From the NCBI GenBank assembly GCA_963847705.1, contig CAWKBC010000030.1, forward strand, positions 1 through 64,000: 64,000 bases of DNA. Reading direction: 5' to 3'. This stretch comes from an uncultured Pseudomonadota bacterium (GTDB lineage Bacteria > Myxococcota_A > Polyangia > Fen-1088). The position numbers and the translations under genes are program-made. Position 1 is the stretch's first letter. Every line of letters starts with the position of its first letter. The notes under the pieces are model-generated. The model ran no database searches. It had not been told where the DNA came from and saw only the letters and a list, made by a program, of their open reading frames with translations. Below, in pieces: positions 1 through 64,000 of this stretch.

Positions 1-1356
1 GAACGAGCCCGACGGGACCTGGAAGAGCACCAGCCTGGCGTTCAACGACTTCTGGCAGCAGACCTACGCCCAGCTGCGCCAGCTCGATCCCACCATCAAG
101 ATCACCGGTCCCTCCACGTCGTACTACAACCAGTCGTTCATCCAGAGCTTGCTGTCGTACTGCAAGACCAACAACTGCCTGCCGGACATCGTCGGCTGGC
201 ACGAGCTGAGCGGCGGCAACGTGACCGGGAACATCCAGGCCTACCGGAGCCTCGAGAAGCAGCTCGGAATCGGTCCGCTGCCCATCACCATCAACGAATA
301 CAGCGGCGCCGCCGATCTCACCGTCGAGGGGCAGCCGGGCGCGTCGGCGTCGCTGATCGCCAAGTTCGAGCGGCTGGGCGTCGACAGCGCCTGCATCTCG
401 TTCTGGGACGTGAGCCATCCCGGACGGCTCGGGAGCTTGCTCGCCACCAACACCGACACCAACGGCGGATGGTGGTACTACAAGTGGTACGGCGACATGG
501 CCGGGAACATGGTGTCGACGACGCCAGCCACCCCCTCGAACAGCGCGGACCTGGACGGCTTCGCCAACCTGGACGGCACCGGCAAGAGCGCCAGCGTCCT
601 GTTCGGCGGCGTCAACGACGGCTCGGTCCAGGTGGTCATCAAGGGTTTCAGCGCGAGCGCCATCTTCGGCTCGACCGTGCACGTGGTCGTCGAGCACACG
701 CCGTTCGCGAATCGCACGACGTCGTCAAGGCGACCGACACGGTGTCGACGGCGAACGTCGCCGTCGCCAACGACCAGATCACGGTGTGGGTCGCCAGCAC
801 CAACAACAGCGACGGCTATCGAATCACCCTGACGCCGGTGGGGGGTGGTGCGGGCGGCAGCAGTGGGGCCGCGGGCGCCGCCGGTGCGGGTAAAAGGGGG
901 CGCCGGTGGCTTGGCACAATCGACCGGCTCAGGTGGCTCGGGTGGCGGGGCGGGCCGCAACGGGACAGGCGGCCTCTCGGGCTCGGGGGGTGGCGTGGGG
1001 ACGGGCGGCCGCTCCGGAACGGGGACCGGCGGCAGCGGTGGGACCGCGGGGATGAGCGGCACCGGCGGAGAATCGGGGACCGGCGGCTCGCTTTCGGGCG
1101 CCGGAGGCGGCGGTGCGATGCCGGGGTCGGGCGGAAGCGGCACCGGCGGTCAGGTCGGCGGAGAAGGGGGCGTCGGTGCAGAGACGGGCGGCACGACCGG
1201 GGAGGGCGGGACCTCGTCAACGTCGAGCGGCGACAGCGCGTCGGGTTGCTCGTGCGCCGTGGGTGAGGCGCCCCCGGGGCGACCACGCTGAACCTCGTCA
1301 TCGCCGTCGGCCTCCTGGCGGGTTTGCGCTTCCGGCGCCGCAGGCGCGCCCGGTAA
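1..1356 (+). CDS. GH39-like (clan GH-A) glycoside hydrolase with Gly-rich stalk and MYXO-CTERM-like tail; 5'-partial, about 3 apparent frameshifts
   Basis: Frame from nt 2 reads NEPDGTW...GWHEL...INEY (acid/base and nucleophile Glu pattern). It continues across shifts near 720, 895 and 1270 into a Gly-rich linker, SGCSC, a hydrophobic helix and RFRRRRRAR-stop at 1354-1356. Confidence 0.7.
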
Positions 1357-1469
1357 CGCATCCCACATCGCCGAAGCGGTCGGCGGCGTGCGCGAGAAAT
1401 CCAACTCGTTTTCTTCTCAACATTGACTGGCCCCGAAGCAGTTGAGGGTGTGAATACAACCGACGAATC

Positions 1470-4260
1470 TTGAGCTGCGCATCACACGCGCGCGGGACGA
1501 CCTCGACGCGCCGGCGCATCCTCATCCGACACGGGGCGGCGCTCATCTTGTCCGCGGCCCTTCTGAACGCCTGCGCTGACGGGACTGGGGGCGGACAGAC
1601 CACCGGAAGCGGAGGCACCGGCACGGGAGGCAGCGCCTCCGGCGGTCGGTCGGGGACTGGCGGTGGTGAACCGGGGACAGGGGGCGCTGCCTCGGGCGGT
1701 GTGTCGGGGACCGGTGGCCGCGGGTCGGGGGGAAACTCCGGCGCCGCCGGATCTGGCGGTCAGCTCGGCGCCACCGGCGGTGGCAACGGAAGCGGTGGCG
1801 TGACGGGCTCTGGAGGCATCGGCGCCGGTGGCCAGGCGGGCAAGGGACCGGCGGAGCGGCCGGGTCCGGCTCCGGGACTGGTGGCACCGGGGGCGGGGGC
1901 GGTTCCACGTCCACGGCGGCCGGTCTGGTGAACACCTACGACGGTGCGCGATCGACCACGGTCAGCTTCGACGCCGCCTGGAAGTTCCACCTGGGCGACG
2001 TGACCGGCGCGCAGGCCACCACGTTCGACGATTCGTCGTGGACGGGCCTGGACGTGCCCCACGACTGGAGCATCTCATTGCCGTTCACCCAGAGCTCGCC
2101 GGCCGGTAGTGGCGGCGGATACCTCAACGGCGGTCAGGGCTGGTATCGGAAGACCTTCACGTTGCCCGCCTCGAGCTCGGGGCAGAAGGTCTTCATTCAG
2201 TTCGACGGCGTCTACATGGACAGCACCGTTACCTCAACGGCACGCAGGTCGGCGCCCGTCCTTACGGGTTCTCCTCCTTCGAGTGTGACCTGACGGCCGC
2301 CGCCAAGTTCGGCGGCTCGAACGTCCTCGCTGTCCGGGTCAACAACCAGCAGCCGAGCAGCCGCTGGTATTCGGGGAGCGGCATCTACCGGCACACCTGG
2401 CTCAAGACTGTGAACCCGGTGCGCGTGGCCTACACCGGCACGGCGGTGACGACGCCGACGGTCTCGAGCTCGAGCGCCACCGTGGACATCGCGGTGACGG
2501 TCCAGAACGACAGCTCGAGCGCCCAGTCGGTCACCCTGGCCAGCACGGTGGGTGACCCCACCGGAGCCTCGGTCGGCGCGGCGACCTCGGCGGCCACCTC
2601 GGTCGCGGCGGGGAAGACCGCCACCGTGACGCAGACCGTGACCGTGTCCAATCCCAAGCTGTGGTCGGTCTCGTCGCCGAACATGTACTCGGTGATCACC
2701 ACCGTGTCCGCCGGCGGCAGCGTCGTCGACACGTACGCGACGCCGTTCGGGATCCGGACCTTCGCGTTCAGCGCCACCACCGGCTTCACGCTGAACGGCG
2801 CCGCCGTGAAGCTCAACGGCACGTGCGACCACCACGACATGGGCTCGCTGGGCGCCGCCGTCAACAACCGTGGGATCCAGAAGCACCTGGAGATGCTCAA
2901 GAGCATGGGCGTGAACGCGCTACGCACGTCCCACAACCCGCCCGCGCCGGAGCTGCTCGACATGGCCGACCGCATGGGCTTCCTGGTGATGGACGAGGCG
3001 TTCGACTGCTGGGACCAGGCCAAGAACCCGTACGACTACGCGCGCTTCTTCAGCCAGTGGTCGACGACGGACATCGGCGACATGGTGGCCCGCGACCGCA
3101 ACCACCCCGGGATCATCATCTGGAGCATCGGCAACGAGATCCAGGACAACAACAACACCACCATCGCGGCCTCGCTCATCGCGGCCGTCAAGGCCAAGGA
3201 CAGCACGCGGGCGATCGGCCAGGCCAACGCCGAGGCCGCCCCGGGCGCCCAGGTCGCGGCCATGGAAGACGTCGTGGGGCTCAACTACGCGCCGTACAGC
3301 TATGACGGCACGCACTCGAGCAACCCCAGCTGGAAACTCTTCGCCAGCGAGTCGTCGTCCGCGTCCGGAGCCCCGGCGTCTACAAGACGCCGGTGACGAC
3401 GAACATCCTGTCGGGGAGCGACAACCAGTGCTCGTCGTATGACAACAGCGTGGTCTCCTGGGGCACCAGCGCGGAGGGGTCCTGGTCGAGCGTCAACACG
3501 CGCGCCTTCATCGCGGGCGAGTTCATCTGGACCGGCTGGGACTACATCGGCGAGCCGACCCCTTACGGGTGGCCGTCGAAGAGCTCGTACTTCGGGGCCA
3601 TCGACACCGCGGGGTTCCCGAAGGACATCTTTTACTTCTATCAGAGCAAGTGGGGCGCAGCCGGACCGACCATGGTCCACATCGTGCCGATGGACTGGAC
3701 AAGCTGGACCGCCGGCCCGTCGGTCACCGTCTGGGTCTACAGCAACGCGGACAGCGTCGAGCTGTTCTTGAACGGCACGTCGCTGGGATTGAAGACGACG
3801 AGCGCCACACACCACCGCGCACCTTCAATGGTCGGTCCCCTTCGCGACGGGCACGGGCAGGCGAAGGCGACCAAGGGCGGCACGGTGGTGGCGACCGACA
3901 CCGTGAAGACGGCCGGCTCGGCGGCGAAGCTGGCGCTCAGCCCCGACCGGGCCACGATCACGGCCGACGGGCGGGACCTCTCTTACGTCGAGATTGACAT
4001 CCAGGACGCGCAGGGGGTGGTCGTCCCCAAGGCCGGGGACACCGTCAGCGTGGCGGTCAGCGGACCGGGCACGCTGGTCGGCCTCGACGCCGGCGATTCG
4101 ACGAACCACGACTCTTACAAGGGGACGTCCCACGCCGCCTTCAACGGCAAGCTGATGGCGATCATTCAATCCACGGGGACCGCGGGGACGGTGACGGTGA
4201 ACGCGACTTCCGGATCACTCGACCGCCGGTTCGACGACCATCACGACGCAAGCACCGTGA
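1470..4260 (+). CDS. GH2 beta-galactosidase-like lipoprotein with Gly-rich stalk; split by several apparent indels
   Basis: Lipobox LLNAC; GH2 motifs VPHDWSI, GWYRKTF, FDGVYM, RTSHNPP, DRNHP, WSIGNE, GEFIWTGWDYIGEP and C-terminal Ig-like domains. Shifts near 1845, 2230, 3365, 3810/3855 and 4222. Confidence 0.85.
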
Positions 4261-4530
4261 GGGGCAACGGGCGTCGTCAGAGCTGATTGAAGAAGGCCCG
4301 AGCTGGCTGGGGAGCCTGCCTCCAGGGTGGAGCGGGGCCGGCGTCCCCCGACGCGCTGCTGCGCGCGGGCTTCGTTTTCTGCGGGTGTGGGCCTCCCTTT
4401 GACAGGGCTCGCGGAAAAAAGTAGAAAAATGCTAGGCTGGACCATCGGTCCCGGTCGACCCAACCGGTCGGACCCAATCGGTGGATCGAGAGATAGGATC
4501 GCCTAGTCGCCTCACCGGGTGGAGATCGTC

Positions 4531-5553
4531 ATGCAACACGAGGGGCCTCGTCAGGGAGTGCTAACTCAGGAACGTTCGGCCGTGGAGCCCTTCATCACGG
4601 TGTTCGATGCGGAGCTCGACTACCTGTTCGCATCGTTGCGACGCCTCGGCGCCCGTCCGGAGGAGGTGGAGGACCTGGCGCATCAGGTCTTCCTTGGTCT
4701 GCTTCGAACCAGACCGAAGCTCGAGGGGCGGCGCTCCTTTCAGCTCCACCTGTTCGGCCTCGCCGTCCGGGTCATGGCGAGACAGCGGCGACGCCCCCCT
4801 GGCAACCTGGTGGAATCCAGCCAATCCCTTCCGCTGCGACTGGCGGTCCTGGATTGCGTTCCGCTGAAGCATCGCGCTGTGCTGGTTCTGCACGAGCTGG
4901 ATCAGGTCTCACTGGAGGAGATCGCAGGCAGCCTCTCCATGACTCGGTTCGGCGTCGCCGTGAGGTTGCGCAAGGCCCGGCGGGAGATGGAGGCTGGGAT
5001 TCGTCAGCTGGCGATGGACTGGCGGGCGGGTCGGTTCGGGCATCCCGACCTTCTTCTGGCGGCGCTGGGGATTCGCAACAAGGATCTCCCAGAGAGCCTC
5101 ACGGCCCGACGCGGAGCCGGTCTCGAGGCTGCCACGAACGAATCCCCCTCCGAGTCCGTCGGCGAGGTCCTCAAGCTCCAGGACGACATCTTCCTGCTGG
5201 AGATGGTGATGGACGATTTTCCCGAGACCATCTATTTCAAGGATCAGAAGAGCCGTTTCACGCACATCAATCGGTATGCGGCGGCCCACTACGGGATCGC
5301 CAATCCGGCGCTGGCGATTGGTCGCACCGACTTCGACTTCTTCACCGACGAGCACGCCTCTCAGGCGCTGCGGGAGGAGCGGGAGATCATCCGGACTGGA
5401 CGTCCTCTGATGAGCATCGAGGAGCGGGAGACGCTTCCGAACGGCAAGCTTCGCTGGGTCTGGACCACGAAGCTTCCTCTTCACGATCGCGCGGGTGATG
5501 TCGTCGGGACCTTCGGCCTGTCGCGCGACATCGGCGAACGAAAGGCAGGCTGA
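4531..5553 (+). CDS. ECF-type sigma factor fused to a C-terminal PAS/PAC domain
   Basis: N-half: LRRLG..EEVEDLAHQVF (sigma2) and RAVLVLHELDQVSLEEIA...RLRKAR (sigma4). C-half: IYFKD...IGRTDFDFF...RWVWTTKLPL...VGTFGLSRDI (PAS). Alternative GTG start at 4519. Confidence 0.8.
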   Translation: MQHEGPRQGVLTQERSAVEPFITVFDAELDYLFASLRRLGARPEEVEDLAHQVFLGLLRTRPKLEGRRSFQLHLFGLAVRVMARQRRRPPGNLVESSQSLPLRLAVLDCVPLKHRAVLVLHELDQVSLEEIAGSLSMTRFGVAVRLRKARREMEAGIRQLAMDWRAGRFGHPDLLLAALGIRNKDLPESLTARRGAGLEAATNESPSESVGEVLKLQDDIFLLEMVMDDFPETIYFKDQKSRFTHINRYAAAHYGIANPALAIGRTDFDFFTDEHASQALREEREIIRTGRPLMSIEERETLPNGKLRWVWTTKLPLHDRAGDVVGTFGLSRDIGERKAG

Positions 5554-5615
5554 GCCGAGGCTCCTCGTCCCGCCGAGGGCTTTGCTCTCGGGTATTTGTT
5601 GTCCGCTGATGCCCG

Positions 5616-7161
5616 TCAGGGGTTGGACGGCGTTGCCCAGCTGTTGGGCGCCGCCAGACCGTTTTTGACGCCCGTCATGATGCCGCTGACGATCGTCGAC
5701 TGGGTTTGAGCCCCGCTGGTCCGGTCGAAGATCGCGAACGAGCTGGTGCCTGACCCTCCGTTGTCCCACCAGACGGGAACCAGGCCCGCGGTCGTCGTGT
5801 CCTGGGCATAGGCCAGCGCGTGCGCCGCCCGGTTTGCTGTCGCCTGGGCGGCCATGGAGCCCCACTCGCCGATGATGACGACCTGGGTCGGCAGCCAGAC
5901 CCGGATCTGCTGGGCGATCGAATTCTGCATGTCGCTGTAGTCCGAGGCGCTTCCCCAGGCGTAAGGCGTCGTGCTCAGTCCGAAGTTCGTCGGGTAGTAG
6001 GTGTGAAGCGAGATCACCAGATTGGGATCGTTGATGAAGCTCACTTTTTGCATCGACTGGATGCCCGACTGGATGGGGCTGGCGCCGACCGGCTGGATCA
6101 TGACGATCCGCGTGGCGTTGGCTCCGCCCGTGGCTCGGATCGCCTTGAAGCAGGCTTCGAGGTACATGTTCAGATCCGTTTGTGCCTGCGTCGTGTTGCC
6201 GCCGCCGGCCTCGTTCGGCTCATTGAAGCACTCGAACATCAGGCGGCTGTCGAACGACTGGAAGGCCGCCGCGATCTGCGTCCAAACGGCCGTGACCTCG
6301 GCCGCCACGCTCTGCGCCGCCGAGGTCGCCGAGGGAAAGCTGACCCAGCCTGAATTGCCGTCCGCCTCGTGGTGGGTGTTCACGAAGACGTACATGCCCG
6401 CGTCGACGGCCCATTGGGCCGTCTGCGCGACCTTCGCCATCCAGGCGGAATCGATGGTGTAAGAGGGCGCGGCGCCGATGTGGTCGGTCCAGGTCACCGG
6501 GAGCCGCAGCGTCTTGAACCCCGCGGCATGCACCGCGTTGATCAATGTTTGCGACGGCGTCGGGTTGCCGTAGCTCGTCTCGTTCGGAGCGGCGTCAAAG
6601 GAGTTGCCCAGATTCCAGCCCGGCGACATGAGCTGGACCGCTTGCTGCGGTGTGAGCGGACCGGCCCCGCCGGTGCCGGAGCTGCCGCCGGATCCGGTGG
6701 TCCCGCCCCGGCCCTGGCTGCCGGCCGCGCCGGTCGCCCCGCCGGTGCCGGTCATTCCACCCGTGGCCGCCGCACCGCCGCTGCCCACGGCGCCACCGGT
6801 TGCCGAATGCCCTGCAGCCCCGCCGGTCGCGGTGCCGCCGCTGCCCACGGCGCCGCCGGTAGCGGAATTCCCTCCGGTTCCCCCCGTTGCCGTCGCGCCG
6901 CCGGTCCCGAAGCCACCACCAGCGCCCGTCGTCCCACCGGCGCCCGCGCCCCCCGTCCCCACGCCTGCGCCACCGCGTCCCGATATGGTCCCACCGCTGC
7001 CACCATCACCTCGCCCCGCAACGGCCCCCTGGCCACCGCTGGCGGTGGCGCCCGCGCCCCCCGTCGAATCCCATGTCGCCGCCGCCAGTCGAGCCGCACC
7101 CTGACCCCCCGGTCGCGAGGACCCCGGCGCTCAAGTACAGAACCGCAGCGAATCGATGCAT
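5616..7161 (-). CDS. GH5 endoglucanase-like lipoprotein with Gly-rich stalk; one apparent frameshift near 7070
   Basis: GWNLGNSFDA, RLPVTW, NTHHE, NEP, HTYYP and IIGEWG motifs. Signal peptide MHRFAAVLYLSAGVLATGGSGC starts at ATG 7161 in an adjacent frame. Confidence 0.85.
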
Positions 7162-7323
7162 CACCTACATTGTCGCAAGCTCGGAATTCTGTTCAAACGT
7201 TTCGCGCGGAGAGCGGACGCTGACGCCGCCCGCGGGTGGTTTTCCGGGGCCGGCGGGGTGTCCCGGTCGGCTCATCGGGATCTTCGTCCTGCACAAGGGA
7301 GGCCCTCGAAGCAGTAACGGGAG

Positions 7324-9537
7324 GTGGCCACTCGCAAAATCGAACCTGGCCGGGCGATCTTCCAGCGTTTTTTGCTGTTTTTGGCCGTCGGCGCCTGCCT
7401 CTCTGCGGCCTGCGGCTCCTCGTCACCGGGGAGCAGCGGCTCGGGAGGCAGCGCGGCCGAGGGTGGTGAAACCGGTTCCGGTGGAGCGGTCGGCTCGGGG
7501 GGGCGGACGGGAACGGGGGGCTCCGCGGGCGGGCCCAGCGGCTCGGGTGGCGCGGCGGCGACGGGCGGCGGGGCGGGGCACGGAAGCGGGGGAGTCACCT
7601 CGACCGGCGGGAGCACCGGCAGCGGCGGGCACGGCGGAGGTGCCGGCACGACTTCGACCGGTGGAGCCACCGGCAGCGGAGGCGCCAGCGGCGGACACGG
7701 CGGAGGCGGGGGAACGACCGCCAGCGGCGGAAGCACCGGCGGCGGGGGAGCCGGCGGCGCCGCGGTGGCGAGCGGAACGCTCTACGTGGCCCCGAGCGGC
7801 AGCGACTCGAACCCAGGCACCCTGGCGCAGCCGCTCCGAACGGTGGGCAAGGCGCAATCTCTCGTGCGCGGGATGACCGCCGGAATGACCGCCGACCTCA
7901 CGGTGTATCTCCGCGGCGGCACGTATCCCCAGGCGAGCACGCTGACGTTCTCCAACGCCGACTCGGGGCAGAACGGCTTTTACGTCAAGTACCTCGCCTA
8001 CCCTGGCGAGCAGCCGCTCATCACGGGCGGACAGCCCGTCACCGGGTGGACCGTCTCGGCCGCGAACAGCAAGATCTACACGGCCAGCGGGATCACCACC
8101 CCGTTCCGGCAACTTTACGTCAACGGGGTGAAGGCGATCCGCGCGCGGAGCCCGAACCTGGGGACGAACGGCGCTCTCGCGTTCAACCGGCTGACCGGCG
8201 CCGACGACACCGCCCAGAACATCCAGGTCGCCAGCTCCGAAGTTTCGAGCTGGAACAACTTCACCAAGGTCGAGATGCACGTCATGATCGGCTGGGGAGA
8301 CAGCACCCTCCGGCTCGCCTCGTCCACGACGTCAGGCGGCACCGCCACGCTCAAGATCCAGAGCCCGGAAAGCACGATCGTCTTCCCTCGGCCCTTTCCG
8401 CACCTCGGCGGGCAGTTCGGGGGGTTCACCAAGCACTGCTACTACTTCGAGAACGCGCTGGAGTTTCTCGACCAGCCCGGGGAGTGGTACCTCGACGAGG
8501 GCAAGGGCGTCCTCTCCTACATGCCGCGCACGGGCGAGGACATGACCAAGGCGACGGTGGTGGCTCCCATGCTCGAGACGGTGATGAGCATCGCCGGCGC
8601 CAGCACCACCAGCCAGGTCAGTTATCTCTGGTTCCAGGGGATCACCTTTGCCCATTCGACGTACATGCGCCCCAGCCAGTACGGCTTCCTCGACGGACAG
8701 GCGGGCCAGTACAACCTGACGGCCACCACCGACAACAAGCAGACGGTGGGACGGCCGGCCGCCGGCGTCAGCGTGATGAACGCCAATCACATTCACTTCG
8801 AGCGGAACATCTTCACCCAGATGGGCGCCACCGGCCTCGACTTCATCTCGGGGACCAACAACGACATGATCATCGGCAACGTGGTCACCGACATCGCCGG
8901 CAACGGCATCTCGATCGGGAAGTTCACCGCCAGCGACACGACCGAGTACCACGTCCCCTACAACCCGACCGACAAGAACGAGATCTGCACCAGCGACACC
9001 ATCAAGGACAACTACATCCACAACGTCACCACTGAATTCCAAGGCGCCACCGGCATCGCGGCCGGGTATCCCAGGCAGGTCGACATCGAGCACAACGAGA
9101 TCGGGTACACGAACTACACCGGCATCTCGGTCGGCTACGGGTGGACCAGCTCGGTGAATGCGATGAGCAACAACTACATCAACTACAACAACGTCCACCA
9201 CGTCACCCAGATCCTGGCCGACGGAGCGGCGATCTACACGCTGTCCAACCAACAGCCGGCGTCGCAGATGGAATACAACTACATTCACGACTACCAGACC
9301 AGCCAGTGGGCTGATTACGGGGACCAGGGCCTCTACCTGGATGAGCAGACCAGCGGCTACACGATCGCGCACAACGCCATGGTCAACTCCCCGACGAACG
9401 TGGCGCAGAACGATACGGGTACGAACACCATCACGGACAACCCGGCCAGCAACGCGTCGTCGGTCAGCTCGATGGCCGGAATCGAGGCTTCCTATGCCGA
9501 CATCAAGACCACGGCGATTCCGCTCCCCAGCTTCTAG
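7324..9537 (+). CDS. Right-handed beta-helix lipoprotein (GH141-like) with Gly-rich stalk
   Basis: Lipobox LSAAC; YVAPSGSDSNPGT, VYLRGGTY, RQLYVNG, LDQPGEWY, YTGISVGYGW, DGAAIYT, GLYLDE. Confidence 0.75.
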   Translation: MATRKIEPGRAIFQRFLLFLAVGACLSAACGSSSPGSSGSGGSAAEGGETGSGGAVGSGGRTGTGGSAGGPSGSGGAAATGGGAGHGSGGVTSTGGSTGSGGHGGGAGTTSTGGATGSGGASGGHGGGGGTTASGGSTGGGGAGGAAVASGTLYVAPSGSDSNPGTLAQPLRTVGKAQSLVRGMTAGMTADLTVYLRGGTYPQASTLTFSNADSGQNGFYVKYLAYPGEQPLITGGQPVTGWTVSAANSKIYTASGITTPFRQLYVNGVKAIRARSPNLGTNGALAFNRLTGADDTAQNIQVASSEVSSWNNFTKVEMHVMIGWGDSTLRLASSTTSGGTATLKIQSPESTIVFPRPFPHLGGQFGGFTKHCYYFENALEFLDQPGEWYLDEGKGVLSYMPRTGEDMTKATVVAPMLETVMSIAGASTTSQVSYLWFQGITFAHSTYMRPSQYGFLDGQAGQYNLTATTDNKQTVGRPAAGVSVMNANHIHFERNIFTQMGATGLDFISGTNNDMIIGNVVTDIAGNGISIGKFTASDTTEYHVPYNPTDKNEICTSDTIKDNYIHNVTTEFQGATGIAAGYPRQVDIEHNEIGYTNYTGISVGYGWTSSVNAMSNNYINYNNVHHVTQILADGAAIYTLSNQQPASQMEYNYIHDYQTSQWADYGDQGLYLDEQTSGYTIAHNAMVNSPTNVAQNDTGTNTITDNPASNASSVSSMAGIEASYADIKTTAIPLPSF

Positions 9538-9549
9538 CCGGAGGTTCCC

Positions 9550-11391
9550 ATGAGATCTCCACGGTCCGCGACGTCTGCCTGCATCGGAATCGGGTCGGCC
9601 TTGTGCTTCGCCCTTTGCGGCGTCGCCCGTGCACAGACGACCAGCAAGACCTTCATCGACTACTTCCAGCCGACGCCGATCACCTGTCCGCTCACCACGA
9701 GCGCCTGGGGCTGCACCGCGACGGGCTCCACGCCATCAAATTGCACCTCGGGGATGGGCGTGGTCCCGCGGGACACCTGCAACGGGATCGAGAGCCCGAG
9801 CAATCCGCCGGGGTATTACTACTGGGACGGCACCCTCATCCTCGCGGCCGACGGCACCTATCACCTGTTCGCCGACCGATGGGCCGGCTCCGGCGGGTTC
9901 AACCCGGGCTGGGAGAGCTCCGATCCCATTCACGCCGTGGGCGGCACGAACCCCTTCGGCCCTTACACGGACAAAGGGTATGCGTACAGCGACGGGAGCT
10001 TCGGCAGCGACCCCCACCACGGCCACAACAGCGAGGTGGTCACCCTCCTGAACGGCACCTACGGCATGGTCGTCAGCGAGGTCGTGCCGTTCACGATCTT
10101 CACCGCCAGCTCGCTCGACGGGCCCTGGACCCCGTGCTCCGGCTCCCCCGGCTCCGGGCTGAGCGTACCGTCGGGATTCGGCGGCAACACCAACTACGCC
10201 TCGAACGTCAGCCTGGTGGTGCGCCCGGACGGCAACTTCGAGATCATTCAGCGCCACGGGCTCATCGCGCTCAGCACCAGCGGAATCTGTGGTCCCTACA
10301 AGGCGCAGCAGCCCACCAACACCTATCCGTCGTCGGAGACCATCCCCTCCCAGTACAGCGCGAGCATCTACCCGAACCGGCAGAAGCACCTCGATTCGAT
10401 GGGACCGTCGACGGTCGAGTCCACCTACAGCCTCGCCGAGGATCCGGTGATCTGGTTCAGCGGCGGGCAGTACCACGTCCTTTACGACTATCCGGACGAT
10501 CGCGTCGGCTATCACCTCTCGTCGTCCGACGGCATCCACAACTGGACTGACCAGGGGCTGGCCTACGATCCGCGGTACGCGAAGCAAATTTTCAGCTACA
10601 CGGACGGTACCGTCGACCACTGGTACAAGATGGAGCGGCCCGGTGTTCTGGTCGAGAACGGACACGTCACGCACGTGACGTTCGCGGTGAGCGACGTCGA
10701 CAAGAACAATCAGATCCCGGCGGGCTCGGACCACGGCAGCAAGGTCATCGTCATCCCCTTCGATGGGGTCACCTTCGACGCCGACACGGGCGCCGGTGGC
10801 GGTGGCGGCGCCAGCGGCACGGGCGGAGGGAGCGGCACCGGCGGCACCAGTGGAACGGCGGGCAAGGGCGGAACGAGCGGAACCGCAGGCGCCGGTGGCA
10901 AGAGCGGAACGGGCGGTGCCGGCGGCAATGCCGGCCGCGACGGAGGGACGGGTGGCGGGAACTCCGGTGGCGCGGCTGGTGCCGGCGGTCGCTCGACGGG
11001 CACGGGCGGCTCGACGGTGGCGTCCGGCGGTGTGAGCGGCGCGGGCACGGGTGGCGTGACCACCGGCAGCGGAGGCCTCACCGGCAGCGGTGGAACGGCC
11101 GAAGGCTCGGGCGGACATGGCGCTGGCGGCCTGGCAAGCGGCAGTGGCGGAAACGACAGCGGCGGACAGGGCGACTCCGGGTCGGGCGGATCGACGTCCA
11201 CCCCCAGCACCGACGGGTCGTCGGGCTGCTCGTGCGCAACGCAGGGAAGCGTGCCGGCCGGCTCGGGTGGATGGGCCCTGGCGCTCGGATTGGTGGTCTT
11301 CTCCCTGGTTCGCCGGCGGCGCTCCGCAAAGGGGGCACCGGGGGTTGAAACTGGACTGAAGCGCGGTCACGCCAGCGGCGGTATAAGTTGA
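9550..11391 (+). CDS. GH43-like beta-propeller glycoside hydrolase with Gly-rich stalk and MYXO-CTERM-like tail
   Basis: Signal peptide; WDG..I...DGTYHLFA.RW, EDPVIW, KMERP; ends SGCSC-linker-WALALGLVVFSLV-RRRR. Confidence 0.7.
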   Translation: MRSPRSATSACIGIGSALCFALCGVARAQTTSKTFIDYFQPTPITCPLTTSAWGCTATGSTPSNCTSGMGVVPRDTCNGIESPSNPPGYYYWDGTLILAADGTYHLFADRWAGSGGFNPGWESSDPIHAVGGTNPFGPYTDKGYAYSDGSFGSDPHHGHNSEVVTLLNGTYGMVVSEVVPFTIFTASSLDGPWTPCSGSPGSGLSVPSGFGGNTNYASNVSLVVRPDGNFEIIQRHGLIALSTSGICGPYKAQQPTNTYPSSETIPSQYSASIYPNRQKHLDSMGPSTVESTYSLAEDPVIWFSGGQYHVLYDYPDDRVGYHLSSSDGIHNWTDQGLAYDPRYAKQIFSYTDGTVDHWYKMERPGVLVENGHVTHVTFAVSDVDKNNQIPAGSDHGSKVIVIPFDGVTFDADTGAGGGGGASGTGGGSGTGGTSGTAGKGGTSGTAGAGGKSGTGGAGGNAGRDGGTGGGNSGGAAGAGGRSTGTGGSTVASGGVSGAGTGGVTTGSGGLTGSGGTAEGSGGHGAGGLASGSGGNDSGGQGDSGSGGSTSTPSTDGSSGCSCATQGSVPAGSGGWALALGLVVFSLVRRRRSAKGAPGVETGLKRGHASGGIS

Positions 11392-11461
11392 GCGCTTCGT
11401 CACCCCGGCGTTTGTCGATCCGGCCGTTCGCGTTCTCTTGAAGAGCAGGAGTTTCCACATC

Positions 11462-12472
11462 GTGACCTATCGATTCCATCCCCTTCGAGCCGTGGCGCCT
11501 TTCACGCGATGCCTGACTCTGGCGACGCTGGTCGTGGGTGTGCTCGCCCCGAGAGCAGCATCCGCGGTGCAGAGCGCCGAGCTCTACCGGACCGACGCCT
11601 ACTTCTATGGCCGCTTCGAAGCGCGCCTGCAGTTCGCCCCCGGTGAAGGGGTCGTCAGCTCGTTCTTCCTCTGGAAGGATGGATCGTCGTCGACGACGTC
11701 CTGGAACGAGCTCGACTTCGAGAAGATCAACGCCGCCTGTCGCCTGCAGACCAATATCTGGACCGGGACGGGGACCCAGAGCGCGGAGATCGATACCCCG
11801 ACGTTCAACATCTGCGACGGGTACCACACCTACGCCTTCGAGTGGACGCCGGACTACATCGCCTGGTTCATCGACGGCACTCAGATCCGGAAGGTGACGG
11901 GTGCCAGCGTGGACGATTACACGCAGAACGCGTCTCAAGGGATGTCGATGCACTTCAACGTCTGGGTGGGGAACTCGAGCTTCGGCGGCACCCTCGATCC
12001 CTCCATCCTGCCCGTGAACGAATACATCAGCTGGGCCCAGTACTCGTCCTACGCCAACGGCGCGTTCCAGCTCCAATGGCGCGAGGAGTTCGACGGCGCG
12101 ACCATGCCGACCGGCTGGGCTGCAGGGACCTGGGCGTCGGCGTACAACCTCTCGACGCACAATCCGGCCAACGTGAGCTTCGTGGACGGGATCGCCGTTC
12201 TGTCGATGACCGCCGACAGTGCGACCGGCTACTCAGGAGCTCCCCCGGCGGACTCCTCCGACGGCGGCGTGATCTATAGCGACGGCGGCGGAACAGGCGG
12301 CGGCGGCGGCCAGGCGGGATCTCCCGGGCAAGCGGGAGGCGGCAGCGGCTGCTCGTGCGACGCCAGCTTGGCCACGAGCGGCGGGCCGGCGGCCGCGCTG
12401 CTGTTGCTGGCGGCGATGGTGGGCGCCGCCCGCCGCCGACGCGGACGCCGGGCACCTCGCGATCTGACGTGA
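11462..12472 (+). CDS. GH16 beta-glucanase/lichenase-like protein with MYXO-CTERM-like tail
   Basis: YGRFEARL, catalytic WNELDFE (ExDxE), YHTYAFEWTPD; ends SGCSC-AAALLLLAAMVGAA-RRRR. Start uncertain (11438 or 11462). Confidence 0.85.
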   Translation: MTYRFHPLRAVAPFTRCLTLATLVVGVLAPRAASAVQSAELYRTDAYFYGRFEARLQFAPGEGVVSSFFLWKDGSSSTTSWNELDFEKINAACRLQTNIWTGTGTQSAEIDTPTFNICDGYHTYAFEWTPDYIAWFIDGTQIRKVTGASVDDYTQNASQGMSMHFNVWVGNSSFGGTLDPSILPVNEYISWAQYSSYANGAFQLQWREEFDGATMPTGWAAGTWASAYNLSTHNPANVSFVDGIAVLSMTADSATGYSGAPPADSSDGGVIYSDGGGTGGGGGQAGSPGQAGGGSGCSCDASLATSGGPAAALLLLAAMVGAARRRRGRRAPRDLT

Positions 12473-12541
12473 CGCGCCTTCGCTGACCGAGCGCCCTTCT
12501 TTCTGCTGGTCACAGAGAGAGACGCTCCGACAGTAGGAGGC

Positions 12542-14038
12542 ATGCGCTTCAACGCTCTCAATTCATCGATTCGGGGAACCGCACCCCGGGTGCTGGCCCT
12601 GTTCTTCGCCGCGGGCATGGGCTGCTCGACCGGGAGCACTTCATCTTCTTCGGGAGGGAGCAGCGGCGGCACATCGGGAACTGAGGGCGTCTCGGAGAGC
12701 GGGGGAGCCACGGGGACTGGCGGAACGGAGGCCGCCGGTGGCTCGCGCGGCAGCGGCGGCGCGACCTCCACGGGCGGCCAGCCGGGGAGCGGCGGTTCGG
12801 TCGGCAGCGGCGGTCAATCCGCTTCGGCCGGCGCGACGGGGTCCGGCGGCGCAGCAGGAGCGGGCGGCGCGACGGGCAGCGGTGGTCGGTCCGCTTCAGG
12901 TGGCGCGACCGGTTCGGGCGGCGGAGCCGGAGCGGCTGGCGCGACGGGCAGCGGGGGTCGGTCCGCTTCAGGGGGCGCGACAGGCTCCGGCGGGGCCGGG
13001 GGCAACGCGGGAGCCGGTGGGGCAGCCGGCGACGCTTGCCCGTCGGGGGGAGCGGCGAACAGCACCGTCACCATCAACAACACCGGGTCCTGGAACGACA
13101 GCACGGGCAAACATATCCAGGCCCACGGGGGCGGGTTCCTGAAGGTCTGCGACACCTGGTACTGGTTCGGCGAAGACAAGACCCTGAACACCAACGGCAC
13201 GGGCAACTTCCACGCCATCAGCTGCTACGCCTCCAAGGACCTGGTGACTTGGGAGCACCGCAACTCGGTCGTCACCACCAGCACCAACTCTGTCCTCAAC
13301 AACCCGAACCTGATCATCGAACGGCCCAAGGTCATCTATAACGCCTCCACCCACCTCTACGTGATGTGGGCCCACTGGGACATGGAGTCCTGCTCCGGGG
13401 CGAGCGGCAGCTATTGCGACTCCGAGGCCGTCGTCTTCACCAGCCCCACGGTGGACGGAAACTATACCTACGTGAACCACTTCCAGCCTGGCAGCGACGG
13501 TTCGCGCGACTGCACGCTCTGGCAGGAGCCTGATGGCACCGCCTATTTCGTATCGACCGGAGGCCCGGGCGGGAACGCCGCGGGAGATTTTCACGACACC
13601 GAGGTCTATCAACTCTCGAGCGACTATCTGAAGGTGCAGAACACCACGAAGATTTGGGCTTCCGACACCCGCGAGGCCTACGCGTTCTGGAAGGCCGACG
13701 GAAAGTACTACGGCATCAGCTCGGCGCAGACCGGGTGGGCTCCGAATCAGGCGGCCTACTTGACCTCCACCGGCTCGATCGTCGGGCCCTGGAACAACAG
13801 CTTCAGCCCGGTCGGCTCGGGCAGCTCGACCTGGAGCTCTCAGCCCACCTTCGTGATTCCGATCGTGGGCAGCCAGACGACGACCTACATCTACGCAGCC
13901 GACATCTGGAACCCCAACAACCTGAGCCTCTCGACCTACCTCTGGCTGCCGTTCACCTTCGACGGCACCAAGTGGAACCTGAGCTACTCCGCGCAATGGT
14001 CCATCAACCTCGCCACAGGTGTCGTGTCGACCAATTAG
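12542..14038 (+). CDS. GH43 (subfamily-24-like, exo-beta-1,3-galactanase type) lipoprotein with Gly-rich stalk
   Basis: AGGAGG RBS; lipobox GMGC; IQAHGGG, WYWFGE, IERPKVIYN, SRDCTL, REA, TGWAPN. Confidence 0.8.
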   Translation: MRFNALNSSIRGTAPRVLALFFAAGMGCSTGSTSSSSGGSSGGTSGTEGVSESGGATGTGGTEAAGGSRGSGGATSTGGQPGSGGSVGSGGQSASAGATGSGGAAGAGGATGSGGRSASGGATGSGGGAGAAGATGSGGRSASGGATGSGGAGGNAGAGGAAGDACPSGGAANSTVTINNTGSWNDSTGKHIQAHGGGFLKVCDTWYWFGEDKTLNTNGTGNFHAISCYASKDLVTWEHRNSVVTTSTNSVLNNPNLIIERPKVIYNASTHLYVMWAHWDMESCSGASGSYCDSEAVVFTSPTVDGNYTYVNHFQPGSDGSRDCTLWQEPDGTAYFVSTGGPGGNAAGDFHDTEVYQLSSDYLKVQNTTKIWASDTREAYAFWKADGKYYGISSAQTGWAPNQAAYLTSTGSIVGPWNNSFSPVGSGSSTWSSQPTFVIPIVGSQTTTYIYAADIWNPNNLSLSTYLWLPFTFDGTKWNLSYSAQWSINLATGVVSTN

Positions 14039-14071
14039 CGGAGCGCGTTTGCGGTCGAGGCGCGTCGCTCG

Positions 14072-15361
14072 CTATTTCGTGGTCACCGTTGCAGTCGTGA
14101 AGGTGATGCTCCCGGTGCCGCCTCCGCCCACCTCCACGAGAATCTTGGCCTCCTCCATTTTTCCGAGGGTCAGCCCCAGACTGGCCCACTCTTTGTAGTG
14201 CTCGGTAATGGAGATGTGTCCGCACTGGCGAGCGGTCTGCCGGATGCTGTAGAACTGCGGAAACGTGGCGTTGGCGCCGGTGACGGATGGTTGGTTCACC
14301 TGCGTGTGCTGATAGATGTCGTAGGTGCCTCCATCCACTGTAAATGTCCCCATCTTGGTGCCACCGTCAGCGCTGGGCGGCGAGCCATACCAGTCCTCGA
14401 CGATGTAGTACTCGACGATCGGGTTCACCGACCATCCGTAGATCCCGATGAATGAGTAGCCGGCGCTTCCCGTCTTGGTGTGCGCGAAGTCGGCCGAAAC
14501 GGTTCCCAGCTGGTCGAAGGTCTGGGTCGAGCTCCATGTCAGGCCGACGCGGGACAGGAAGTCGTCAGGATTGTTCCAGGTGGCGCTGAACTTGGCGTCG
14601 ACGCCGGCGACGGTCATGGATCCCGATCCCCCACTGAACCACAATTGATAAGAGTAGCCGTTGCCTGCGTTGCCAACGCTGTTCGAGCTGTATTGCTGAC
14701 CACCGCTCCAGGGAGAACCCGGCGTGCAGGCGCTCGCCGTGCCGCCCGTCCCCGTGTTGCCGCCCGTGTTGGCGCCGCCGCTTCCGGGATTGCCGCCCGT
14801 TCCAGATTGACCACCCTTCCCAGAGCTCCCCGCTGCGCTCGACCCTCCCCGGCCACCGGAAGCGCCGGCCGTACCGCCGGTCCCGGTCGATCCCCCTGAC
14901 GCGGTCGACCCGCCCGCACCGGAGCCAGCGCGACCCCCGGCGGATCCACTGCTGCCAACGCTGCCGCCGCTGGGCGAGCCGTCGCTCCCGCCGGTCGATC
15001 CGCCGCTCCCGCCGCCGCTCCCGCCGCCGCTCCCGCCGCCGCTGCCGCCGCTGGGCGAGCCGTCGCTCCCGCCGGTCGATCCGCCGCTCCCGCCGCCGCT
15101 CCCGCCGCCGCCGGACGAGCCGCCACGCGAACCTCCGGCGCCTCCGCCGGAACCGCCGGCCGCACCGCCGGATGCGGAGGCTCCCGTGCCGGAAAGGCCG
15201 GTGCCGGTCGCGCCCGACGCGCCTCCTCCCTGGCCGCCGGTACCGCCATTGTCGGACGTTGGCGAGGCGCAGCTCCAGAGCAGCACGGCGACCGCCAGGG
15301 CCGCCCACCATCCCGACTGAACGGGCCTCGACGTCGGATGCCTTTCGTGGCGCGTCGTCAT
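14072..15361 (-). CDS. GH11 endo-1,4-beta-xylanase lipoprotein with Gly-rich stalk
   Basis: Lipobox LWSC; YGWSVNPIVEYYIVEDW, DGGTYDIY, TFPQFYSIRQ, second catalytic Glu in ILVE. Confidence 0.9.
   Translation of the reverse strand: MTTRHERHPTSRPVQSGWWAALAVAVLLWSCASPTSDNGGTGGQGGGASGATGTGLSGTGASASGGAAGGSGGGAGGSRGGSSGGGGSGGGSGGSTGGSDGSPSGGSGGGSGGGSGGGSGGSTGGSDGSPSGGSVGSSGSAGGRAGSGAGGSTASGGSTGTGGTAGASGGRGGSSAAGSSGKGGQSGTGGNPGSGGANTGGNTGTGGTASACTPGSPWSGGQQYSSNSVGNAGNGYSYQLWFSGGSGSMTVAGVDAKFSATWNNPDDFLSRVGLTWSSTQTFDQLGTVSADFAHTKTGSAGYSFIGIYGWSVNPIVEYYIVEDWYGSPPSADGGTKMGTFTVDGGTYDIYQHTQVNQPSVTGANATFPQFYSIRQTARQCGHISITEHYKEWASLGLTLGKMEEAKILVEVGGGGTGSITFTTATVTTK
14961..15111. repeat. 81-bp-period tandem duplication in the GH11 linker
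   Basis: ctgccgccgctgggcgagccgtcgctcccgccggtcgatccgccgctccc at 14961 and 15042; encodes GGSGGSTGGSDGSPSGGS twice. Confidence 0.85.
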
Positions 15362-15484
15362 TGGCTGGAGCTATAGCCTTCGAGCGCGAGAGGCGTCTTC
15401 GCAGTTTGTGACTGCGGCCCTGTTCCGACCCTCGGTCACGAAATGCGAAGATCGCGTCCGACGCGCGCTTCGGGCTGAGGTTCG

Positions 15485-16423
15485 CTAGAGGGGTGCCAGT
15501 TGGCGCTGTCCGTCGGAGAGGCTCGACAACGCTCCGGGCTCGAACGAATCGTGGTCGTCGACCACCAGGAGTTGAGAGCGACGGCGGCCGGAACCGAGGT
15601 AATCGCGGGGCCGGGAGCCCGAGACCCGACTGAACGTCCGGTGAAACTGCGAGTAGCTTCCGAAGCCGGCGGCCAGCGCCGCCTCGAGAAAGTTGTTCCC
15701 CTTGTCCTGGACCAGCGCCAGGAAGTGCGCGACGCGGGTGCGCGCGCGGTGTTCGACGAAGGTGACGCCCAGATCCTTGTGAACGGCACGGGAGAGGAAG
15801 CCTTCGCTGACACCCAGCTCTGCGGCCGCCGCGGCTCGACTCATCGTCGGCGAGGCCAGAAGGAGACATGAGGCGAGCTGGCCGACCGAGCTCCGCCTCT
15901 GCGTTTCGGCGTTTCCCAGGGTCGTCCTCAACCCCAGCAGGCCGAAGGCCATCAGCCCGGAACGCGCTTCATGGGGGAGCTTCGCCGCCCAGACACTGGC
16001 TGCTAGCTCGTCGAGCAACTCGGCGACCTCGGCAGAGACGTCGACCGCCGGCCTGCCGGCCAGCTGCTCACCCAGCGTGAGGGACCAAGACTCGAACGGT
16101 GCGTGGTCCCCCGCCGGTCCGCCCGCGTTGATCGTGGTCCAACAATGGTCCACCAGGGCGGAGTCGAGCTCCACGACCCACATGTCGAAGTCCGGAGAGA
16201 AGTTGCCCATCACGTGGGGCACGCCAGGGAGAATCCAGCACAGCTGGCCGGCACGGACGACCTGGGTCTGCGTCGCGAGGTGGAGCGTCGCGCTGCCACG
16301 CCGGATCAGCAGACACTCGAGCTGGCCGTGAAAATGGGGCGGGCGGAGATAACGCCGGTCGAACGGCCACACCGCGCCTTCGCGAAGCGAGTCGTAGATC
16401 AACTCTTGCAGGACCACCTGCAT
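15485..16423 (-). CDS. AraC-family transcriptional regulator
   Basis: N-terminal cupin (HFHGQLE...PGVPH) and C-terminal double HTH (LGVSEGFLSR...AGFGSYSQFHRTF). Confidence 0.9.
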   Translation of the reverse strand: MQVVLQELIYDSLREGAVWPFDRRYLRPPHFHGQLECLLIRRGSATLHLATQTQVVRAGQLCWILPGVPHVMGNFSPDFDMWVVELDSALVDHCWTTINAGGPAGDHAPFESWSLTLGEQLAGRPAVDVSAEVAELLDELAASVWAAKLPHEARSGLMAFGLLGLRTTLGNAETQRRSSVGQLASCLLLASPTMSRAAAAAELGVSEGFLSRAVHKDLGVTFVEHRARTRVAHFLALVQDKGNNFLEAALAAGFGSYSQFHRTFSRVSGSRPRDYLGSGRRRSQLLVVDDHDSFEPGALSSLSDGQRQLAPL

Positions 16424-16781
16424 GCCTATTTCCCTCGGGCGCCGGCCTGGCGACGGAGGCCATGGCGGCGGACGCCGTCGGATTCCGTCGGGCTGCCGGA
16501 GCGCACCGCCCCGATACTACCGCCGAACCCCCTTGTCGGAGCGATCGTCCGCCGCGCTGTTCAAGCTGATGCTCCCGAATTTGACGCGGCGGCGCCCGAC
16601 ATCTCGGCTCCCGCGACGACGAGGATGTTCCGAAGCCTCGCGGTCAGGGGGGCGCCGTTTTCCAAACACAATTCTCCGGGATCGGACAATTGTCGGTATG
16701 CCAGCTCGCAACCAGGCGCCCGCGCTCCTCGGTCCGTCTCCGAGCGACCAGCCAAATACCAAACCGTGGCGCAGAGAGTCC

Positions 16782-17939
16782 GTGCGCTCGAATTCAGCGC
16801 GACGGGGCCTTTCGGTTTGGATCAGCCTCTCTTGTTTCCTGCTCCTGGCGGCCTGCAGCTCCGGTGAGTCGGCGTTGGACGACGGCGGGAGCGGTGGCAG
16901 CCCCGGCGCCGGCGGCAAGGCAACCACGGGCGGATCCGCCGGCGGTGGGTACGGGGGAACGCCCGGGCGCGGAGGCGGGCCCGGGGACGCCGGTGCCACG
17001 GGCGGCCTCGCGGGGGCAAACGGCAGCGGCGAAGCAGGCCACGGCGCGGGAGGGCAAGCTGGCGGTACACTCGGAGCCGGCGGCTCCGGCGGGAGGGTGA
17101 CCGGCCAGGCAGGAAGCGGTGGGCTGGCGGGCGCGGCCGGCGGCCACGCCGGAGGCGGTGGCTCCGCTGGCGCAGCGGGCGGCCGCACCGGGACCGCGGG
17201 GGTCGGCGGCCTTCCGGGGAGTGGCGGCTCGTCGGGCTCCGGCGGCATGGGCGGCCTTGGCCCCGAAGCGCCGGGGGGACGGGTGACTGGCTATGGCACG
17301 GTCCTCATCTCCTCCAGCGCGAAGAATCAGATCGTCCGGTTACAGACGACGCTCGTGGTTCCGGCGGAGCCGCCCCCCTCCGGAACGTTGTTCCTGTGGC
17401 CCGGCCTTCAGCCGGACGGGACCAACTACGATCCGATCGACAATGGCGTCCTCCAACCGGTTCTGACCTGGGGGCCGTCGTGCGCACCCGGGAAACAGCC
17501 GCGCGCCTACTCGACCTGGTGGATCTCGGGCCAGTACGTCAATACGAACGGCAGCGATCCGGGATACACCGGCTGCCAGGGCGGGCCCGTCATGGCCGTC
17601 GAGGTCGGAGATACATTGAACATCGACATGGCCCTGGCGGGAACGATCTGGACCCAGACGGTGACCGACGCCCAGACTGGCCAGTCGGTCGCCTACAGCA
17701 TCGACATGATGAATCAGTCCCAGAACCTGGCCTACTTCGTGATCGAGGAGTACTCGTCCGCTCCCGTCTCCGAGGTGATCTTCACCGACAACACGATCAT
17801 GTTCGGCTCGGCGGACGGCGCCGACTGCAAGCTGACCATGCGCGGCGAGAACGACTATGTCTCCGTGCCCGTCCCGTCGAGCGACGGGCGTTCCTGTGCG
17901 ATCCAGGAGATCATCCTCCGCGCGGAAGGGATTCAATGA
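16782..17939 (+). CDS. Gly-stalked lipoprotein with a G1 glutamic-peptidase-like beta-sandwich domain
   Basis: Lipobox LLAAC; LVVP...LWPGL...VLQP...VGDTL...TDAQTGQS...FVIEE...VIFTD follows the G1 motif order. Start uncertain (16698 or 16782). Confidence 0.5.
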   Translation: MRSNSARRGLSVWISLSCFLLLAACSSGESALDDGGSGGSPGAGGKATTGGSAGGGYGGTPGRGGGPGDAGATGGLAGANGSGEAGHGAGGQAGGTLGAGGSGGRVTGQAGSGGLAGAAGGHAGGGGSAGAAGGRTGTAGVGGLPGSGGSSGSGGMGGLGPEAPGGRVTGYGTVLISSSAKNQIVRLQTTLVVPAEPPPSGTLFLWPGLQPDGTNYDPIDNGVLQPVLTWGPSCAPGKQPRAYSTWWISGQYVNTNGSDPGYTGCQGGPVMAVEVGDTLNIDMALAGTIWTQTVTDAQTGQSVAYSIDMMNQSQNLAYFVIEEYSSAPVSEVIFTDNTIMFGSADGADCKLTMRGENDYVSVPVPSSDGRSCAIQEIILRAEGIQ

Positions 17940-18023
17940 TCGACACCCGGGAGGGCGCCGGTCGGTGCCCCGACGGGGCCCCCAGGCTGACCGAGTCCCG
18001 CACCGGGACTGCCGTGGCCGTTC

Positions 18024-18575
18024 TCAAGGCGTACGCGCGTCGGCAAACCCTTCGATGGCGGCCAGTCGAGCCCGAAATTCGTTGCGCGCGCATCGCAACC
18101 GCGAGGCGACCGTGCCGCGCGGGATGCCCAGCACGTCTGCAACCTCAGTCACGCTCATTTCTTCGAGCGCGTGCAGCGCGAAGGTCTTTCGCCAGGTCAC
18201 GTTCATCTGACCGATGACGCTGTTGAGAAGGTCACGCGTCATCTTCTGATCGGTGAGTGCCTCCGGCGTGGCGAGGCGTTCGACCTGTTCGGCAGCCTGG
18301 TCCGAGTCCACCTCCCGTCGTCGGGCCACCTTGCGCTTGGCGTGCGCCGCCAGATTGAGCGCGATCCGGAAGAGGAAGCCCTTCTCGGCACCCGGGCGAA
18401 TTTCATCCAGGCGACGTGCCGCCACGATGAAGGTTCGCTGGACCTCGTCGTCGATCTCGGCGCGCGGCGTCCCCGCCCTTCGCAGCACACGCGTCACGAA
18501 GGCAACATGCAAGTCGACGAGCGCCCGGACCCGGAGATCCGCAGGCGAGACCAGAGGCCGCGAAAGGTGATTCAA
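18024..18575 (-). CDS. ECF RNA polymerase sigma factor
   Basis: FVTRVLRRAG..DDEVQRTF, FLFRIA, EVADVLGIPRGTVASRLR; start approximate. Confidence 0.85.
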   Translation of the reverse strand: MNHLSRPLVSPADLRVRALVDLHVAFVTRVLRRAGTPRAEIDDEVQRTFIVAARRLDEIRPGAEKGFLFRIALNLAAHAKRKVARRREVDSDQAAEQVERLATPEALTDQKMTRDLLNSVIGQMNVTWRKTFALHALEEMSVTEVADVLGIPRGTVASRLRCARNEFRARLAAIEGFADARTP

Positions 18576-18903
18576 GGAGAGCGGAAATGATGACCAAACG
18601 CCACCGGCCTGCCAATCGGCCGATCGGCCTATGGCGCGGCGCCGTGGGGCCGAACTGGTTCGCCGACACGTCAAACGGCCTGGCGATGGTCCGTGCCGGC
18701 GAGTCGAGCGCCGAACCCACACTGGTGATTGCCAGCAGCTGGCCGCTCGGCAGCTCGTAGAGCTTCGGACACCCGATCTGGCCTGCCGACGCGTCGCCGG
18801 AGACCGGATCGGAGAACGTCGCCCCGTTGTTGGACGACCAGCGCATCTCCATGAAGGAGTTGCCGCTGACGTCGAGATGCGAGGACGGCGCAGAAATGGG
18901 AAG

Positions 18904-20508
18904 ATGGTGGCCATGTGGAGGGGGTCAGCGGCGTGGCGTGCCTGGATCGGTCTCCCCGTTCTGCTCGCGACGATCGGGTGCGGCAGCTCGGGCGGAAAAC
19001 TGACCGGCACCGGTGGGACAGGCGCCGGCGTGGGCGCTCAGGCCGGCGGAAGCTCGCCGACCACCACCGAGACCTTCACCTTCCGACAGATGGTCGACAA
19101 CAAGGTCGACATCCTGTTCGTGCTCGACAACGGGTCGTCGAGCACCGAGTGGCAGCAGAAGCTCTCCAACCAGATTCCGACCTTCATCGACGTGCTGAAG
19201 GGTGCACCCACGCCGCTGGACCTCCACATCGCCCTCATCACGACCGACATGGGCGCGCCGAGCGACGTGACGTCGTCGCTCGGGTGCGCCACGCAAGGAG
19301 ACGACGGCGCGTTCCAGAGCGCGCCGCGCGGGACCTGCACGACCTCGCCGCTGGCGAACGGCGCGACCTACTTCGCCGACGATGGCCAGGGCACGACCAA
19401 CTTCACGGGCTCGCTCGCCACGGACCTCCAGTGCTTCATTCCCATCGGCCACTCGGGGTGTGGCTTCGAGCAACCGCTGGCCGCCGCCGCGCACGCGCTC
19501 GGCGCCGACAACATCGTGGCGGGCGTGCCGGCGCCGCCGACCACCAATGCCGGCTTCCTGCGCCCCGACGCCTACCTGGCTGTCATCTTCCTCGACAACC
19601 AGGACGACTGCTCGACCCCCGCGAACACGACGCTCTTCTCGCTCAACGGCAGCGAGCAGAACGTGGCCAACCCGCTCGGCCCGATCGCTCAGTATCGCTG
19701 CAACCAGTACGGCCACCTCTGCCAGGACCCAGCGGCGAGCAACCCGCAGGCGTTCATCATGCCGCCGCTCACGCCGCCCGCGGACGCCCAAGGAAGCACC
19801 ACCGCGCCCACGCTCAATCTCACCGGCTGCAAGGACAACGACCAGGGGACCGGCCTCCTCATCCCGGTGAGCCAGTTCGTCACCGACATCCGGGCACTCA
19901 AGACCGGCCCGGACAACCAGATCCTGATCGGAGCGATCGTCTCGCCCGCAACGCCGTACGCAGTCGCCTGGGTCCCGGAGAGCGGCGGGCAGAACACCCA
20001 GCCCGGCGAGCTGTGGCCGGAGGTCATGCATTCCTGCGGCGCCAAGGGGGGCGACGACGTCAACCCCGAGTCAACGATGTTCACCAGCGACGGCAGCGCC
20101 GGCGACCCAACCGTGAGGCTGACCCAATTCGTGACCACCTTCCAGCAGTCCGTGCTCGCCTCGCTCTGCGACGCCAGCTATGCCGCCAGCATGCAGGCGA
20201 TGGCCACGAAGATCGGCCAGCTCCCGAGCCCACCCTGCTTCACCGGCACCATCCAGAACAACGCCAAGGGCGAACCGAGCTGCACGGTCACTGCCGTGGT
20301 CCAGGAGGCGAGCGGCACGAGCAAGACCGAAAGCTATCCCAGTTGCTCGGACGCGGGGGACGCCGCGCCCTGCTTCTCGATCGTTCCGGCCACCGGCGGG
20401 TGCGTGGGCTCGTCGGTGGTGACCATGGACGCCGCGACAGCCCCGAGCACGTCGGTCACCGTGAGCTGCCAGATCTGTAAACCCGGGGTCTCGGCCTCGG
20501 GCTGCTGA
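18904..20508 (+). CDS. Cys-rich vWA-like lipoprotein (CglB-like superfamily)
   Basis: Lipobox TIGC; KVDILFVLDNGSS, HIALITTD, GCGFEQPL, GFLRPDAYLAVIFL..QDDCS. MIDAS DxSxS is altered to DNGSS. Confidence 0.7.
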   Translation: MVAMWRGSAAWRAWIGLPVLLATIGCGSSGGKLTGTGGTGAGVGAQAGGSSPTTTETFTFRQMVDNKVDILFVLDNGSSSTEWQQKLSNQIPTFIDVLKGAPTPLDLHIALITTDMGAPSDVTSSLGCATQGDDGAFQSAPRGTCTTSPLANGATYFADDGQGTTNFTGSLATDLQCFIPIGHSGCGFEQPLAAAAHALGADNIVAGVPAPPTTNAGFLRPDAYLAVIFLDNQDDCSTPANTTLFSLNGSEQNVANPLGPIAQYRCNQYGHLCQDPAASNPQAFIMPPLTPPADAQGSTTAPTLNLTGCKDNDQGTGLLIPVSQFVTDIRALKTGPDNQILIGAIVSPATPYAVAWVPESGGQNTQPGELWPEVMHSCGAKGGDDVNPESTMFTSDGSAGDPTVRLTQFVTTFQQSVLASLCDASYAASMQAMATKIGQLPSPPCFTGTIQNNAKGEPSCTVTAVVQEASGTSKTESYPSCSDAGDAAPCFSIVPATGGCVGSSVVTMDAATAPSTSVTVSCQICKPGVSASGC

Positions 20509-20601
20509 TCGCGCGAGACGTCCATGCTGAAGCCCCCTTCGTCGACCGGCACGAAGCGCGCGATTCCTCGTTTAGCTTTTGCAATTCCGGGTTGGGCGGC
20601 A

Positions 20602-21423
20602 CTACGTTGAGTCGTCGCTGACCCGAATCTCGATGACGACCTTCGTCGCTCCGCCTCCGTCGAACGACTGCCGGCGGTGATGCTGGATCACGTAGTCGAT
20701 CTCTACTCGGCGACCGGGGCTGTAGTAACGACCAAATGCAAGGGCGTTCGACTCGCGCGTCCACTGAGACAGAGTGCCGTCCTCGGACCGCAGTTCGAAC
20801 TCGGGCCAATCATTCATACTTGCCATGTATACGCGCGAGATCTGCCCACGAACTGTTTGGAGTGCGAGCGCGCCTCGCTCGATCTGACCCCACCAGTCGT
20901 CGGAGCCGACGAGGCCGTGAGTCGGCTCGATTCCAAACTCTTTCGTCGTGAGGGTCGCCCGCTGGATATGCCTGATGCGCTCAGGGTCGTTCTTGAGCCG
21001 ATAGACCGTGACGAAAGGCTGGCTTGGCGATGGCGGGATCGGGAGCTTCGTTGCAGGATCGATTGCACCCTTGAACTCCGGACCTGTGTAAACGTCGACG
21101 ACGCTGATCTTCCCGACAATCTGAAGGTTGAGTTCAAGGAGGTGGGCCGCCGGTATCCAGAGTTCGCGATGCTCGCTGGCGCCCACCGTCTGAACCCGGT
21201 AGCGGCCCACGATGGCGCCGGGCAGCTCGAACTGCGTAACGAACCCCGCGTAGCCCGATGCCGTGTCTTTTGTGTTCCAGTCACGGGCAATCTGCTGCGC
21301 ATATGACTGCTCAAGAACCGGATAGAAGAAGTCCTGTCCGGCGAGGCGAGGCGGAAACGCGCGGAATCCGCTGCCTGCGATCAGGTGCAATTCCGTGAGG
21401 CCGACAGGTCTATAGAGGATCAC
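20602..21423 (-). CDS. Two-domain hypothetical protein
   Basis: N-terminal LYRPVG..EL.LI...FPPRL..Q..FYPVL..YA.QIARDWN domain (a conserved family of unclear function), a Pro-rich linker, then a second ~130-aa domain; less GC-biased codons than neighbours. Confidence 0.7.
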   Translation of the reverse strand: MILYRPVGLTELHLIAGSGFRAFPPRLAGQDFFYPVLEQSYAQQIARDWNTKDTASGYAGFVTQFELPGAIVGRYRVQTVGASEHRELWIPAAHLLELNLQIVGKISVVDVYTGPEFKGAIDPATKLPIPPSPSQPFVTVYRLKNDPERIRHIQRATLTTKEFGIEPTHGLVGSDDWWGQIERGALALQTVRGQISRVYMASMNDWPEFELRSEDGTLSQWTRESNALAFGRYYSPGRRVEIDYVIQHHRRQSFDGGGATKVVIEIRVSDDST

Positions 21424-21734
21424 GTTGCACCGACGTCCGCCCAACGCTGTCTTCAGCTGCAGTCTCCCGCTGCTCGAAATTTTCGGCAAGCAGAGGGGGC
21501 GGGGTCGGTGACTTCGCGCGATCCTTGCCTTCCCTCTGACGGGGGCGGTTCCCGGCGGGCTGTCTCCGCCCAAGAGCAGCGTGCGTCACGGATCATGGCC
21601 GAGCGGGCTCCGATACCGAAACCCGCCGTGGTCTCGAGGGGCGAGCACTGGCCGGGTTCGCCACAGGTGGGAAGACCTTCGGTTTCAAGACAATCACCCA
21701 GCCAAATCCTCCCGACCGAGCCCACCCGAGAAAG

Positions 21735-21800
21735 GTGCGGGTCAAGGCAGAGGAAGAGTCAGGAGTGGTGCTCCGGATTTTTGAGATGTACGCGGATGAA
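21735..21800 (+). pseudogene. Possible fragment of a large serine recombinase
   Basis: EEESGVVLRIFEMYAD resembles the EEA.VVRRIF.MY motif; no other domain parts visible. Confidence 0.3.
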
Positions 21801-21965
21801 CACAAGAACCGTGGACCGGGAGGACGGAGTGAAACTGATGGAGTGATCAGGGCGGGACGGCATCGTCAATGTCCGCGAGTTCGGTGGGGAAGCGGAGCGC
21901 CAGCCGGGTGCGAACGGGAAGTTGGGCAGGATTCGAACCGGTCGACCGGCGTGGGATGGTGAAAC

Positions 21966-22763
21966 TCAAAAAGGACAGATGTCGTCCACCGGCGTGCACA
22001 CAAGCGGAACCGTGAACATCGTCGTCCTGATCGAGATCGGCTGAGAAGTCAGGGAACACGACGCGTTGGCTCCGGCCCCAATCTGACAATCGAGCAACTG
22101 CTCGGGGTAATAGCTCAGGTCGACCGCCACGGTGATCGGGCCGGGCCTCCAAGACGACGCCGCGGCGTTCGCGAACTCAACAGTGGAGCCGACGATCGTG
22201 CCCGCCACTGACGTGAACTGACCGTCTGACGCCGTCAATTTGGCCGTGACGTACTCCACCTTCGAAAGATCGCCACCGGAGATCTGAACGATCAAGGTGC
22301 TCAACGTGTATTCCGAGCTCGTGAGCGACGATGTCAGCAGCGGGCCGACTTGATACGTCCCTGCGGTGGGGCCGATTGTCTCGGACACGATCTCGGATGC
22401 GTCTCCAATCTCGAGCGTCCAGGGGGGAGACAGGCCGGAAGGGATCGGGTTCAACGTTACCGAGGGCTCGTGGCAGCCCACCTGTCCGTCGTCGACCGTG
22501 GAAACCGTGTACTCCTGACCTCGGAACAGCGGAACCGACTGCCCATTCAAACGGGCGAACGCATCGTCTTCCAGGCTGCATGGATACGGCGAACTGCTAT
22601 CTGTGGTCAGCGTCGCCGTCAATTCGGCGGGCGAGGTCCCGAGGATGCTGACGGATAGCTGCTTGCTCTGAATATCACTTAGCTGGGTTCCCGACTGACA
22701 GGCAGACCCGACGAATGCGAGGGCGGCAAGTGCGGGAGCGGTCGTCTGGTAAACGCGGCGCAT
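21966..22763 (-). CDS. Hypothetical lipoprotein
   Basis: AGGAGG RBS; MRRVYQTTAPALAALAFVGSAC lipobox; Ser/Thr-rich body with paired Cys. Confidence 0.65.
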   Translation of the reverse strand: MRRVYQTTAPALAALAFVGSACQSGTQLSDIQSKQLSVSILGTSPAELTATLTTDSSSPYPCSLEDDAFARLNGQSVPLFRGQEYTVSTVDDGQVGCHEPSVTLNPIPSGLSPPWTLEIGDASEIVSETIGPTAGTYQVGPLLTSSLTSSEYTLSTLIVQISGGDLSKVEYVTAKLTASDGQFTSVAGTIVGSTVEFANAAASSWRPGPITVAVDLSYYPEQLLDCQIGAGANASCSLTSQPISIRTTMFTVPLVCTPVDDICPF

Positions 22764-23430
22764 GCCTCCTCGCCCTTTCACGGACGATGCCAACGCTGCG
22801 TGGCCGACATGTGGCCTCTGGCGGGCCGTCCGGGCAAGACTCTGACGCTCAGGTGTTCAAAACCTGCCGCTCCGATTGGGCCGCCGGCCGCCGTAAGTGA
22901 ATCTTGTCGTTCCCTTCGCCGTCGTTCCGCGAAATCAGAGAAGTCGCAACCCGAGCGGGATTCAAAACAGGGCCCGAAGATCGTGCAAAACTCCGGCGTT
23001 GCGCCGGCTTGCACAATGATCTTCGAGTCCTCCGTCGTCACGATGGGGTCGCGAGAGAGCCGTTGAAAACCTCAGAAATCGGTAGAAATCGGTTCACATG
23101 GGCCCCCAGTGGGCCCGAGAAAGTCGCGACTCTTTCAAACCAGCGCTGCCTTGTCAGTGGTGATCGGGGGAGACGTCGTAGAGCATCAGGAGTGGCGCCG
23201 ATCGCTCCCATCGCTCCTTCGGGCCCGCTGCCCGAGCAGCCTCGCATCCACAGGCGGAAACAACCGGCGGAGTGATCGCTGGCCACCGATCTCAGCGCTT
23301 CCTTGGCCCCACCAACCTCGGCGAGCTCACCGTCTTCAAGCATCTCCTGTCCCGACGGCACGGCCCTCCCCCTCGACTGCTCGGCCGACGACGGTGTCGA
23401 CGCCGGCGGGTCCGACGGAAGTGGTCCCGA

Positions 23431-23949
23431 CTAGCTCACGACCGGCGGCGGCGCTTCGCGCGAGGGCGTGGCGGGGCGCTCGCGCGTGGCCTTGAGCGCA
23501 CGCCCGAGCAGGATGAACGTGAGCAGTGTGACCATCAGCCCGCTGAGCAGAGCCTTGGGCTGCCAGATCGCGTTTCCCACCCCCATGAGGACGAGGAGCC
23601 CGAGCGAGCGCTTCAGGGCGGCGCGGACATTGCGCCGGGCGCGCAGCCACATGAAGCCCCAGGCGCCAACGAAGAGCAGGTTGATCGCCAGCGTGCCCAC
23701 CCGTACTGGGGCGGTGAACCTGAGCGGCAGCGCCTCCAGCGCGTCTGGCTCCGCGGCCTCGCTGTCCGCCGCTGGTTCCACGGCGGCCATGGTCTCGTCC
23801 GCGGTGAGCTGGTTCATGGCGAACTGGATCGGCGCCCCGATCGCCCAGATGACCGCCAGCGCGCCGATCCAGGAGACGCCGGCGCGGATCCGGCGCTCCG
23901 TTTCCGACGGAGCCGGCGGCGCGAACTCGATCTCGCTCGCGGCGTCCAT
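23431..23949 (-). CDS. Hypothetical membrane protein (about 4 TM)
   Basis: Four hydrophobic segments; starts 3 nt after the upstream stop. Confidence 0.6.
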   Translation of the reverse strand: MDAASEIEFAPPAPSETERRIRAGVSWIGALAVIWAIGAPIQFAMNQLTADETMAAVEPAADSEAAEPDALEALPLRFTAPVRVGTLAINLLFVGAWGFMWLRARRNVRAALKRSLGLLVLMGVGNAIWQPKALLSGLMVTLLTFILLGRALKATRERPATPSREAPPPVVS

Positions 23950-23952
23950 GCG

Positions 23953-25260
23953 TTAGTCTCCCAACCGGACGGAGACCGCGCTCCCCGTTCTCCGTGCCTC
24001 CACCAGCCGGCGGGCCAGCGATTCGTAGGAAGTGAACCTTTCCAGCGGCACGATCACGCCCCGATCGCTGAGATCCTTCCCGAGCCCCCGATCGACGTCG
24101 TCGTCTATCCGGTCGAAGAGGCCGGCGCGCACGGTCGTCGCGTGAACCCGGGTCACCGGCCCGAACAGCGGTCGCACGCTCGTCTCCGATCGCGCGAAGG
24201 CGAACATGGGTGACAGATAGCCAGCCTCGTGCACGGCGCCGAGGGCGCGCCGGAGCTGCGACGTGGACGCTGTCCGATCGGCGACGATGACAGCGACGCC
24301 ATCGAACGAGACCCCCGGCCGCAGCAAGATGAAGTTGTTCCGCAACGTCAGCAGTCGATCGCGCAGATCGTCAGCGGTCACCTTGTCCCCGTCGAGGGCG
24401 AGGCGGTCGACGAATATCTGGACGACCGGCGCTCGCTCCACGGCATCCGGTCCGACGAGATCGGGCGTGATCGGGTCGGCCGCGAGCAAGTAATCACCGG
24501 CCGACGGCGGCGGCCAGGCGAGCTCAGTCTCGGCCCTCAACGGGCGCGCGACGATCGTCAGCCCGGCGGCGAACAGCAGCAGAACGGCCGCGCACATCGC
24601 CTGCCGCGCGAGCGCGCGTCGCGACGAGGCCTGCGGGTCGCGGACCACGAACACCATCGCCAACGCGCCCAACCCCACGATCGTCCAGCGCGAGATGAGG
24701 GCGAACCGCATCAGGTGGTCGCGCGTGAAGTCCAGAGCCGCCCGCAGAATGGTCGCCTTTCGTTCGGGCTCCACGTCCGCCAGCGAGGCGAGCTCGTGAA
24801 TTGCATACGAACCGCAGAGCACGACCCCCACGAGGGTCGCCGACAGCCCCGTGAAGACGAGCGCCCCCCGCGCGGCGGTCGCCGGCATCTCGGGCTCGCT
24901 TCCGAGCGCGACGGCGAGGCCGATGGCCCACAGCTCCAGCGCGATCAAGGTCCCCACGGCCGCCATCGGGCTGGCGTTGACCAGACCATTGAGGCCGTCG
25001 GTGAACGCCTGGACCCCGCCGGCGGGCGCCCCCGCCAGCGCCCCCAGCGTGGTCATCCAGGAGGCGCGGAACGAGACGGCCGCCACGATCGGAATGAGCA
25101 GTAGCAAGGTCCCCTGGATCGCCTGCGCCCTCGGTGACAACCGGCGGCGGAGGCCGAGGACGATCGCGCGGAGCTGCGCGCCGCACACGACGAGCACGGC
25201 CGCCACGAGCAGGCGCCCGTGAGGAATGAATCCGACAGCGGCCTCGAACATCTCCCGCAT
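23953..25260 (-). CDS. Polytopic membrane protein with TolQ/AglR-like segment and C-terminal ExbD/AglS-like domain
   Basis: LADVEPERKATIL between TM helices; C-terminal PVVQI...LDG...LRDRLLTLRNNF.LLRP...FDG.AVIVAD...AGY. Confidence 0.55.
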   Translation of the reverse strand: MREMFEAAVGFIPHGRLLVAAVLVVCGAQLRAIVLGLRRRLSPRAQAIQGTLLLLIPIVAAVSFRASWMTTLGALAGAPAGGVQAFTDGLNGLVNASPMAAVGTLIALELWAIGLAVALGSEPEMPATAARGALVFTGLSATLVGVVLCGSYAIHELASLADVEPERKATILRAALDFTRDHLMRFALISRWTIVGLGALAMVFVVRDPQASSRRALARQAMCAAVLLLFAAGLTIVARPLRAETELAWPPPSAGDYLLAADPITPDLVGPDAVERAPVVQIFVDRLALDGDKVTADDLRDRLLTLRNNFILLRPGVSFDGVAVIVADRTASTSQLRRALGAVHEAGYLSPMFAFARSETSVRPLFGPVTRVHATTVRAGLFDRIDDDVDRGLGKDLSDRGVIVPLERFTSYESLARRLVEARRTGSAVSVRLGD

Positions 25261-25268
25261 GGCGCCGC

Positions 25269-25445
25269 TCAGAAGAACACGCGCCGCAAGACGGCGTCGA
25301 TGAGGAGGACCGAATGGACGATGAAATCGTTGGCCGCCAGGGCCGCGACGACGAATGCGCCGACGAGCAGCGCGCGGACGACAACGCTGGCCTCCCAGCT
25401 CGCCGGCGGCGCGCGCTCCGTCTCCGTTTCGTCCGGCCCCGCCAT
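25269..25445 (-). CDS. Small membrane protein
   Basis: 58-aa ORF with a hydrophobic helix ending 8 nt before the next start. Confidence 0.4.
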   Translation of the reverse strand: MAGPDETETERAPPASWEASVVVRALLVGAFVVAALAANDFIVHSVLLIDAVLRRVFF

Positions 25446-25814
25446 GCCGACGGCGAGTCTACACCCCGACCCCGCACCGGGGCCTGGCCCTCGACGCGGA
25501 GCGTGCCACGGTGCTCGGTGGCGTCCAGGGCAAGCTCGCTCCGCTCGTCGCGCTGCGCGCGACCCCGAACTCCGCCTGCGCGCCCTGACGGCGGTCACCG
25601 GAGCCGCCGCGGGACTATCCGCCGCCGTCGACTCGCACCTCGACCGAGCGTTGACCTTCGTGTCGACGTCGCCGGGTACAGGGACGTCGACGAGTACCGG
25701 TCACGGTTCGTCACGACCTTCGGTCTTCGACCTCGACTCGATAAATCAACTGCACCGTCAACGCCGACATGTCGCCGTCGTCGACATCACCGTCAACAGG
25801 GCCCCCTCTCTCTG

Positions 25815-26062
25815 GTCATCTCGCGCTTCGGGGTGAACCCGTGGCGGCTGCAGGCGTGGCTCGGCCGCTCTCCATCAACATGACCATGCGCTACGTCCAC
25901 CACGTCGAGGAGCACCACCGCCCGATCCCGGAGGAGATCCTCTCGGCCGGTGCGGCGATTCTCGACCCGGACCAGCGCGTGATCGCCATGCTGGGCGCCC
26001 GCTCCGCCGCTCTCCGTGGCAACACCGTGGCAACAGCGCCCCGGTCGCTCAGCAGCATCTAA
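25815..26062 (+). pseudogene. Tyrosine recombinase/integrase C-terminal remnant
   Basis: RFGVNPWRLQAWLGR-[frameshift]-SINMTMRYVH is the box II LGH...T..Y region with His changed to Arg; no N-terminal part; ends about 20 bp from the tRNA 3' end. Confidence 0.75.
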
Positions 26063-26083
26063 TCGTATCGCGAACTTAACCAG

Positions 26084-26155
26084 TAGGCGGGACAGGGATT
26101 GAACCTGCGACCCGGGCCGTGTAAAGACCCCGCTCTACCACTGAGCTACCCGCCT
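26084..26155 (-). tRNA. tRNA-Val(TAC)
   Basis: Minus strand folds AGGCGGG-TA-GCTC-AGTGGTA-GAGC-G-GGGTC-TTTACAC-GGCCC-GGGTC-GCAGG-TTCAATC-CCTGT-CCCGCCT-A; CCA not encoded. Confidence 0.97.
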
Positions 26156-26346
26156 GGGCGGGCGCCAGAATAACTCACTGGCGACGCATCACCCAGGGCG
26201 CTGGCGGTGTGAGAAGCCGGCCCCCCCGACCTCTCACACCGACTCAGGCCCATCCCGCCCGACCCCACCGAACGAGACCATCGTAGCTGAGGCATGTTTC
26301 GTTCTCCTTTCATCGACGCGAATCTTTTGTAAATTCCCCCCGACGA

Positions 26347-27660
26347 ATGACGAAAAGCGCACTGGCCATTGGAAAGCCACCCTATCGGGTCGGGCGCGCG
26401 CGGCTGCAGAATGGGCTGAAGCTGGTCACGGTGGAGACGCCGCACCTTCACAGCGCCACTCTCTGCCTTTACGTGCGTGCTGGCTCACGTTACGAAAGGC
26501 CGGAGACGAACGGGATCTCCCACTTCCTGGAGCACATGCTGTTCCGGGGGTCGTCGCGCTACCCGTCGTCGTTCGCGCTGAACCTGGCGATCGAGGAGCT
26601 GGGCGGCACCCTCTACGCCGAGACCGGGCGCGACTACTCGCTCTACCAGATCTCGCTTCACCCGCGGCAGCTCCAGCGCGGGATGGAGATCCTGGGCGAT
26701 CTGTTCAGCGCGCCGGAGTTCACGGACATCGATCTCGAGCGCCAGATCATCGTCGAGGAGATCCTGGAGGATCTCGACGACCGCGGGCGCAACGTGAACA
26801 TCGACGACCAGTCCCGCAAGCAGGTCTGGGGCGAGCACCCGCTCGGCTTTCCCATCACCGGGCCGCTCAAGAACGTACGTCGCTTCTCGACGCGCGACGT
26901 GCGCGCGCACTTCCGCCGCTTCTACGGCGCCGCGAACATGGTGCTCACCGTGGCCGGCCCCGTCCGCCTGCGCACCGTCGAGCGCCAGAGCCGCGTCGCC
27001 TTCGCCGGCGTGCCGCGGGGTGAGCGGCGGATGCCGCGGGCGCCGCGTCCGGCCGGGGTGGGGCCGCGCTTCCACGCCGTGCACAACGAGTCGGCGCAGA
27101 CGCAGGTGCACATCCTCTTTCACGCGCTCCCGGAGACCGATCCCGACTACCTGGCGATGCGGGCGCTGGTGCGCGTGCTCGACGACGGGATGTCGACGCG
27201 GCTCCACTACCAGATCTGCGACCAGAAGGGGCTGGCCTATTCGATCGCCGGATCGCTGCACTCGTACCACGACGCCGCGCTCCTGGAGATCGACGCCGCC
27301 TGCGCGCACGCCAAGCTGCCGGCGCTGGTGGGCGAGGCGCTCGGCATGCTTGGCCGGTTTCGCGACGAGCTGGTCGGCGAGGACGAGCTCGACAAGGCCA
27401 AGCGGCGCTTCGTGGGCGACATCGAGGCCTGCTACGACGATCTCGACGGCCTGGCCGGCTGGTTCGGCGGCACCGAGCTCTTCATGCGGGCCGACCCGCA
27501 GGAGAAGCGGGCCCGCGCGCTGGCCCGGGTTCGCCCGGAGCACATCCGGGCGGTGGCGCGCCGGGTGATCCGGCCGGAGCGGCTGTCGGTGACGTCGGTG
27601 GGTGCGCTCAGCCCGAAGCTCGCGCGCCGGGTCGAAAGAATCGTTCGCGAGTTTCGATAA
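26347..27660 (+). CDS. M16-family zinc peptidase
   Basis: GSRYE, inverted zinc motif HFLEH, M16 C-terminal pattern STRL...GLAYS. Confidence 0.93.
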   Translation: MTKSALAIGKPPYRVGRARLQNGLKLVTVETPHLHSATLCLYVRAGSRYERPETNGISHFLEHMLFRGSSRYPSSFALNLAIEELGGTLYAETGRDYSLYQISLHPRQLQRGMEILGDLFSAPEFTDIDLERQIIVEEILEDLDDRGRNVNIDDQSRKQVWGEHPLGFPITGPLKNVRRFSTRDVRAHFRRFYGAANMVLTVAGPVRLRTVERQSRVAFAGVPRGERRMPRAPRPAGVGPRFHAVHNESAQTQVHILFHALPETDPDYLAMRALVRVLDDGMSTRLHYQICDQKGLAYSIAGSLHSYHDAALLEIDAACAHAKLPALVGEALGMLGRFRDELVGEDELDKAKRRFVGDIEACYDDLDGLAGWFGGTELFMRADPQEKRARALARVRPEHIRAVARRVIRPERLSVTSVGALSPKLARRVERIVREFR

Positions 27661-27663
27661 GCT

Positions 27664-27745
27664 CGGGACCCTGGGATCCTGGGAGGGTCCCGCGCCCCCA
27701 GCGATGGGCTCGCATGAGCGGAGCTCGTGCTCCCCCGACGCGATC
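27664..27745 (-). repeat. Dispersed structured repeat, copy 1 (intergenic, between convergent genes)
   Basis: Close match to 62209-62282 with a partly duplicated terminal hairpin. Confidence 0.85.
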
Positions 27746-27753
27746 GGGCCTTC

Positions 27754-28188
27754 TTAATTCTTCTTTTTCTTGGCGGCGGTGGGGGGGGTGACCTCGATGG
27801 CGAGGGTCACGGTCTCCTTCACCGGCTTGCAGGCCTGTTCCTGGCAGAGGACGAAGTGGGCCTCGGCGCCAATCGTCTTCTTGCCGGCCTCGGTGGCCGA
27901 GACCGGGATGTCGAAGCGGGCGCTCTCCTTGCTGCTGGCGGCCAGGTCGGCGCGCGTCAGCTTCTCCTTCTTGACGGTCACGCCGGCCGGCATGGTGAGC
28001 GCAACGCTGATCGGGGCCTCGTCATTAACGTGCCAGCCCCCTTTCACCTTGATCGTCAGGCTGGCCGTCCCCGTGGCGCCGACGGCGACCTTCGGTTCGA
28101 CCTTGGTGATCTCGTAGAGCGATTCGGCGGCGCGCGCGGCGGCGGCGCCGGCGAAAGAGAGGGCGAGGGCGAGGGCGATGCGCTTCAT
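27754..28188 (-). CDS. Secreted DsbD N-terminal-like domain protein
   Basis: Signal peptide; GWHVN..AP and C-terminal LCQEQAC Cys pair. Confidence 0.7.
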   Translation of the reverse strand: MKRIALALALSFAGAAAARAAESLYEITKVEPKVAVGATGTASLTIKVKGGWHVNDEAPISVALTMPAGVTVKKEKLTRADLAASSKESARFDIPVSATEAGKKTIGAEAHFVLCQEQACKPVKETVTLAIEVTPPTAAKKKKN

Positions 28189-28307
28189 GGATGAGGGCCT
28201 CCGGGGCCTCAGCGTAGCATGTTGCGCATCGCAGCACGGCGGACCACCAGCGGCTGGCTCCAGCTTGACTGAACGGGTAGTCAGGTGTAGGTTGAGGTGA
28301 GAGAAAC

Positions 28308-28640
28308 ATGGAAACCAAGCGAATTTGGCGACGAGACCTCGAAGAGAAGCGGGTCGAACGACGGGTTCCGGCGGACTTCTATGCAGTTGAGCTGTCCGAA
28401 GGCGCCCGCTACCTGCGCAAGGTGACGAACGTGTCGGGCGACGGGCTCCTCATCCAGAGCCCGCTCGGGGACGAGCGGCCCGGGCAGACGGTCGATCTCG
28501 AGCTGCCGCGCCTCGAAGGCGAGGAGCCTCTGCGCGTTCAGGGCGAGGTCGTCTACGTGAAGGACGACGGGAAGGTCGGCGTTCGCGTGACGTCGGCGCC
28601 CCTGCCGGTCGGCGCGCTCGGCGGACGCGAAGCTCTTTAG
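28308..28640 (+). CDS. PilZ-domain protein
   Basis: EKRVERR, NVSGDG (D/NxSxxG), GEVVY, GVR. Confidence 0.8.
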   Translation: METKRIWRRDLEEKRVERRVPADFYAVELSEGARYLRKVTNVSGDGLLIQSPLGDERPGQTVDLELPRLEGEEPLRVQGEVVYVKDDGKVGVRVTSAPLPVGALGGREAL

Positions 28641-28670
28641 CCGACCGTCGGGCTAAGTTACACTCAGGCC

Positions 28671-28934
28671 ATGGCGCTCATCGACAAGGCCGATCGTGCG
28701 CGGCAACTGGCCCGCGCGATCGCCTCCGACCTCTCGATGTATCACGAGAAGAAGATCATCGAGGGGGTCGAGCGGGACACGCTGTTCGACACCATGCGGG
28801 ACGAAATCGAAGAGGGGCGGACGCTCTACAAGAGCCGCGTGACGCCGGAGATCTTCCAGCTCGGCCTCTACGATCGCGCGCTGGTCGACATGCTGCTGAA
28901 GTCTCGCGGCGGCGTGCGCTCGAAGATCTGGTAA
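28671..28934 (+). CDS. Small conserved hypothetical protein
   Basis: RARQLARAIASDL..Y..KI.EG pattern; good codon usage; 2 nt before rluD. Confidence 0.75.
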   Translation: MALIDKADRARQLARAIASDLSMYHEKKIIEGVERDTLFDTMRDEIEEGRTLYKSRVTPEIFQLGLYDRALVDMLLKSRGGVRSKIW

Positions 28935-28936
28935 CG

Positions 28937-29956
28937 GTGGCGCGTGGACGAAGCGCGGCTCCGCCGCGCGGAGTCCTTCGCGGGGGGGAGGGGGGACCCT
29001 CTCAGGGTCCCCAGCCAGATGCCAAGCGCCGGTTCGTCGTCGCGGCGGCGGCGGCCGGGCAGCGGCTCGACGTCTTCCTGTCGCAGGAGATCGCCGACGT
29101 CTCCCGCTCGCAGCTGGCGCGGCAGATCGGCCAGGCGGCGGTGACGGTGAACGGCGCGGCGGGGGTGCCGTCGCGCAAGCTGCACGCGGGCGACGTGATC
29201 GTCTGGGAGCCGCCGCCCGTGGTGGCGACGGAGATCGCCGCCGAAGCGATCTCGTTGACCATCGTCCACGAGGACCAGTGGCTGGTGGTGGTCGACAAGC
29301 CGGCCGGCCTGGTGGTGCACCCGGCGCCCGGGCACGAGGCGGGGACGCTGGTGAATGCGCTGCTGGCGCACTGCCGCGATCTGCGCGGCATCGGGGGAGA
29401 GCTGCGCCCCGGGATCGTCCACCGGATCGACAAGGACACCTCGGGCCTGCTGGTGGTGGCCAAGGACGACGCGACGATGAACGCGCTCGGCGCGGCTTTC
29501 AAGGCGCACACCATCGAGCGGGTCTACGAGGCGCTGGTGGCGGGCGCGCCGCCGGGCCCGAGCGGGCGGATCGACACGTTCTACGGGCGTGACCCACGCG
29601 AACGGAAGAAGTTCTCCAGCCGGGGCCGGTCGGGAAAGCGCGCCATCACCAACTGGCGCCTCACCGAGAAGTTTCCGGGGGCCGCGCGAATGGAAGCGCG
29701 GCTCGAGACCGGACGGACGCATCAGGTGCGCGTTCACCTGGCGGCGCTCGGCTGCCCGCTCCTGGGCGACAAGGTCTATGGCCGGCCGCCGCGTGATCTG
29801 GCGGTGCGCGCCATCGCCGACACGCTCGGGCGGCAGGCGCTGCACGCACGCCTGCTCGGCTTCGTTCACCCGGCCACCGGCAAGCAGATGACGTTCTCGT
29901 CAGTGTTGCCGCCCGACATGCTGGCGGCGCTGGCGGCGCTCCAGGCTCTCCGATGA
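28937..29956 (+). CDS. rluD: RluA/RluD-family pseudouridine synthase
   Basis: S4 domain RLDVFL, DKPAGLVVHP, HRIDKDTSG, TGRTHQVRVH, RQALHA; lies upstream of pgeF. Confidence 0.92.
   Translation: MARGRSAAPPRGVLRGGEGGPSQGPQPDAKRRFVVAAAAAGQRLDVFLSQEIADVSRSQLARQIGQAAVTVNGAAGVPSRKLHAGDVIVWEPPPVVATEIAAEAISLTIVHEDQWLVVVDKPAGLVVHPAPGHEAGTLVNALLAHCRDLRGIGGELRPGIVHRIDKDTSGLLVVAKDDATMNALGAAFKAHTIERVYEALVAGAPPGPSGRIDTFYGRDPRERKKFSSRGRSGKRAITNWRLTEKFPGAARMEARLETGRTHQVRVHLAALGCPLLGDKVYGRPPRDLAVRAIADTLGRQALHARLLGFVHPATGKQMTFSSVLPPDMLAALAALQALR
28940..29012 (+). repeat. Dispersed structured repeat, copy 2 (in-frame at the rluD N-terminus)
   Basis: Close match to 48084-48156; encodes ARGRSAAPPRGVLRGGEGGPSQGP. 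Confidence 0.85.
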
Positions 29957-30210
29957 CCTCCGACGGCGGAGTGACGCCGTGTCCGTTCTATCTGGGCGCC
30001 AGCCCGGGCTACAGCACCGACGCCACGGTGGACGTGCGGGCGCCCGGTTACGAGCACACCGAGGTCTCGGGCGTCTCGGTCGGGCAATCTGGCTGCGTTC
30101 CGCCGTTCTTTCCCGCGTCTGACCTCGAGGTGAACCTGAGCCCTCTTCCGCCCGATGCCGGCGCCGCGGCTGACGCGCAGCTCTCGTCGTCGTACGCTGC
30201 AAGGGGATGA
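29953..30210 (+). CDS. Short hypothetical ORF or fragment between rluD and pgeF
   Basis: ATGA overlaps with both neighbours; 85 aa, two Cys, no signal peptide. Confidence 0.4.
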   Translation: MTSDGGVTPCPFYLGASPGYSTDATVDVRAPGYEHTEVSGVSVGQSGCVPPFFPASDLEVNLSPLPPDAGAAADAQLSSSYAARG

Positions 30211-31022
30211 GAGAGCTGGTCGCCGCTTCGGGTCCCGGCTGGGAGCTGTCGCTCCTGCGCTCCGACCTGCTCGCCGCGCCGTTCGTTCACGGGTTCACCA
30301 CGCGCGCGGGCGGCGTGAGCGCGCCGCCCTTCGACACGCTGAACCTGGGCGCGAAGTGGGGCGACGATCCGGCGCGCGTCGCCGAAAATCGGAGGCGACT
30401 CGCGCGCGCGACGGCGGGTCCCCTGTTCGTGGCGCGCCAGGTTCACGGCAGGGCCATCGCGCGCGTGCGCGCCGGTGACGATCCTGCCGCGCTCGCGCAG
30501 GTCGAGGCGGACGGAATCTGCAGCGATTCGCCCGGCCTGACGCTGGGGGTGTTCGTGGCCGACTGCGTTCCGGCGCTGGTCGTCGATCCGCGCACGGGGA
30601 GCTTCGCGGCGGTCCACGCCGGGTGGCGCGGGACCGTGGCAGGCGTGCTGCCGGCGGCGGTGCGGACCCTCGGGACCGAGTTCGGCGCGCGCCCGCAGGA
30701 TCTGCGGATCGCGCTGGGGCCGGCGATCGGCCCCTGCTGCTTCGAGGTGGGCCCCGAGGTGGTCGCGGCGTTCGAGGCGCTCTTCCCCGAGGCGCACGCC
30801 CGCCGGATCGTGTTGCCTTCGCCGCGTGGGGCGGCCGGCAAGGCGAACGTCGATCTGAAGGCCGCGAACCGCCTGCTGCTCGAACGGGTGGGCGTCGCGC
30901 CCGCCGCGCTCGACGCCGGTCCCGAGTGCACGCACTGCGACCGCGCGCGTTTCTTCTCGTTTCGCCGCGACGGCGGCGGGATCGGCCAGTTGATGGGTGT
31001 CGTGGGTCGAACCGAGCCTTGA
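30207..31022 (+). CDS. pgeF: Peptidoglycan editing factor / purine nucleoside phosphorylase PgeF (YfiH)
   Basis: HGFTTRAGGVS, QVHG, ADCVP, HAGWRG, GPAIGPCCFEVG, FFSFRR. Confidence 0.95.
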   Translation: MRELVAASGPGWELSLLRSDLLAAPFVHGFTTRAGGVSAPPFDTLNLGAKWGDDPARVAENRRRLARATAGPLFVARQVHGRAIARVRAGDDPAALAQVEADGICSDSPGLTLGVFVADCVPALVVDPRTGSFAAVHAGWRGTVAGVLPAAVRTLGTEFGARPQDLRIALGPAIGPCCFEVGPEVVAAFEALFPEAHARRIVLPSPRGAAGKANVDLKAANRLLLERVGVAPAALDAGPECTHCDRARFFSFRRDGGGIGQLMGVVGRTEP

Positions 31023-31121
31023 AGGCGTGGCACCGGGACGCTAACGTCACCGGGTGGCGACCACCACGCACTGCGGTCACACCTTCCTGGATGCTCTCCA
31101 GACAACTGAGAAAGGCCGGTC

Positions 31122-31415
31122 ATGGCGGACGCGCTCGGGATGATTGAAACCAAGGGCTTCGTGGCGATGGTCGAAGCGGCCGACGCCATGGTCAAGGCGG
31201 CGAAGGTCGAGCTCGTCGGCTACCAGAAGATCGGCGACGGATTCGTCACCGCCATCGTGCGCGGCGACGTCGCGGCGGTGAAGGCGGCGGCGGAAGCCGG
31301 CCAGCGCGCCGCGGAACGGATCGGCGAGGTGGTCGCCGTCCACGTCATTTCTGAACCGCACGTCAACGTCGATCAGGTCCTGCCGCTCGGCCGGGCCGAC
31401 AGCGCGCAAGGGTGA
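31122..31415 (+). CDS. Bacterial microcompartment hexamer shell protein (BMC-H)
   Basis: ALGMIETKG...[11 protein letters not shown]...[10 protein letters not shown]...HVI. Confidence 0.95.
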
Positions 31416-31933
31416 CGGCCCAGGGCACGGGCAAGCCGCGGCGGGGCCTCCGTCGCGCGCTCGGCCTCATCGGGATCCTGGCGGCTGTCTATGGACTGGC
31501 GGTGCTGGTCGCGCGCCCGCACGTTCCCGACCCGCTCACGAATCCGTACGCCGGGGAGCGTGGCGGGTCGCTGTCGAAGTCGGCGGGAATCGAGATGCGC
31601 TATCGCAGAGGCGACGAAGAGCGCGCCGTGGAGCCGCAGACGATCCTGCGCGCGGGCGATCGGCTGCGGCTCACGGTGAAAGGGGAGGGGCCGCACTACG
31701 TCGAGGTGCGCATGCGCGACGGCGCGGCGGCGCCCGCCACGATCTTCCCGGCCGCCGGCGCGGCGACGATGGTTCAAGTGTCGCCGGGTGAGACGCTCCC
31801 GGTGATGCCGGTGCTGGGCCCCAGCGCTGGCAAGCTGGTGGTGACCGCGCTCTTCTCCGACCACCCGCGCCCCGTCGGCGCGCCCGCCGAGCCCGACACG
31901 CAAGCAATCACCGCCGTCATCGCCAAGGAGTAG
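31412..31933 (+). CDS. Membrane-anchored hypothetical protein (DUF4384-like beta-sandwich)
   Basis: N-terminal TM; LRAGDRLRL..., IFP, ALFSD.P; GTGA-coupled to BMC-H. Confidence 0.5.
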
Positions 31934-31943
31934 CGTTCGTTCG

Positions 31944-32297
31944 TCATGACGGCGACCGCCAAGAGGGCCGGGGCCGTCGTCCTCGCCGTCGTCCTCGCCG
32001 GTGCGGCCGCCCTCCGACTGGCGAGCGCCGAGCCCGGCGCCGCCGGCGGAGCATGAGCAGGCCGAGGCCGAGGGCGCAGACTCCTGCCAGCGACGACGAG
32101 GATCCGCTGGCCACGGCGCAGGCGCATCCGCTCGACGCTCCGGAGGTCGCGCCGCTGTCGCCCGAGGCGCCGCCGGTCGCGCCCGGCTCCTCGCCGCCCG
32201 TGCCAGACGGGTTGCCGGAGCCACGGGTGGAGGTGACGGCTCCGCCGGTGCCCGAGGAGGTCCCGCCCGCCCCGTTGCCGTCGTTGCCGATCCCCAC
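31944..32297 (-). pseudogene. Orphan Gly-rich linker plus MYXO-CTERM-like tail
   Basis: ...SSGCACAV...LAGVCALGLGLLMLRRRRR; no signal peptide or passenger domain upstream. Confidence 0.55.
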
Positions 32298-32344
32298 GCC
32301 GCCGCCGCTCTGATCACGCCGCCATGGAGAGGAGCGCGCGGGCG

Positions 32345-33004
32345 TCAGCCGTCGCGCAGGATCCGGGCGACGAAGGCCGGGCGCAGGTAGAAACCGTGCT
32401 TGCCGACGCGCGCCGGGTTGCCGGCGGCGTCGTAAGCGTCGCGCAGATCGTCGGCGTCGCGCCCCTTCGGACGCACCTGCAGCACCTCCCCGAGGTGCCC
32501 GGTGATCTCGGCGGCACGACCCTGGCGGTAGTAGCCGCGCACGAACAGCTCGAAGTCGTCGCGCAGGGCGCGCGCTTCGTCGGCGTCGGGCGACCAGAGG
32601 CGCACGGCGGCCACCCGCCGCTCGCCGACCGAGCGGGCCCCACTTGGGACGGCCAGCGCGACGAAGAGGACGCGGGCCAGCTTCTGGCGCACGTAGCTCG
32701 AGTCCCAGGACTCGCCCGCGATGGCGACCGGATCGATCTGACAGACGGCGGTCGATTCGAGCGGCTCCAGCGATTCCCGGACCGGGACGGTCTTCAATTC
32801 GACCCCCAGCGCCGCGAAGTCGGGCCCGCGTGCGCCGCCGCCCGCCACCCCCAGCTCGTGCTCGATCACCTGGCCCGACCACCCCTTGGTGCGCAGGCGA
32901 CCGACCGGGACCGGGAGGCCGAGCGTGTCGGCCAGCTCGGAGAGCTCCACCCCGACCAGCGCCCGCGCGTGGGCGAGCAGGGCCTCGAGCGTCTCCCCTT
33001 CCAT
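32345..33004 (-). CDS. mutH: MutH/Sau3AI-family endonuclease
   Basis: KGWSGQ..E..LG, PDFAALGVELKTVP (PD-ExK), PLEST, GEVLQVRPK, GFYLR. Confidence 0.85.
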   Translation of the reverse strand: MEGETLEALLAHARALVGVELSELADTLGLPVPVGRLRTKGWSGQVIEHELGVAGGGARGPDFAALGVELKTVPVRESLEPLESTAVCQIDPVAIAGESWDSSYVRQKLARVLFVALAVPSGARSVGERRVAAVRLWSPDADEARALRDDFELFVRGYYRQGRAAEITGHLGEVLQVRPKGRDADDLRDAYDAAGNPARVGKHGFYLRPAFVARILRDG

Positions 33005-33181
33005 GCCCTGACCGTGAGCGAATTTCGCGGCCAGGTCCAGCGCCCGATGGACCAGCCGCACCGGCGCCGGGGTCGAGCCGGCACCGGCGCCGGGGGGCGA
33101 GCCGGCGCGAAAACGGCGCACGGAAGAGCCATCCCCTTTACCCGTTGAAAGCGGGCCGCATTAGCGGTAGCACCTTGGCCC

Positions 33182-34261
33182 ATGAGCAACCGCGTGTTCA
33201 ACTTCAGTGCAGGGCCGGCCATGCTGCCGACCGAGGTTTTGGAAGCATCCGCCAAGGCTCTGGTCGATTTCCAGGGCAAGGGCTTCGGCATCGCCGAGTG
33301 CAGCCACCGGGGCAAGGAGTTCGACGGCGTCCTCGACGAGGCGATCGCCAAGTGCAAGGCGCTGCTGTCGGTCCCCGACACGCACGACATCCTGTTCCTG
33401 CAGGGCGGGGCCACGCAGCTCTTCAACACCATCCCGATGAACATCCTCAACGGCACCGCCGACTACGTGGTGGGCGGCGAGTGGTCGAAGAAGGCCGCCG
33501 GCTCCGCGCAGAGCGCCTACGGCGAGAAGATTCGCGTCATCGCCAGCAGCGAAGAGACCAAGTTCGATCGCCCGCCCACGGGCTGGAAGGCCGATCCGAA
33601 CGCCGCCTACCTGCACGTCTGCTCCAACGAGACGGTGCACGGTCACCGGCTGGTCGAGTGGCCCGAGCACCCGACCCTGGTCGTCGATGCCAGCTCCGAG
33701 ATGATGTCGCGGCCCCACCCGGTGTCGCGCACCGCGCTCATCTACGCCGGCGCGCAGAAGAACCTGGGCCCGGCCGGCGTGGTGGTGGCGATCGTCCGCA
33801 AGGATCTCTACCCGCGCATCGCCAAGAGCGTCCCCAAGATCTTCAGCTTCCAGGCGATGGCCGAGGCCAAGAGCTGCCTCAACACGCCGCCCACCTTCGG
33901 GATCTACTTCCTGCTGGAGACCTTCCGCTGGCTGGAGGCGCAGGGGGGCCTGGCGGCGATCGAGAAGCGCAACGCCGAGAAGGCGGCGCTGATCTACGAG
34001 GCCATCGACAGCTCGGGCGGCTACTACAAGGGGACCGTGGCCGACAAGAGCGCGCGCAGCCACATGAACGTGACCTACCTCCTGCCGAGCGAGGAGCTCA
34101 CCGACAAGTTCGTCAAGGAGGCCTCCAAGAACGGCATGGTGGCGCTCAAGGGCTACCGCACCGTCGGCGGCATCCGCGCCTCGATCTACAACGCCATGCC
34201 GGTCGCCGGCGCCAAGGCGCTGGCCGACTTCATGGCAACGTTCGCCAAAGCGAACGGCTGA
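33182..34261 (+). CDS. serC: Phosphoserine aminotransferase
   Basis: NFSAGPAMLP, SHR, LQGGA, NETVHG, YAGAQKNLGPAG, NTPP, GGIRASIYNAMP. Confidence 0.97.
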   Translation: MSNRVFNFSAGPAMLPTEVLEASAKALVDFQGKGFGIAECSHRGKEFDGVLDEAIAKCKALLSVPDTHDILFLQGGATQLFNTIPMNILNGTADYVVGGEWSKKAAGSAQSAYGEKIRVIASSEETKFDRPPTGWKADPNAAYLHVCSNETVHGHRLVEWPEHPTLVVDASSEMMSRPHPVSRTALIYAGAQKNLGPAGVVVAIVRKDLYPRIAKSVPKIFSFQAMAEAKSCLNTPPTFGIYFLLETFRWLEAQGGLAAIEKRNAEKAALIYEAIDSSGGYYKGTVADKSARSHMNVTYLLPSEELTDKFVKEASKNGMVALKGYRTVGGIRASIYNAMPVAGAKALADFMATFAKANG

Positions 34262-34433
34262 TCGACGGCCCAAGCCAAGGCTGACGAACGGCGGATCGAC
34301 GGCCAAAGCCAACGGCGGATCGACCGCCAAGGCGAACGGCCAAGCTCAGCGAGGGCGTCGTCTTGCCGCCGTGAGGGATCTTCGCGTGTCACGACGATAA
34401 CGGTGGCCGGGGCCGCGCGCGAGCGTGGCGCCG

Positions 34434-35825
34434 CTATTCGTTGCGGCGGAACTTCTGCGGGTCGAGGCCGAACTTCTTGATCCAGCGCCAGACGGCGGCG
34501 CGGTGCTTGCCGAGCTCGCGCGAGACGTCGGCCACGTTCCCCTCGTAGCGGCGCAGCGACTCCTCGATCTGCGCCGGTGTCGGCGACGGTCCGGTGGTGC
34601 GGCGCACGCCCGCGCTGGTGCCGGCGGGGGCCGACAGCACGCGCGCGATCGGCTCCGGCAGATCGCGCAGCGCGATCGGCTTGTCGCCCCCGGTCAGCAC
34701 CGCCGCGGTGGAGATGATCTTCTCCAGCTCGCGGACGTTGAGCGGCCAGCCGTGCAGCGCCAGCGCGCGGAAGGCCGGTTGCTCGAACTTGGCGGACGAG
34801 GAGGCCCGCCCCAGAAAATGCGCGACGAGGGCGCCCAGATCCTCGACCCGGTTGCGCAGCGGCGGCAGGTAGATCGGCGCCGCGCCCAGGCGCCCCACGA
34901 TGTCGTCGCGCAGGCCGCTCGGGCCCTTGCCCGGCCCGGCGGCGGTGCGGTTGGTGGCGGCGACGATGCGCACGTCCATCTGGCGCGGCCGCGTCGACCC
35001 CAGCGGCGTCAGCTCGCGGTCCTGCAGAAAGCGCAGGATCTTGATCTGCGCCTCGGGCGTCATCTCGCCGATCTCGTCGAGGAACAGCGTCCCCCCCTCG
35101 GCCTCCTCGATGAGCCCCGCCTTGGCCTGGTGCGCGGTGGAGTGCGCCCCCTGCCGGTAGCCGAACAGCTCGCTTTCGACCAGCTCGCGCGGGATGGCGG
35201 CGCAGTTGATGGCGACGAAGCGACCCTTGCGGCCGCTCGCCTGATGCACGGCGCGCGCGTAGACCTCCTTGCCGGCGCCGGTCTCGCCCAGGATCAGCAG
35301 CTCGCCCTCGGACGCCGCCAGCCGGCGCAGGCGATCGCAGGCCACCGCCAGCGTCGGGGAGGCGGTCGCCACCGGGCCGAAGGGGGCCACCAGCTCGGCC
35401 TTGATCGCCTCGAGCTCGATCTGCGACACCATCCGGAAGACGGCCACGTGGTTGCCGAAGAACAGCAGCGCGCCGTCACGGAGGCGCGCTTTCCCCAGCT
35501 CTCGGTCGACGCGCTGGTTGTCGATCCAGCTGCCGTTCTTGCTGCCCAGATCTTCGAGGTCGTAGCCGCCGGCCACCCGGGTGATCCGCGCGTGCTGGCT
35601 CGAGACCAGACCGTCGTCGAGAACGGCGGCGTTGGCCCCCACCGGCACCCCCTCCGCCCGCCGCCCCACGAAGAGATCGTCGCCGGCGATCTGCAGGCGC
35701 GTGCGCGCGGGGAGCGCGGGCATGTCCGCGCTGCCGACCACCAGCAGCACCGCCCGATCCTTCTGCTCGCCCGGCGAGAGCGGAGACTGGACCGCCGTCA
35801 GCGTTCGTTCGGCGGGATCGCGCAT
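34434..35825 (-). CDS. FHA-domain sigma54-type enhancer-binding protein (FHA-AAA+-HTH)
   Basis: VGR...VSSQHA...DLGSKNGS (FHA); GETGAGKE, LFLDEIGE, WPLNVREL, Fis-like HTH. GAFTGA is replaced by GAHSTA. Confidence 0.92.
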   Translation of the reverse strand: MRDPAERTLTAVQSPLSPGEQKDRAVLLVVGSADMPALPARTRLQIAGDDLFVGRRAEGVPVGANAAVLDDGLVSSQHARITRVAGGYDLEDLGSKNGSWIDNQRVDRELGKARLRDGALLFFGNHVAVFRMVSQIELEAIKAELVAPFGPVATASPTLAVACDRLRRLAASEGELLILGETGAGKEVYARAVHQASGRKGRFVAINCAAIPRELVESELFGYRQGAHSTAHQAKAGLIEEAEGGTLFLDEIGEMTPEAQIKILRFLQDRELTPLGSTRPRQMDVRIVAATNRTAAGPGKGPSGLRDDIVGRLGAAPIYLPPLRNRVEDLGALVAHFLGRASSSAKFEQPAFRALALHGWPLNVRELEKIISTAAVLTGGDKPIALRDLPEPIARVLSAPAGTSAGVRRTTGPSPTPAQIEESLRRYEGNVADVSRELGKHRAAVWRWIKKFGLDPQKFRRNE

Positions 35826-35879
35826 CCCCCACAGACTAACACCTGGGCCCTCTGTTTGGCCGCGCGCCTTCGATTGTGG

Positions 35880-38299
<2,420 letters not shown>

Positions 38300-38303
<4 letters not shown>

Positions 38304-39100
38304 AACGTCCCTCCCAGCAGGCCAGGGCCGATCCAGACGGCGACGAAGTCATTCCGCGCGTGCCGGCGCACCAGTAGAAACCGGGCCACGCCCGTCGCCG
38401 TCAGCACCGCGCCGATCGCCAGCGCGCCGACGGCGACGTCGAGGCGCGCGCCGGCCGTCGACCAGTGGCTCTGGTACGCGCTGTAGCTCGGCGCGTTCTC
38501 GGCCTCGCCGCGCGCGCTCTCGGCCGCCACGAGGTAGCCGATGCCGATGCCCAGCGCGACCACGCCGGCGCTGGTCAGCCCGAGGCCCCAGGGATCGCGG
38601 CTCCAGCGCGGCGGCGCCGGTCTGGGGGGCGGCGGCGCCGGTGCCGGCGTCATGATCACCACCTCGGGTTTCTTGGCCAGCTCCTGCGCGCAGCGCGCGA
38701 GCGCGATCTGCGTGGCGTCGATCTGCAACGCAGGGGGCCTGGTGGTCAGGAAGCGCTGGTAGAGGACCACCGCGCCCCGGCAGTCACCGCCGAGCCGCTT
38801 GGCCTGCGCCTCGGCAAACAGGAACTCGCGGCGGGGATCGAGCGCGAAGCCCTCTTCCAGATCGCCGATGGCCGCCGCGTAGTCGCGCGTCTCGAACTTC
38901 TTCAGCGCGCGATCATAGAGCGCCTGCGCCGCCGGGTGCATGGGGCCCTCCAGCTCACCCGGGCCGCTCTCGGGCGCCGCGGCCGCCGGCGCGGCGGCAC
39001 GCGCCGCCGCCGGGACCGAAACGGCGCCGCCCGAGACCAGAACGAGCAGAGCGACGAGAGCGAGCGGGCCGCAGCGAAAAGCCCGCCGTAGGTGCTCAGA
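38300..39100 (-). CDS. TPR protein with C-terminal hydrophobic segments; apparent frameshift near 39050
   Basis: A..LY..A...F...DY..A..., FLFAEAQA.R..G.C..A..LY.RFL; Pro-rich linker; the signal region lies in a shifted frame, start approximate. Confidence 0.7.
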
Positions 39101-39232
39101 TCGAGGTGAAGGCCTACGCTGAATGGCCCGTCCACGTTATGCCCCTGCCACGGCGCTGTCGAGAGCCGCGGCTGCGTCGGGGGGCCAGGGACACGGTCGA
39201 CGAGCTTCGCCGCGTGGGTCTTCAAGGCGTCG

Positions 39233-40711
<1,479 letters not shown>

Positions 40712-40810
40712 CTCCGCGCCCAGAATATCAGAACCCGGGGGGCATTCGCGCTCAGATGGACGGCATTGGCGCCGGCATCCTGGCCTGGCCGGCGGCGGGT
40801 GACGTTTCGC

Positions 40811-40917
40811 TGTTGCGCAACCCTGCGACGCGGCGACTTTTCCTCGATATTTCAGCTAGATCGCGGGGCGGCATGAGAGAATGGGCCGTATTCGCGGGGT
40901 TCTCTGGTTGCGCAACA
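40811..40917. promoter_or_regulatory. Two palindromic GTTGCGCAAC boxes in a divergent promoter region
   Basis: tgttgcgcaac at 40811 and ggttgcgcaaca at 40906, between the kinase and the first HzsA-like gene. Confidence 0.4.
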
Positions 40918-41019
40918 AACGCCCCGAAAATGCTCCGCAAGCCCGGCCATCCGGCTGTTTCCGACGCAATTCGATTGGCCCCCTTATTGCGTAATCCAGC
41001 GAACGAAGGAGAGCCGCTC

Positions 41020-43419
41020 ATGCGAGACAAGCTCACACTCAAGACACTTTGGTTGCTGCAGTCGAGCGTCCTCGGGTTGGCGCTCGGGGCCGGCGCCGGG
41101 TGCAGCTCGACGAGCAAGACCACCGGGAACGTCAGCGCGCTGCCGGCCGACGTCCAGGCGATCACCTTCTTGCAGCGCACGCCGCGCAACGACGACGGCA
41201 ACGTCTTCGACTACGCCAACTTCGTCCCGGGCGGTCGGCTGTCGATGCTCTCCCCGCCCTCGGCGGACGGGCAGCTGACGGTCATCTTCCCGAACACGGC
41301 GACCTGCACCGCGCTCCTCAAGAACATGGACGGCACGGACGCCTCGCCCACCGACATCAGCAACTGCGTGAGCGGCTCCGACGTCCAGGCGTACAATCTC
41401 TCGTTCGACGCCAAGTCGGTGGTCTTCTCGGCCCAGCTCCCGGGCGACGGCAGCTACCAGATCTATTCGATCAACCTGGACGGGTCGGACCTGAAGCAGC
41501 TGACCAGCGGCGGGAACGACTTCGTCTATCCGGTCTACGCGCCGGGCGATCGCGTCACCTTCATGACCAACCGCAACGTCGAGGCGGACGCCGACCCCAG
41601 CTCGATGCAGTTCAAGGACGAGTACGAACGCGCGGTGACCGCCCAGGTCGGCAGCGTCACCACCAGCGGGACGGACCTGCAGCTCGGACCGCGCAACGTC
41701 TCCCACCGCGTCTCGCCGGCGCTGCTGCCCGACGGCCACGTGCTCTACACCGAGTGGATGCACATGGGCGAGGTCAACGAGGGGCACCTCCGCATGATGA
41801 ACACCGACATGACGGGGATGAAGGAGGCGTTCGGCGACGAGCTCGCCGCGCAGTATCCGTCGACCAACAGCTACCTCAAGGCCCGCTACGTCAAGACCAC
41901 GCCGTACTTCGACGTCGCCGCCAACAAGATGCTCGACGACTATCAGGTCATCGCCGTGGCCACCTCGCGCGATCGCACCCTGCAGTCGGGCAAGCTGTTC
42001 CTCATCGATCTCAACGGCAGCGAGGCCAACTCGACCTCGCAGGACCTGACGCCGCTCATCCCGGGCGATCGGTCGCCGAGCTCGCAGGGGATCGGCCGCT
42101 ACTACGACGCCGAGCCGGTGGGCGACGAGGCCCCGGGGCAGTTCCTCACCTCCTGGTCGGATGGCCCGGTCCAGTCGGAGGAGCTCGACCGCGCGATGAG
42201 CACCGCGCAGTTCGGCATCTACGTGCTCGACGCGGCGAACGCCAACGCCAGCAACGGCGGCCGCTCGCCCATCTACGACGACCCGAACTACTGGGACGTC
42301 CTGCCCCGCCCGGTGAAGGTGCGCCCCGAGCCGGCCAACCTGGCTTCGCAGATCAGCACCACCGACACCAGCACCACCGTCGGCTGCCTCAACGTCTACA
42401 ACTCGTCGCTGCTGACCATCCCGCAGGGGAGCGTGACGAAGGTGCGGCTCATCGAGGGCTTCTCGGGCGAAGAGGGGGGCGTCGACATGTTCGGCACCAC
42501 CGAGTTCGACGGGCAGTCGAAGTACGGCGAGATTCCGATCCAGGACGACGCCTCGTTCGCCGCCGACGTCCCGGCCAACGTGCCGCTGCACATCCAGCTG
42601 GTCGACAAGTTCGGCATGGCCACGGCGGTCAGCGGCAGCCACGGCACGGCCGTGGACACCCCGGTCGCCAACGAGGACATCTGGTTCTCCGGCCGCTCGG
42701 GCGAGTCGCGCTTCTGCGGCGGCTGCCACGAGAACCGCACCGTGGCCTCGTCGATTCAGCCGGGGGCGACCCAGGCCGTCATCCACGGTCCGGTCAACCT
42801 CGACGCGCCCCGGGCCTCTCGCCAGTCGACCACGGCCTACGTGCTCGCCAACGGCGCCCTGCCGGCCGGGACCAACGCGGCCAACCCGGGTGACAACGAC
42901 GTGCGCGGCGTCCCCTGGGATCTGGCCATTCAACCGATCCTCGACGCCAAGTGCGCCACCTGCCACAACGGCGACGCCACCCAGTCCTACAACCCGAGCT
43001 ACACCGTCACCGACATGACCAGCGGGACCTCGCAGACCTTCGTGTTCGACCTGCGCGGCCAGAAGCTCAACGTCACCGTCGGTGAGAAGATGACGGGGGA
43101 CTTCACCGCATCGTACCTGTCGCTGATGGGGCTGGGCGAGATCCTGGGCGACGACGTCGTCAAGATCACCGGGACGCCGCCCGACTACGTGACGGCGGCC
43201 GCGGCCGAGACCAGCAAGCTCATGACCGAGCACCTGAATCCGCCGCAGCGCTACCCGCTCGACACCAACACCCGCCTCGTGCCGGGCCTGGCGGTCCACC
43301 CGGTGGACGTCGGCGGAACCGAGCTGACGCCGGACGAGTACTACCTCTTGGAGCTCAACATCGACATGGGTGGCCAGTACTTCTTCCGGGAGAACCTGGA
43401 CGAAGCAGGGTCTCAGTAA
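41020..43419 (+). CDS. HzsA-like lipoprotein: TolB-like beta-propeller, HZS-alpha-middle-like domain, two c-type heme motifs
   Basis: AAGGAG RBS; lipobox GAGC; LSFDAKSVVFS, P.LLPDG.VLYT.W; GEIPIQDDASF.A.VPANVPL.IQLVD..GMA; CGGCH and CATCH. Confidence 0.78.
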   Translation: MRDKLTLKTLWLLQSSVLGLALGAGAGCSSTSKTTGNVSALPADVQAITFLQRTPRNDDGNVFDYANFVPGGRLSMLSPPSADGQLTVIFPNTATCTALLKNMDGTDASPTDISNCVSGSDVQAYNLSFDAKSVVFSAQLPGDGSYQIYSINLDGSDLKQLTSGGNDFVYPVYAPGDRVTFMTNRNVEADADPSSMQFKDEYERAVTAQVGSVTTSGTDLQLGPRNVSHRVSPALLPDGHVLYTEWMHMGEVNEGHLRMMNTDMTGMKEAFGDELAAQYPSTNSYLKARYVKTTPYFDVAANKMLDDYQVIAVATSRDRTLQSGKLFLIDLNGSEANSTSQDLTPLIPGDRSPSSQGIGRYYDAEPVGDEAPGQFLTSWSDGPVQSEELDRAMSTAQFGIYVLDAANANASNGGRSPIYDDPNYWDVLPRPVKVRPEPANLASQISTTDTSTTVGCLNVYNSSLLTIPQGSVTKVRLIEGFSGEEGGVDMFGTTEFDGQSKYGEIPIQDDASFAADVPANVPLHIQLVDKFGMATAVSGSHGTAVDTPVANEDIWFSGRSGESRFCGGCHENRTVASSIQPGATQAVIHGPVNLDAPRASRQSTTAYVLANGALPAGTNAANPGDNDVRGVPWDLAIQPILDAKCATCHNGDATQSYNPSYTVTDMTSGTSQTFVFDLRGQKLNVTVGEKMTGDFTASYLSLMGLGEILGDDVVKITGTPPDYVTAAAAETSKLMTEHLNPPQRYPLDTNTRLVPGLAVHPVDVGGTELTPDEYYLLELNIDMGGQYFFRENLDEAGSQ

Positions 43420-43441
43420 CAACGGACGGGAGCCAGTGAAC

Positions 43442-44299
43442 ATGCGAATCATCAACATGAACGCAAAGAAGCTCGCGATCGTCGGCACGCTCGGACTCGC
43501 CCTGGCGGCGGGGCGGGGCGCGAACGCTGGGACCGGCGGCAGCGCCTCGACCATCCAGCAGGCCATCTCCGCCAACTCGGTCGACTCCATCAAGGCCGAG
43601 CTCGAACGGACGGAGTTCCTGGTCTGCGCCGCCTGCGTCGATCTGGTCACCCCGCTCGTCGACCACCCGGACGTTCGCGTCCGGACGGTCGCCGCCTGGT
43701 GGCTGGCCCGGCGCGGAATCGCCAAGACGATCCAGGTGCAGATGCTGACCCGGCTCTCGCAGCCCGACTCGACGGCGGCGCTCAACGCGGCTGACGTGCT
43801 GGGCGAGTTCCACTACGTCTCGTCGATCCCGGCGCTGGGGGCCGCGCTGTCGAACCCGACCTTCTCGGGGGCGGCGCGCGCGGAGATGGCCAAGGCGCTG
43901 GGGACGATCGGGCGCCCGGCGGGGACGCAGTATCTCACCACCGCGCTTGCCGACAGCGACCCACAGGTGCGCTCGGCCTCTCTGCTGGCGCTGCGGACCA
44001 TCCCGGGCTTCCACGACGGCAGCGTCGCGGCTCCCCTCATCGGCGACGGCGACGCGGGCGTGCGCTCCGACGCGGTCGTCACCGTCGGGATGTTCAAGTA
44101 CACCGGCGGAGCGTCGGCCCTCGTTTCGGCGCTCTCCGATCCGTCGCAGACGGTGCGCAAGAAGGCGGCCTGGGCGTTGGGCGAGATCGGGGCCTCTGCA
44201 TCGACGGCCGGCCCGGCCCTGCAGAACGCCGCCGCCAACGATCCGAGCCCGCTCGTCCGCTCGCTGGCCAAGGCCGCGCTGACCAAGCTCACGCAATAA
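43442..44299 (+). CDS. Exported HEAT-repeat protein with N-terminal CxxC
   Basis: Signal peptide; CAAC; repeated L.D.D..VR..A..ALG; start uncertain within 43436-43457. Confidence 0.85.
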   Translation: MRIINMNAKKLAIVGTLGLALAAGRGANAGTGGSASTIQQAISANSVDSIKAELERTEFLVCAACVDLVTPLVDHPDVRVRTVAAWWLARRGIAKTIQVQMLTRLSQPDSTAALNAADVLGEFHYVSSIPALGAALSNPTFSGAARAEMAKALGTIGRPAGTQYLTTALADSDPQVRSASLLALRTIPGFHDGSVAAPLIGDGDAGVRSDAVVTVGMFKYTGGASALVSALSDPSQTVRKKAAWALGEIGASASTAGPALQNAAANDPSPLVRSLAKAALTKLTQ

Positions 44300-44387
44300 G
44301 CTCGATTCTCGTCTCTCGCGTCTCGTTGTTCATCGTTGGTCGGTGTTCACAACCCGAGCGGGACTTGGTACAATCGGCGTCCCCGGA

Positions 44388-47300
44388 ATGCGTTCTTCCC
44401 AACAGGGCAGGGTCGGTTACGGGCTCGCAGTCGTGGCTGCGACGTTGCTCTTCGGCTGCCGGCCGGCCTCGCCGCCCGAAGAACATTTCTACGACGTCCA
44501 CATCCAGCCGATCCTCAACGCCTCTTGCGTGGGCAACACGTCGCCTTGCCACAGCATCGCCGTCGATCCGGTCACCAACAAGCCGACCGCCCTCGGCAAC
44601 CTCGATCTCTCCTCGTTTGACGGGGTCCAGAAGCGGCGCGACGTGCTCCGGACCTACGGCAGCTACCCGCAGCCGCTGCTGCTGTTGAAGGCGATGCCGC
44701 CCGAGAGCAACCAGATCCCCTACCAGGGAAACTTCTATCCGAGCGAGATCCAACACAGCGGCGGCTCGCCCATCCAGCCCAACTCTGAAGCCTACTTCGA
44801 GCTGAAGAACTGGCTCGACAACGGCGCCAATCGCGACGGGATCGCGCCCCAGGCGGTCGCCAACAAGGGACAGGGCCCCTGCAGCGACGCGCTTCCTCCG
44901 GTCAGCCAGCGCATCGCCGTCGACACCACCAGCCAGGCCTACCAGGACTTCAAGGACAACATCGAGCCGATGCTCGAGTCGTCGTGCGCCTACGGCAGCT
45001 GCCACAGCTCGCCGCAGGCCGACATGTACCTGACCTGCGGTCAGGGGGGCACCGACCCGGACGCCGAGACCGCCTTCAACTACGCGCAGGTGGCCGGCTT
45101 CGTGATCGCGCCGCCCACCGACCCGACGATGGTCAACGTCGATCAGAGCGAGATCCTCCTGCGGCCGCTGGCCGTCGCGGCCGGCGGTGTGAGCCACACC
45201 GGCGGGACCTTCTTCCAGTCGCGGACAGACAGCACCTGGATGTCCTGGGAGTCGTGGGCCAAGGAGGTCCAGGCCGCGCCGCCGCTCGCCTATGGGCCCA
45301 AGACGGCCGGGCAGACGTTCTTCGAGGAGCACGTCATGCCGAAGCTGCTCGTGCGCGGCTGCGACCTCGAGGGGTGCCACAGCCCCGATGGGTTCAACGA
45401 CTTTCGCCTCCGCTCGGGCGCGTTCGGCTTCTTCGCGCCGGCGGCGCTGACGCGCAACTACCACGCGCTGGCGGACGAGTTCATGGCCTTCGACACCGTC
45501 GACGTCAAGCAGTCACGCGCGGTGAAGAAGAACATCATCGCCGCGTCGGGTGGCACCACCCATCGCGCCGGATCGATCCTGGAGGACATCAACACCTCGG
45601 TCGACACGCCCTGCCCGCAACCGTTCGTCGACGGACCCGGCACGCGTGCCTTCTGCGTGCTCCAGGCCTGGCAGCAGGCCGAGCGGCAGGATCGGATCGC
45701 CGCCGGGAGCGTCTCGCCGATGACCGCCGGCAGCACGCTGCCGCTGGCGTTCGTGGCGCGGCCGACGAACGGCGACAATCTCCTGCACTTCGACACCTAT
45801 GAAGGGGGGGCCGATCTGAGGCTGGCCGACGCCACGCTCGACGCCAACGGCCAGGTGACCGCGGTGGGCAACGTGCGCAGCGCGCTCGGCCCCTGCGCCG
45901 GCCTGGCCGGCGAGGACGTCGACGTCCGCGGCCCCGAGTGGAGCTACGACGCGACCAAGGTGGTCTTCGCCGCGCGGCCGGGGGCGGCCAGCGGGCTCGA
46001 ATCTGTGGATGCTCGACGTGGCAGGCGGGACCTGCACCAAGCTCACCACCGACGCGGGCCGGATGGTCAGCGGGACCAATGTCCGGGTGCACAACTTCGA
46101 CCCGGTCTTCGCGCCCGACAACACCATCGTGTTCGCCTCGACGCGCTCGGGGACCCTCACCCAGCGGAACATGCTCCCCAACTCGGACCTCTTCCGGGTC
46201 AATCCGACCAACCCGGGAACGTTCAGCTACGACTTCAGCAACCCGACGCAGATGACCTTCTTGCTCAACTCGGAGCTGTCGCCCGCCTTCATGCAGGACG
46301 GGCGGGTCAGCTTCACCGCCGAGAAGGCCACCCCCGATTTTTACCAGCTGTCGGGCCGCCGGATGAACTGGGACCTCACCGACTACCACCCGCTGCTGGC
46401 GCAGCGCGCGCAGTCGACCTCCACCTTCGACAACAATCTCTTGCCGTCGGTCGGTTACCAGGAGGCGACGGAGATCCGCGAAGGGCTCGATCGGAACTTC
46501 CTGCTGATCCTCTCGAACGAAGGGGCGAAAGGGGGCGGCGGGGCGCTGGCCACCTTCAACCGCTCGATCGGCCCGTTCGAGGCCGACCGGACCGACGTCA
46601 CCTTCTTGAAATCGATGGTCATCGTCGACCCGGCCGCCGCGCCGGCCGCCGACGGCACCACCACCGGCGCCTACCGCTCGCCGTTCTCGCTCCCCAACGG
46701 CGAGATCCTGGCGTCCTACGACCCCACGGTCAAAAACATCATGACCGACATCCCGCAATATCAGCTGGTCGCGGTCGACCCGCAGACCGGAACCAGCCGC
46801 CCGCTGGCCAGCGACGGGTCGCTCTCCTATGTCGAGGCGGCGCTCGGCTACAAGCGCGGCGAGACGGAGCTGTTCTCGAACCTGCCCCAGCTGGTCTTCG
46901 GCGGCCACGCCGGGCAGACCGACGCCGGCAACAACGGCATCATGCATTTCCCGGATGTGCCGGTGCTGGCCACGCTGCTGGGCGCCAACCTGCGCCGGGG
47001 GCGTGACGTCGCGGCGTTCGACGGGGCAGCGTCGCTGAAGGTCTACCAGGACCTTCCGCCACCGGCGAGCTCGACCACCTCCATCATCCCCACGGGGGCG
47101 CTGGCCTACTCGCAGCTGATGCCCCGCGGCTCGGCGAGCCTCATGGGGGATCACTCGTTGAAGGCGCTCGTTCCCGCCGGGGTGCCGCTGATCCTCGAGT
47201 TCGACGACGGCAACGGGAAGGCCCTGTTCACGATGTCGGAGGAGCACCAGGTGACCGCGGGGGAATACATCACCCCCGGTCCCCAGCGCGCGTTGTTCAA

Positions 47301-47427
47301 CAACATCTGTGGCGGGTGCCACGGCAGCCTGAGCGGCTCGGAGCTGGACGTCGCGGTGAGTGCGGACGCCCTCACCGGCGCCTCCATCTCGCAGTCGCGC
47401 TACGCCGACCCGCAGCAGCTCCACTAG
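44388..47427 (+). CDS. Second HzsA-like multiheme lipoprotein; one apparent frameshift near 46000
   Basis: Lipobox LFGC; CVGNTSPCH, CAYGSCH and CDLEGCH each follow an F...I/V.P.L helix; TolB-like propeller (PEWSYD, FDPVFAPD, SPAFMQDG); VPAGVPLIL; terminal CGGCH. Confidence 0.75.
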
Positions 47428-47564
47428 GAGAGCTGCAGCAGACGGACAGCTGCCGATTCCCGACAGCGGGCCAGCCCGATCGGGCCCGGTTGTGGATAAA
47501 CTGTTACCAAAAGATCGTAGGCCCGAAAACAGGCCGAAACATGCATCTGCGATTGTAGAGCGTC

Positions 47565-48005
47565 GTGCTCGTCGCCGCTTCCTCGGATTCCAAGCCCTCA
47601 ACCCCTTCGGTCAACTCGGTGGTTCGCCGTCCCGACACCGCCACAGCCGCCATCTTGGCCCTCACAGCTGATCCGGAGGTCCGAGATCTGCTGCTCGAGC
47701 TGGCCATCGCAGAAGGGTTTGGTGTTCGCTGCGCCGAGACCGAGGCCGAAGCGGCCGAGATTCTCGCTCTGGAGCGTCCGGGCCTGGTGCTGGTCGACCT
47801 CGACATGCCGGCACGGACCGGGACGAAGTTCCTGCGGACCCTCCGGCAGGGCCCCTTGAACGGGATCCCCTGCATCGCCATCACCGCCTCCAACGACCCG
47901 ATGCTGGCCGTCAGCGTGGATGCGTCGATCTTCTACAAGCCGGACCTCGACGGGATCGACACGGCGATCGGGCGGCTGTTCTGGCCCGAGACCTACGGCC
48001 GCTGA
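47565..48005 (+). CDS. Stand-alone response-regulator receiver domain
   Basis: PGLVLVDLDMP, AITA, KP; N-terminal acidic pair is degenerate (LTAD); start uncertain. Confidence 0.75.
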   Translation: MLVAASSDSKPSTPSVNSVVRRPDTATAAILALTADPEVRDLLLELAIAEGFGVRCAETEAEAAEILALERPGLVLVDLDMPARTGTKFLRTLRQGPLNGIPCIAITASNDPMLAVSVDASIFYKPDLDGIDTAIGRLFWPETYGR

Positions 48006-48083
48006 GCCTGGTCAGCCGAGCCGGGGCAGCCGGGCGAGCAAGAGCCCGAGGGTCTCACGCCGATTCATTCGAGAAGGTTAGCT

Positions 48084-48156
48084 GATCGCGTGGACGACGC
48101 GCGGCTCCGCCGCGCGGAGTCCTTCGCGGGAGGGTTGGGAGCCCTCCCAGGTTCCC
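48084..48156 (+). repeat. Dispersed structured repeat, copy 3 (just after the DUF3570 stop)
   Basis: Shares cgcgtggacga.gcgcggctccgccgcgcggagtccttcgcggg with copy 2. Confidence 0.85.
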
Positions 48157-48157
48157 A

Positions 48158-49393
48158 TCAAAAACGGACCGAAAATGACCCTTGCAGGATGTGGGCGTAA
48201 GGGCGGTCGGGGTTGGGCGCGTAGATCGAATCCAGGTGATAGACGAGCAGCTCGTACTTCACGTCGGCCTCCATCTCGGCGAACCAGCTGGAGCGCTCCT
48301 GCTGCGGGCGGCGCAGGAAGGCCATCCGGCCGCCGACCAGATAGTTGCTCATCGGCGACAGCTCCCGGTCGCCGGTCCAGTACTGCCCGGCCGGGCCGAG
48401 GATGTGGTACTGGTCGCTGTTGCGATAGAAGCTGGCGCCGCTTTGCAGGTGATAGTGGCCGCGCAGGGACAACAGCATCACCGAGCTGAGGTACTTGTTC
48501 ACCACCAAGTCGCCGGTCACCGCCTGCATCGCCCAGCTGTCCTCGTAGAGGCGCGCCATCCCGATCCCCGACGCGCGCCACTGCGGAAAGGCATAAGCCG
48601 CGCGGGCGAAGAGGGCGTAGCGCTGGCGGTAGGTCGGCTCGTGCTCCTGCGGCTCCTGGTGCTCGCCGCCGACCTGCACGCTCCGGTAGGGGTTCGACTG
48701 GAAGCCGTCGAGGATCTGGATCGTACCGCCCCCCTGGATCACCAGGCGGGGGGTCATCGTCCAGGAGAGCGAGGGCTCGACCGCGTCGATGCTGAGCGGC
48801 TGGGTGACCACGTCGGTGTAGGTCGAGTTGAAGCAATGGGCGGACGACGTGAGCGGCTGCAGATGCAGCGCCGTTTCAGCCATGCTGTTGTTGGCGTCGC
48901 AGACGCTGTCCCAGTTGTGGCTGTACGCCACCACGAGCGTGAAGTTGTGGTCGTAGAGATCGTCGCGGGCGGTGACGGAGAGTGAGTGCGATCGGTAGTC
49001 ATGCTCCCAGCCGTAGGCGTAGGAGGCGCCGATGCCGGCGTCCGGGCGGTTGTAGCTGAAGCCGCCGTGGACCTGCTGGCGGAAGTCCTGGAACGGGGTG
49101 GCCTTGGTGACGGTGTCGACGAACACGGCGGGGGTCGCGCCGCTGACCGCGTCGGCCTCCCAGCCGGCCGTGACGCCGAGGCCTCCGCCGATCGGCGAAG
49201 CGGCATCGACCTGCGGGTGAATGACGGTGATCCCTTTGTTGCTGGTGGACGGCTCGCGGAAATACGTCAGGCGCGCCGAGGCCTCTGTCGGATCGTCGGC
49301 GCGCGCCGGCGCGGCCGACAACAGGGCCGAGACCAGGGGCAAGACGGCCGCCGCCAGGGTGAGGCGCGCCGGGCGTCTCAGTTGCAACCGCAC
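48158..49393 (-). CDS. DUF3570-family predicted outer-membrane protein
   Basis: (M)RLQL start overlapping the DUF4266 end; DAVSGAT, E.DY.S, GFQSNPYR, DSW, TGDRELS, terminal Phe. Confidence 0.8.
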   Translation of the reverse strand: MRLQLRRPARLTLAAAVLPLVSALLSAAPARADDPTEASARLTYFREPSTSNKGITVIHPQVDAASPIGGGLGVTAGWEADAVSGATPAVFVDTVTKATPFQDFRQQVHGGFSYNRPDAGIGASYAYGWEHDYRSHSLSVTARDDLYDHNFTLVVAYSHNWDSVCDANNSMAETALHLQPLTSSAHCFNSTYTDVVTQPLSIDAVEPSLSWTMTPRLVIQGGGTIQILDGFQSNPYRSVQVGGEHQEPQEHEPTYRQRYALFARAAYAFPQWRASGIGMARLYEDSWAMQAVTGDLVVNKYLSSVMLLSLRGHYHLQSGASFYRNSDQYHILGPAGQYWTGDRELSPMSNYLVGGRMAFLRRPQQERSSWFAEMEADVKYELLVYHLDSIYAPNPDRPYAHILQGSFSVRF

Positions 49394-49644
49394 CCTCCGC
49401 CGGCGGTCCCACTCCCTCCGATCGCGCCCTCGCGGTTCTCCAGGATGTGCTGCTCGGCGGCCTGCTCCTGCCCGATGGCGTCGAGCGACATGATCCGGTC
49501 GGCCAAGAGCTCCCGCTGGTGGGGCCGCACGGTCCACTTCGAGGCCGCGCACCCATTGCAAACCACGGCCGCCGCCGCGACGGCCACCAGCGCCAGGCGG
49601 CGCAGGACGCCTCTCCCGCGGCTAAAAATAGACGCTGAGTGCAC
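49378..49644 (-). CDS. DUF4266-family small lipoprotein
   Basis: Lipobox CNGC; VRP.QRE.LAD..M...REGA.GG.G..GGGCGCN-stop. Confidence 0.88.
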   Translation of the reverse strand: MHSASIFSRGRGVLRRLALVAVAAAAVVCNGCAASKWTVRPHQRELLADRIMSLDAIGQEQAAEQHILENREGAIGGSGTAGGGCGCN

Positions 49645-50395
49645 CTGAGTACTCCTGGATTCGTTGGGTGTGGTTGGCGTCGAAGATGACGTACTGGCGG
49701 GCGTCGCCCCGCAGCGTGAGGCGCTTCTTGAGCGCGACGATCAACCCTCCGCCGACGTTCAGCATCGAGTAGTTGCCGGTCTGGATGGCGAACTGATCGG
49801 CCTTCTTGTGGCCGAAGGCGCCACCCGCCGAGGCCCCCACGAAGGGCGTGACCGGCGACGAGGCGAACAGGAAGGCGTTGAAGCCCCCTCCGGCATAGAT
49901 GACGTCGATCTGGTTGCCGACCGTCTCGCCGATCATCCCCTCGAGCGAGACGTGCGGCGCCAGGAGCCAGGAGGGGCGGAAGAGAAACATTCCGTCGCCC
50001 CCCAGGACGCCGGCGGAGAAGGTGAAGCCGACATTCTCCTCCTCCAGCGGCGGAGGCGAGAAGACCGCGGTCCCCATCCGCTTCCAGACCGAGGGGCCCT
50101 CGTGCGCGGCGGCGGTGTCGACGTCGAGCGGGAAGACCTCGTCTCCCAGGATCCAGCCGTAGGTGCCGTCGGGGAGCTCGACACGGAACCAGTGATCGTG
50201 GGAGGCCCGGCCGATGGCGGGCAGCACCTCGTTGAGCTTGGCGCGGTAGACCACCCGGAACGCGAAGCCCGGTCCGGTGTGGACCTGTGCCTCCTCGGCG
50301 ATCACGCGCACCAGCGCGCGGTCGTCGGCGCGCGCCCGGAGCGTCGTCAGCAAGACGACGGCGATGCAAGCGCCCCCCAACGCGCGGACGATCAT
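49622..50395 (-). CDS. SH3-domain plus small outer-membrane beta-barrel protein
   Basis: Signal peptide; VHTGPG...WFRVELPDGTYGWI (SH3b); amphipathic strands; terminal YF. Confidence 0.75.
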   Translation of the reverse strand: MIVRALGGACIAVVLLTTLRARADDRALVRVIAEEAQVHTGPGFAFRVVYRAKLNEVLPAIGRASHDHWFRVELPDGTYGWILGDEVFPLDVDTAAAHEGPSVWKRMGTAVFSPPPLEEENVGFTFSAGVLGGDGMFLFRPSWLLAPHVSLEGMIGETVGNQIDVIYAGGGFNAFLFASSPVTPFVGASAGGAFGHKKADQFAIQTGNYSMLNVGGGLIVALKKRLTLRGDARQYVIFDANHTQRIQEYSGALSVYF

Positions 50396-50871
50396 GGCGA
50401 CGTGACCCACGCCTGGAGGGTGGTGACGAGATCCTTGGCCTGCTGCGAGGAGGGATCGATCAACTCGCCGCCGCCGTGGACCTGGATGTTTTCGGGGAAC
50501 GTCAGCAGCCGACTGTCGGGCGCGTCGGAGCAGCTCATCTGCTGGGAAGCCTGCGTATAGTCGTCCAGGATGTCCTGAGGGAGCGGGTTGGGCAGCGGCG
50601 TCGGAAGCGCGGCGATCTCGGCCGTGATGTCGGTGAGGGTCATCTGCGTGAGGGTCCCGAGGCCGTGGCAGCTGGAGTCGAAGCAGTGCTTCCCGTTGTA
50701 TTCCAGCCCCAGGAACATCGGCCAGATCGTCGTGACGAAGTACTGCTGGCCCGGCTCGCAGATGTTCACGTCGGCGGGCGGCGCGCCGAGGTCGACGGTC
50801 TGGCAACCGAAGGCCCCGCCCAGCAGCGAGGCCGCCGCGAGGAGGAGGAGACGACCGGCGCGGCGGCTCAA
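50392..50871 (-). CDS. Small lipoprotein with a CX4CH putative heme motif
   Basis: TTGA-coupled start; lipobox AFGC; YFVTTIWP...CFDSSCH...SRLL..P...HGGG. Confidence 0.7.
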   Translation of the reverse strand: MSRRAGRLLLLAAASLLGGAFGCQTVDLGAPPADVNICEPGQQYFVTTIWPMFLGLEYNGKHCFDSSCHGLGTLTQMTLTDITAEIAALPTPLPNPLPQDILDDYTQASQQMSCSDAPDSRLLTFPENIQVHGGGELIDPSSQQAKDLVTTLQAWVTSP

Positions 50872-51485
50872 AACGTGTACCTCAGGTAGGTGGTCGCCAT
50901 CAGCTCCTGGCTGCTGGAGAGCTCCGCCATGACGAAGTAGCCGCCGCGCAGGCCGACCGAGAAGTGCCGCGACAGCGAGTGGTAGTCGATCCCGGCGCCG
51001 CCGCCCGCGATGAAGCCGACGCGGTACCGCGGCTCGACCCCCAGCACGTAGAGCGCGTTGGTCGACAGCCGCTCGGCCCCGATTCCCCCCTCGCCGAAGA
51101 TCGAAGTCTGACCGAAGCGGTAGGTCAGCTTCCCCTCGACCAGCGCCTGGTAGGTCTGCAGCAGCTGGCCGTTGAGCGGGTTGTCGCCGGTGAGCTGATG
51201 GGTCGAGCCGACGAAGTGCGCCTGCAGCGCAAAAAAGCGGAAGAGGTCGTAGCCGACCCGCGCGCCGATGGCGAAGCCGGGGGAGACGTCGTTCCCCGCC
51301 TTGCCGAAGAAGGCCACCGAGCCGACCTCCCCCTCGGTGAAGAGGCCGTGGGCGAACTTGGCCGGGTCGGGGAAGACGACGGCGCTCGGTTCGGCGGTGA
51401 CCTGGGCGCGGGCGGCGGACGCGCCCGCGACCAGCCAAGACGTCACCAACGCCGCCATCAGCTTGCGAGATCGTCTTGGTCTCAA
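50868..51485 (-). CDS. CglE/GltH-like outer-membrane beta-barrel protein
   Basis: Signal peptide, about 8 amphipathic strands, GIDYHSLSRHFSVG, terminal YTF; position after gltG-like. Confidence 0.6.
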   Translation of the reverse strand: MRPRRSRKLMAALVTSWLVAGASAARAQVTAEPSAVVFPDPAKFAHGLFTEGEVGSVAFFGKAGNDVSPGFAIGARVGYDLFRFFALQAHFVGSTHQLTGDNPLNGQLLQTYQALVEGKLTYRFGQTSIFGEGGIGAERLSTNALYVLGVEPRYRVGFIAGGGAGIDYHSLSRHFSVGLRGGYFVMAELSSSQELMATTYLRYTF

Positions 51486-51498
51486 TGGCCCCTGGTCG

Positions 51499-52347
51499 TC
51501 ACATCATGGCCGGCGCGGGCGGGACGAACAGCGTCGGCGTCGGCGAGAAGAGCGTGTTCGTGGTGTCGTGCAGCAACTGCCCGTCGTCGTCGCGGACACG
51601 AATGTCGTAGCTGCAGGACATGCTGCGGTTGGCGGTGAAGCTGACGTCAATCTCGATGAGCGCGGGGATGACGACGTTCGGCGGCACCATGCTCAACCCG
51701 ATCGGATTGACCTGCGAATTGTTGATCAACACGGCGTTGAAGGGGGCCATCCAGCGACCGATGGCGTCCAGATCCAGCTCCGCCTCGTTGAAGTCGTCCT
51801 CGCGCACCGTCCCCGAGATGGTCTGCCCGGGGGCGATCGCCTGCGGGGTCACCGGGATGAGCGGGATGTACTGGGGGGGATCGTCGTTCCCCTCACCGAG
51901 CGTCATGGCCACGATGTTCGAGTCGTACTTGGTGTACTCGTTGGCGCCGTCGATCCCGATGCTGAACTGCGAGGGTCCGTCGGTGTTGTCTCCGTCCATG
52001 GGCGTGTAGGTGACCTGGTAGGTCAGCTCGATGTGGACGTGATCGCGCTGGATCCAGGGAACGTCGAACCCCAGCGTGGCGGTCTGCGTGTCGAGCTCCT
52101 TCTTCTCGGCGTCGGTCGGGTTGCGAAACTGCAGCGTCATCCCGTTCTCGATGCGGGGCGAGGCCCCCGTCATGTCGGCGCTTCCGCCGCTGATCACCAG
52201 CGCCGGGGTGGTGGGCGAGGCGAAGTAGATCGGCGTGTTGTCCATCCCCTGGCAGCCGAGCGCCAGCGGCGACAGCAGCGAGAGGGCCAAGGCGACCTGA
52301 CCGCCGGCCCGGGTGCCGCCCTGTTTGCCCCATAAGCATCCTGGCAT
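51499..52347 (-). CDS. Hypothetical acidic lipoprotein
   Basis: Start overlaps the gltG-like stop; lipobox ALGC. Confidence 0.75.
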   Translation of the reverse strand: MPGCLWGKQGGTRAGGQVALALSLLSPLALGCQGMDNTPIYFASPTTPALVISGGSADMTGASPRIENGMTLQFRNPTDAEKKELDTQTATLGFDVPWIQRDHVHIELTYQVTYTPMDGDNTDGPSQFSIGIDGANEYTKYDSNIVAMTLGEGNDDPPQYIPLIPVTPQAIAPGQTISGTVREDDFNEAELDLDAIGRWMAPFNAVLINNSQVNPIGLSMVPPNVVIPALIEIDVSFTANRSMSCSYDIRVRDDDGQLLHDTTNTLFSPTPTLFVPPAPAMM

Positions 52348-53756
52348 CAGGACCCTCCTTTGAAGACGAAGGGAAAGCGGCCGACGATCGTCTGCCCGGG
52401 CGCCTTGGGGAACTGCCACTGCTTGACCTGGCGGACGATGCACCCTTCGACGGCGGCGTCGTTCATGGCGCTCGATTTGACGTTTGCCTTGCTGACGGTG
52501 CCGTCGGGCTGAATCACCCAGAAGATGTCGATGTTGCCGGAGAGCGAGCTCTTGTGCTGGAGCTCCTTCTCGTAGCAGTACTTCACGCCCGCGAAGTGGG
52601 CCTTGACCACCTTGTAGACCTGATCCTTCGACAGCGAGCCGTCGGTGTCGCCGCCGCTGGTGCCGAGGCCGACCGACACCTCGTGCTCGCCGCGCTCGGC
52701 CAGCTTCGGTCCGCGGCCGTGGCCGTGCGCGCCCCGGCCGCCAGTGTCGAGGTTGCCGGCGCCGTAGATGTGCCCGTAGCCGGTGCCGCCGCCGCCCGGC
52801 CCCGACCCGCTGGTGGCGAGGCCGCCCGCGCCGTGTCCGACGACCATCTTGGCGCCGGCCATTCCCGCCATCGCCTGCTCGACGTCGTTGCTCTGCGCGA
52901 ACAGCCTGGAGAGCCCCGAGCCCGGCGCCTTGTCGCGCCCGATGATGCTGAGGATGCCGACCTTCTGCACCTTCTCGCGCAGGATGTCTTCCCGCCCCTT
53001 GGGGATGACGGTCTCCTTGGGGGTGGCGTCGTTGCGGCCGATGCGGCCGGCCTTCTCCTTGGCGCGCTTGGTCTGACCTTCCTTCTCGGTCGACTTCTCG
53101 GCCTCTTCCTCTTTCTGCTTCTTGACCTCTTTCTTCTCGAACTCGATCGCCGCGGGCGCTTCGATCTTGGCCACCCGCTGCGCGTCGAGCGCCAGCGGCG
53201 GCTTGGGCTCCGTCTTCTCCCACATGATGTTGAGGAGCAGGGCCAGCGCGCCGAGCACGATGCTGGTCCCGACGGTGATCTGCACCATCTGCGGATCGCG
53301 CACGCGCGGGCGCGCGATGAGGTCCGGGGGATCGACCCAGCGGAGCTCGAGCCGCACGTCGCTGCCGTCGGCGAAGATCAGCTTGGCCTTGTCGCCGCGG
53401 GCGAGGTCGACGTCGCGCGAAGCGATGTCGGCCACCGATGTGCTGATCCCGCCCAGCGTCAGCTCTCCCTTGAGCGCCGAGGCGAGGTGAAGGACGTAGC
53501 CGTCGCGGCGCGGCTGCAGCAGCAGGAACTTGCTCTTCCCCTCCAGCGCCGGCGTCGCGAAGGTGGCGCGCTTCGACGGTCCCACGGTGATCTTGCGGCG
53601 ACGCGCCAGCAGGCGATAGCCGATGATCTGGCCGCGCCAGATCATCGCGACCTGGAGCATCGCGTGCGCCGTCACCGGACGGGGCGCCGTCCGACGCCGC
53701 ACAGGCTGAGGGCCCGGCGGAGCTGGCGGCAGCGCGTGAGAGTGTGTGGTTGCCAA
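52347..53756 (-). CDS. GltG/AgmX-PglI-like protein with TM, charged linker and TonB-C-like domain
   Basis: LQVAMIW.G N-terminal domain, single TM, Gly-rich linker, VKYCYEKEL...LSG...I.PDG.V...GCI...WQFP...FPFVF. Confidence 0.8.
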   Translation of the reverse strand: MATTHSHALPPAPPGPQPVRRRTAPRPVTAHAMLQVAMIWRGQIIGYRLLARRRKITVGPSKRATFATPALEGKSKFLLLQPRRDGYVLHLASALKGELTLGGISTSVADIASRDVDLARGDKAKLIFADGSDVRLELRWVDPPDLIARPRVRDPQMVQITVGTSIVLGALALLLNIMWEKTEPKPPLALDAQRVAKIEAPAAIEFEKKEVKKQKEEEAEKSTEKEGQTKRAKEKAGRIGRNDATPKETVIPKGREDILREKVQKVGILSIIGRDKAPGSGLSRLFAQSNDVEQAMAGMAGAKMVVGHGAGGLATSGSGPGGGGTGYGHIYGAGNLDTGGRGAHGHGRGPKLAERGEHEVSVGLGTSGGDTDGSLSKDQVYKVVKAHFAGVKYCYEKELQHKSSLSGNIDIFWVIQPDGTVSKANVKSSAMNDAAVEGCIVRQVKQWQFPKAPGQTIVGRFPFVFKGGS

Positions 53757-53777
53757 GGGGTCACCTATTTGTCTACG

Positions 53778-54239
53778 TCAGAGGCTCTTGTCATCGGCGC
53801 TTTGGCCGAGCTCCTTCATGAACGAGCGCTTGTCGGGCGCCGACATATCGAGCTCCAGCTTGACCCGGTTCAAAAAGTAGAGGAGTTGCGGGGTCTTGAG
53901 CTTCCCTTCGACGTCCATGGCGCCGAAGGTGTAGGTCTTGGTCTTGACGTTCTTGCCGCCGGCCTTGGCCTCCCCGGCCGGCTTGGCGTCGTCGGAGGAC
54001 TGGCCGCCACTTTGGCCGCCGCCTTCGTTCGACCCTTCGGCCTCGGCGACCGGCGCCGGCGGGGCGACACTTCGCTCCTGCGTGTGCGCGGGCGCCGGTC
54101 TGTGGGCCGCCGCGTGTCGCCTGGCCGGCTTGGCCAGCGCGCGGCCGTCAATCGCCAGGGTCAGCGCGAGGGCCAGCGCCAGCGCGGCCACCCGCGGGAC
54201 GAGCCTCCCCGTCAGTTGCAGTCTCGCGCGAGGTCTCAC
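53778..54239 (-). CDS. GltF/CglF-like small exported protein
   Basis: Signal peptide; YTF...DVEGKLKTPQ..Y...RSF; lies between gltE-like and gltG-like. Confidence 0.65.
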   Translation of the reverse strand: MRPRARLQLTGRLVPRVAALALALALTLAIDGRALAKPARRHAAAHRPAPAHTQERSVAPPAPVAEAEGSNEGGGQSGGQSSDDAKPAGEAKAGGKNVKTKTYTFGAMDVEGKLKTPQLLYFLNRVKLELDMSAPDKRSFMKELGQSADDKSL

Positions 54240-55939
54240 TTCAGCTCCTTGAGCCGCGCCTCGACGTCGGCGCGGCGGGCGTCGTCTTTCCCCACCGCCT
54301 GCAGGTACTGGGTGAGCAGATCCTTGGCCTTGGCCGGGACCTTGTCGAAGTCCATGTAGAGGACGCCGAGATCGTAGAGCGCGGGCGGATAGTCGGGCTC
54401 GATGTCGAGCGCGCGTTCGTACGCCTTGCGGGCCTGATCGAATTTCCCTTCGCCACGCGAGGCGACGCCCAGCGCGACCTGCGACTCGGCGTCATTGGGA
54501 TCGATCTCCACCGCCTTCTCCAGATCCGCCCGCGCCTTCTTGTAGTCGCCGCAGTCGAGGTAGACGACCGCCTTGTTCAGGCGCGCCTGGACGTACTTGG
54601 GATCGAGCTCCGAAGCCTTTTGAAAGTCCAAGAAAGCCTCCTGGTCATGACCGCGTTCGAAGGCGACGAGGCCCAGGTTGTTCCAGACGAAAGCACTCTT
54701 GGGGTCGAGATCCGACGCCTTGTGCAGCGCGGTCTCGGCAAGTTCGAACTTCCCCATTTTATAGTAGGTCAGCGCCAGAGCGTTATAGGCAATTACGGTG
54801 TGGGAGACGTCCCCACCTGCCTCCGTCAGCAGCAAACGCGCCTGTTCCAGCGATTCGTCGAGCGTCGTCGATCCTTGTTCGCCCGCTTCGCGCAGCACCT
54901 GGCTGTAACGGGCGCGCATCTCGAAGTCGTTGGGGTCGGAGGTGAGCCAGCGGGAGTAGACCTCGCCCGCTCGCTTTCTACCTTGGCCGTTCTTCGAACG
55001 ACGCAGGCTCTCACCGTAGGCCAGCACCGTCTGGCGGGCGCCGGGCTGGATGTCGAGCGCGTGCTTGAAGTCGTCGGCCGCGACGTCGAAGTTGCCGAGC
55101 GCCGTCTCGACGACGCCGAGATCGTGCCAGGCCTCGAACAGGCGCCCGTCGAGCCGCGTGGCGCGCGTCAGCGGCTCGAGCGCGTCCTTGTAGTGCTTGC
55201 GCCCGGTGCGCATGATCCGGACGCCTTCATCAAACGCCGCTTGGGCTTCGGGGCTGGTCTTGGGCAAGGCCACCGGCGCGATCGGATTGACGGCCGTCGT
55301 CCCCGGAGGCGGGGCCTTGTGGGCGCAGGCGCCCAACAGTCCCCCGCTCAGCGTCGCCACGGCCAACACCCACGCCAACGCTCTCGATCGCAGCGAAAAC
55401 CACGCGAGCGCCGGGATCACCACCTCCTCGCGCTCACGTGAACCCCGGGCCGCGCGGAATCGGGAGCCGCCCGCTCGATTCGTCTGATCCTCCGCACGGG
55501 ACTTTTTTCCGGCCGCGGTGAGCGCACCTGTCGATTCGAGGCCGCGCTCACCGCGGCCGGAAAAAAGTTCATGTGCGGAGGCGGAGGGGAGAACGAGCGG
55601 GCGACCTTGATTCCGCACATGCCCGGGGTTCACGGGCGGCGCGTTTACGCGCGGCGAGTTCAGGTTCGGTATCGCGCCGACTGGGACAGAGCGCGCGGCC
55701 GATGCGCGAAGCGCGAGGCCCGTGAGGCGTGCCGATGCGCGAAGCGCGAGGCCCGTGACGCCCGCGCGACATGCCGATGCGCGAAGCGCGAGGCCCGCGA
55801 GGCCCGTGAGGCGTGCCGATGCGCGAAGCGCGAGGCCCGCGACGCCCGCGCGACATGCCGATGCGCGAAGCGCGCGGCCCGCGCGGCCCGCGCGGCCCGC
55901 GACGCCCGCGCGGCCGCGGGTGGGGCGTCTATTGATCAC
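54236..55939 (-). CDS. GltE-like TPR lipoprotein; conserved part starts near 55420, true start uncertain
   Basis: Lipobox LLGAC then multiple TPRs. The frame is open to GTG 55939, which has a GGAGGT SD 5 nt upstream; GTG 55420/55423 is the alternative. Confidence 0.75.
   Translation of the reverse strand: MINRRPTRGRAGVAGRAGRAGRALRASACRAGVAGLALRASARLTGLAGLALRASACRAGVTGLALRASARLTGLALRASAARSVPVGAIPNLNSPRVNAPPVNPGHVRNQGRPLVLPSASAHELFSGRGERGLESTGALTAAGKKSRAEDQTNRAGGSRFRAARGSREREEVVIPALAWFSLRSRALAWVLAVATLSGGLLGACAHKAPPPGTTAVNPIAPVALPKTSPEAQAAFDEGVRIMRTGRKHYKDALEPLTRATRLDGRLFEAWHDLGVVETALGNFDVAADDFKHALDIQPGARQTVLAYGESLRRSKNGQGRKRAGEVYSRWLTSDPNDFEMRARYSQVLREAGEQGSTTLDESLEQARLLLTEAGGDVSHTVIAYNALALTYYKMGKFELAETALHKASDLDPKSAFVWNNLGLVAFERGHDQEAFLDFQKASELDPKYVQARLNKAVVYLDCGDYKKARADLEKAVEIDPNDAESQVALGVASRGEGKFDQARKAYERALDIEPDYPPALYDLGVLYMDFDKVPAKAKDLLTQYLQAVGKDDARRADVEARLKELK
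55437..55634. repeat. 198-bp imperfect palindrome (MITE-like)
   Basis: Nested inverted segments: cgtgaaccccgggc, gcggaatc, cgcccgctcg, cctccgcac and a perfect 25-bp arm (55501-55525 / 55544-55568) around an 18-nt loop. Confidence 0.9.
55698..55915. repeat. Tandem array of five gccgatgcgcgaagcgcg units
   Basis: Units at 55698, 55731, 55773, 55815 and 55857 (periods 33, 42, 42, 42), followed by 9-bp gcggcccgc repeats. Confidence 0.9.
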
Positions 55940-58900
55940 GTCGCACCTCCTCGATCCGGTCGAGCGTCACCCGTGGCTCGCCTGGGCGGGTGGAGAGCCG
56001 CAGCTCGGCCTCCTTGGGGAATTCGTTTTCGGCCAGGCGCCCCAGCGCCTGCCGGATCGCTTGCGTGTGCTTGTTGTAGACGCCGATCTGCAGCGCGCGC
56101 GCGTAGCCGGACTTGTAGGCGTCGATCGCCTTGTCCTCGATCACCACGATGACCTTCTCCAGCTCGTCGCGGTACATCTGCTTCTCGTCTTCCTTGAGGT
56201 CCTTCGGGACCGGCGCGTTGCGCATCGCCTTGGCGAAGGCCTCGTAGCCCTGGCCGATGCGCAGCAGCGAGGCCGTTGCCCACTCGGGTGACTTGTAGGT
56301 GACGACGTCGAGATAGATCGACTTCGCCTCTTCGAGCCGCTTGGCCTTCTCCTCGAGGACCTTGGCGAGCTGCCTCGGCTTGCCGGCGATCTTGATCTTC
56401 TCGTAGTCGAGGTAGGCCAGCTCGCCCTGGATGTAGCGGGCCTCGGCGGCGTAGTAGCTTCCTTCGTCGCTCCCCTTGCCGTGCTTGCCGTAAGCGGCCA
56501 GCGCCTTGGCGGCGGTCTCCTTGGCGGCGGCGTCGTTGCCGGCCTTGAGGTGCGCATCGGCCTCGCGGGCCAGCGCCTCGACGGTCTTGCCGTCGCCCGG
56601 GTAGACCTTGCTGAAGGCGGCGAACGAGGCGGCGGCGCCGCGCCAATCCTTCTGATCCTCGCGCACGACGGCGGCCTGAAAGGCGACGTCCTTGGCGTCG
56701 GGGCGGTCCTTGTAACGCCTGGCATACTCGCCGTAGTGCTTGATGGCCCGGTCGTGCTGGCCCAGGCTCTGGCGCAGGACGCCGGCGGAGCGGAGCGCGT
56801 CGGCGGCGTGGCTGTTCTGCGGATACTTCGCGGCCAGCTGTTCGTAAAGGCCGGCGGCCTTGTCGTAGTAGGCGATGTTCTCCTCGATGCGGGCGGCGGT
56901 GAAGAGCGCCTCGGGGGCCTCGCTGGCCGCGGGATACGTGTCGGCCAGCTGCTTGTAGGCGGCGACCGCCTCGTCCTGCTTCTTCTCCTTTTCGTAGACC
57001 ACGGCCGCGTTGTTGAGCGCCTTGGGGGCGTAGCCGTTCTGCGGATACTCGTTCGGCACCCGCAGGAAGAAGGCGGCCGCCTTGTCGTACTCGCCGCTCT
57101 GCGCGTACTTCTCGCCCGACTTCATGACCGCGCCGACGATCAGCTTGTCGAGGCGATCCTGCTCGTCCTTCGAGGCGAAAGCCTTGGTCTTCTTGAGGCG
57201 GCGCGCCCAGCTCTCGATGTTCTCGTAGTCCTTGGCCTTGCCGAGCGCCTGCAAGATGCGATCGCCGGCGGCGCCCGCGTTGGGGTCGTCGGGGTAGCGC
57301 TCGACGATCAGGCCGAACCGCTTGACCGCCTCGTCGTAGTCGCCGTAGTCGAAGAAGAACTGCCCGTTCTTGTAGATGACGGTGACGATCTCCTTGTCGT
57401 TGGGGAAAAGCGTGGCGTAGAGGTCGGCCGCCTCGCCGAACAGGCGATCGCTGTCGGTGATCTCGCGCTTGCCGGCGCCGGCGCCGTTGCTGGGGATCGG
57501 CTTGCGGACCTTCTCGAAGGCCCCCATCGATTGCAGGAGCGCGTCCTTGTGGTACTTGCCGACCGGCTGGGTCTTGCCGACGGCCAGGTACTCGCGGCCG
57601 GCGTCCTCGTATTTGCCGAGCTTGAAGTAGAGGATGTCGGCGCGCAGGTAGCGCAGCTCGGCGGCGTCGAGCGCCTCGGGGAAGTTGGCCAGGTAGAACT
57701 GGTAGGCCTCGGCGGCGCGCGCGTAACGATCCTTGTCGACGACCTTGGTCGTCTTCTCCGTCTGCTGCGCCTCGGCGTGCATCGTCTTGGCCAGGTTGCG
57801 GATCAGCCCCTCGGCCATGGTGCGGGCATGCTCGACCGCCTTCGGACGATCCTTGTTGGCGGTGGCCCAGGCGCTGCGGGGGCCGTAGTCGCCGGCCAGC
57901 TTCCGCATCTCCTCGACGGCGGTCTTGGTGTCGCCGAGGAGCTGATACCCCTCGACGATCTTGCCGGCGTGGTCGGGGGCGTCGCTGGCGTTGGGATCGA
58001 GCTCGATGAGCAGCCGATAGGCCTCGACCGCGCGCTCGTAGCGGGTCTGGTCGAAGACCGTGTCGGCCAGCTGCTTCAGAACCTTGCGCGAGTATTGCTT
58101 GCCGCCGATCTGGGCCAGGAACTCGAAGGCGTCGCGGGCCGTCTTGGTGTCATCCTCCGTGAAGAGCTCGACCAAATAGTCGAGCGCCTCGCCCTGCAGC
58201 TCCTCGGCCCGCTTCTGCTGCTCCTCGCTGCGCCCCGCCTTCTTCTTGGCGAGATCGAGCACGTCCTTGAACCGCAGCGCCGACTTGGTGGTGTCGCCCA
58301 GCTTCCAGTAGCACCAGGCGGTCTTGAACAGCGCCAGATCGTAGAGCGTCGACTGGGGGTGCTCGAGGACCTTCTCGTAGGCCTCGAGGGAGGTCTTGTA
58401 GTCCTGCTGCTCGTAGAAGCGGTACTCGGCGATCGCCATCCAGGCGTCGGCGATGTAGCGGGAGCGCGGGTACTTATCGAGGATGATCTGGAAGTACCTG
58501 ATCGACTCGCCCAGCTTCCCCTGATCGCGCAGCGAGAAGGCGTAGAGGTAGATGACCGTGTCGATCTTGCGGAACTTCGGGTACTGGTCGATGAGCTGCA
58601 GGTAGGTCGCCTGCGCGCGGCTCAGATCGATGGTCGGCGGGCGGTGCGGAACCTTCGGGCATTCCGCGCGATCGGCGTGACAGGCCGACACCGCCGCCTG
58701 ATAGCGCCCCATCTTCTCGAGGTAGACCTCTTTCGACTCCTCCCAGTAGAGCTCGGCCAGCTTGTAGAGGGACTCCGCCTGCTCCTTGGCGCGGAAGCCG
58801 GCCGACCCGCGCGGGTTCTCATGCAGGTAGGCCTCGAGGAGGCGGATCGCCTCCCGCCGCGCCTCGGTGATCTGCCCTTCCTTCTCTTCCAGCGCCTTTT

Positions 58901-59114
58901 GCAGGATCGGCGGCAGCGTCTTCTCGGGCTCGCTCGCCTTGTCGTCGTCGCCCTTGCCGCCTTTGCCGTTCTTGTCGGCGGGCCTGTCCGCCGCGGCGAA
59001 CGCGGTTCCGCGCGGCGCCAAGAGCGGCAACGTCAGCGCGAGCGCACCGACGATCGACAGGGCGAAGCGCCGCGACCGGGCGAGGCCCGCTCTATTTGAA
59101 GTTCTCGTACTCAT
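55929..59114 (-). CDS. GltD/AgmU-like large exported TPR protein
   Basis: Signal peptide, extensive TPRs, C-terminal YRDELE......EDKAI..Y...L...GVYN. Confidence 0.8.
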   Translation of the reverse strand: MSTRTSNRAGLARSRRFALSIVGALALTLPLLAPRGTAFAAADRPADKNGKGGKGDDDKASEPEKTLPPILQKALEEKEGQITEARREAIRLLEAYLHENPRGSAGFRAKEQAESLYKLAELYWEESKEVYLEKMGRYQAAVSACHADRAECPKVPHRPPTIDLSRAQATYLQLIDQYPKFRKIDTVIYLYAFSLRDQGKLGESIRYFQIILDKYPRSRYIADAWMAIAEYRFYEQQDYKTSLEAYEKVLEHPQSTLYDLALFKTAWCYWKLGDTTKSALRFKDVLDLAKKKAGRSEEQQKRAEELQGEALDYLVELFTEDDTKTARDAFEFLAQIGGKQYSRKVLKQLADTVFDQTRYERAVEAYRLLIELDPNASDAPDHAGKIVEGYQLLGDTKTAVEEMRKLAGDYGPRSAWATANKDRPKAVEHARTMAEGLIRNLAKTMHAEAQQTEKTTKVVDKDRYARAAEAYQFYLANFPEALDAAELRYLRADILYFKLGKYEDAGREYLAVGKTQPVGKYHKDALLQSMGAFEKVRKPIPSNGAGAGKREITDSDRLFGEAADLYATLFPNDKEIVTVIYKNGQFFFDYGDYDEAVKRFGLIVERYPDDPNAGAAGDRILQALGKAKDYENIESWARRLKKTKAFASKDEQDRLDKLIVGAVMKSGEKYAQSGEYDKAAAFFLRVPNEYPQNGYAPKALNNAAVVYEKEKKQDEAVAAYKQLADTYPAASEAPEALFTAARIEENIAYYDKAAGLYEQLAAKYPQNSHAADALRSAGVLRQSLGQHDRAIKHYGEYARRYKDRPDAKDVAFQAAVVREDQKDWRGAAASFAAFSKVYPGDGKTVEALAREADAHLKAGNDAAAKETAAKALAAYGKHGKGSDEGSYYAAEARYIQGELAYLDYEKIKIAGKPRQLAKVLEEKAKRLEEAKSIYLDVVTYKSPEWATASLLRIGQGYEAFAKAMRNAPVPKDLKEDEKQMYRDELEKVIVVIEDKAIDAYKSGYARALQIGVYNKHTQAIRQALGRLAENEFPKEAELRLSTRPGEPRVTLDRIEEVRRDQ

Positions 59115-60906
59115 CCGACCAGTACTCGCCCTCGAACGGCCAGTACTCCTCGTCATCGCCCATCAACCCCTCGAGCTGGAGGGTGGCGAACAGCTCAGCC
59201 GGGTAGCGGCCGTCGCGCAGGTGCTCGACCTCGATCTCCAGCTTCTTCTTCTTGCCGATGATGGCGTCGATCTGGGTGAGCCGCGCCTGCCGGAGCAGAT
59301 CGCGCAGCCGCTTGTCCAGATCCGCCAGCGCCTTGCCGGCGATGAGCCCTGTCGCCGTGACCAGGTGCGCGCGCAGCTTCCGTGCCTCGGCGCCCAGGGC
59401 CAGCGTCGCCGCCGCCTCCTTGGCGAAGGGGCCGCTGCCGACGTTCTTGAGCCGCGCCGCCCGGTGCGCCTCGTCGGCGAGCTGGCTCACGCGCTCTTCC
59501 ATCTCCGGATCGCCGGCGGCCAGCGGGCGCAGCGACTCGACGTCCTGCACCAGGCGCACCGCCTCGGTGGCGTCGACCCCCTCGGCCTGGCCGTCGATCT
59601 GCGCCTTCTGGTGCGCGGTCAGCTCGTCCCAGATGGCGACCTCGTTGGGGATCCGGCCGGCCTCGCGATCGAGCGCCTGAATGTCGCCATAGAACTTGTA
59701 GAAGCGCGGGTCGACCTTGAGCAGATCGGCGATCGGATCGTGCGGCGTGGCGATCGAGGCCTTGCTGAGCAGCCGCCGGTAGAGCGCGCCGCGCTTGGCC
59801 GGGTCCTTGAGCAGCGCCGCCACCTGCACCTCGATCGGGCCGTAGACCTGCACGAACCTCTCCAGCGTGGCCCGCACGGTGTCGAACTGGCAGGACTTGA
59901 GGTCGATCATCGCGTGCAGCAGCATCACGTCGGGCGCCAGCGGCGAGGCGGGGAAGTTGTGGTCGAACTCCTCCAGAAACGCGCGGGCCGCCTCGTACTC
60001 CCCCTTCTGGAACATCGACCACGACGCCTCGAAGAGGGCGTCGGGCAGGCGATCGGAATCGGCGGGGACCCGGAAGTAGAAGTAGTAGGCGTCGTCGTAC
60101 TTCCCCTGCTCGTGGGCGATCCGGCCGAGCGCCAGATAGGCCAGGTCCTTGACCGCGAAGTAGCGGCCGTCGATGAAGAAGGTGAAGCGGTCCTGGTCGG
60201 CCTGCTCGACGATCTCGCACAGGTTGCGGCGGGCCGAGGCGAAGTGATTCTGGCGGGCCTGGATGAGGCCGCGGAAGTAGAGGGCGGCCGCGTAGAAGCG
60301 CGACTGGCGGTCGACCGCGGAGAAGAGCGCCTCGGCCTGGGCGGCGGCGCCGGTCTCGTAGGCGACCTTGCCGGCCAGGTAGGCGTGCTCGGCGGCGCTG
60401 TCGCGGGGCAGCGCCTCTCCGCGGGCCTGATCGTAATGATCGAGCACCGCGAGCATCTCGGCCTCCTCCTTGGTCTCGAGCGCGATGTCGACCAGGGCGC
60501 GGTAGGCGGGGGCGAACTGCGGGGCCTGGGGTCCGCGGGCGAGAACGCGCAACAGGTAGCGCTCGGCGCTCTTGGTTCCGCCCGCACGGATGAGGGCGCG
60601 CGCCAGGGTCAGCTCGGCGGTGGCGTAGTCGGGCGCGTACTCGAGCTGAACGTAGCGCTGCGACTCGACGATCTTGTAGAGACGGACGCTGGCGATCTCG
60701 GCGTTGCCGGTGACCAGATCGTCCTCGGCGGCGGCCAGCTCTTCGCGCAGCTTGTCCAGCGTCGCCGGCGTCTTGTCGCCGCCGAGCACGCCCGCCTTCT
60801 CCAGGTCGGTGAGATAGCGCGCCATCGGGTCGCCGGCCTGTGGCTGTGCCTTCGCCGTTGGGGCCTCGGCGGGCTGGCAGAGCAGGGTGACCAGGAGCGC
60901 GATCAT
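59092..60906 (-). CDS. GltC-like exported TPR protein
   Basis: TPR-like helices, ALFEASW, terminal [14 protein letters not shown] motif. Confidence 0.8.
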
Positions 60907-61604
60907 TTTTCCGTCTTCAGCTCGAGCTCGATCTCCGGTTCGTACCCGGGGAGATCGCCATCGTCGTCGGCGGTGAACGCCACGGTGGTCGTCCCGGCGT
61001 CGGGGACCTGGACCACGAACGTCTGTTCGGATTCGTAGCCCAGATCGGCGTGTTCCTTTTCGCCCTTCTTCCCGGGGCGGACCTCGATCTTCACCGTGAC
61101 CGTGTGCGGCCCCGGCTTGATCGGCCGCTCCGACACCTTGATGAGCTCGTCGACCAGCGGCTTTTCACCGGAGTCCCAGATGGAGTTGCCGTCGAGGCGG
61201 ATCTCCGCCCGGTGGAGGATGAAGTCGGGCGCGCCCTTCCAGCGCAGGGTCGCCCCCAGCTTGGAGGCATAGATCCCCTCCTCGACCAGCTCGGCCCGGG
61301 CGCGGGCGCGGAACAGCTCGTCGCGCAGGCGATCGTACTCCGCCCGCAGCTTGGCGAGGTCGATGGTGGCCGCCACGGGCGGGGCCGTCTCGTTGGCGCC
61401 GTTTCCGCTGCTGGCGCCGTTTCCGCTGCCGGCCGGCGGCGCGGCGCTCTTGTCGGCGGGGTGCCCGGCGTCGGGACTCCCCGAGGTCGCCTCGGCGCTG
61501 GAATCGTTCTTTCCCGCCTTGGCCGCGCGCGCCGGGAGGGCGCCGGCCGTCAGCGAAACGAGCGGCAACGCGATCACCAATGTCGATAGCCTGGGCAGCT
61601 TCAT
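60903..61604 (-). CDS. Exported hypothetical protein (coiled coil plus beta-sandwich)
   Basis: Signal peptide; LRDELFRARAR coiled coil; LDG...IKPGPH.V; ATGA-coupled to gltC-like. Confidence 0.7.
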   Translation of the reverse strand: MKLPRLSTLVIALPLVSLTAGALPARAAKAGKNDSSAEATSGSPDAGHPADKSAAPPAGSGNGASSGNGANETAPPVAATIDLAKLRAEYDRLRDELFRARARAELVEEGIYASKLGATLRWKGAPDFILHRAEIRLDGNSIWDSGEKPLVDELIKVSERPIKPGPHTVTVKIEVRPGKKGEKEHADLGYESEQTFVVQVPDAGTTTVAFTADDDGDLPGYEPEIELELKTEK

Positions 61605-61609
61605 CGTCG

Positions 61610-62374
61610 TTACTCCGTGAAGGGGACGTACATGCTCACGCCGACGGTGGTGGTGAGGTCGTTGACGACCATCACCTGGGAGAGCAGCTGTTGCCGGTAG
61701 ACGTGGTCGCGCACGTCGAAGCGAATGGCGAAGATGTGCCCAAGAAAAAATTTCAACCCGAAGCCGCCGTTGCCGGCCAGATCTTCAGAGAGGACCGAAT
61801 CGACCAGACCGCCGCCCAGCGCCAGGTAGAAGTCGAAGTGGGTGATCGAGCCGCCGAGGCGCATCTTGGCGTGCGCCGGCACCCAGATCAGGTCGGCGTC
61901 GAAGTAGAGCTCGGTGCGCGGCTTGCCGGCCAGCACGCTGAAGGTCCGCTCGAGCTCGGGGCCGCCCGACGAGGTGAGGCGCGTGTATGCCGCCGACGCC
62001 TCGACGCCGAGGTCCTCGGTCATGTGATAGGTGTAGGCGCCACCGAAGGTGTAGGTGCCGTCGAAGAGATCGGAGACGTAGTAGCCACCCTGCAAGGTCA
62101 GCTCGTGGCGGTTGGCTTGCTGAAAGAGACGCTCGCGGCTGGTGCGCTGCTTTCGCTTGGCGAAGAGATCCGCCTTGATGTTCTCGTCGATGCAGGCGTC
62201 TTGGTGTTCGGGACCCTGAGAGGGTCCCGCGCCCCCCGCGATGGGCTCGGACGAGCTGAGCTCGTCCTCCCCCGACGCGATCCCGCCTGGCTGTGCGTCG
62301 TCGGCCGCCGCGCTGGTGGCGGTTCCAGCCAGCAGCAGGGCGGCGCCGACGGCGATGAGACCTAGCCTAGCCAT
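61610..62374 (-). CDS. GltA/GltB-like outer-membrane beta-barrel protein
   Basis: RHEL...GG.Y.SD, G.YTYH.TE, W.P.HAK, HFDFYL..GGG, GFGLKFF, RFDVRD. Confidence 0.8.
   Translation of the reverse strand: MARLGLIAVGAALLLAGTATSAAADDAQPGGIASGEDELSSSEPIAGGAGPSQGPEHQDACIDENIKADLFAKRKQRTSRERLFQQANRHELTLQGGYYVSDLFDGTYTFGGAYTYHMTEDLGVEASAAYTRLTSSGGPELERTFSVLAGKPRTELYFDADLIWVPAHAKMRLGGSITHFDFYLALGGGLVDSVLSEDLAGNGGFGLKFFLGHIFAIRFDVRDHVYRQQLLSQVMVVNDLTTTVGVSMYVPFTE
62209..62282 (-). repeat. Dispersed structured repeat, copy 4 (in-frame after the signal peptide of the barrel gene)
   Basis: Encodes IASGEDELSSSEPIAGGAGPSQGP; close match to copy 1. Confidence 0.88.
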
Positions 62375-63210
62375 AGGCTCAGCCCCGCGAGGACGGTGAC
62401 GTTGTTGGTGATGCGCCCGCGTCCCAGAACCTCCTGCGGCAAGAGAAAGTCCCGCAGGTCGAGCCGGAAGGAGAAGAACCGGTTGAAGTAGAGCTTGGCG
62501 CCGACGCCGGCCTCCCAGGTCAGCCCCAGCACGCTGGGGTCGGCGGTGCGGCCGGCGCCCACCACCGCGAACAGATCGCCGTGGATGATCGTCGTGTCGC
62601 TGAACTTGAACTTCGCGTGAATGGGCGACCAGAGCAGCGACGCGATCCCTTGCCAGGCGACGGTGGGCGAAAAGTGGGTCTGCTGGTCGAACGCCGTGAA
62701 GGGCTGCTCCAGCCGAAACTGCATCGGCGTTCGGGTGAGGAGAAACTCGAGGCCGAAGTCCTCCGACGGATAGAAGGCGACCGCGCCGCCGTAGCTGTAC
62801 GTCGACGACAGCGCGTCGGAGGCGTAGAAGCCGCCCAGCCCCGACAGCTCGAAGCGGTGCTTCTTGAGAAAGTCGCGGCGCTGGACTCCCTTGCGTTTGC
62901 CGCCGGTGGCGTCCCCTTCCAGGCAGGCGAGCCCGTGCAGCGCCGACTCGGCCGACTCTGCCTCGTCCCCGCCTTCGTCGTCGTTGTCGCCCGAGGCCTC
63001 TTCGCTCGATTGACTGGTCGCGGAGGAGGCGTCGCGCGCATCGCTGGCCGGCGTCGCGTCGTCGTTGTCGCCGCTGTCGCCGCTGTTGTGGTCCGCGGTC
63101 TCGAACGGGTTGTCCGTCGGCTTAGAGCCCGCCCCCGGGGGCGCGGCCAACGCCGAGGTCCCGTTGGTGAGCCCGTAAGCCAGAGCGATCACGACTGTCG
63201 CACGTACCAA
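62362..63210 (-). CDS. Second GltA/GltB-like outer-membrane beta-barrel protein
   Basis: GVQRR.FLK..RFEL, WSPIHAK, HGDLF...GAG, RLDLRD; acidic N-terminal linker; paralogous to the adjacent gene. Confidence 0.8.
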   Translation of the reverse strand: MVRATVVIALAYGLTNGTSALAAPPGAGSKPTDNPFETADHNSGDSGDNDDATPASDARDASSATSQSSEEASGDNDDEGGDEAESAESALHGLACLEGDATGGKRKGVQRRDFLKKHRFELSGLGGFYASDALSSTYSYGGAVAFYPSEDFGLEFLLTRTPMQFRLEQPFTAFDQQTHFSPTVAWQGIASLLWSPIHAKFKFSDTTIIHGDLFAVVGAGRTADPSVLGLTWEAGVGAKLYFNRFFSFRLDLRDFLLPQEVLGRGRITNNVTVLAGLSLWLG

Positions 63211-63366
63211 CGCGGAAAAATCGTAGCCCTAGCGCACTGCGCTTGGCAAGGTTCGTCATTCGTCGTTCATCCTTTTGTGCGACGGAAAATGAAGATCTTT
63301 GCAGTGCGGGTAAGATGCTTCACGACGTGCTCGACCGGAAGGTGGGCGACGAAATGACGGAACGGA

Positions 63367-63411
63367 ATGTGGCGCAACCGCGGCGCAACAAGCGGAGCGA
63401 TGTGGCGCAAC
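63367..63411. promoter_or_regulatory. Repeated atgtggcgcaac boxes in a divergent promoter region
   Basis: Exact 12-mers at 63367 and 63400 with cggcgcaaca at 63381 between them. Confidence 0.4.
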
Positions 63412-63426
63412 GTGCGCGACGTGAGC

Positions 63427-64000
63427 ATGCGTCCCACATTGGCCTCCGCCTTCGTCCGAGTCTTCGTGTGGGTCTTCGCCTGGGCCCGGTCCTTTGCGGC
63501 GTGCTCGGGCTCGGCCTCGGCTGCGCGAAACCGACCGCGCGGCCCGATGGCGGCCCGAAGGATGGAGGCGCGTCCGACGCGGCCGACGCCGCGAACGGCG
63601 GGTGTGCCGACGATTGTAAGGCGGTCGGGCTCGCCTGCAGCTTCCAGCGATGCACGTCGACGGCCTGCCAGGCCTCCGAGAGCACCGGCGAGGGGATCGC
63701 CGGTTGCATCTTCTATTCGTTGCAAGCCGACAACGTCACCGCCGACGAGAACGCCACCACCAGCTTCCTGGTGGCCAACGCCGGCCAGGCGCGCGCCAAC
63801 GTGACGCTGGAGGCGCCGCCCGGCCCAGGCGCATCGATCTGGACGGAGCTGGGGGCGTTTCAGATCGATGTCGGAGCTTCGCTTCGCATCCCTGTCCCCC
63901 CGGGGCACCAGGTGATCGCGGCCGGGGTCAATCAGAAGATGGCGCTCCGGATCTCCAGCGACCAGCCGGTGACGGTGTCCGAGCTCGAGAGCGACGACGT
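63427..64000 (+). CDS. IgGFc-binding-like Cys-rich lipoprotein; 3'-partial, apparent frameshift near 63525
   Basis: Lipobox FAAC; shifted frame reads DGG...C..C..GCIFYSLQADN...FLVAN...ALRISSDQPVTV. Confidence 0.55.

Follow-up and report, generated by a model that had tools for sequence, protein, structure and literature searches.

Homologues of hydrazine synthase (HZS) occur outside the anammox bacteria and have been sorted into clades I-IV, with hosts in Planctomycetota, Desulfobacterota and other groups; their function is given as unknown in the available part of PMC12758564, the main text of which does not mention Myxococcota or Polyangia. The same part of that source indicates that Cys303, a zinc ligand of the HZS alpha subunit, is not universal among anammox bacteria. 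Motifs of the [ST]GA[ST] type have been described as flavinylated in a DUF3570 protein other than that considered here (PMC8238504, in part). Among cytochromes c with widened heme motifs, a Wolinella protein uses CX15CH (PMC3601427), and, in the portions consulted, known wide-spaced motifs require dedicated maturases (PMC3601427, PMC12285233). A literature search, with most subscription papers outside its reach, returned nothing on proteins of the type described below in Myxococcota, nor on a link between HzsA-like, DUF3570 and Glt proteins.

The A-H-B locus and hydrazine synthase alpha

Three genes, A, H and B, run in one direction within the window (the whole stretch of 64,000 nucleotides that was analysed), placed as in an earlier sequence-only reading of this DNA. 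The features of the locus are as follows.

41020-43419, + strand: gene A, HzsA-like lipoprotein of 799 aa, lipobox Cys28 (PF18582, E 1.5e-7); six-bladed propeller, middle domain with alphaI-type CGGCH and C-terminal alphaII-type domain with CATCH and His760
42715..42729, + strand: putative heme site 1 of A, CGGCH (residue 566), alphaI position, then E-N-R-T
42952..42966, + strand: putative heme site 2 of A, CATCH (residue 645), alphaII position
43297-43299, + strand: codon of His760 of A, likely sixth ligand of the alphaII site
43442..44299, + strand: gene H, HEAT repeats, signal peptide, CAAC
43625-43636, + strand: invariant CxxC of H
44388..47427, + strand: gene B, lipobox FGC, frameshifted in the assembly; three tandem CXnCH...HxxG putative heme domains, propeller and middle domain with CGGCH, without a C-terminal alphaII domain
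44526..44552, + strand: motif of B repeat 1, CVGNTSPCH, CX6CH (CX8CH in 8/122)
44985..45005, + strand: motif of B repeat 2, CAYGSCH, CX4CH in 122/122
45360..45380, + strand: motif of B repeat 3, CDLEGCH, CX4CH in 122/122
46000..46001, + strand: extra base in B causing a +1 frameshift, likely an assembly error
47308..47322, + strand: alphaI-type CGGCH of B, then G-S-L/I-S, no Tyr
47565..48005, + strand: stand-alone response-regulator receiver, adjoining B in close relatives only

Gene calls, lipoboxes and a signal peptide bore out the earlier description of two lipoproteins flanking an exported HEAT/CxxC protein. Homologues of A and B carry Polyangia names, and a scan for promoters and terminators at the locus yielded nothing usable. 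Gene order was kept in every locus with enough DNA (of 76), H following A in 59/59 and B being in place in 55/55. The two lipoproteins had been called paralogues; they are related, only distantly, sharing 19% identity over the propeller and belonging to different subfamilies that the tree places apart and not as sisters. The motifs and coordinates given for B as one gene were right, and the extra base at 46000/46001 that splits its open frame had been overlooked. Since relatives of B possess an uninterrupted frame of approximately 1000 aa and contigs from three of four public runs are without the base at 46000 (no contig of the fourth run bridges the site), the insertion is likely an assembly error, a strain-specific break being the lesser alternative. 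It is unlikely that B is a pseudogene, as this is the sole uncompensated coding indel in A-H-B relative to the nearest relative and is missing from related contigs.

The proposal of a protein complex, which the sequence-only reading had put forward as a heterodimer, was supported for A with H, the one pairing that the modelling covered. The A-H model scored 0.81 against 0.00 for the best control; the mark used, which is roughly applicable here, was attained by 116 of the 157 solved pairs and by 2 of the 215 mismatched ones. Runs agreed in at least 67% of contacts, with a partner pLDDT of at least 88, and H is predicted to clamp the propeller face of A.

The HzsA-like layout was recovered in the structural comparison, HZS alpha (5C2V) being the best PDB match of both the A and the B model. 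A was matched over its full length, through propeller, middle domain and alphaII fold (E 7.3e-32, TM 0.62), and B over propeller and middle domain only (chain 31-622; VIA Z 33.5, rmsd 3.6, 477 aligned, next fold Z 27.6). TolB was the next-best fold for both models. The whole-length match of A, together with unlinked propeller-plus-diheme proteins of beta-gamma-like architecture elsewhere in the genome, would suit a true or near hydrazine synthase making N-N bonds. That reading was rejected and retains next to no probability, because Tyr591 is absent and no beta-gamma gene is linked. After CGGCH, A continues E-N/S/D-R-T, with no Tyr591 equivalent among the common residues, and B continues G-S-L/I/V-S, with no Tyr among those at the Tyr591 columns. 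A has no conserved Cys between its lipid Cys and C566 and therefore cannot keep the Cys303 zinc ligand; B carries invariant C480/C526. Scores against NF052339, which has a cut-off of 800 bits, were 56.7 bits for A and 19.4 bits for a B orthologue. The absence of HzsB/C reported by the sequence-only reading holds for the window and for true orthologues; it does not extend to the unlinked beta-gamma-like proteins, which score far below NCBIfam cut-offs, and a full-length match of this kind was found in just two of five A-positive genomes tested. The genome also has a heme-copper oxidase, a further point against hydrazine synthesis. Met556 and Thr571, put forward as pocket residues of HZS, were absent from the paper checked and carry no weight here. 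As a separate observation, two eight-motif proteins are present in the genome.

Heme motifs and putative small heme domains

All six motifs listed earlier were found as described, namely CGGCH and CATCH in A and CVGNTSPCH, CAYGSCH, CDLEGCH and CGGCH in B. Shuffling an intact B homologue gave more than two such motifs in 0/5000 trials (four observed), and shuffling an A homologue gave more than one in 0/5000 (two observed). Conservation of the heme Cys and His, on which the sequence-only reading had staked its interpretation, extended to 95/95 A rows and 121-122/122 B rows, with the alphaI CxxCH retained in 95/95 and 121/122, respectively.

The three CX4-6CH motifs of B mark repeats of a single small domain arranged in tandem, and every copy has a second His that is invariant (H100, H247 and H369, 122/122). 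This repeat structure and the link to the adjoining DUF3570/DUF4266/mono-heme/Glt operon had been overlooked in the earlier reading. The bis-His alphaII feature of HZS (His772) is present in the sequence of A as CATCH plus His760, which aligns near His772 and is kept in 85/95 rows, including 14/14 distant rows; B is without that domain. At the alphaII site, CX4CH replaces CX2CH in 2/95 homologues of A, and the same interchange occurs in the sister clade of B. Cytochrome c3 uses a CX4CH heme motif. The small lipoprotein C of the neighbouring operon shows homology to repeats 1, 2 and 3 of B (hhalign 86, 97 and 96%), and Cys spacing among C orthologues ranges from 4 to 13. The C-terminal domain of A aligned weakly with C and B repeats 2-3 (hhalign 1-33%) and at 88%, over 21 columns only, with B repeat 1. 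An atlas search with the N-terminal arm of B placed the nearest clusters at 0.90-0.92, some named cytochrome c or PSCyt1, which serves as a lead only; a cluster look-up of ten distant representatives gave no informative names.

An export signal, conserved CXnCH motifs and a genomic maturation system, as expected of c-type cytochromes, were all found. The maturation genes that the earlier reading had asked for are present in the form of System I, with three PF01578 genes, among them ORFs resembling CcmF and CcmC; a search for CcmE found none in this genome (85% complete). Cysteines of the wide motifs could be disulfides or metal ligands, in view of the 4-to-13 range of spacings in C and of the dedicated maturases on which known wide-spaced motifs depend. 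The CXnCH...H domains would then hold a disulfide plus metal, or heme bound non-covalently, and the complex would serve the Glt-type machine as a structural or assembly component, its propellers being TolB-like. The next-best fold, the grip of H on the propeller face in the model and three further invariant, disulfide-like Cys pairs in B are consistent with this. It is nonetheless improbable, given the near-complete retention of the alphaI CxxCH, the alignment of the alphaII site with the solved bis-His alphaII heme of HZS and the occurrence of CxxCH at that site in the majority of A homologues, the others having CX4CH.

The convergent operon and its co-occurrence with A-H-B

Convergent to A-H-B lies an operon comprising a one-domain B-type putative heme module, DUF4266, DUF3570 and a Glt/Nfs-type machine.

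48158..49393, - strand: DUF3570 protein, SGAT flavinylation-type motif at ~49133-49144; start approximate
49378..49608, - strand: small DUF4266 protein ending GGGCGCN (PF14086, E 1e-18); start approximate
49622..50398, - strand: SH3 and outer-membrane beta-barrel-like protein
50392..50880, - strand: small lipoprotein C, CFDSSCH and HGGG, single-domain homologue of the B repeats
50868..63210, - strand: Glt/Nfs-type operon, profile matches below equivalog cut-offs except a TIGR04565 domain; CglE(GltH)-like, lipoprotein, GltG-like, small protein (GltF by position), GltE-like, large TPR (GltD by position), GltC-like, unknown and two OMP_myx_plus barrels (GltA/B by position)

The [ST]GA[ST] motif was present in 30/30 DUF3570 orthologues with a recovered N-terminal part; a second flavinylation motif of the DUF3570 protein in the window is degenerate. 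An apbE gene lies on another contig of the genome, and neither apbE nor a thioredoxin-family gene was found in the cluster (23 window proteins scanned). Other GltG and GltC paralogues occur elsewhere in the genome. The matches in plasmid searches were confined to distant SUMF1-type proteins of Bacteroidota and one that was weak and unrelated; DUF3570 had none. The small supplementary files of PMC8238504 held no match; its large cluster table could already list such neighbours.

B pairs in the tree with a second clade (support 1.0), of which 11 loci were compared. A linked beta-gamma-like gene was present in all 11, C in 10, DUF3570 in nine and ApbE in five; no Glt gene or H was found in these 11 loci. 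The DUF3570 motif was intact in only three of seven rows. Searches for the HzsBC-like gene of this clade gave only propeller-only or weak matches in the present genome and none in five A-positive genomes, the latter search being weak and lacking a positive control. A metagenome scan with a sister-clade protein yielded one locus. Gammaproteobacterial Glt-core clusters presumably also carry HzsA-like and DUF3570 genes, an assumption that is given no weight here.

Among 161 Polyangia genomes drawn without selection, A and the DUF3570 orthologue were each present in 60 and the GltC orthologue in 58. A coincided with DUF3570 in 59 genomes and with GltC in 58, that is, in all GltC-positive genomes. 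The distribution of A is patchy inside five families (14/24, 8/24, 4/11, 1/9 and 21/23), and the controls were wider, at 130-141/161 (COX1 130, a second GltG paralogue 141, ApbE 141); the second GltG paralogue was present in 86 of the 101 A-negative genomes and ApbE in 60/60 A-positive genomes. Because kin are not independent, a shared lifestyle block could yield the same co-occurrence. A-H-B may be an envelope heme enzyme complete in itself, to which the DUF3570 module and the Glt operon have no physical link, all being co-inherited as parts of one lifestyle (e.g. gliding predation). The three modules lie far apart in most distant genomes: A, H and B were found in 0/20 distant DUF3570 stretches and Glt genes in only 3/20, and in distant relatives A-H-B sits between mutS (named by sequence reading) and another conserved gene. 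A-H-B adjoins DUF3570 in nearer relatives only (24/76 loci). The unrelated controls, moreover, numbered only three. Against this stand the spread of every control far beyond that of A, the co-transcription of the sister clade of B with C, DUF3570 and often ApbE, and the nature of C as a copy of B's own domain. A-H-B has also moved beside the module in this lineage. A self-contained enzyme is therefore judged unlikely, while still the foremost rival.

The sequence-only reading had also offered a sensor. Close relatives have a receiver gene after B and a Ser/Thr kinase gene divergent from A, to which a redox or gas sensor could report. In distant loci neither gene adjoins A-H-B, and A, H and B gave no family match or signal pointing to a membrane-spanning transmitter. 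With the adjacent receiver gene confined to close relatives, the proposal fared poorly and is highly improbable.

Proposed function and comparison with known systems

Taken together, fold, motif conservation, repeat structure, gene order and co-occurrence form the basis of the favoured explanation, held at about even confidence, that A, H and B constitute an envelope electron-transfer or redox complex working with the DUF3570/DUF4266/mono-heme module and the Glt/Nfs-type machine. The three proteins would form a lipid-anchored complex of putative c-type heme proteins, in which electrons would pass along small His/His-ligated hemes to two His-ligated hemes of catalytic type. The chain may begin at FMN on DUF3570, attached by the ApbE encoded elsewhere, continue to the mono-heme lipoprotein C and from there to the three-heme arm of B and the alphaII heme of A, and end at the alphaI-type hemes, one each in A and B. 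Close to the pocket, both proteins have a conserved residue of acidic or amide type (Glu/Gln552 in A, Glu930 in B), which would favour peroxidase-like reduction or activation of a small O-O or N-O substrate, at the place where the Glt-type machine meets the surface. Peroxide-type chemistry is a tentative suggestion even if the module is real, substrate and electron direction being guesses. Held as rather unlikely is a fuller proposal, in which one Polyangia Glt/Nfs paralogue would have a dedicated electron conduit composed of a flavin-bearing outer-membrane protein, small heme domains that form a new family (Cys spacing 2-13) and two HZS-fold catalytic hemes, and would carry out redox chemistry where adhesion sites move or prey is contacted. 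If true, this would give non-anammox HzsA proteins their first function and involve a Glt-type machine in redox processes.

Many soil myxobacteria, by sequence, carry A and B as distant relatives of HZS that lack the key catalytic tyrosine and are co-inherited with the DUF3570 protein, a predicted flavin carrier of the outer membrane, and with a gliding-type envelope machine. Matches to hzsA in soil data need not mean anammox. The HzsA scaffold is built in modules: the heme arm can sit at one end or the other, and the partner can be a HEAT protein or beta-gamma, a point of relevance to the origin of anammox. The domains also offer a natural series for the stretch limits of heme-attachment motifs, the wide members of which CxxCH-only screens would miss. 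Three protein sets, each given in the sources as of unknown function, are tied together here: the HZS relatives outside anammox (PMC12758564, PMC10732223), the flavinylation clusters with DUF3570 and DUF4266 (PMC8238504) and the Glt paralogues without a motility role (PMC3169522). Direct tests in aerobic myxobacteria follow from this connection.

A and B share with HZS alpha the propeller, the middle domain and the heme alphaI position, and A also the alphaII domain with its second His. They differ in their 13-17% identity, their lipoprotein nature and the lack of Tyr591; A is without the conserved zinc-site Cys, B has three N-terminal heme domains and none at the C-terminus, and a HEAT protein takes the place of beta and gamma as partner. 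Clades I-IV, as far as PMC12758564 was available, likewise keep the heme alphaI motif with the Tyr591 region deleted, but are delimited by the linkage of alpha to beta-gamma genes, several of them also having FG-GAP genes, whereas no beta-gamma gene is linked here; clade I is without His772, whereas A keeps the second His. Like cytochromes c with widened motifs, the small domains vary in Cys spacing ahead of the His ligand, but here the whole range from 2 to 13 falls inside a single family of domains, and there is no linked gene for a dedicated maturase. The ApbE-DUF3570-DUF4266-thioredoxin clusters, in the part of PMC8238504 consulted, resemble the present operon in the [ST]GA[ST] DUF3570 directly behind DUF4266 with a CXC tail and in an apbE within the genome; in place of linked apbE, thioredoxin and DsbD, this operon has a CXnCH lipoprotein, an SH3-barrel protein and Glt-type genes. 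With the Agl-Glt/Nfs machines of Myxococcus xanthus it has in common the grouping of GltC-, GltE-, GltG- and CglE-like genes with two OMP_myx_plus barrels in a single operon, but the homologues in the window fall below equivalog cut-offs, the GltG match begins at approximately position 180 of the model, and redox partners are not mentioned for the M. xanthus machines in the available part of PMC3169522.

Gene order and the reading frame of B

The HzsA-like lipoproteins A and B, the exported HEAT-repeat protein H between them and their six heme motifs lie at the positions proposed in the sequence-only reading. The genes discussed here, with the small CXnCH lipoprotein C of the convergent operon, are:

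41020-43419, + strand: gene A, HzsA-like lipoprotein with a lipobox
43442-44299, + strand: gene H, exported HEAT protein with a cleavable-type signal
44388-47427, + strand: gene B, HzsA-like lipoprotein with a lipobox; reading frame broken in the assembly
50392-50880, - strand: gene C, lipoprotein, single copy of the repeat domain of B (hhalign)

A single surplus base at 46000/46001 disrupts B. The frameshift was read as a likely assembly error, since it is the sole uncompensated coding indel across A-H-B in comparison with the nearest relative, most relatives possess an open B frame of about 1000 residues, and contigs from three of four public runs lack the base at 46000. An intact orthologue was substituted for B in the analyses.

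Within a set of 76 loci, H came after A in all 59 that had sufficient DNA, and B came next in all 55 that had sufficient DNA. The CxxC of H was invariant in 64 rows, which had been selected for a CxxC. Named homologues were all from Polyangia, to which full-length B matches were limited among 301 genomes of the phylum. Further or detached copies of B, lacking adjacent A and H, occur at L025, L037 and L041. A divergent operon at 34434-40711, encoding a Ser/Thr kinase, a TPR protein, an RCC1-repeat lipoprotein and an FHA-sigma54 activator, is retained next to A in close relatives. In distant relatives (L023, L024, L026, L036) A-H-B is flanked by mutS and the gene for a conserved exported protein of ~330 aa. 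Because this pair is near-adjacent in the window's genome (contig C27, 757019-761742), with A-H-B absent between, A-H-B appears to have relocated beside the Glt/DUF3570 operon in this lineage.

Fold, partners and heme sites

The top PDB match of the AlphaFold2 models of A (pLDDT 89.3; E 7.3e-32, TM 0.62) and B (pLDDT 91.3; E 4.2e-22) was the hydrazine synthase (HZS) alpha subunit 5C2V, in agreement with the HzsA-like layout first suggested. B gave Z 33.5 against HZS alpha and 27.6 against TolB. It carries three N-terminal helical domains, where HZS alpha has instead a C-terminal heme domain. In a midpoint-rooted tree of 67 cores B grouped with a second Myxococcota clade (support 1.0), with A and other HzsA-like proteins outside; the A and B subtrees were largely congruent.

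Operons of this sister clade contained a beta-gamma-like gene at 11/11 loci, C at 10, DUF3570 at 9, and ApbE and DUF4266 at 5 each; H and Glt genes were absent from these 11. A second Myxococcota operon type (L047-L052, L028, L029, L172) combines a B-like HzsA homologue, a small CXnCH lipoprotein, DUF3570, a beta-gamma-like propeller-diheme gene and, often, DUF4266 and ApbE; it would be an Hzs-like alpha/beta-gamma module associated with genes for flavinylation. The cluster at L053 (6671-20000) encodes a pair of B-like proteins along with a ten-motif multiheme protein and a diheme oxidoreductase (DHOR), and also includes a beta-gamma-like gene.

Complex formation was supported by modelling for the A-H pair, with a co-folding score of 0.81 (best control 0.00); the mark used was reached by 116/157 solved and 2/215 mismatched pairs, a calibration roughly applicable here. 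At least 67% of contacts agreed between runs, with partner pLDDT of at least 88. In the model H grips the propeller of A, the CxxC of H lying outside the contacts listed. No solved complex is known to resemble it.

Conservation of the heme Cys and His had been named as one point on which heme binding could fail. These residues are kept in 95/95 aligned homologues of A, including 14 distant rows, and in 121-122 of 122 of B, including 17. Every B repeat has an additional invariant His within an HxxG motif, and His760 of A aligns near HZS His772, reported as the sixth ligand of heme alphaII (PMC12758564). The second heme site of A is CxxCH in 93 rows and CX4CH in two; for B repeat 1, 114 rows show CX6CH and eight show CX8CH. 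C matches the three B repeats (hhalign 86-97%), and Cys spacing in its orthologues ranges from 4 to 13 (18/20 loci by pattern, the remaining two identified separately). In the C orthologues at L076-L082 and L087-L090 the conserved position is occupied by CX8CH to CX13CH, and the second His (HPR) is likewise kept. The wide motifs are predicted to bind heme, the best sequence evidence being the CxxCH/CX4CH exchange at a single site of A. The reading that their Cys carry no linked heme is kept alive by the spacing range in C, since known wide motifs are described as requiring dedicated maturases (PMC3601427, PMC12285233). As to maturation of the predicted hemes, a check suggested at the outset, CcmF-like and CcmC-like genes are present, and CcmE was sought in this 85% complete genome and not found. 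Direct comparison between A's C-terminal domain and the B/C repeat profiles (hhalign) was mostly weak, so the proposed kinship of the repeats with the alphaII domain is based on the motifs they have in common and on a weak, local 5C2V match.

Association with the convergent operon

In the convergent operon, genes resembling GltC, GltE, GltG and CglE come first together with two barrels, and C, an SH3-barrel, DUF4266 and DUF3570 close it. Across 161 Polyangia genomes drawn without selection, A and the DUF3570 orthologue were each found in 60, with 59 in common, and the GltC orthologue in 58, every one A-positive; both A-positive and A-negative states occur within each of five families. One exception (G407) has a glt contig that starts where its kin have DUF3570. 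Three controls were present in 130 (COX1), 141 (second GltG paralogue) and 141 genomes (ApbE, covering all 60 A-positive). Forty-two genomes picked for presence of B, not independent of the main sample, gave the same 30/12 split. Several points count against a physical link: DUF3570 adjacency at 24/76 loci, mostly among nearer kin; A, H or B in 0/20 and Glt genes in 3/20 distant DUF3570 stretches; the shared history of kin within the co-occurrence counts; and a control set limited to three genes.

The [ST]GA[ST] motif was kept in 30/30 DUF3570 orthologues with the N-part recovered (two fragments set aside), and DUF4266 lay ahead of DUF3570 in 20/20 stretches around distant orthologues. ApbE is reported to flavinylate such motifs in a different DUF3570 (PMC8238504). 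Two more DUF3570/DUF4266 pairs (L057, L059) occur in the genome, and a thioredoxin-like ORF comes after one of them. According to PMC3169522, the functions of Glt paralogues differ from one another and are for the most part unknown; further paralogues are present here. A second Glt core of GltC-, D-, E- and G-like genes (L173, contig C23, 58000-70139; L174) adjoins polysaccharide export genes, its GltG matched in 141/161 class genomes.

Proposed module and comparison with known systems

The chances are about even that A-H-B, DUF3570 and C form an envelope redox module. Electrons would pass from FMN on DUF3570 to mono-heme C, and on to B's three-heme arm and A's alphaII; the two alphaI-type hemes would be reaction sites and H a clamp. 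Shortly ahead of the alphaI motif lie A residue 552 (Glu in 87 and Gln in 8 of 95 rows) and the invariant Glu930 of B, which may act in a peroxidase-like manner by analogy with CcP/MauG. The Glt-type machine might need the module to modify surface polymers, to deal with peroxide where contacts form or to take up iron reductively.

A and B were rejected as hydrazine synthase because the Tyr591 ligand is absent from both in the alignment, A rows show no conserved propeller Cys, profile scores fall well under cut-off, and no beta-gamma gene is linked to A-H-B in the window. The asserted absence of HzsB/C holds for the locus and for true orthologues; the genome encodes unlinked propeller-diheme proteins elsewhere, one of which, used as query, had a full-length match in only 2/5 other A-positive genomes. 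Four unlinked proteins of ~700-780 aa in this genome (L183-L186) have a diheme CcP/MauG-like C-terminal domain, three with propeller matches.

The HzsA-like family as such is already known outside anammox, where HZS homologues are reported (PMC12758564, PMC10732223); the main text of the former does not mention Myxococcota. The literature consulted had no match for the B repeat architecture, the range of Cys spacings, the modelled A-H pair or the link of DUF3570 with Glt genes; these are apparently new, although supplements to PMC8238504 and PMC12758564 could be relevant. Compared with HZS alpha, A keeps the entire domain layout, whereas B has the propeller and middle domain and lacks the C-terminal heme domain. 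With the ApbE-DUF3570 flavinylation systems, the DUF3570 of the window has the [ST]GA[ST] motif in common.
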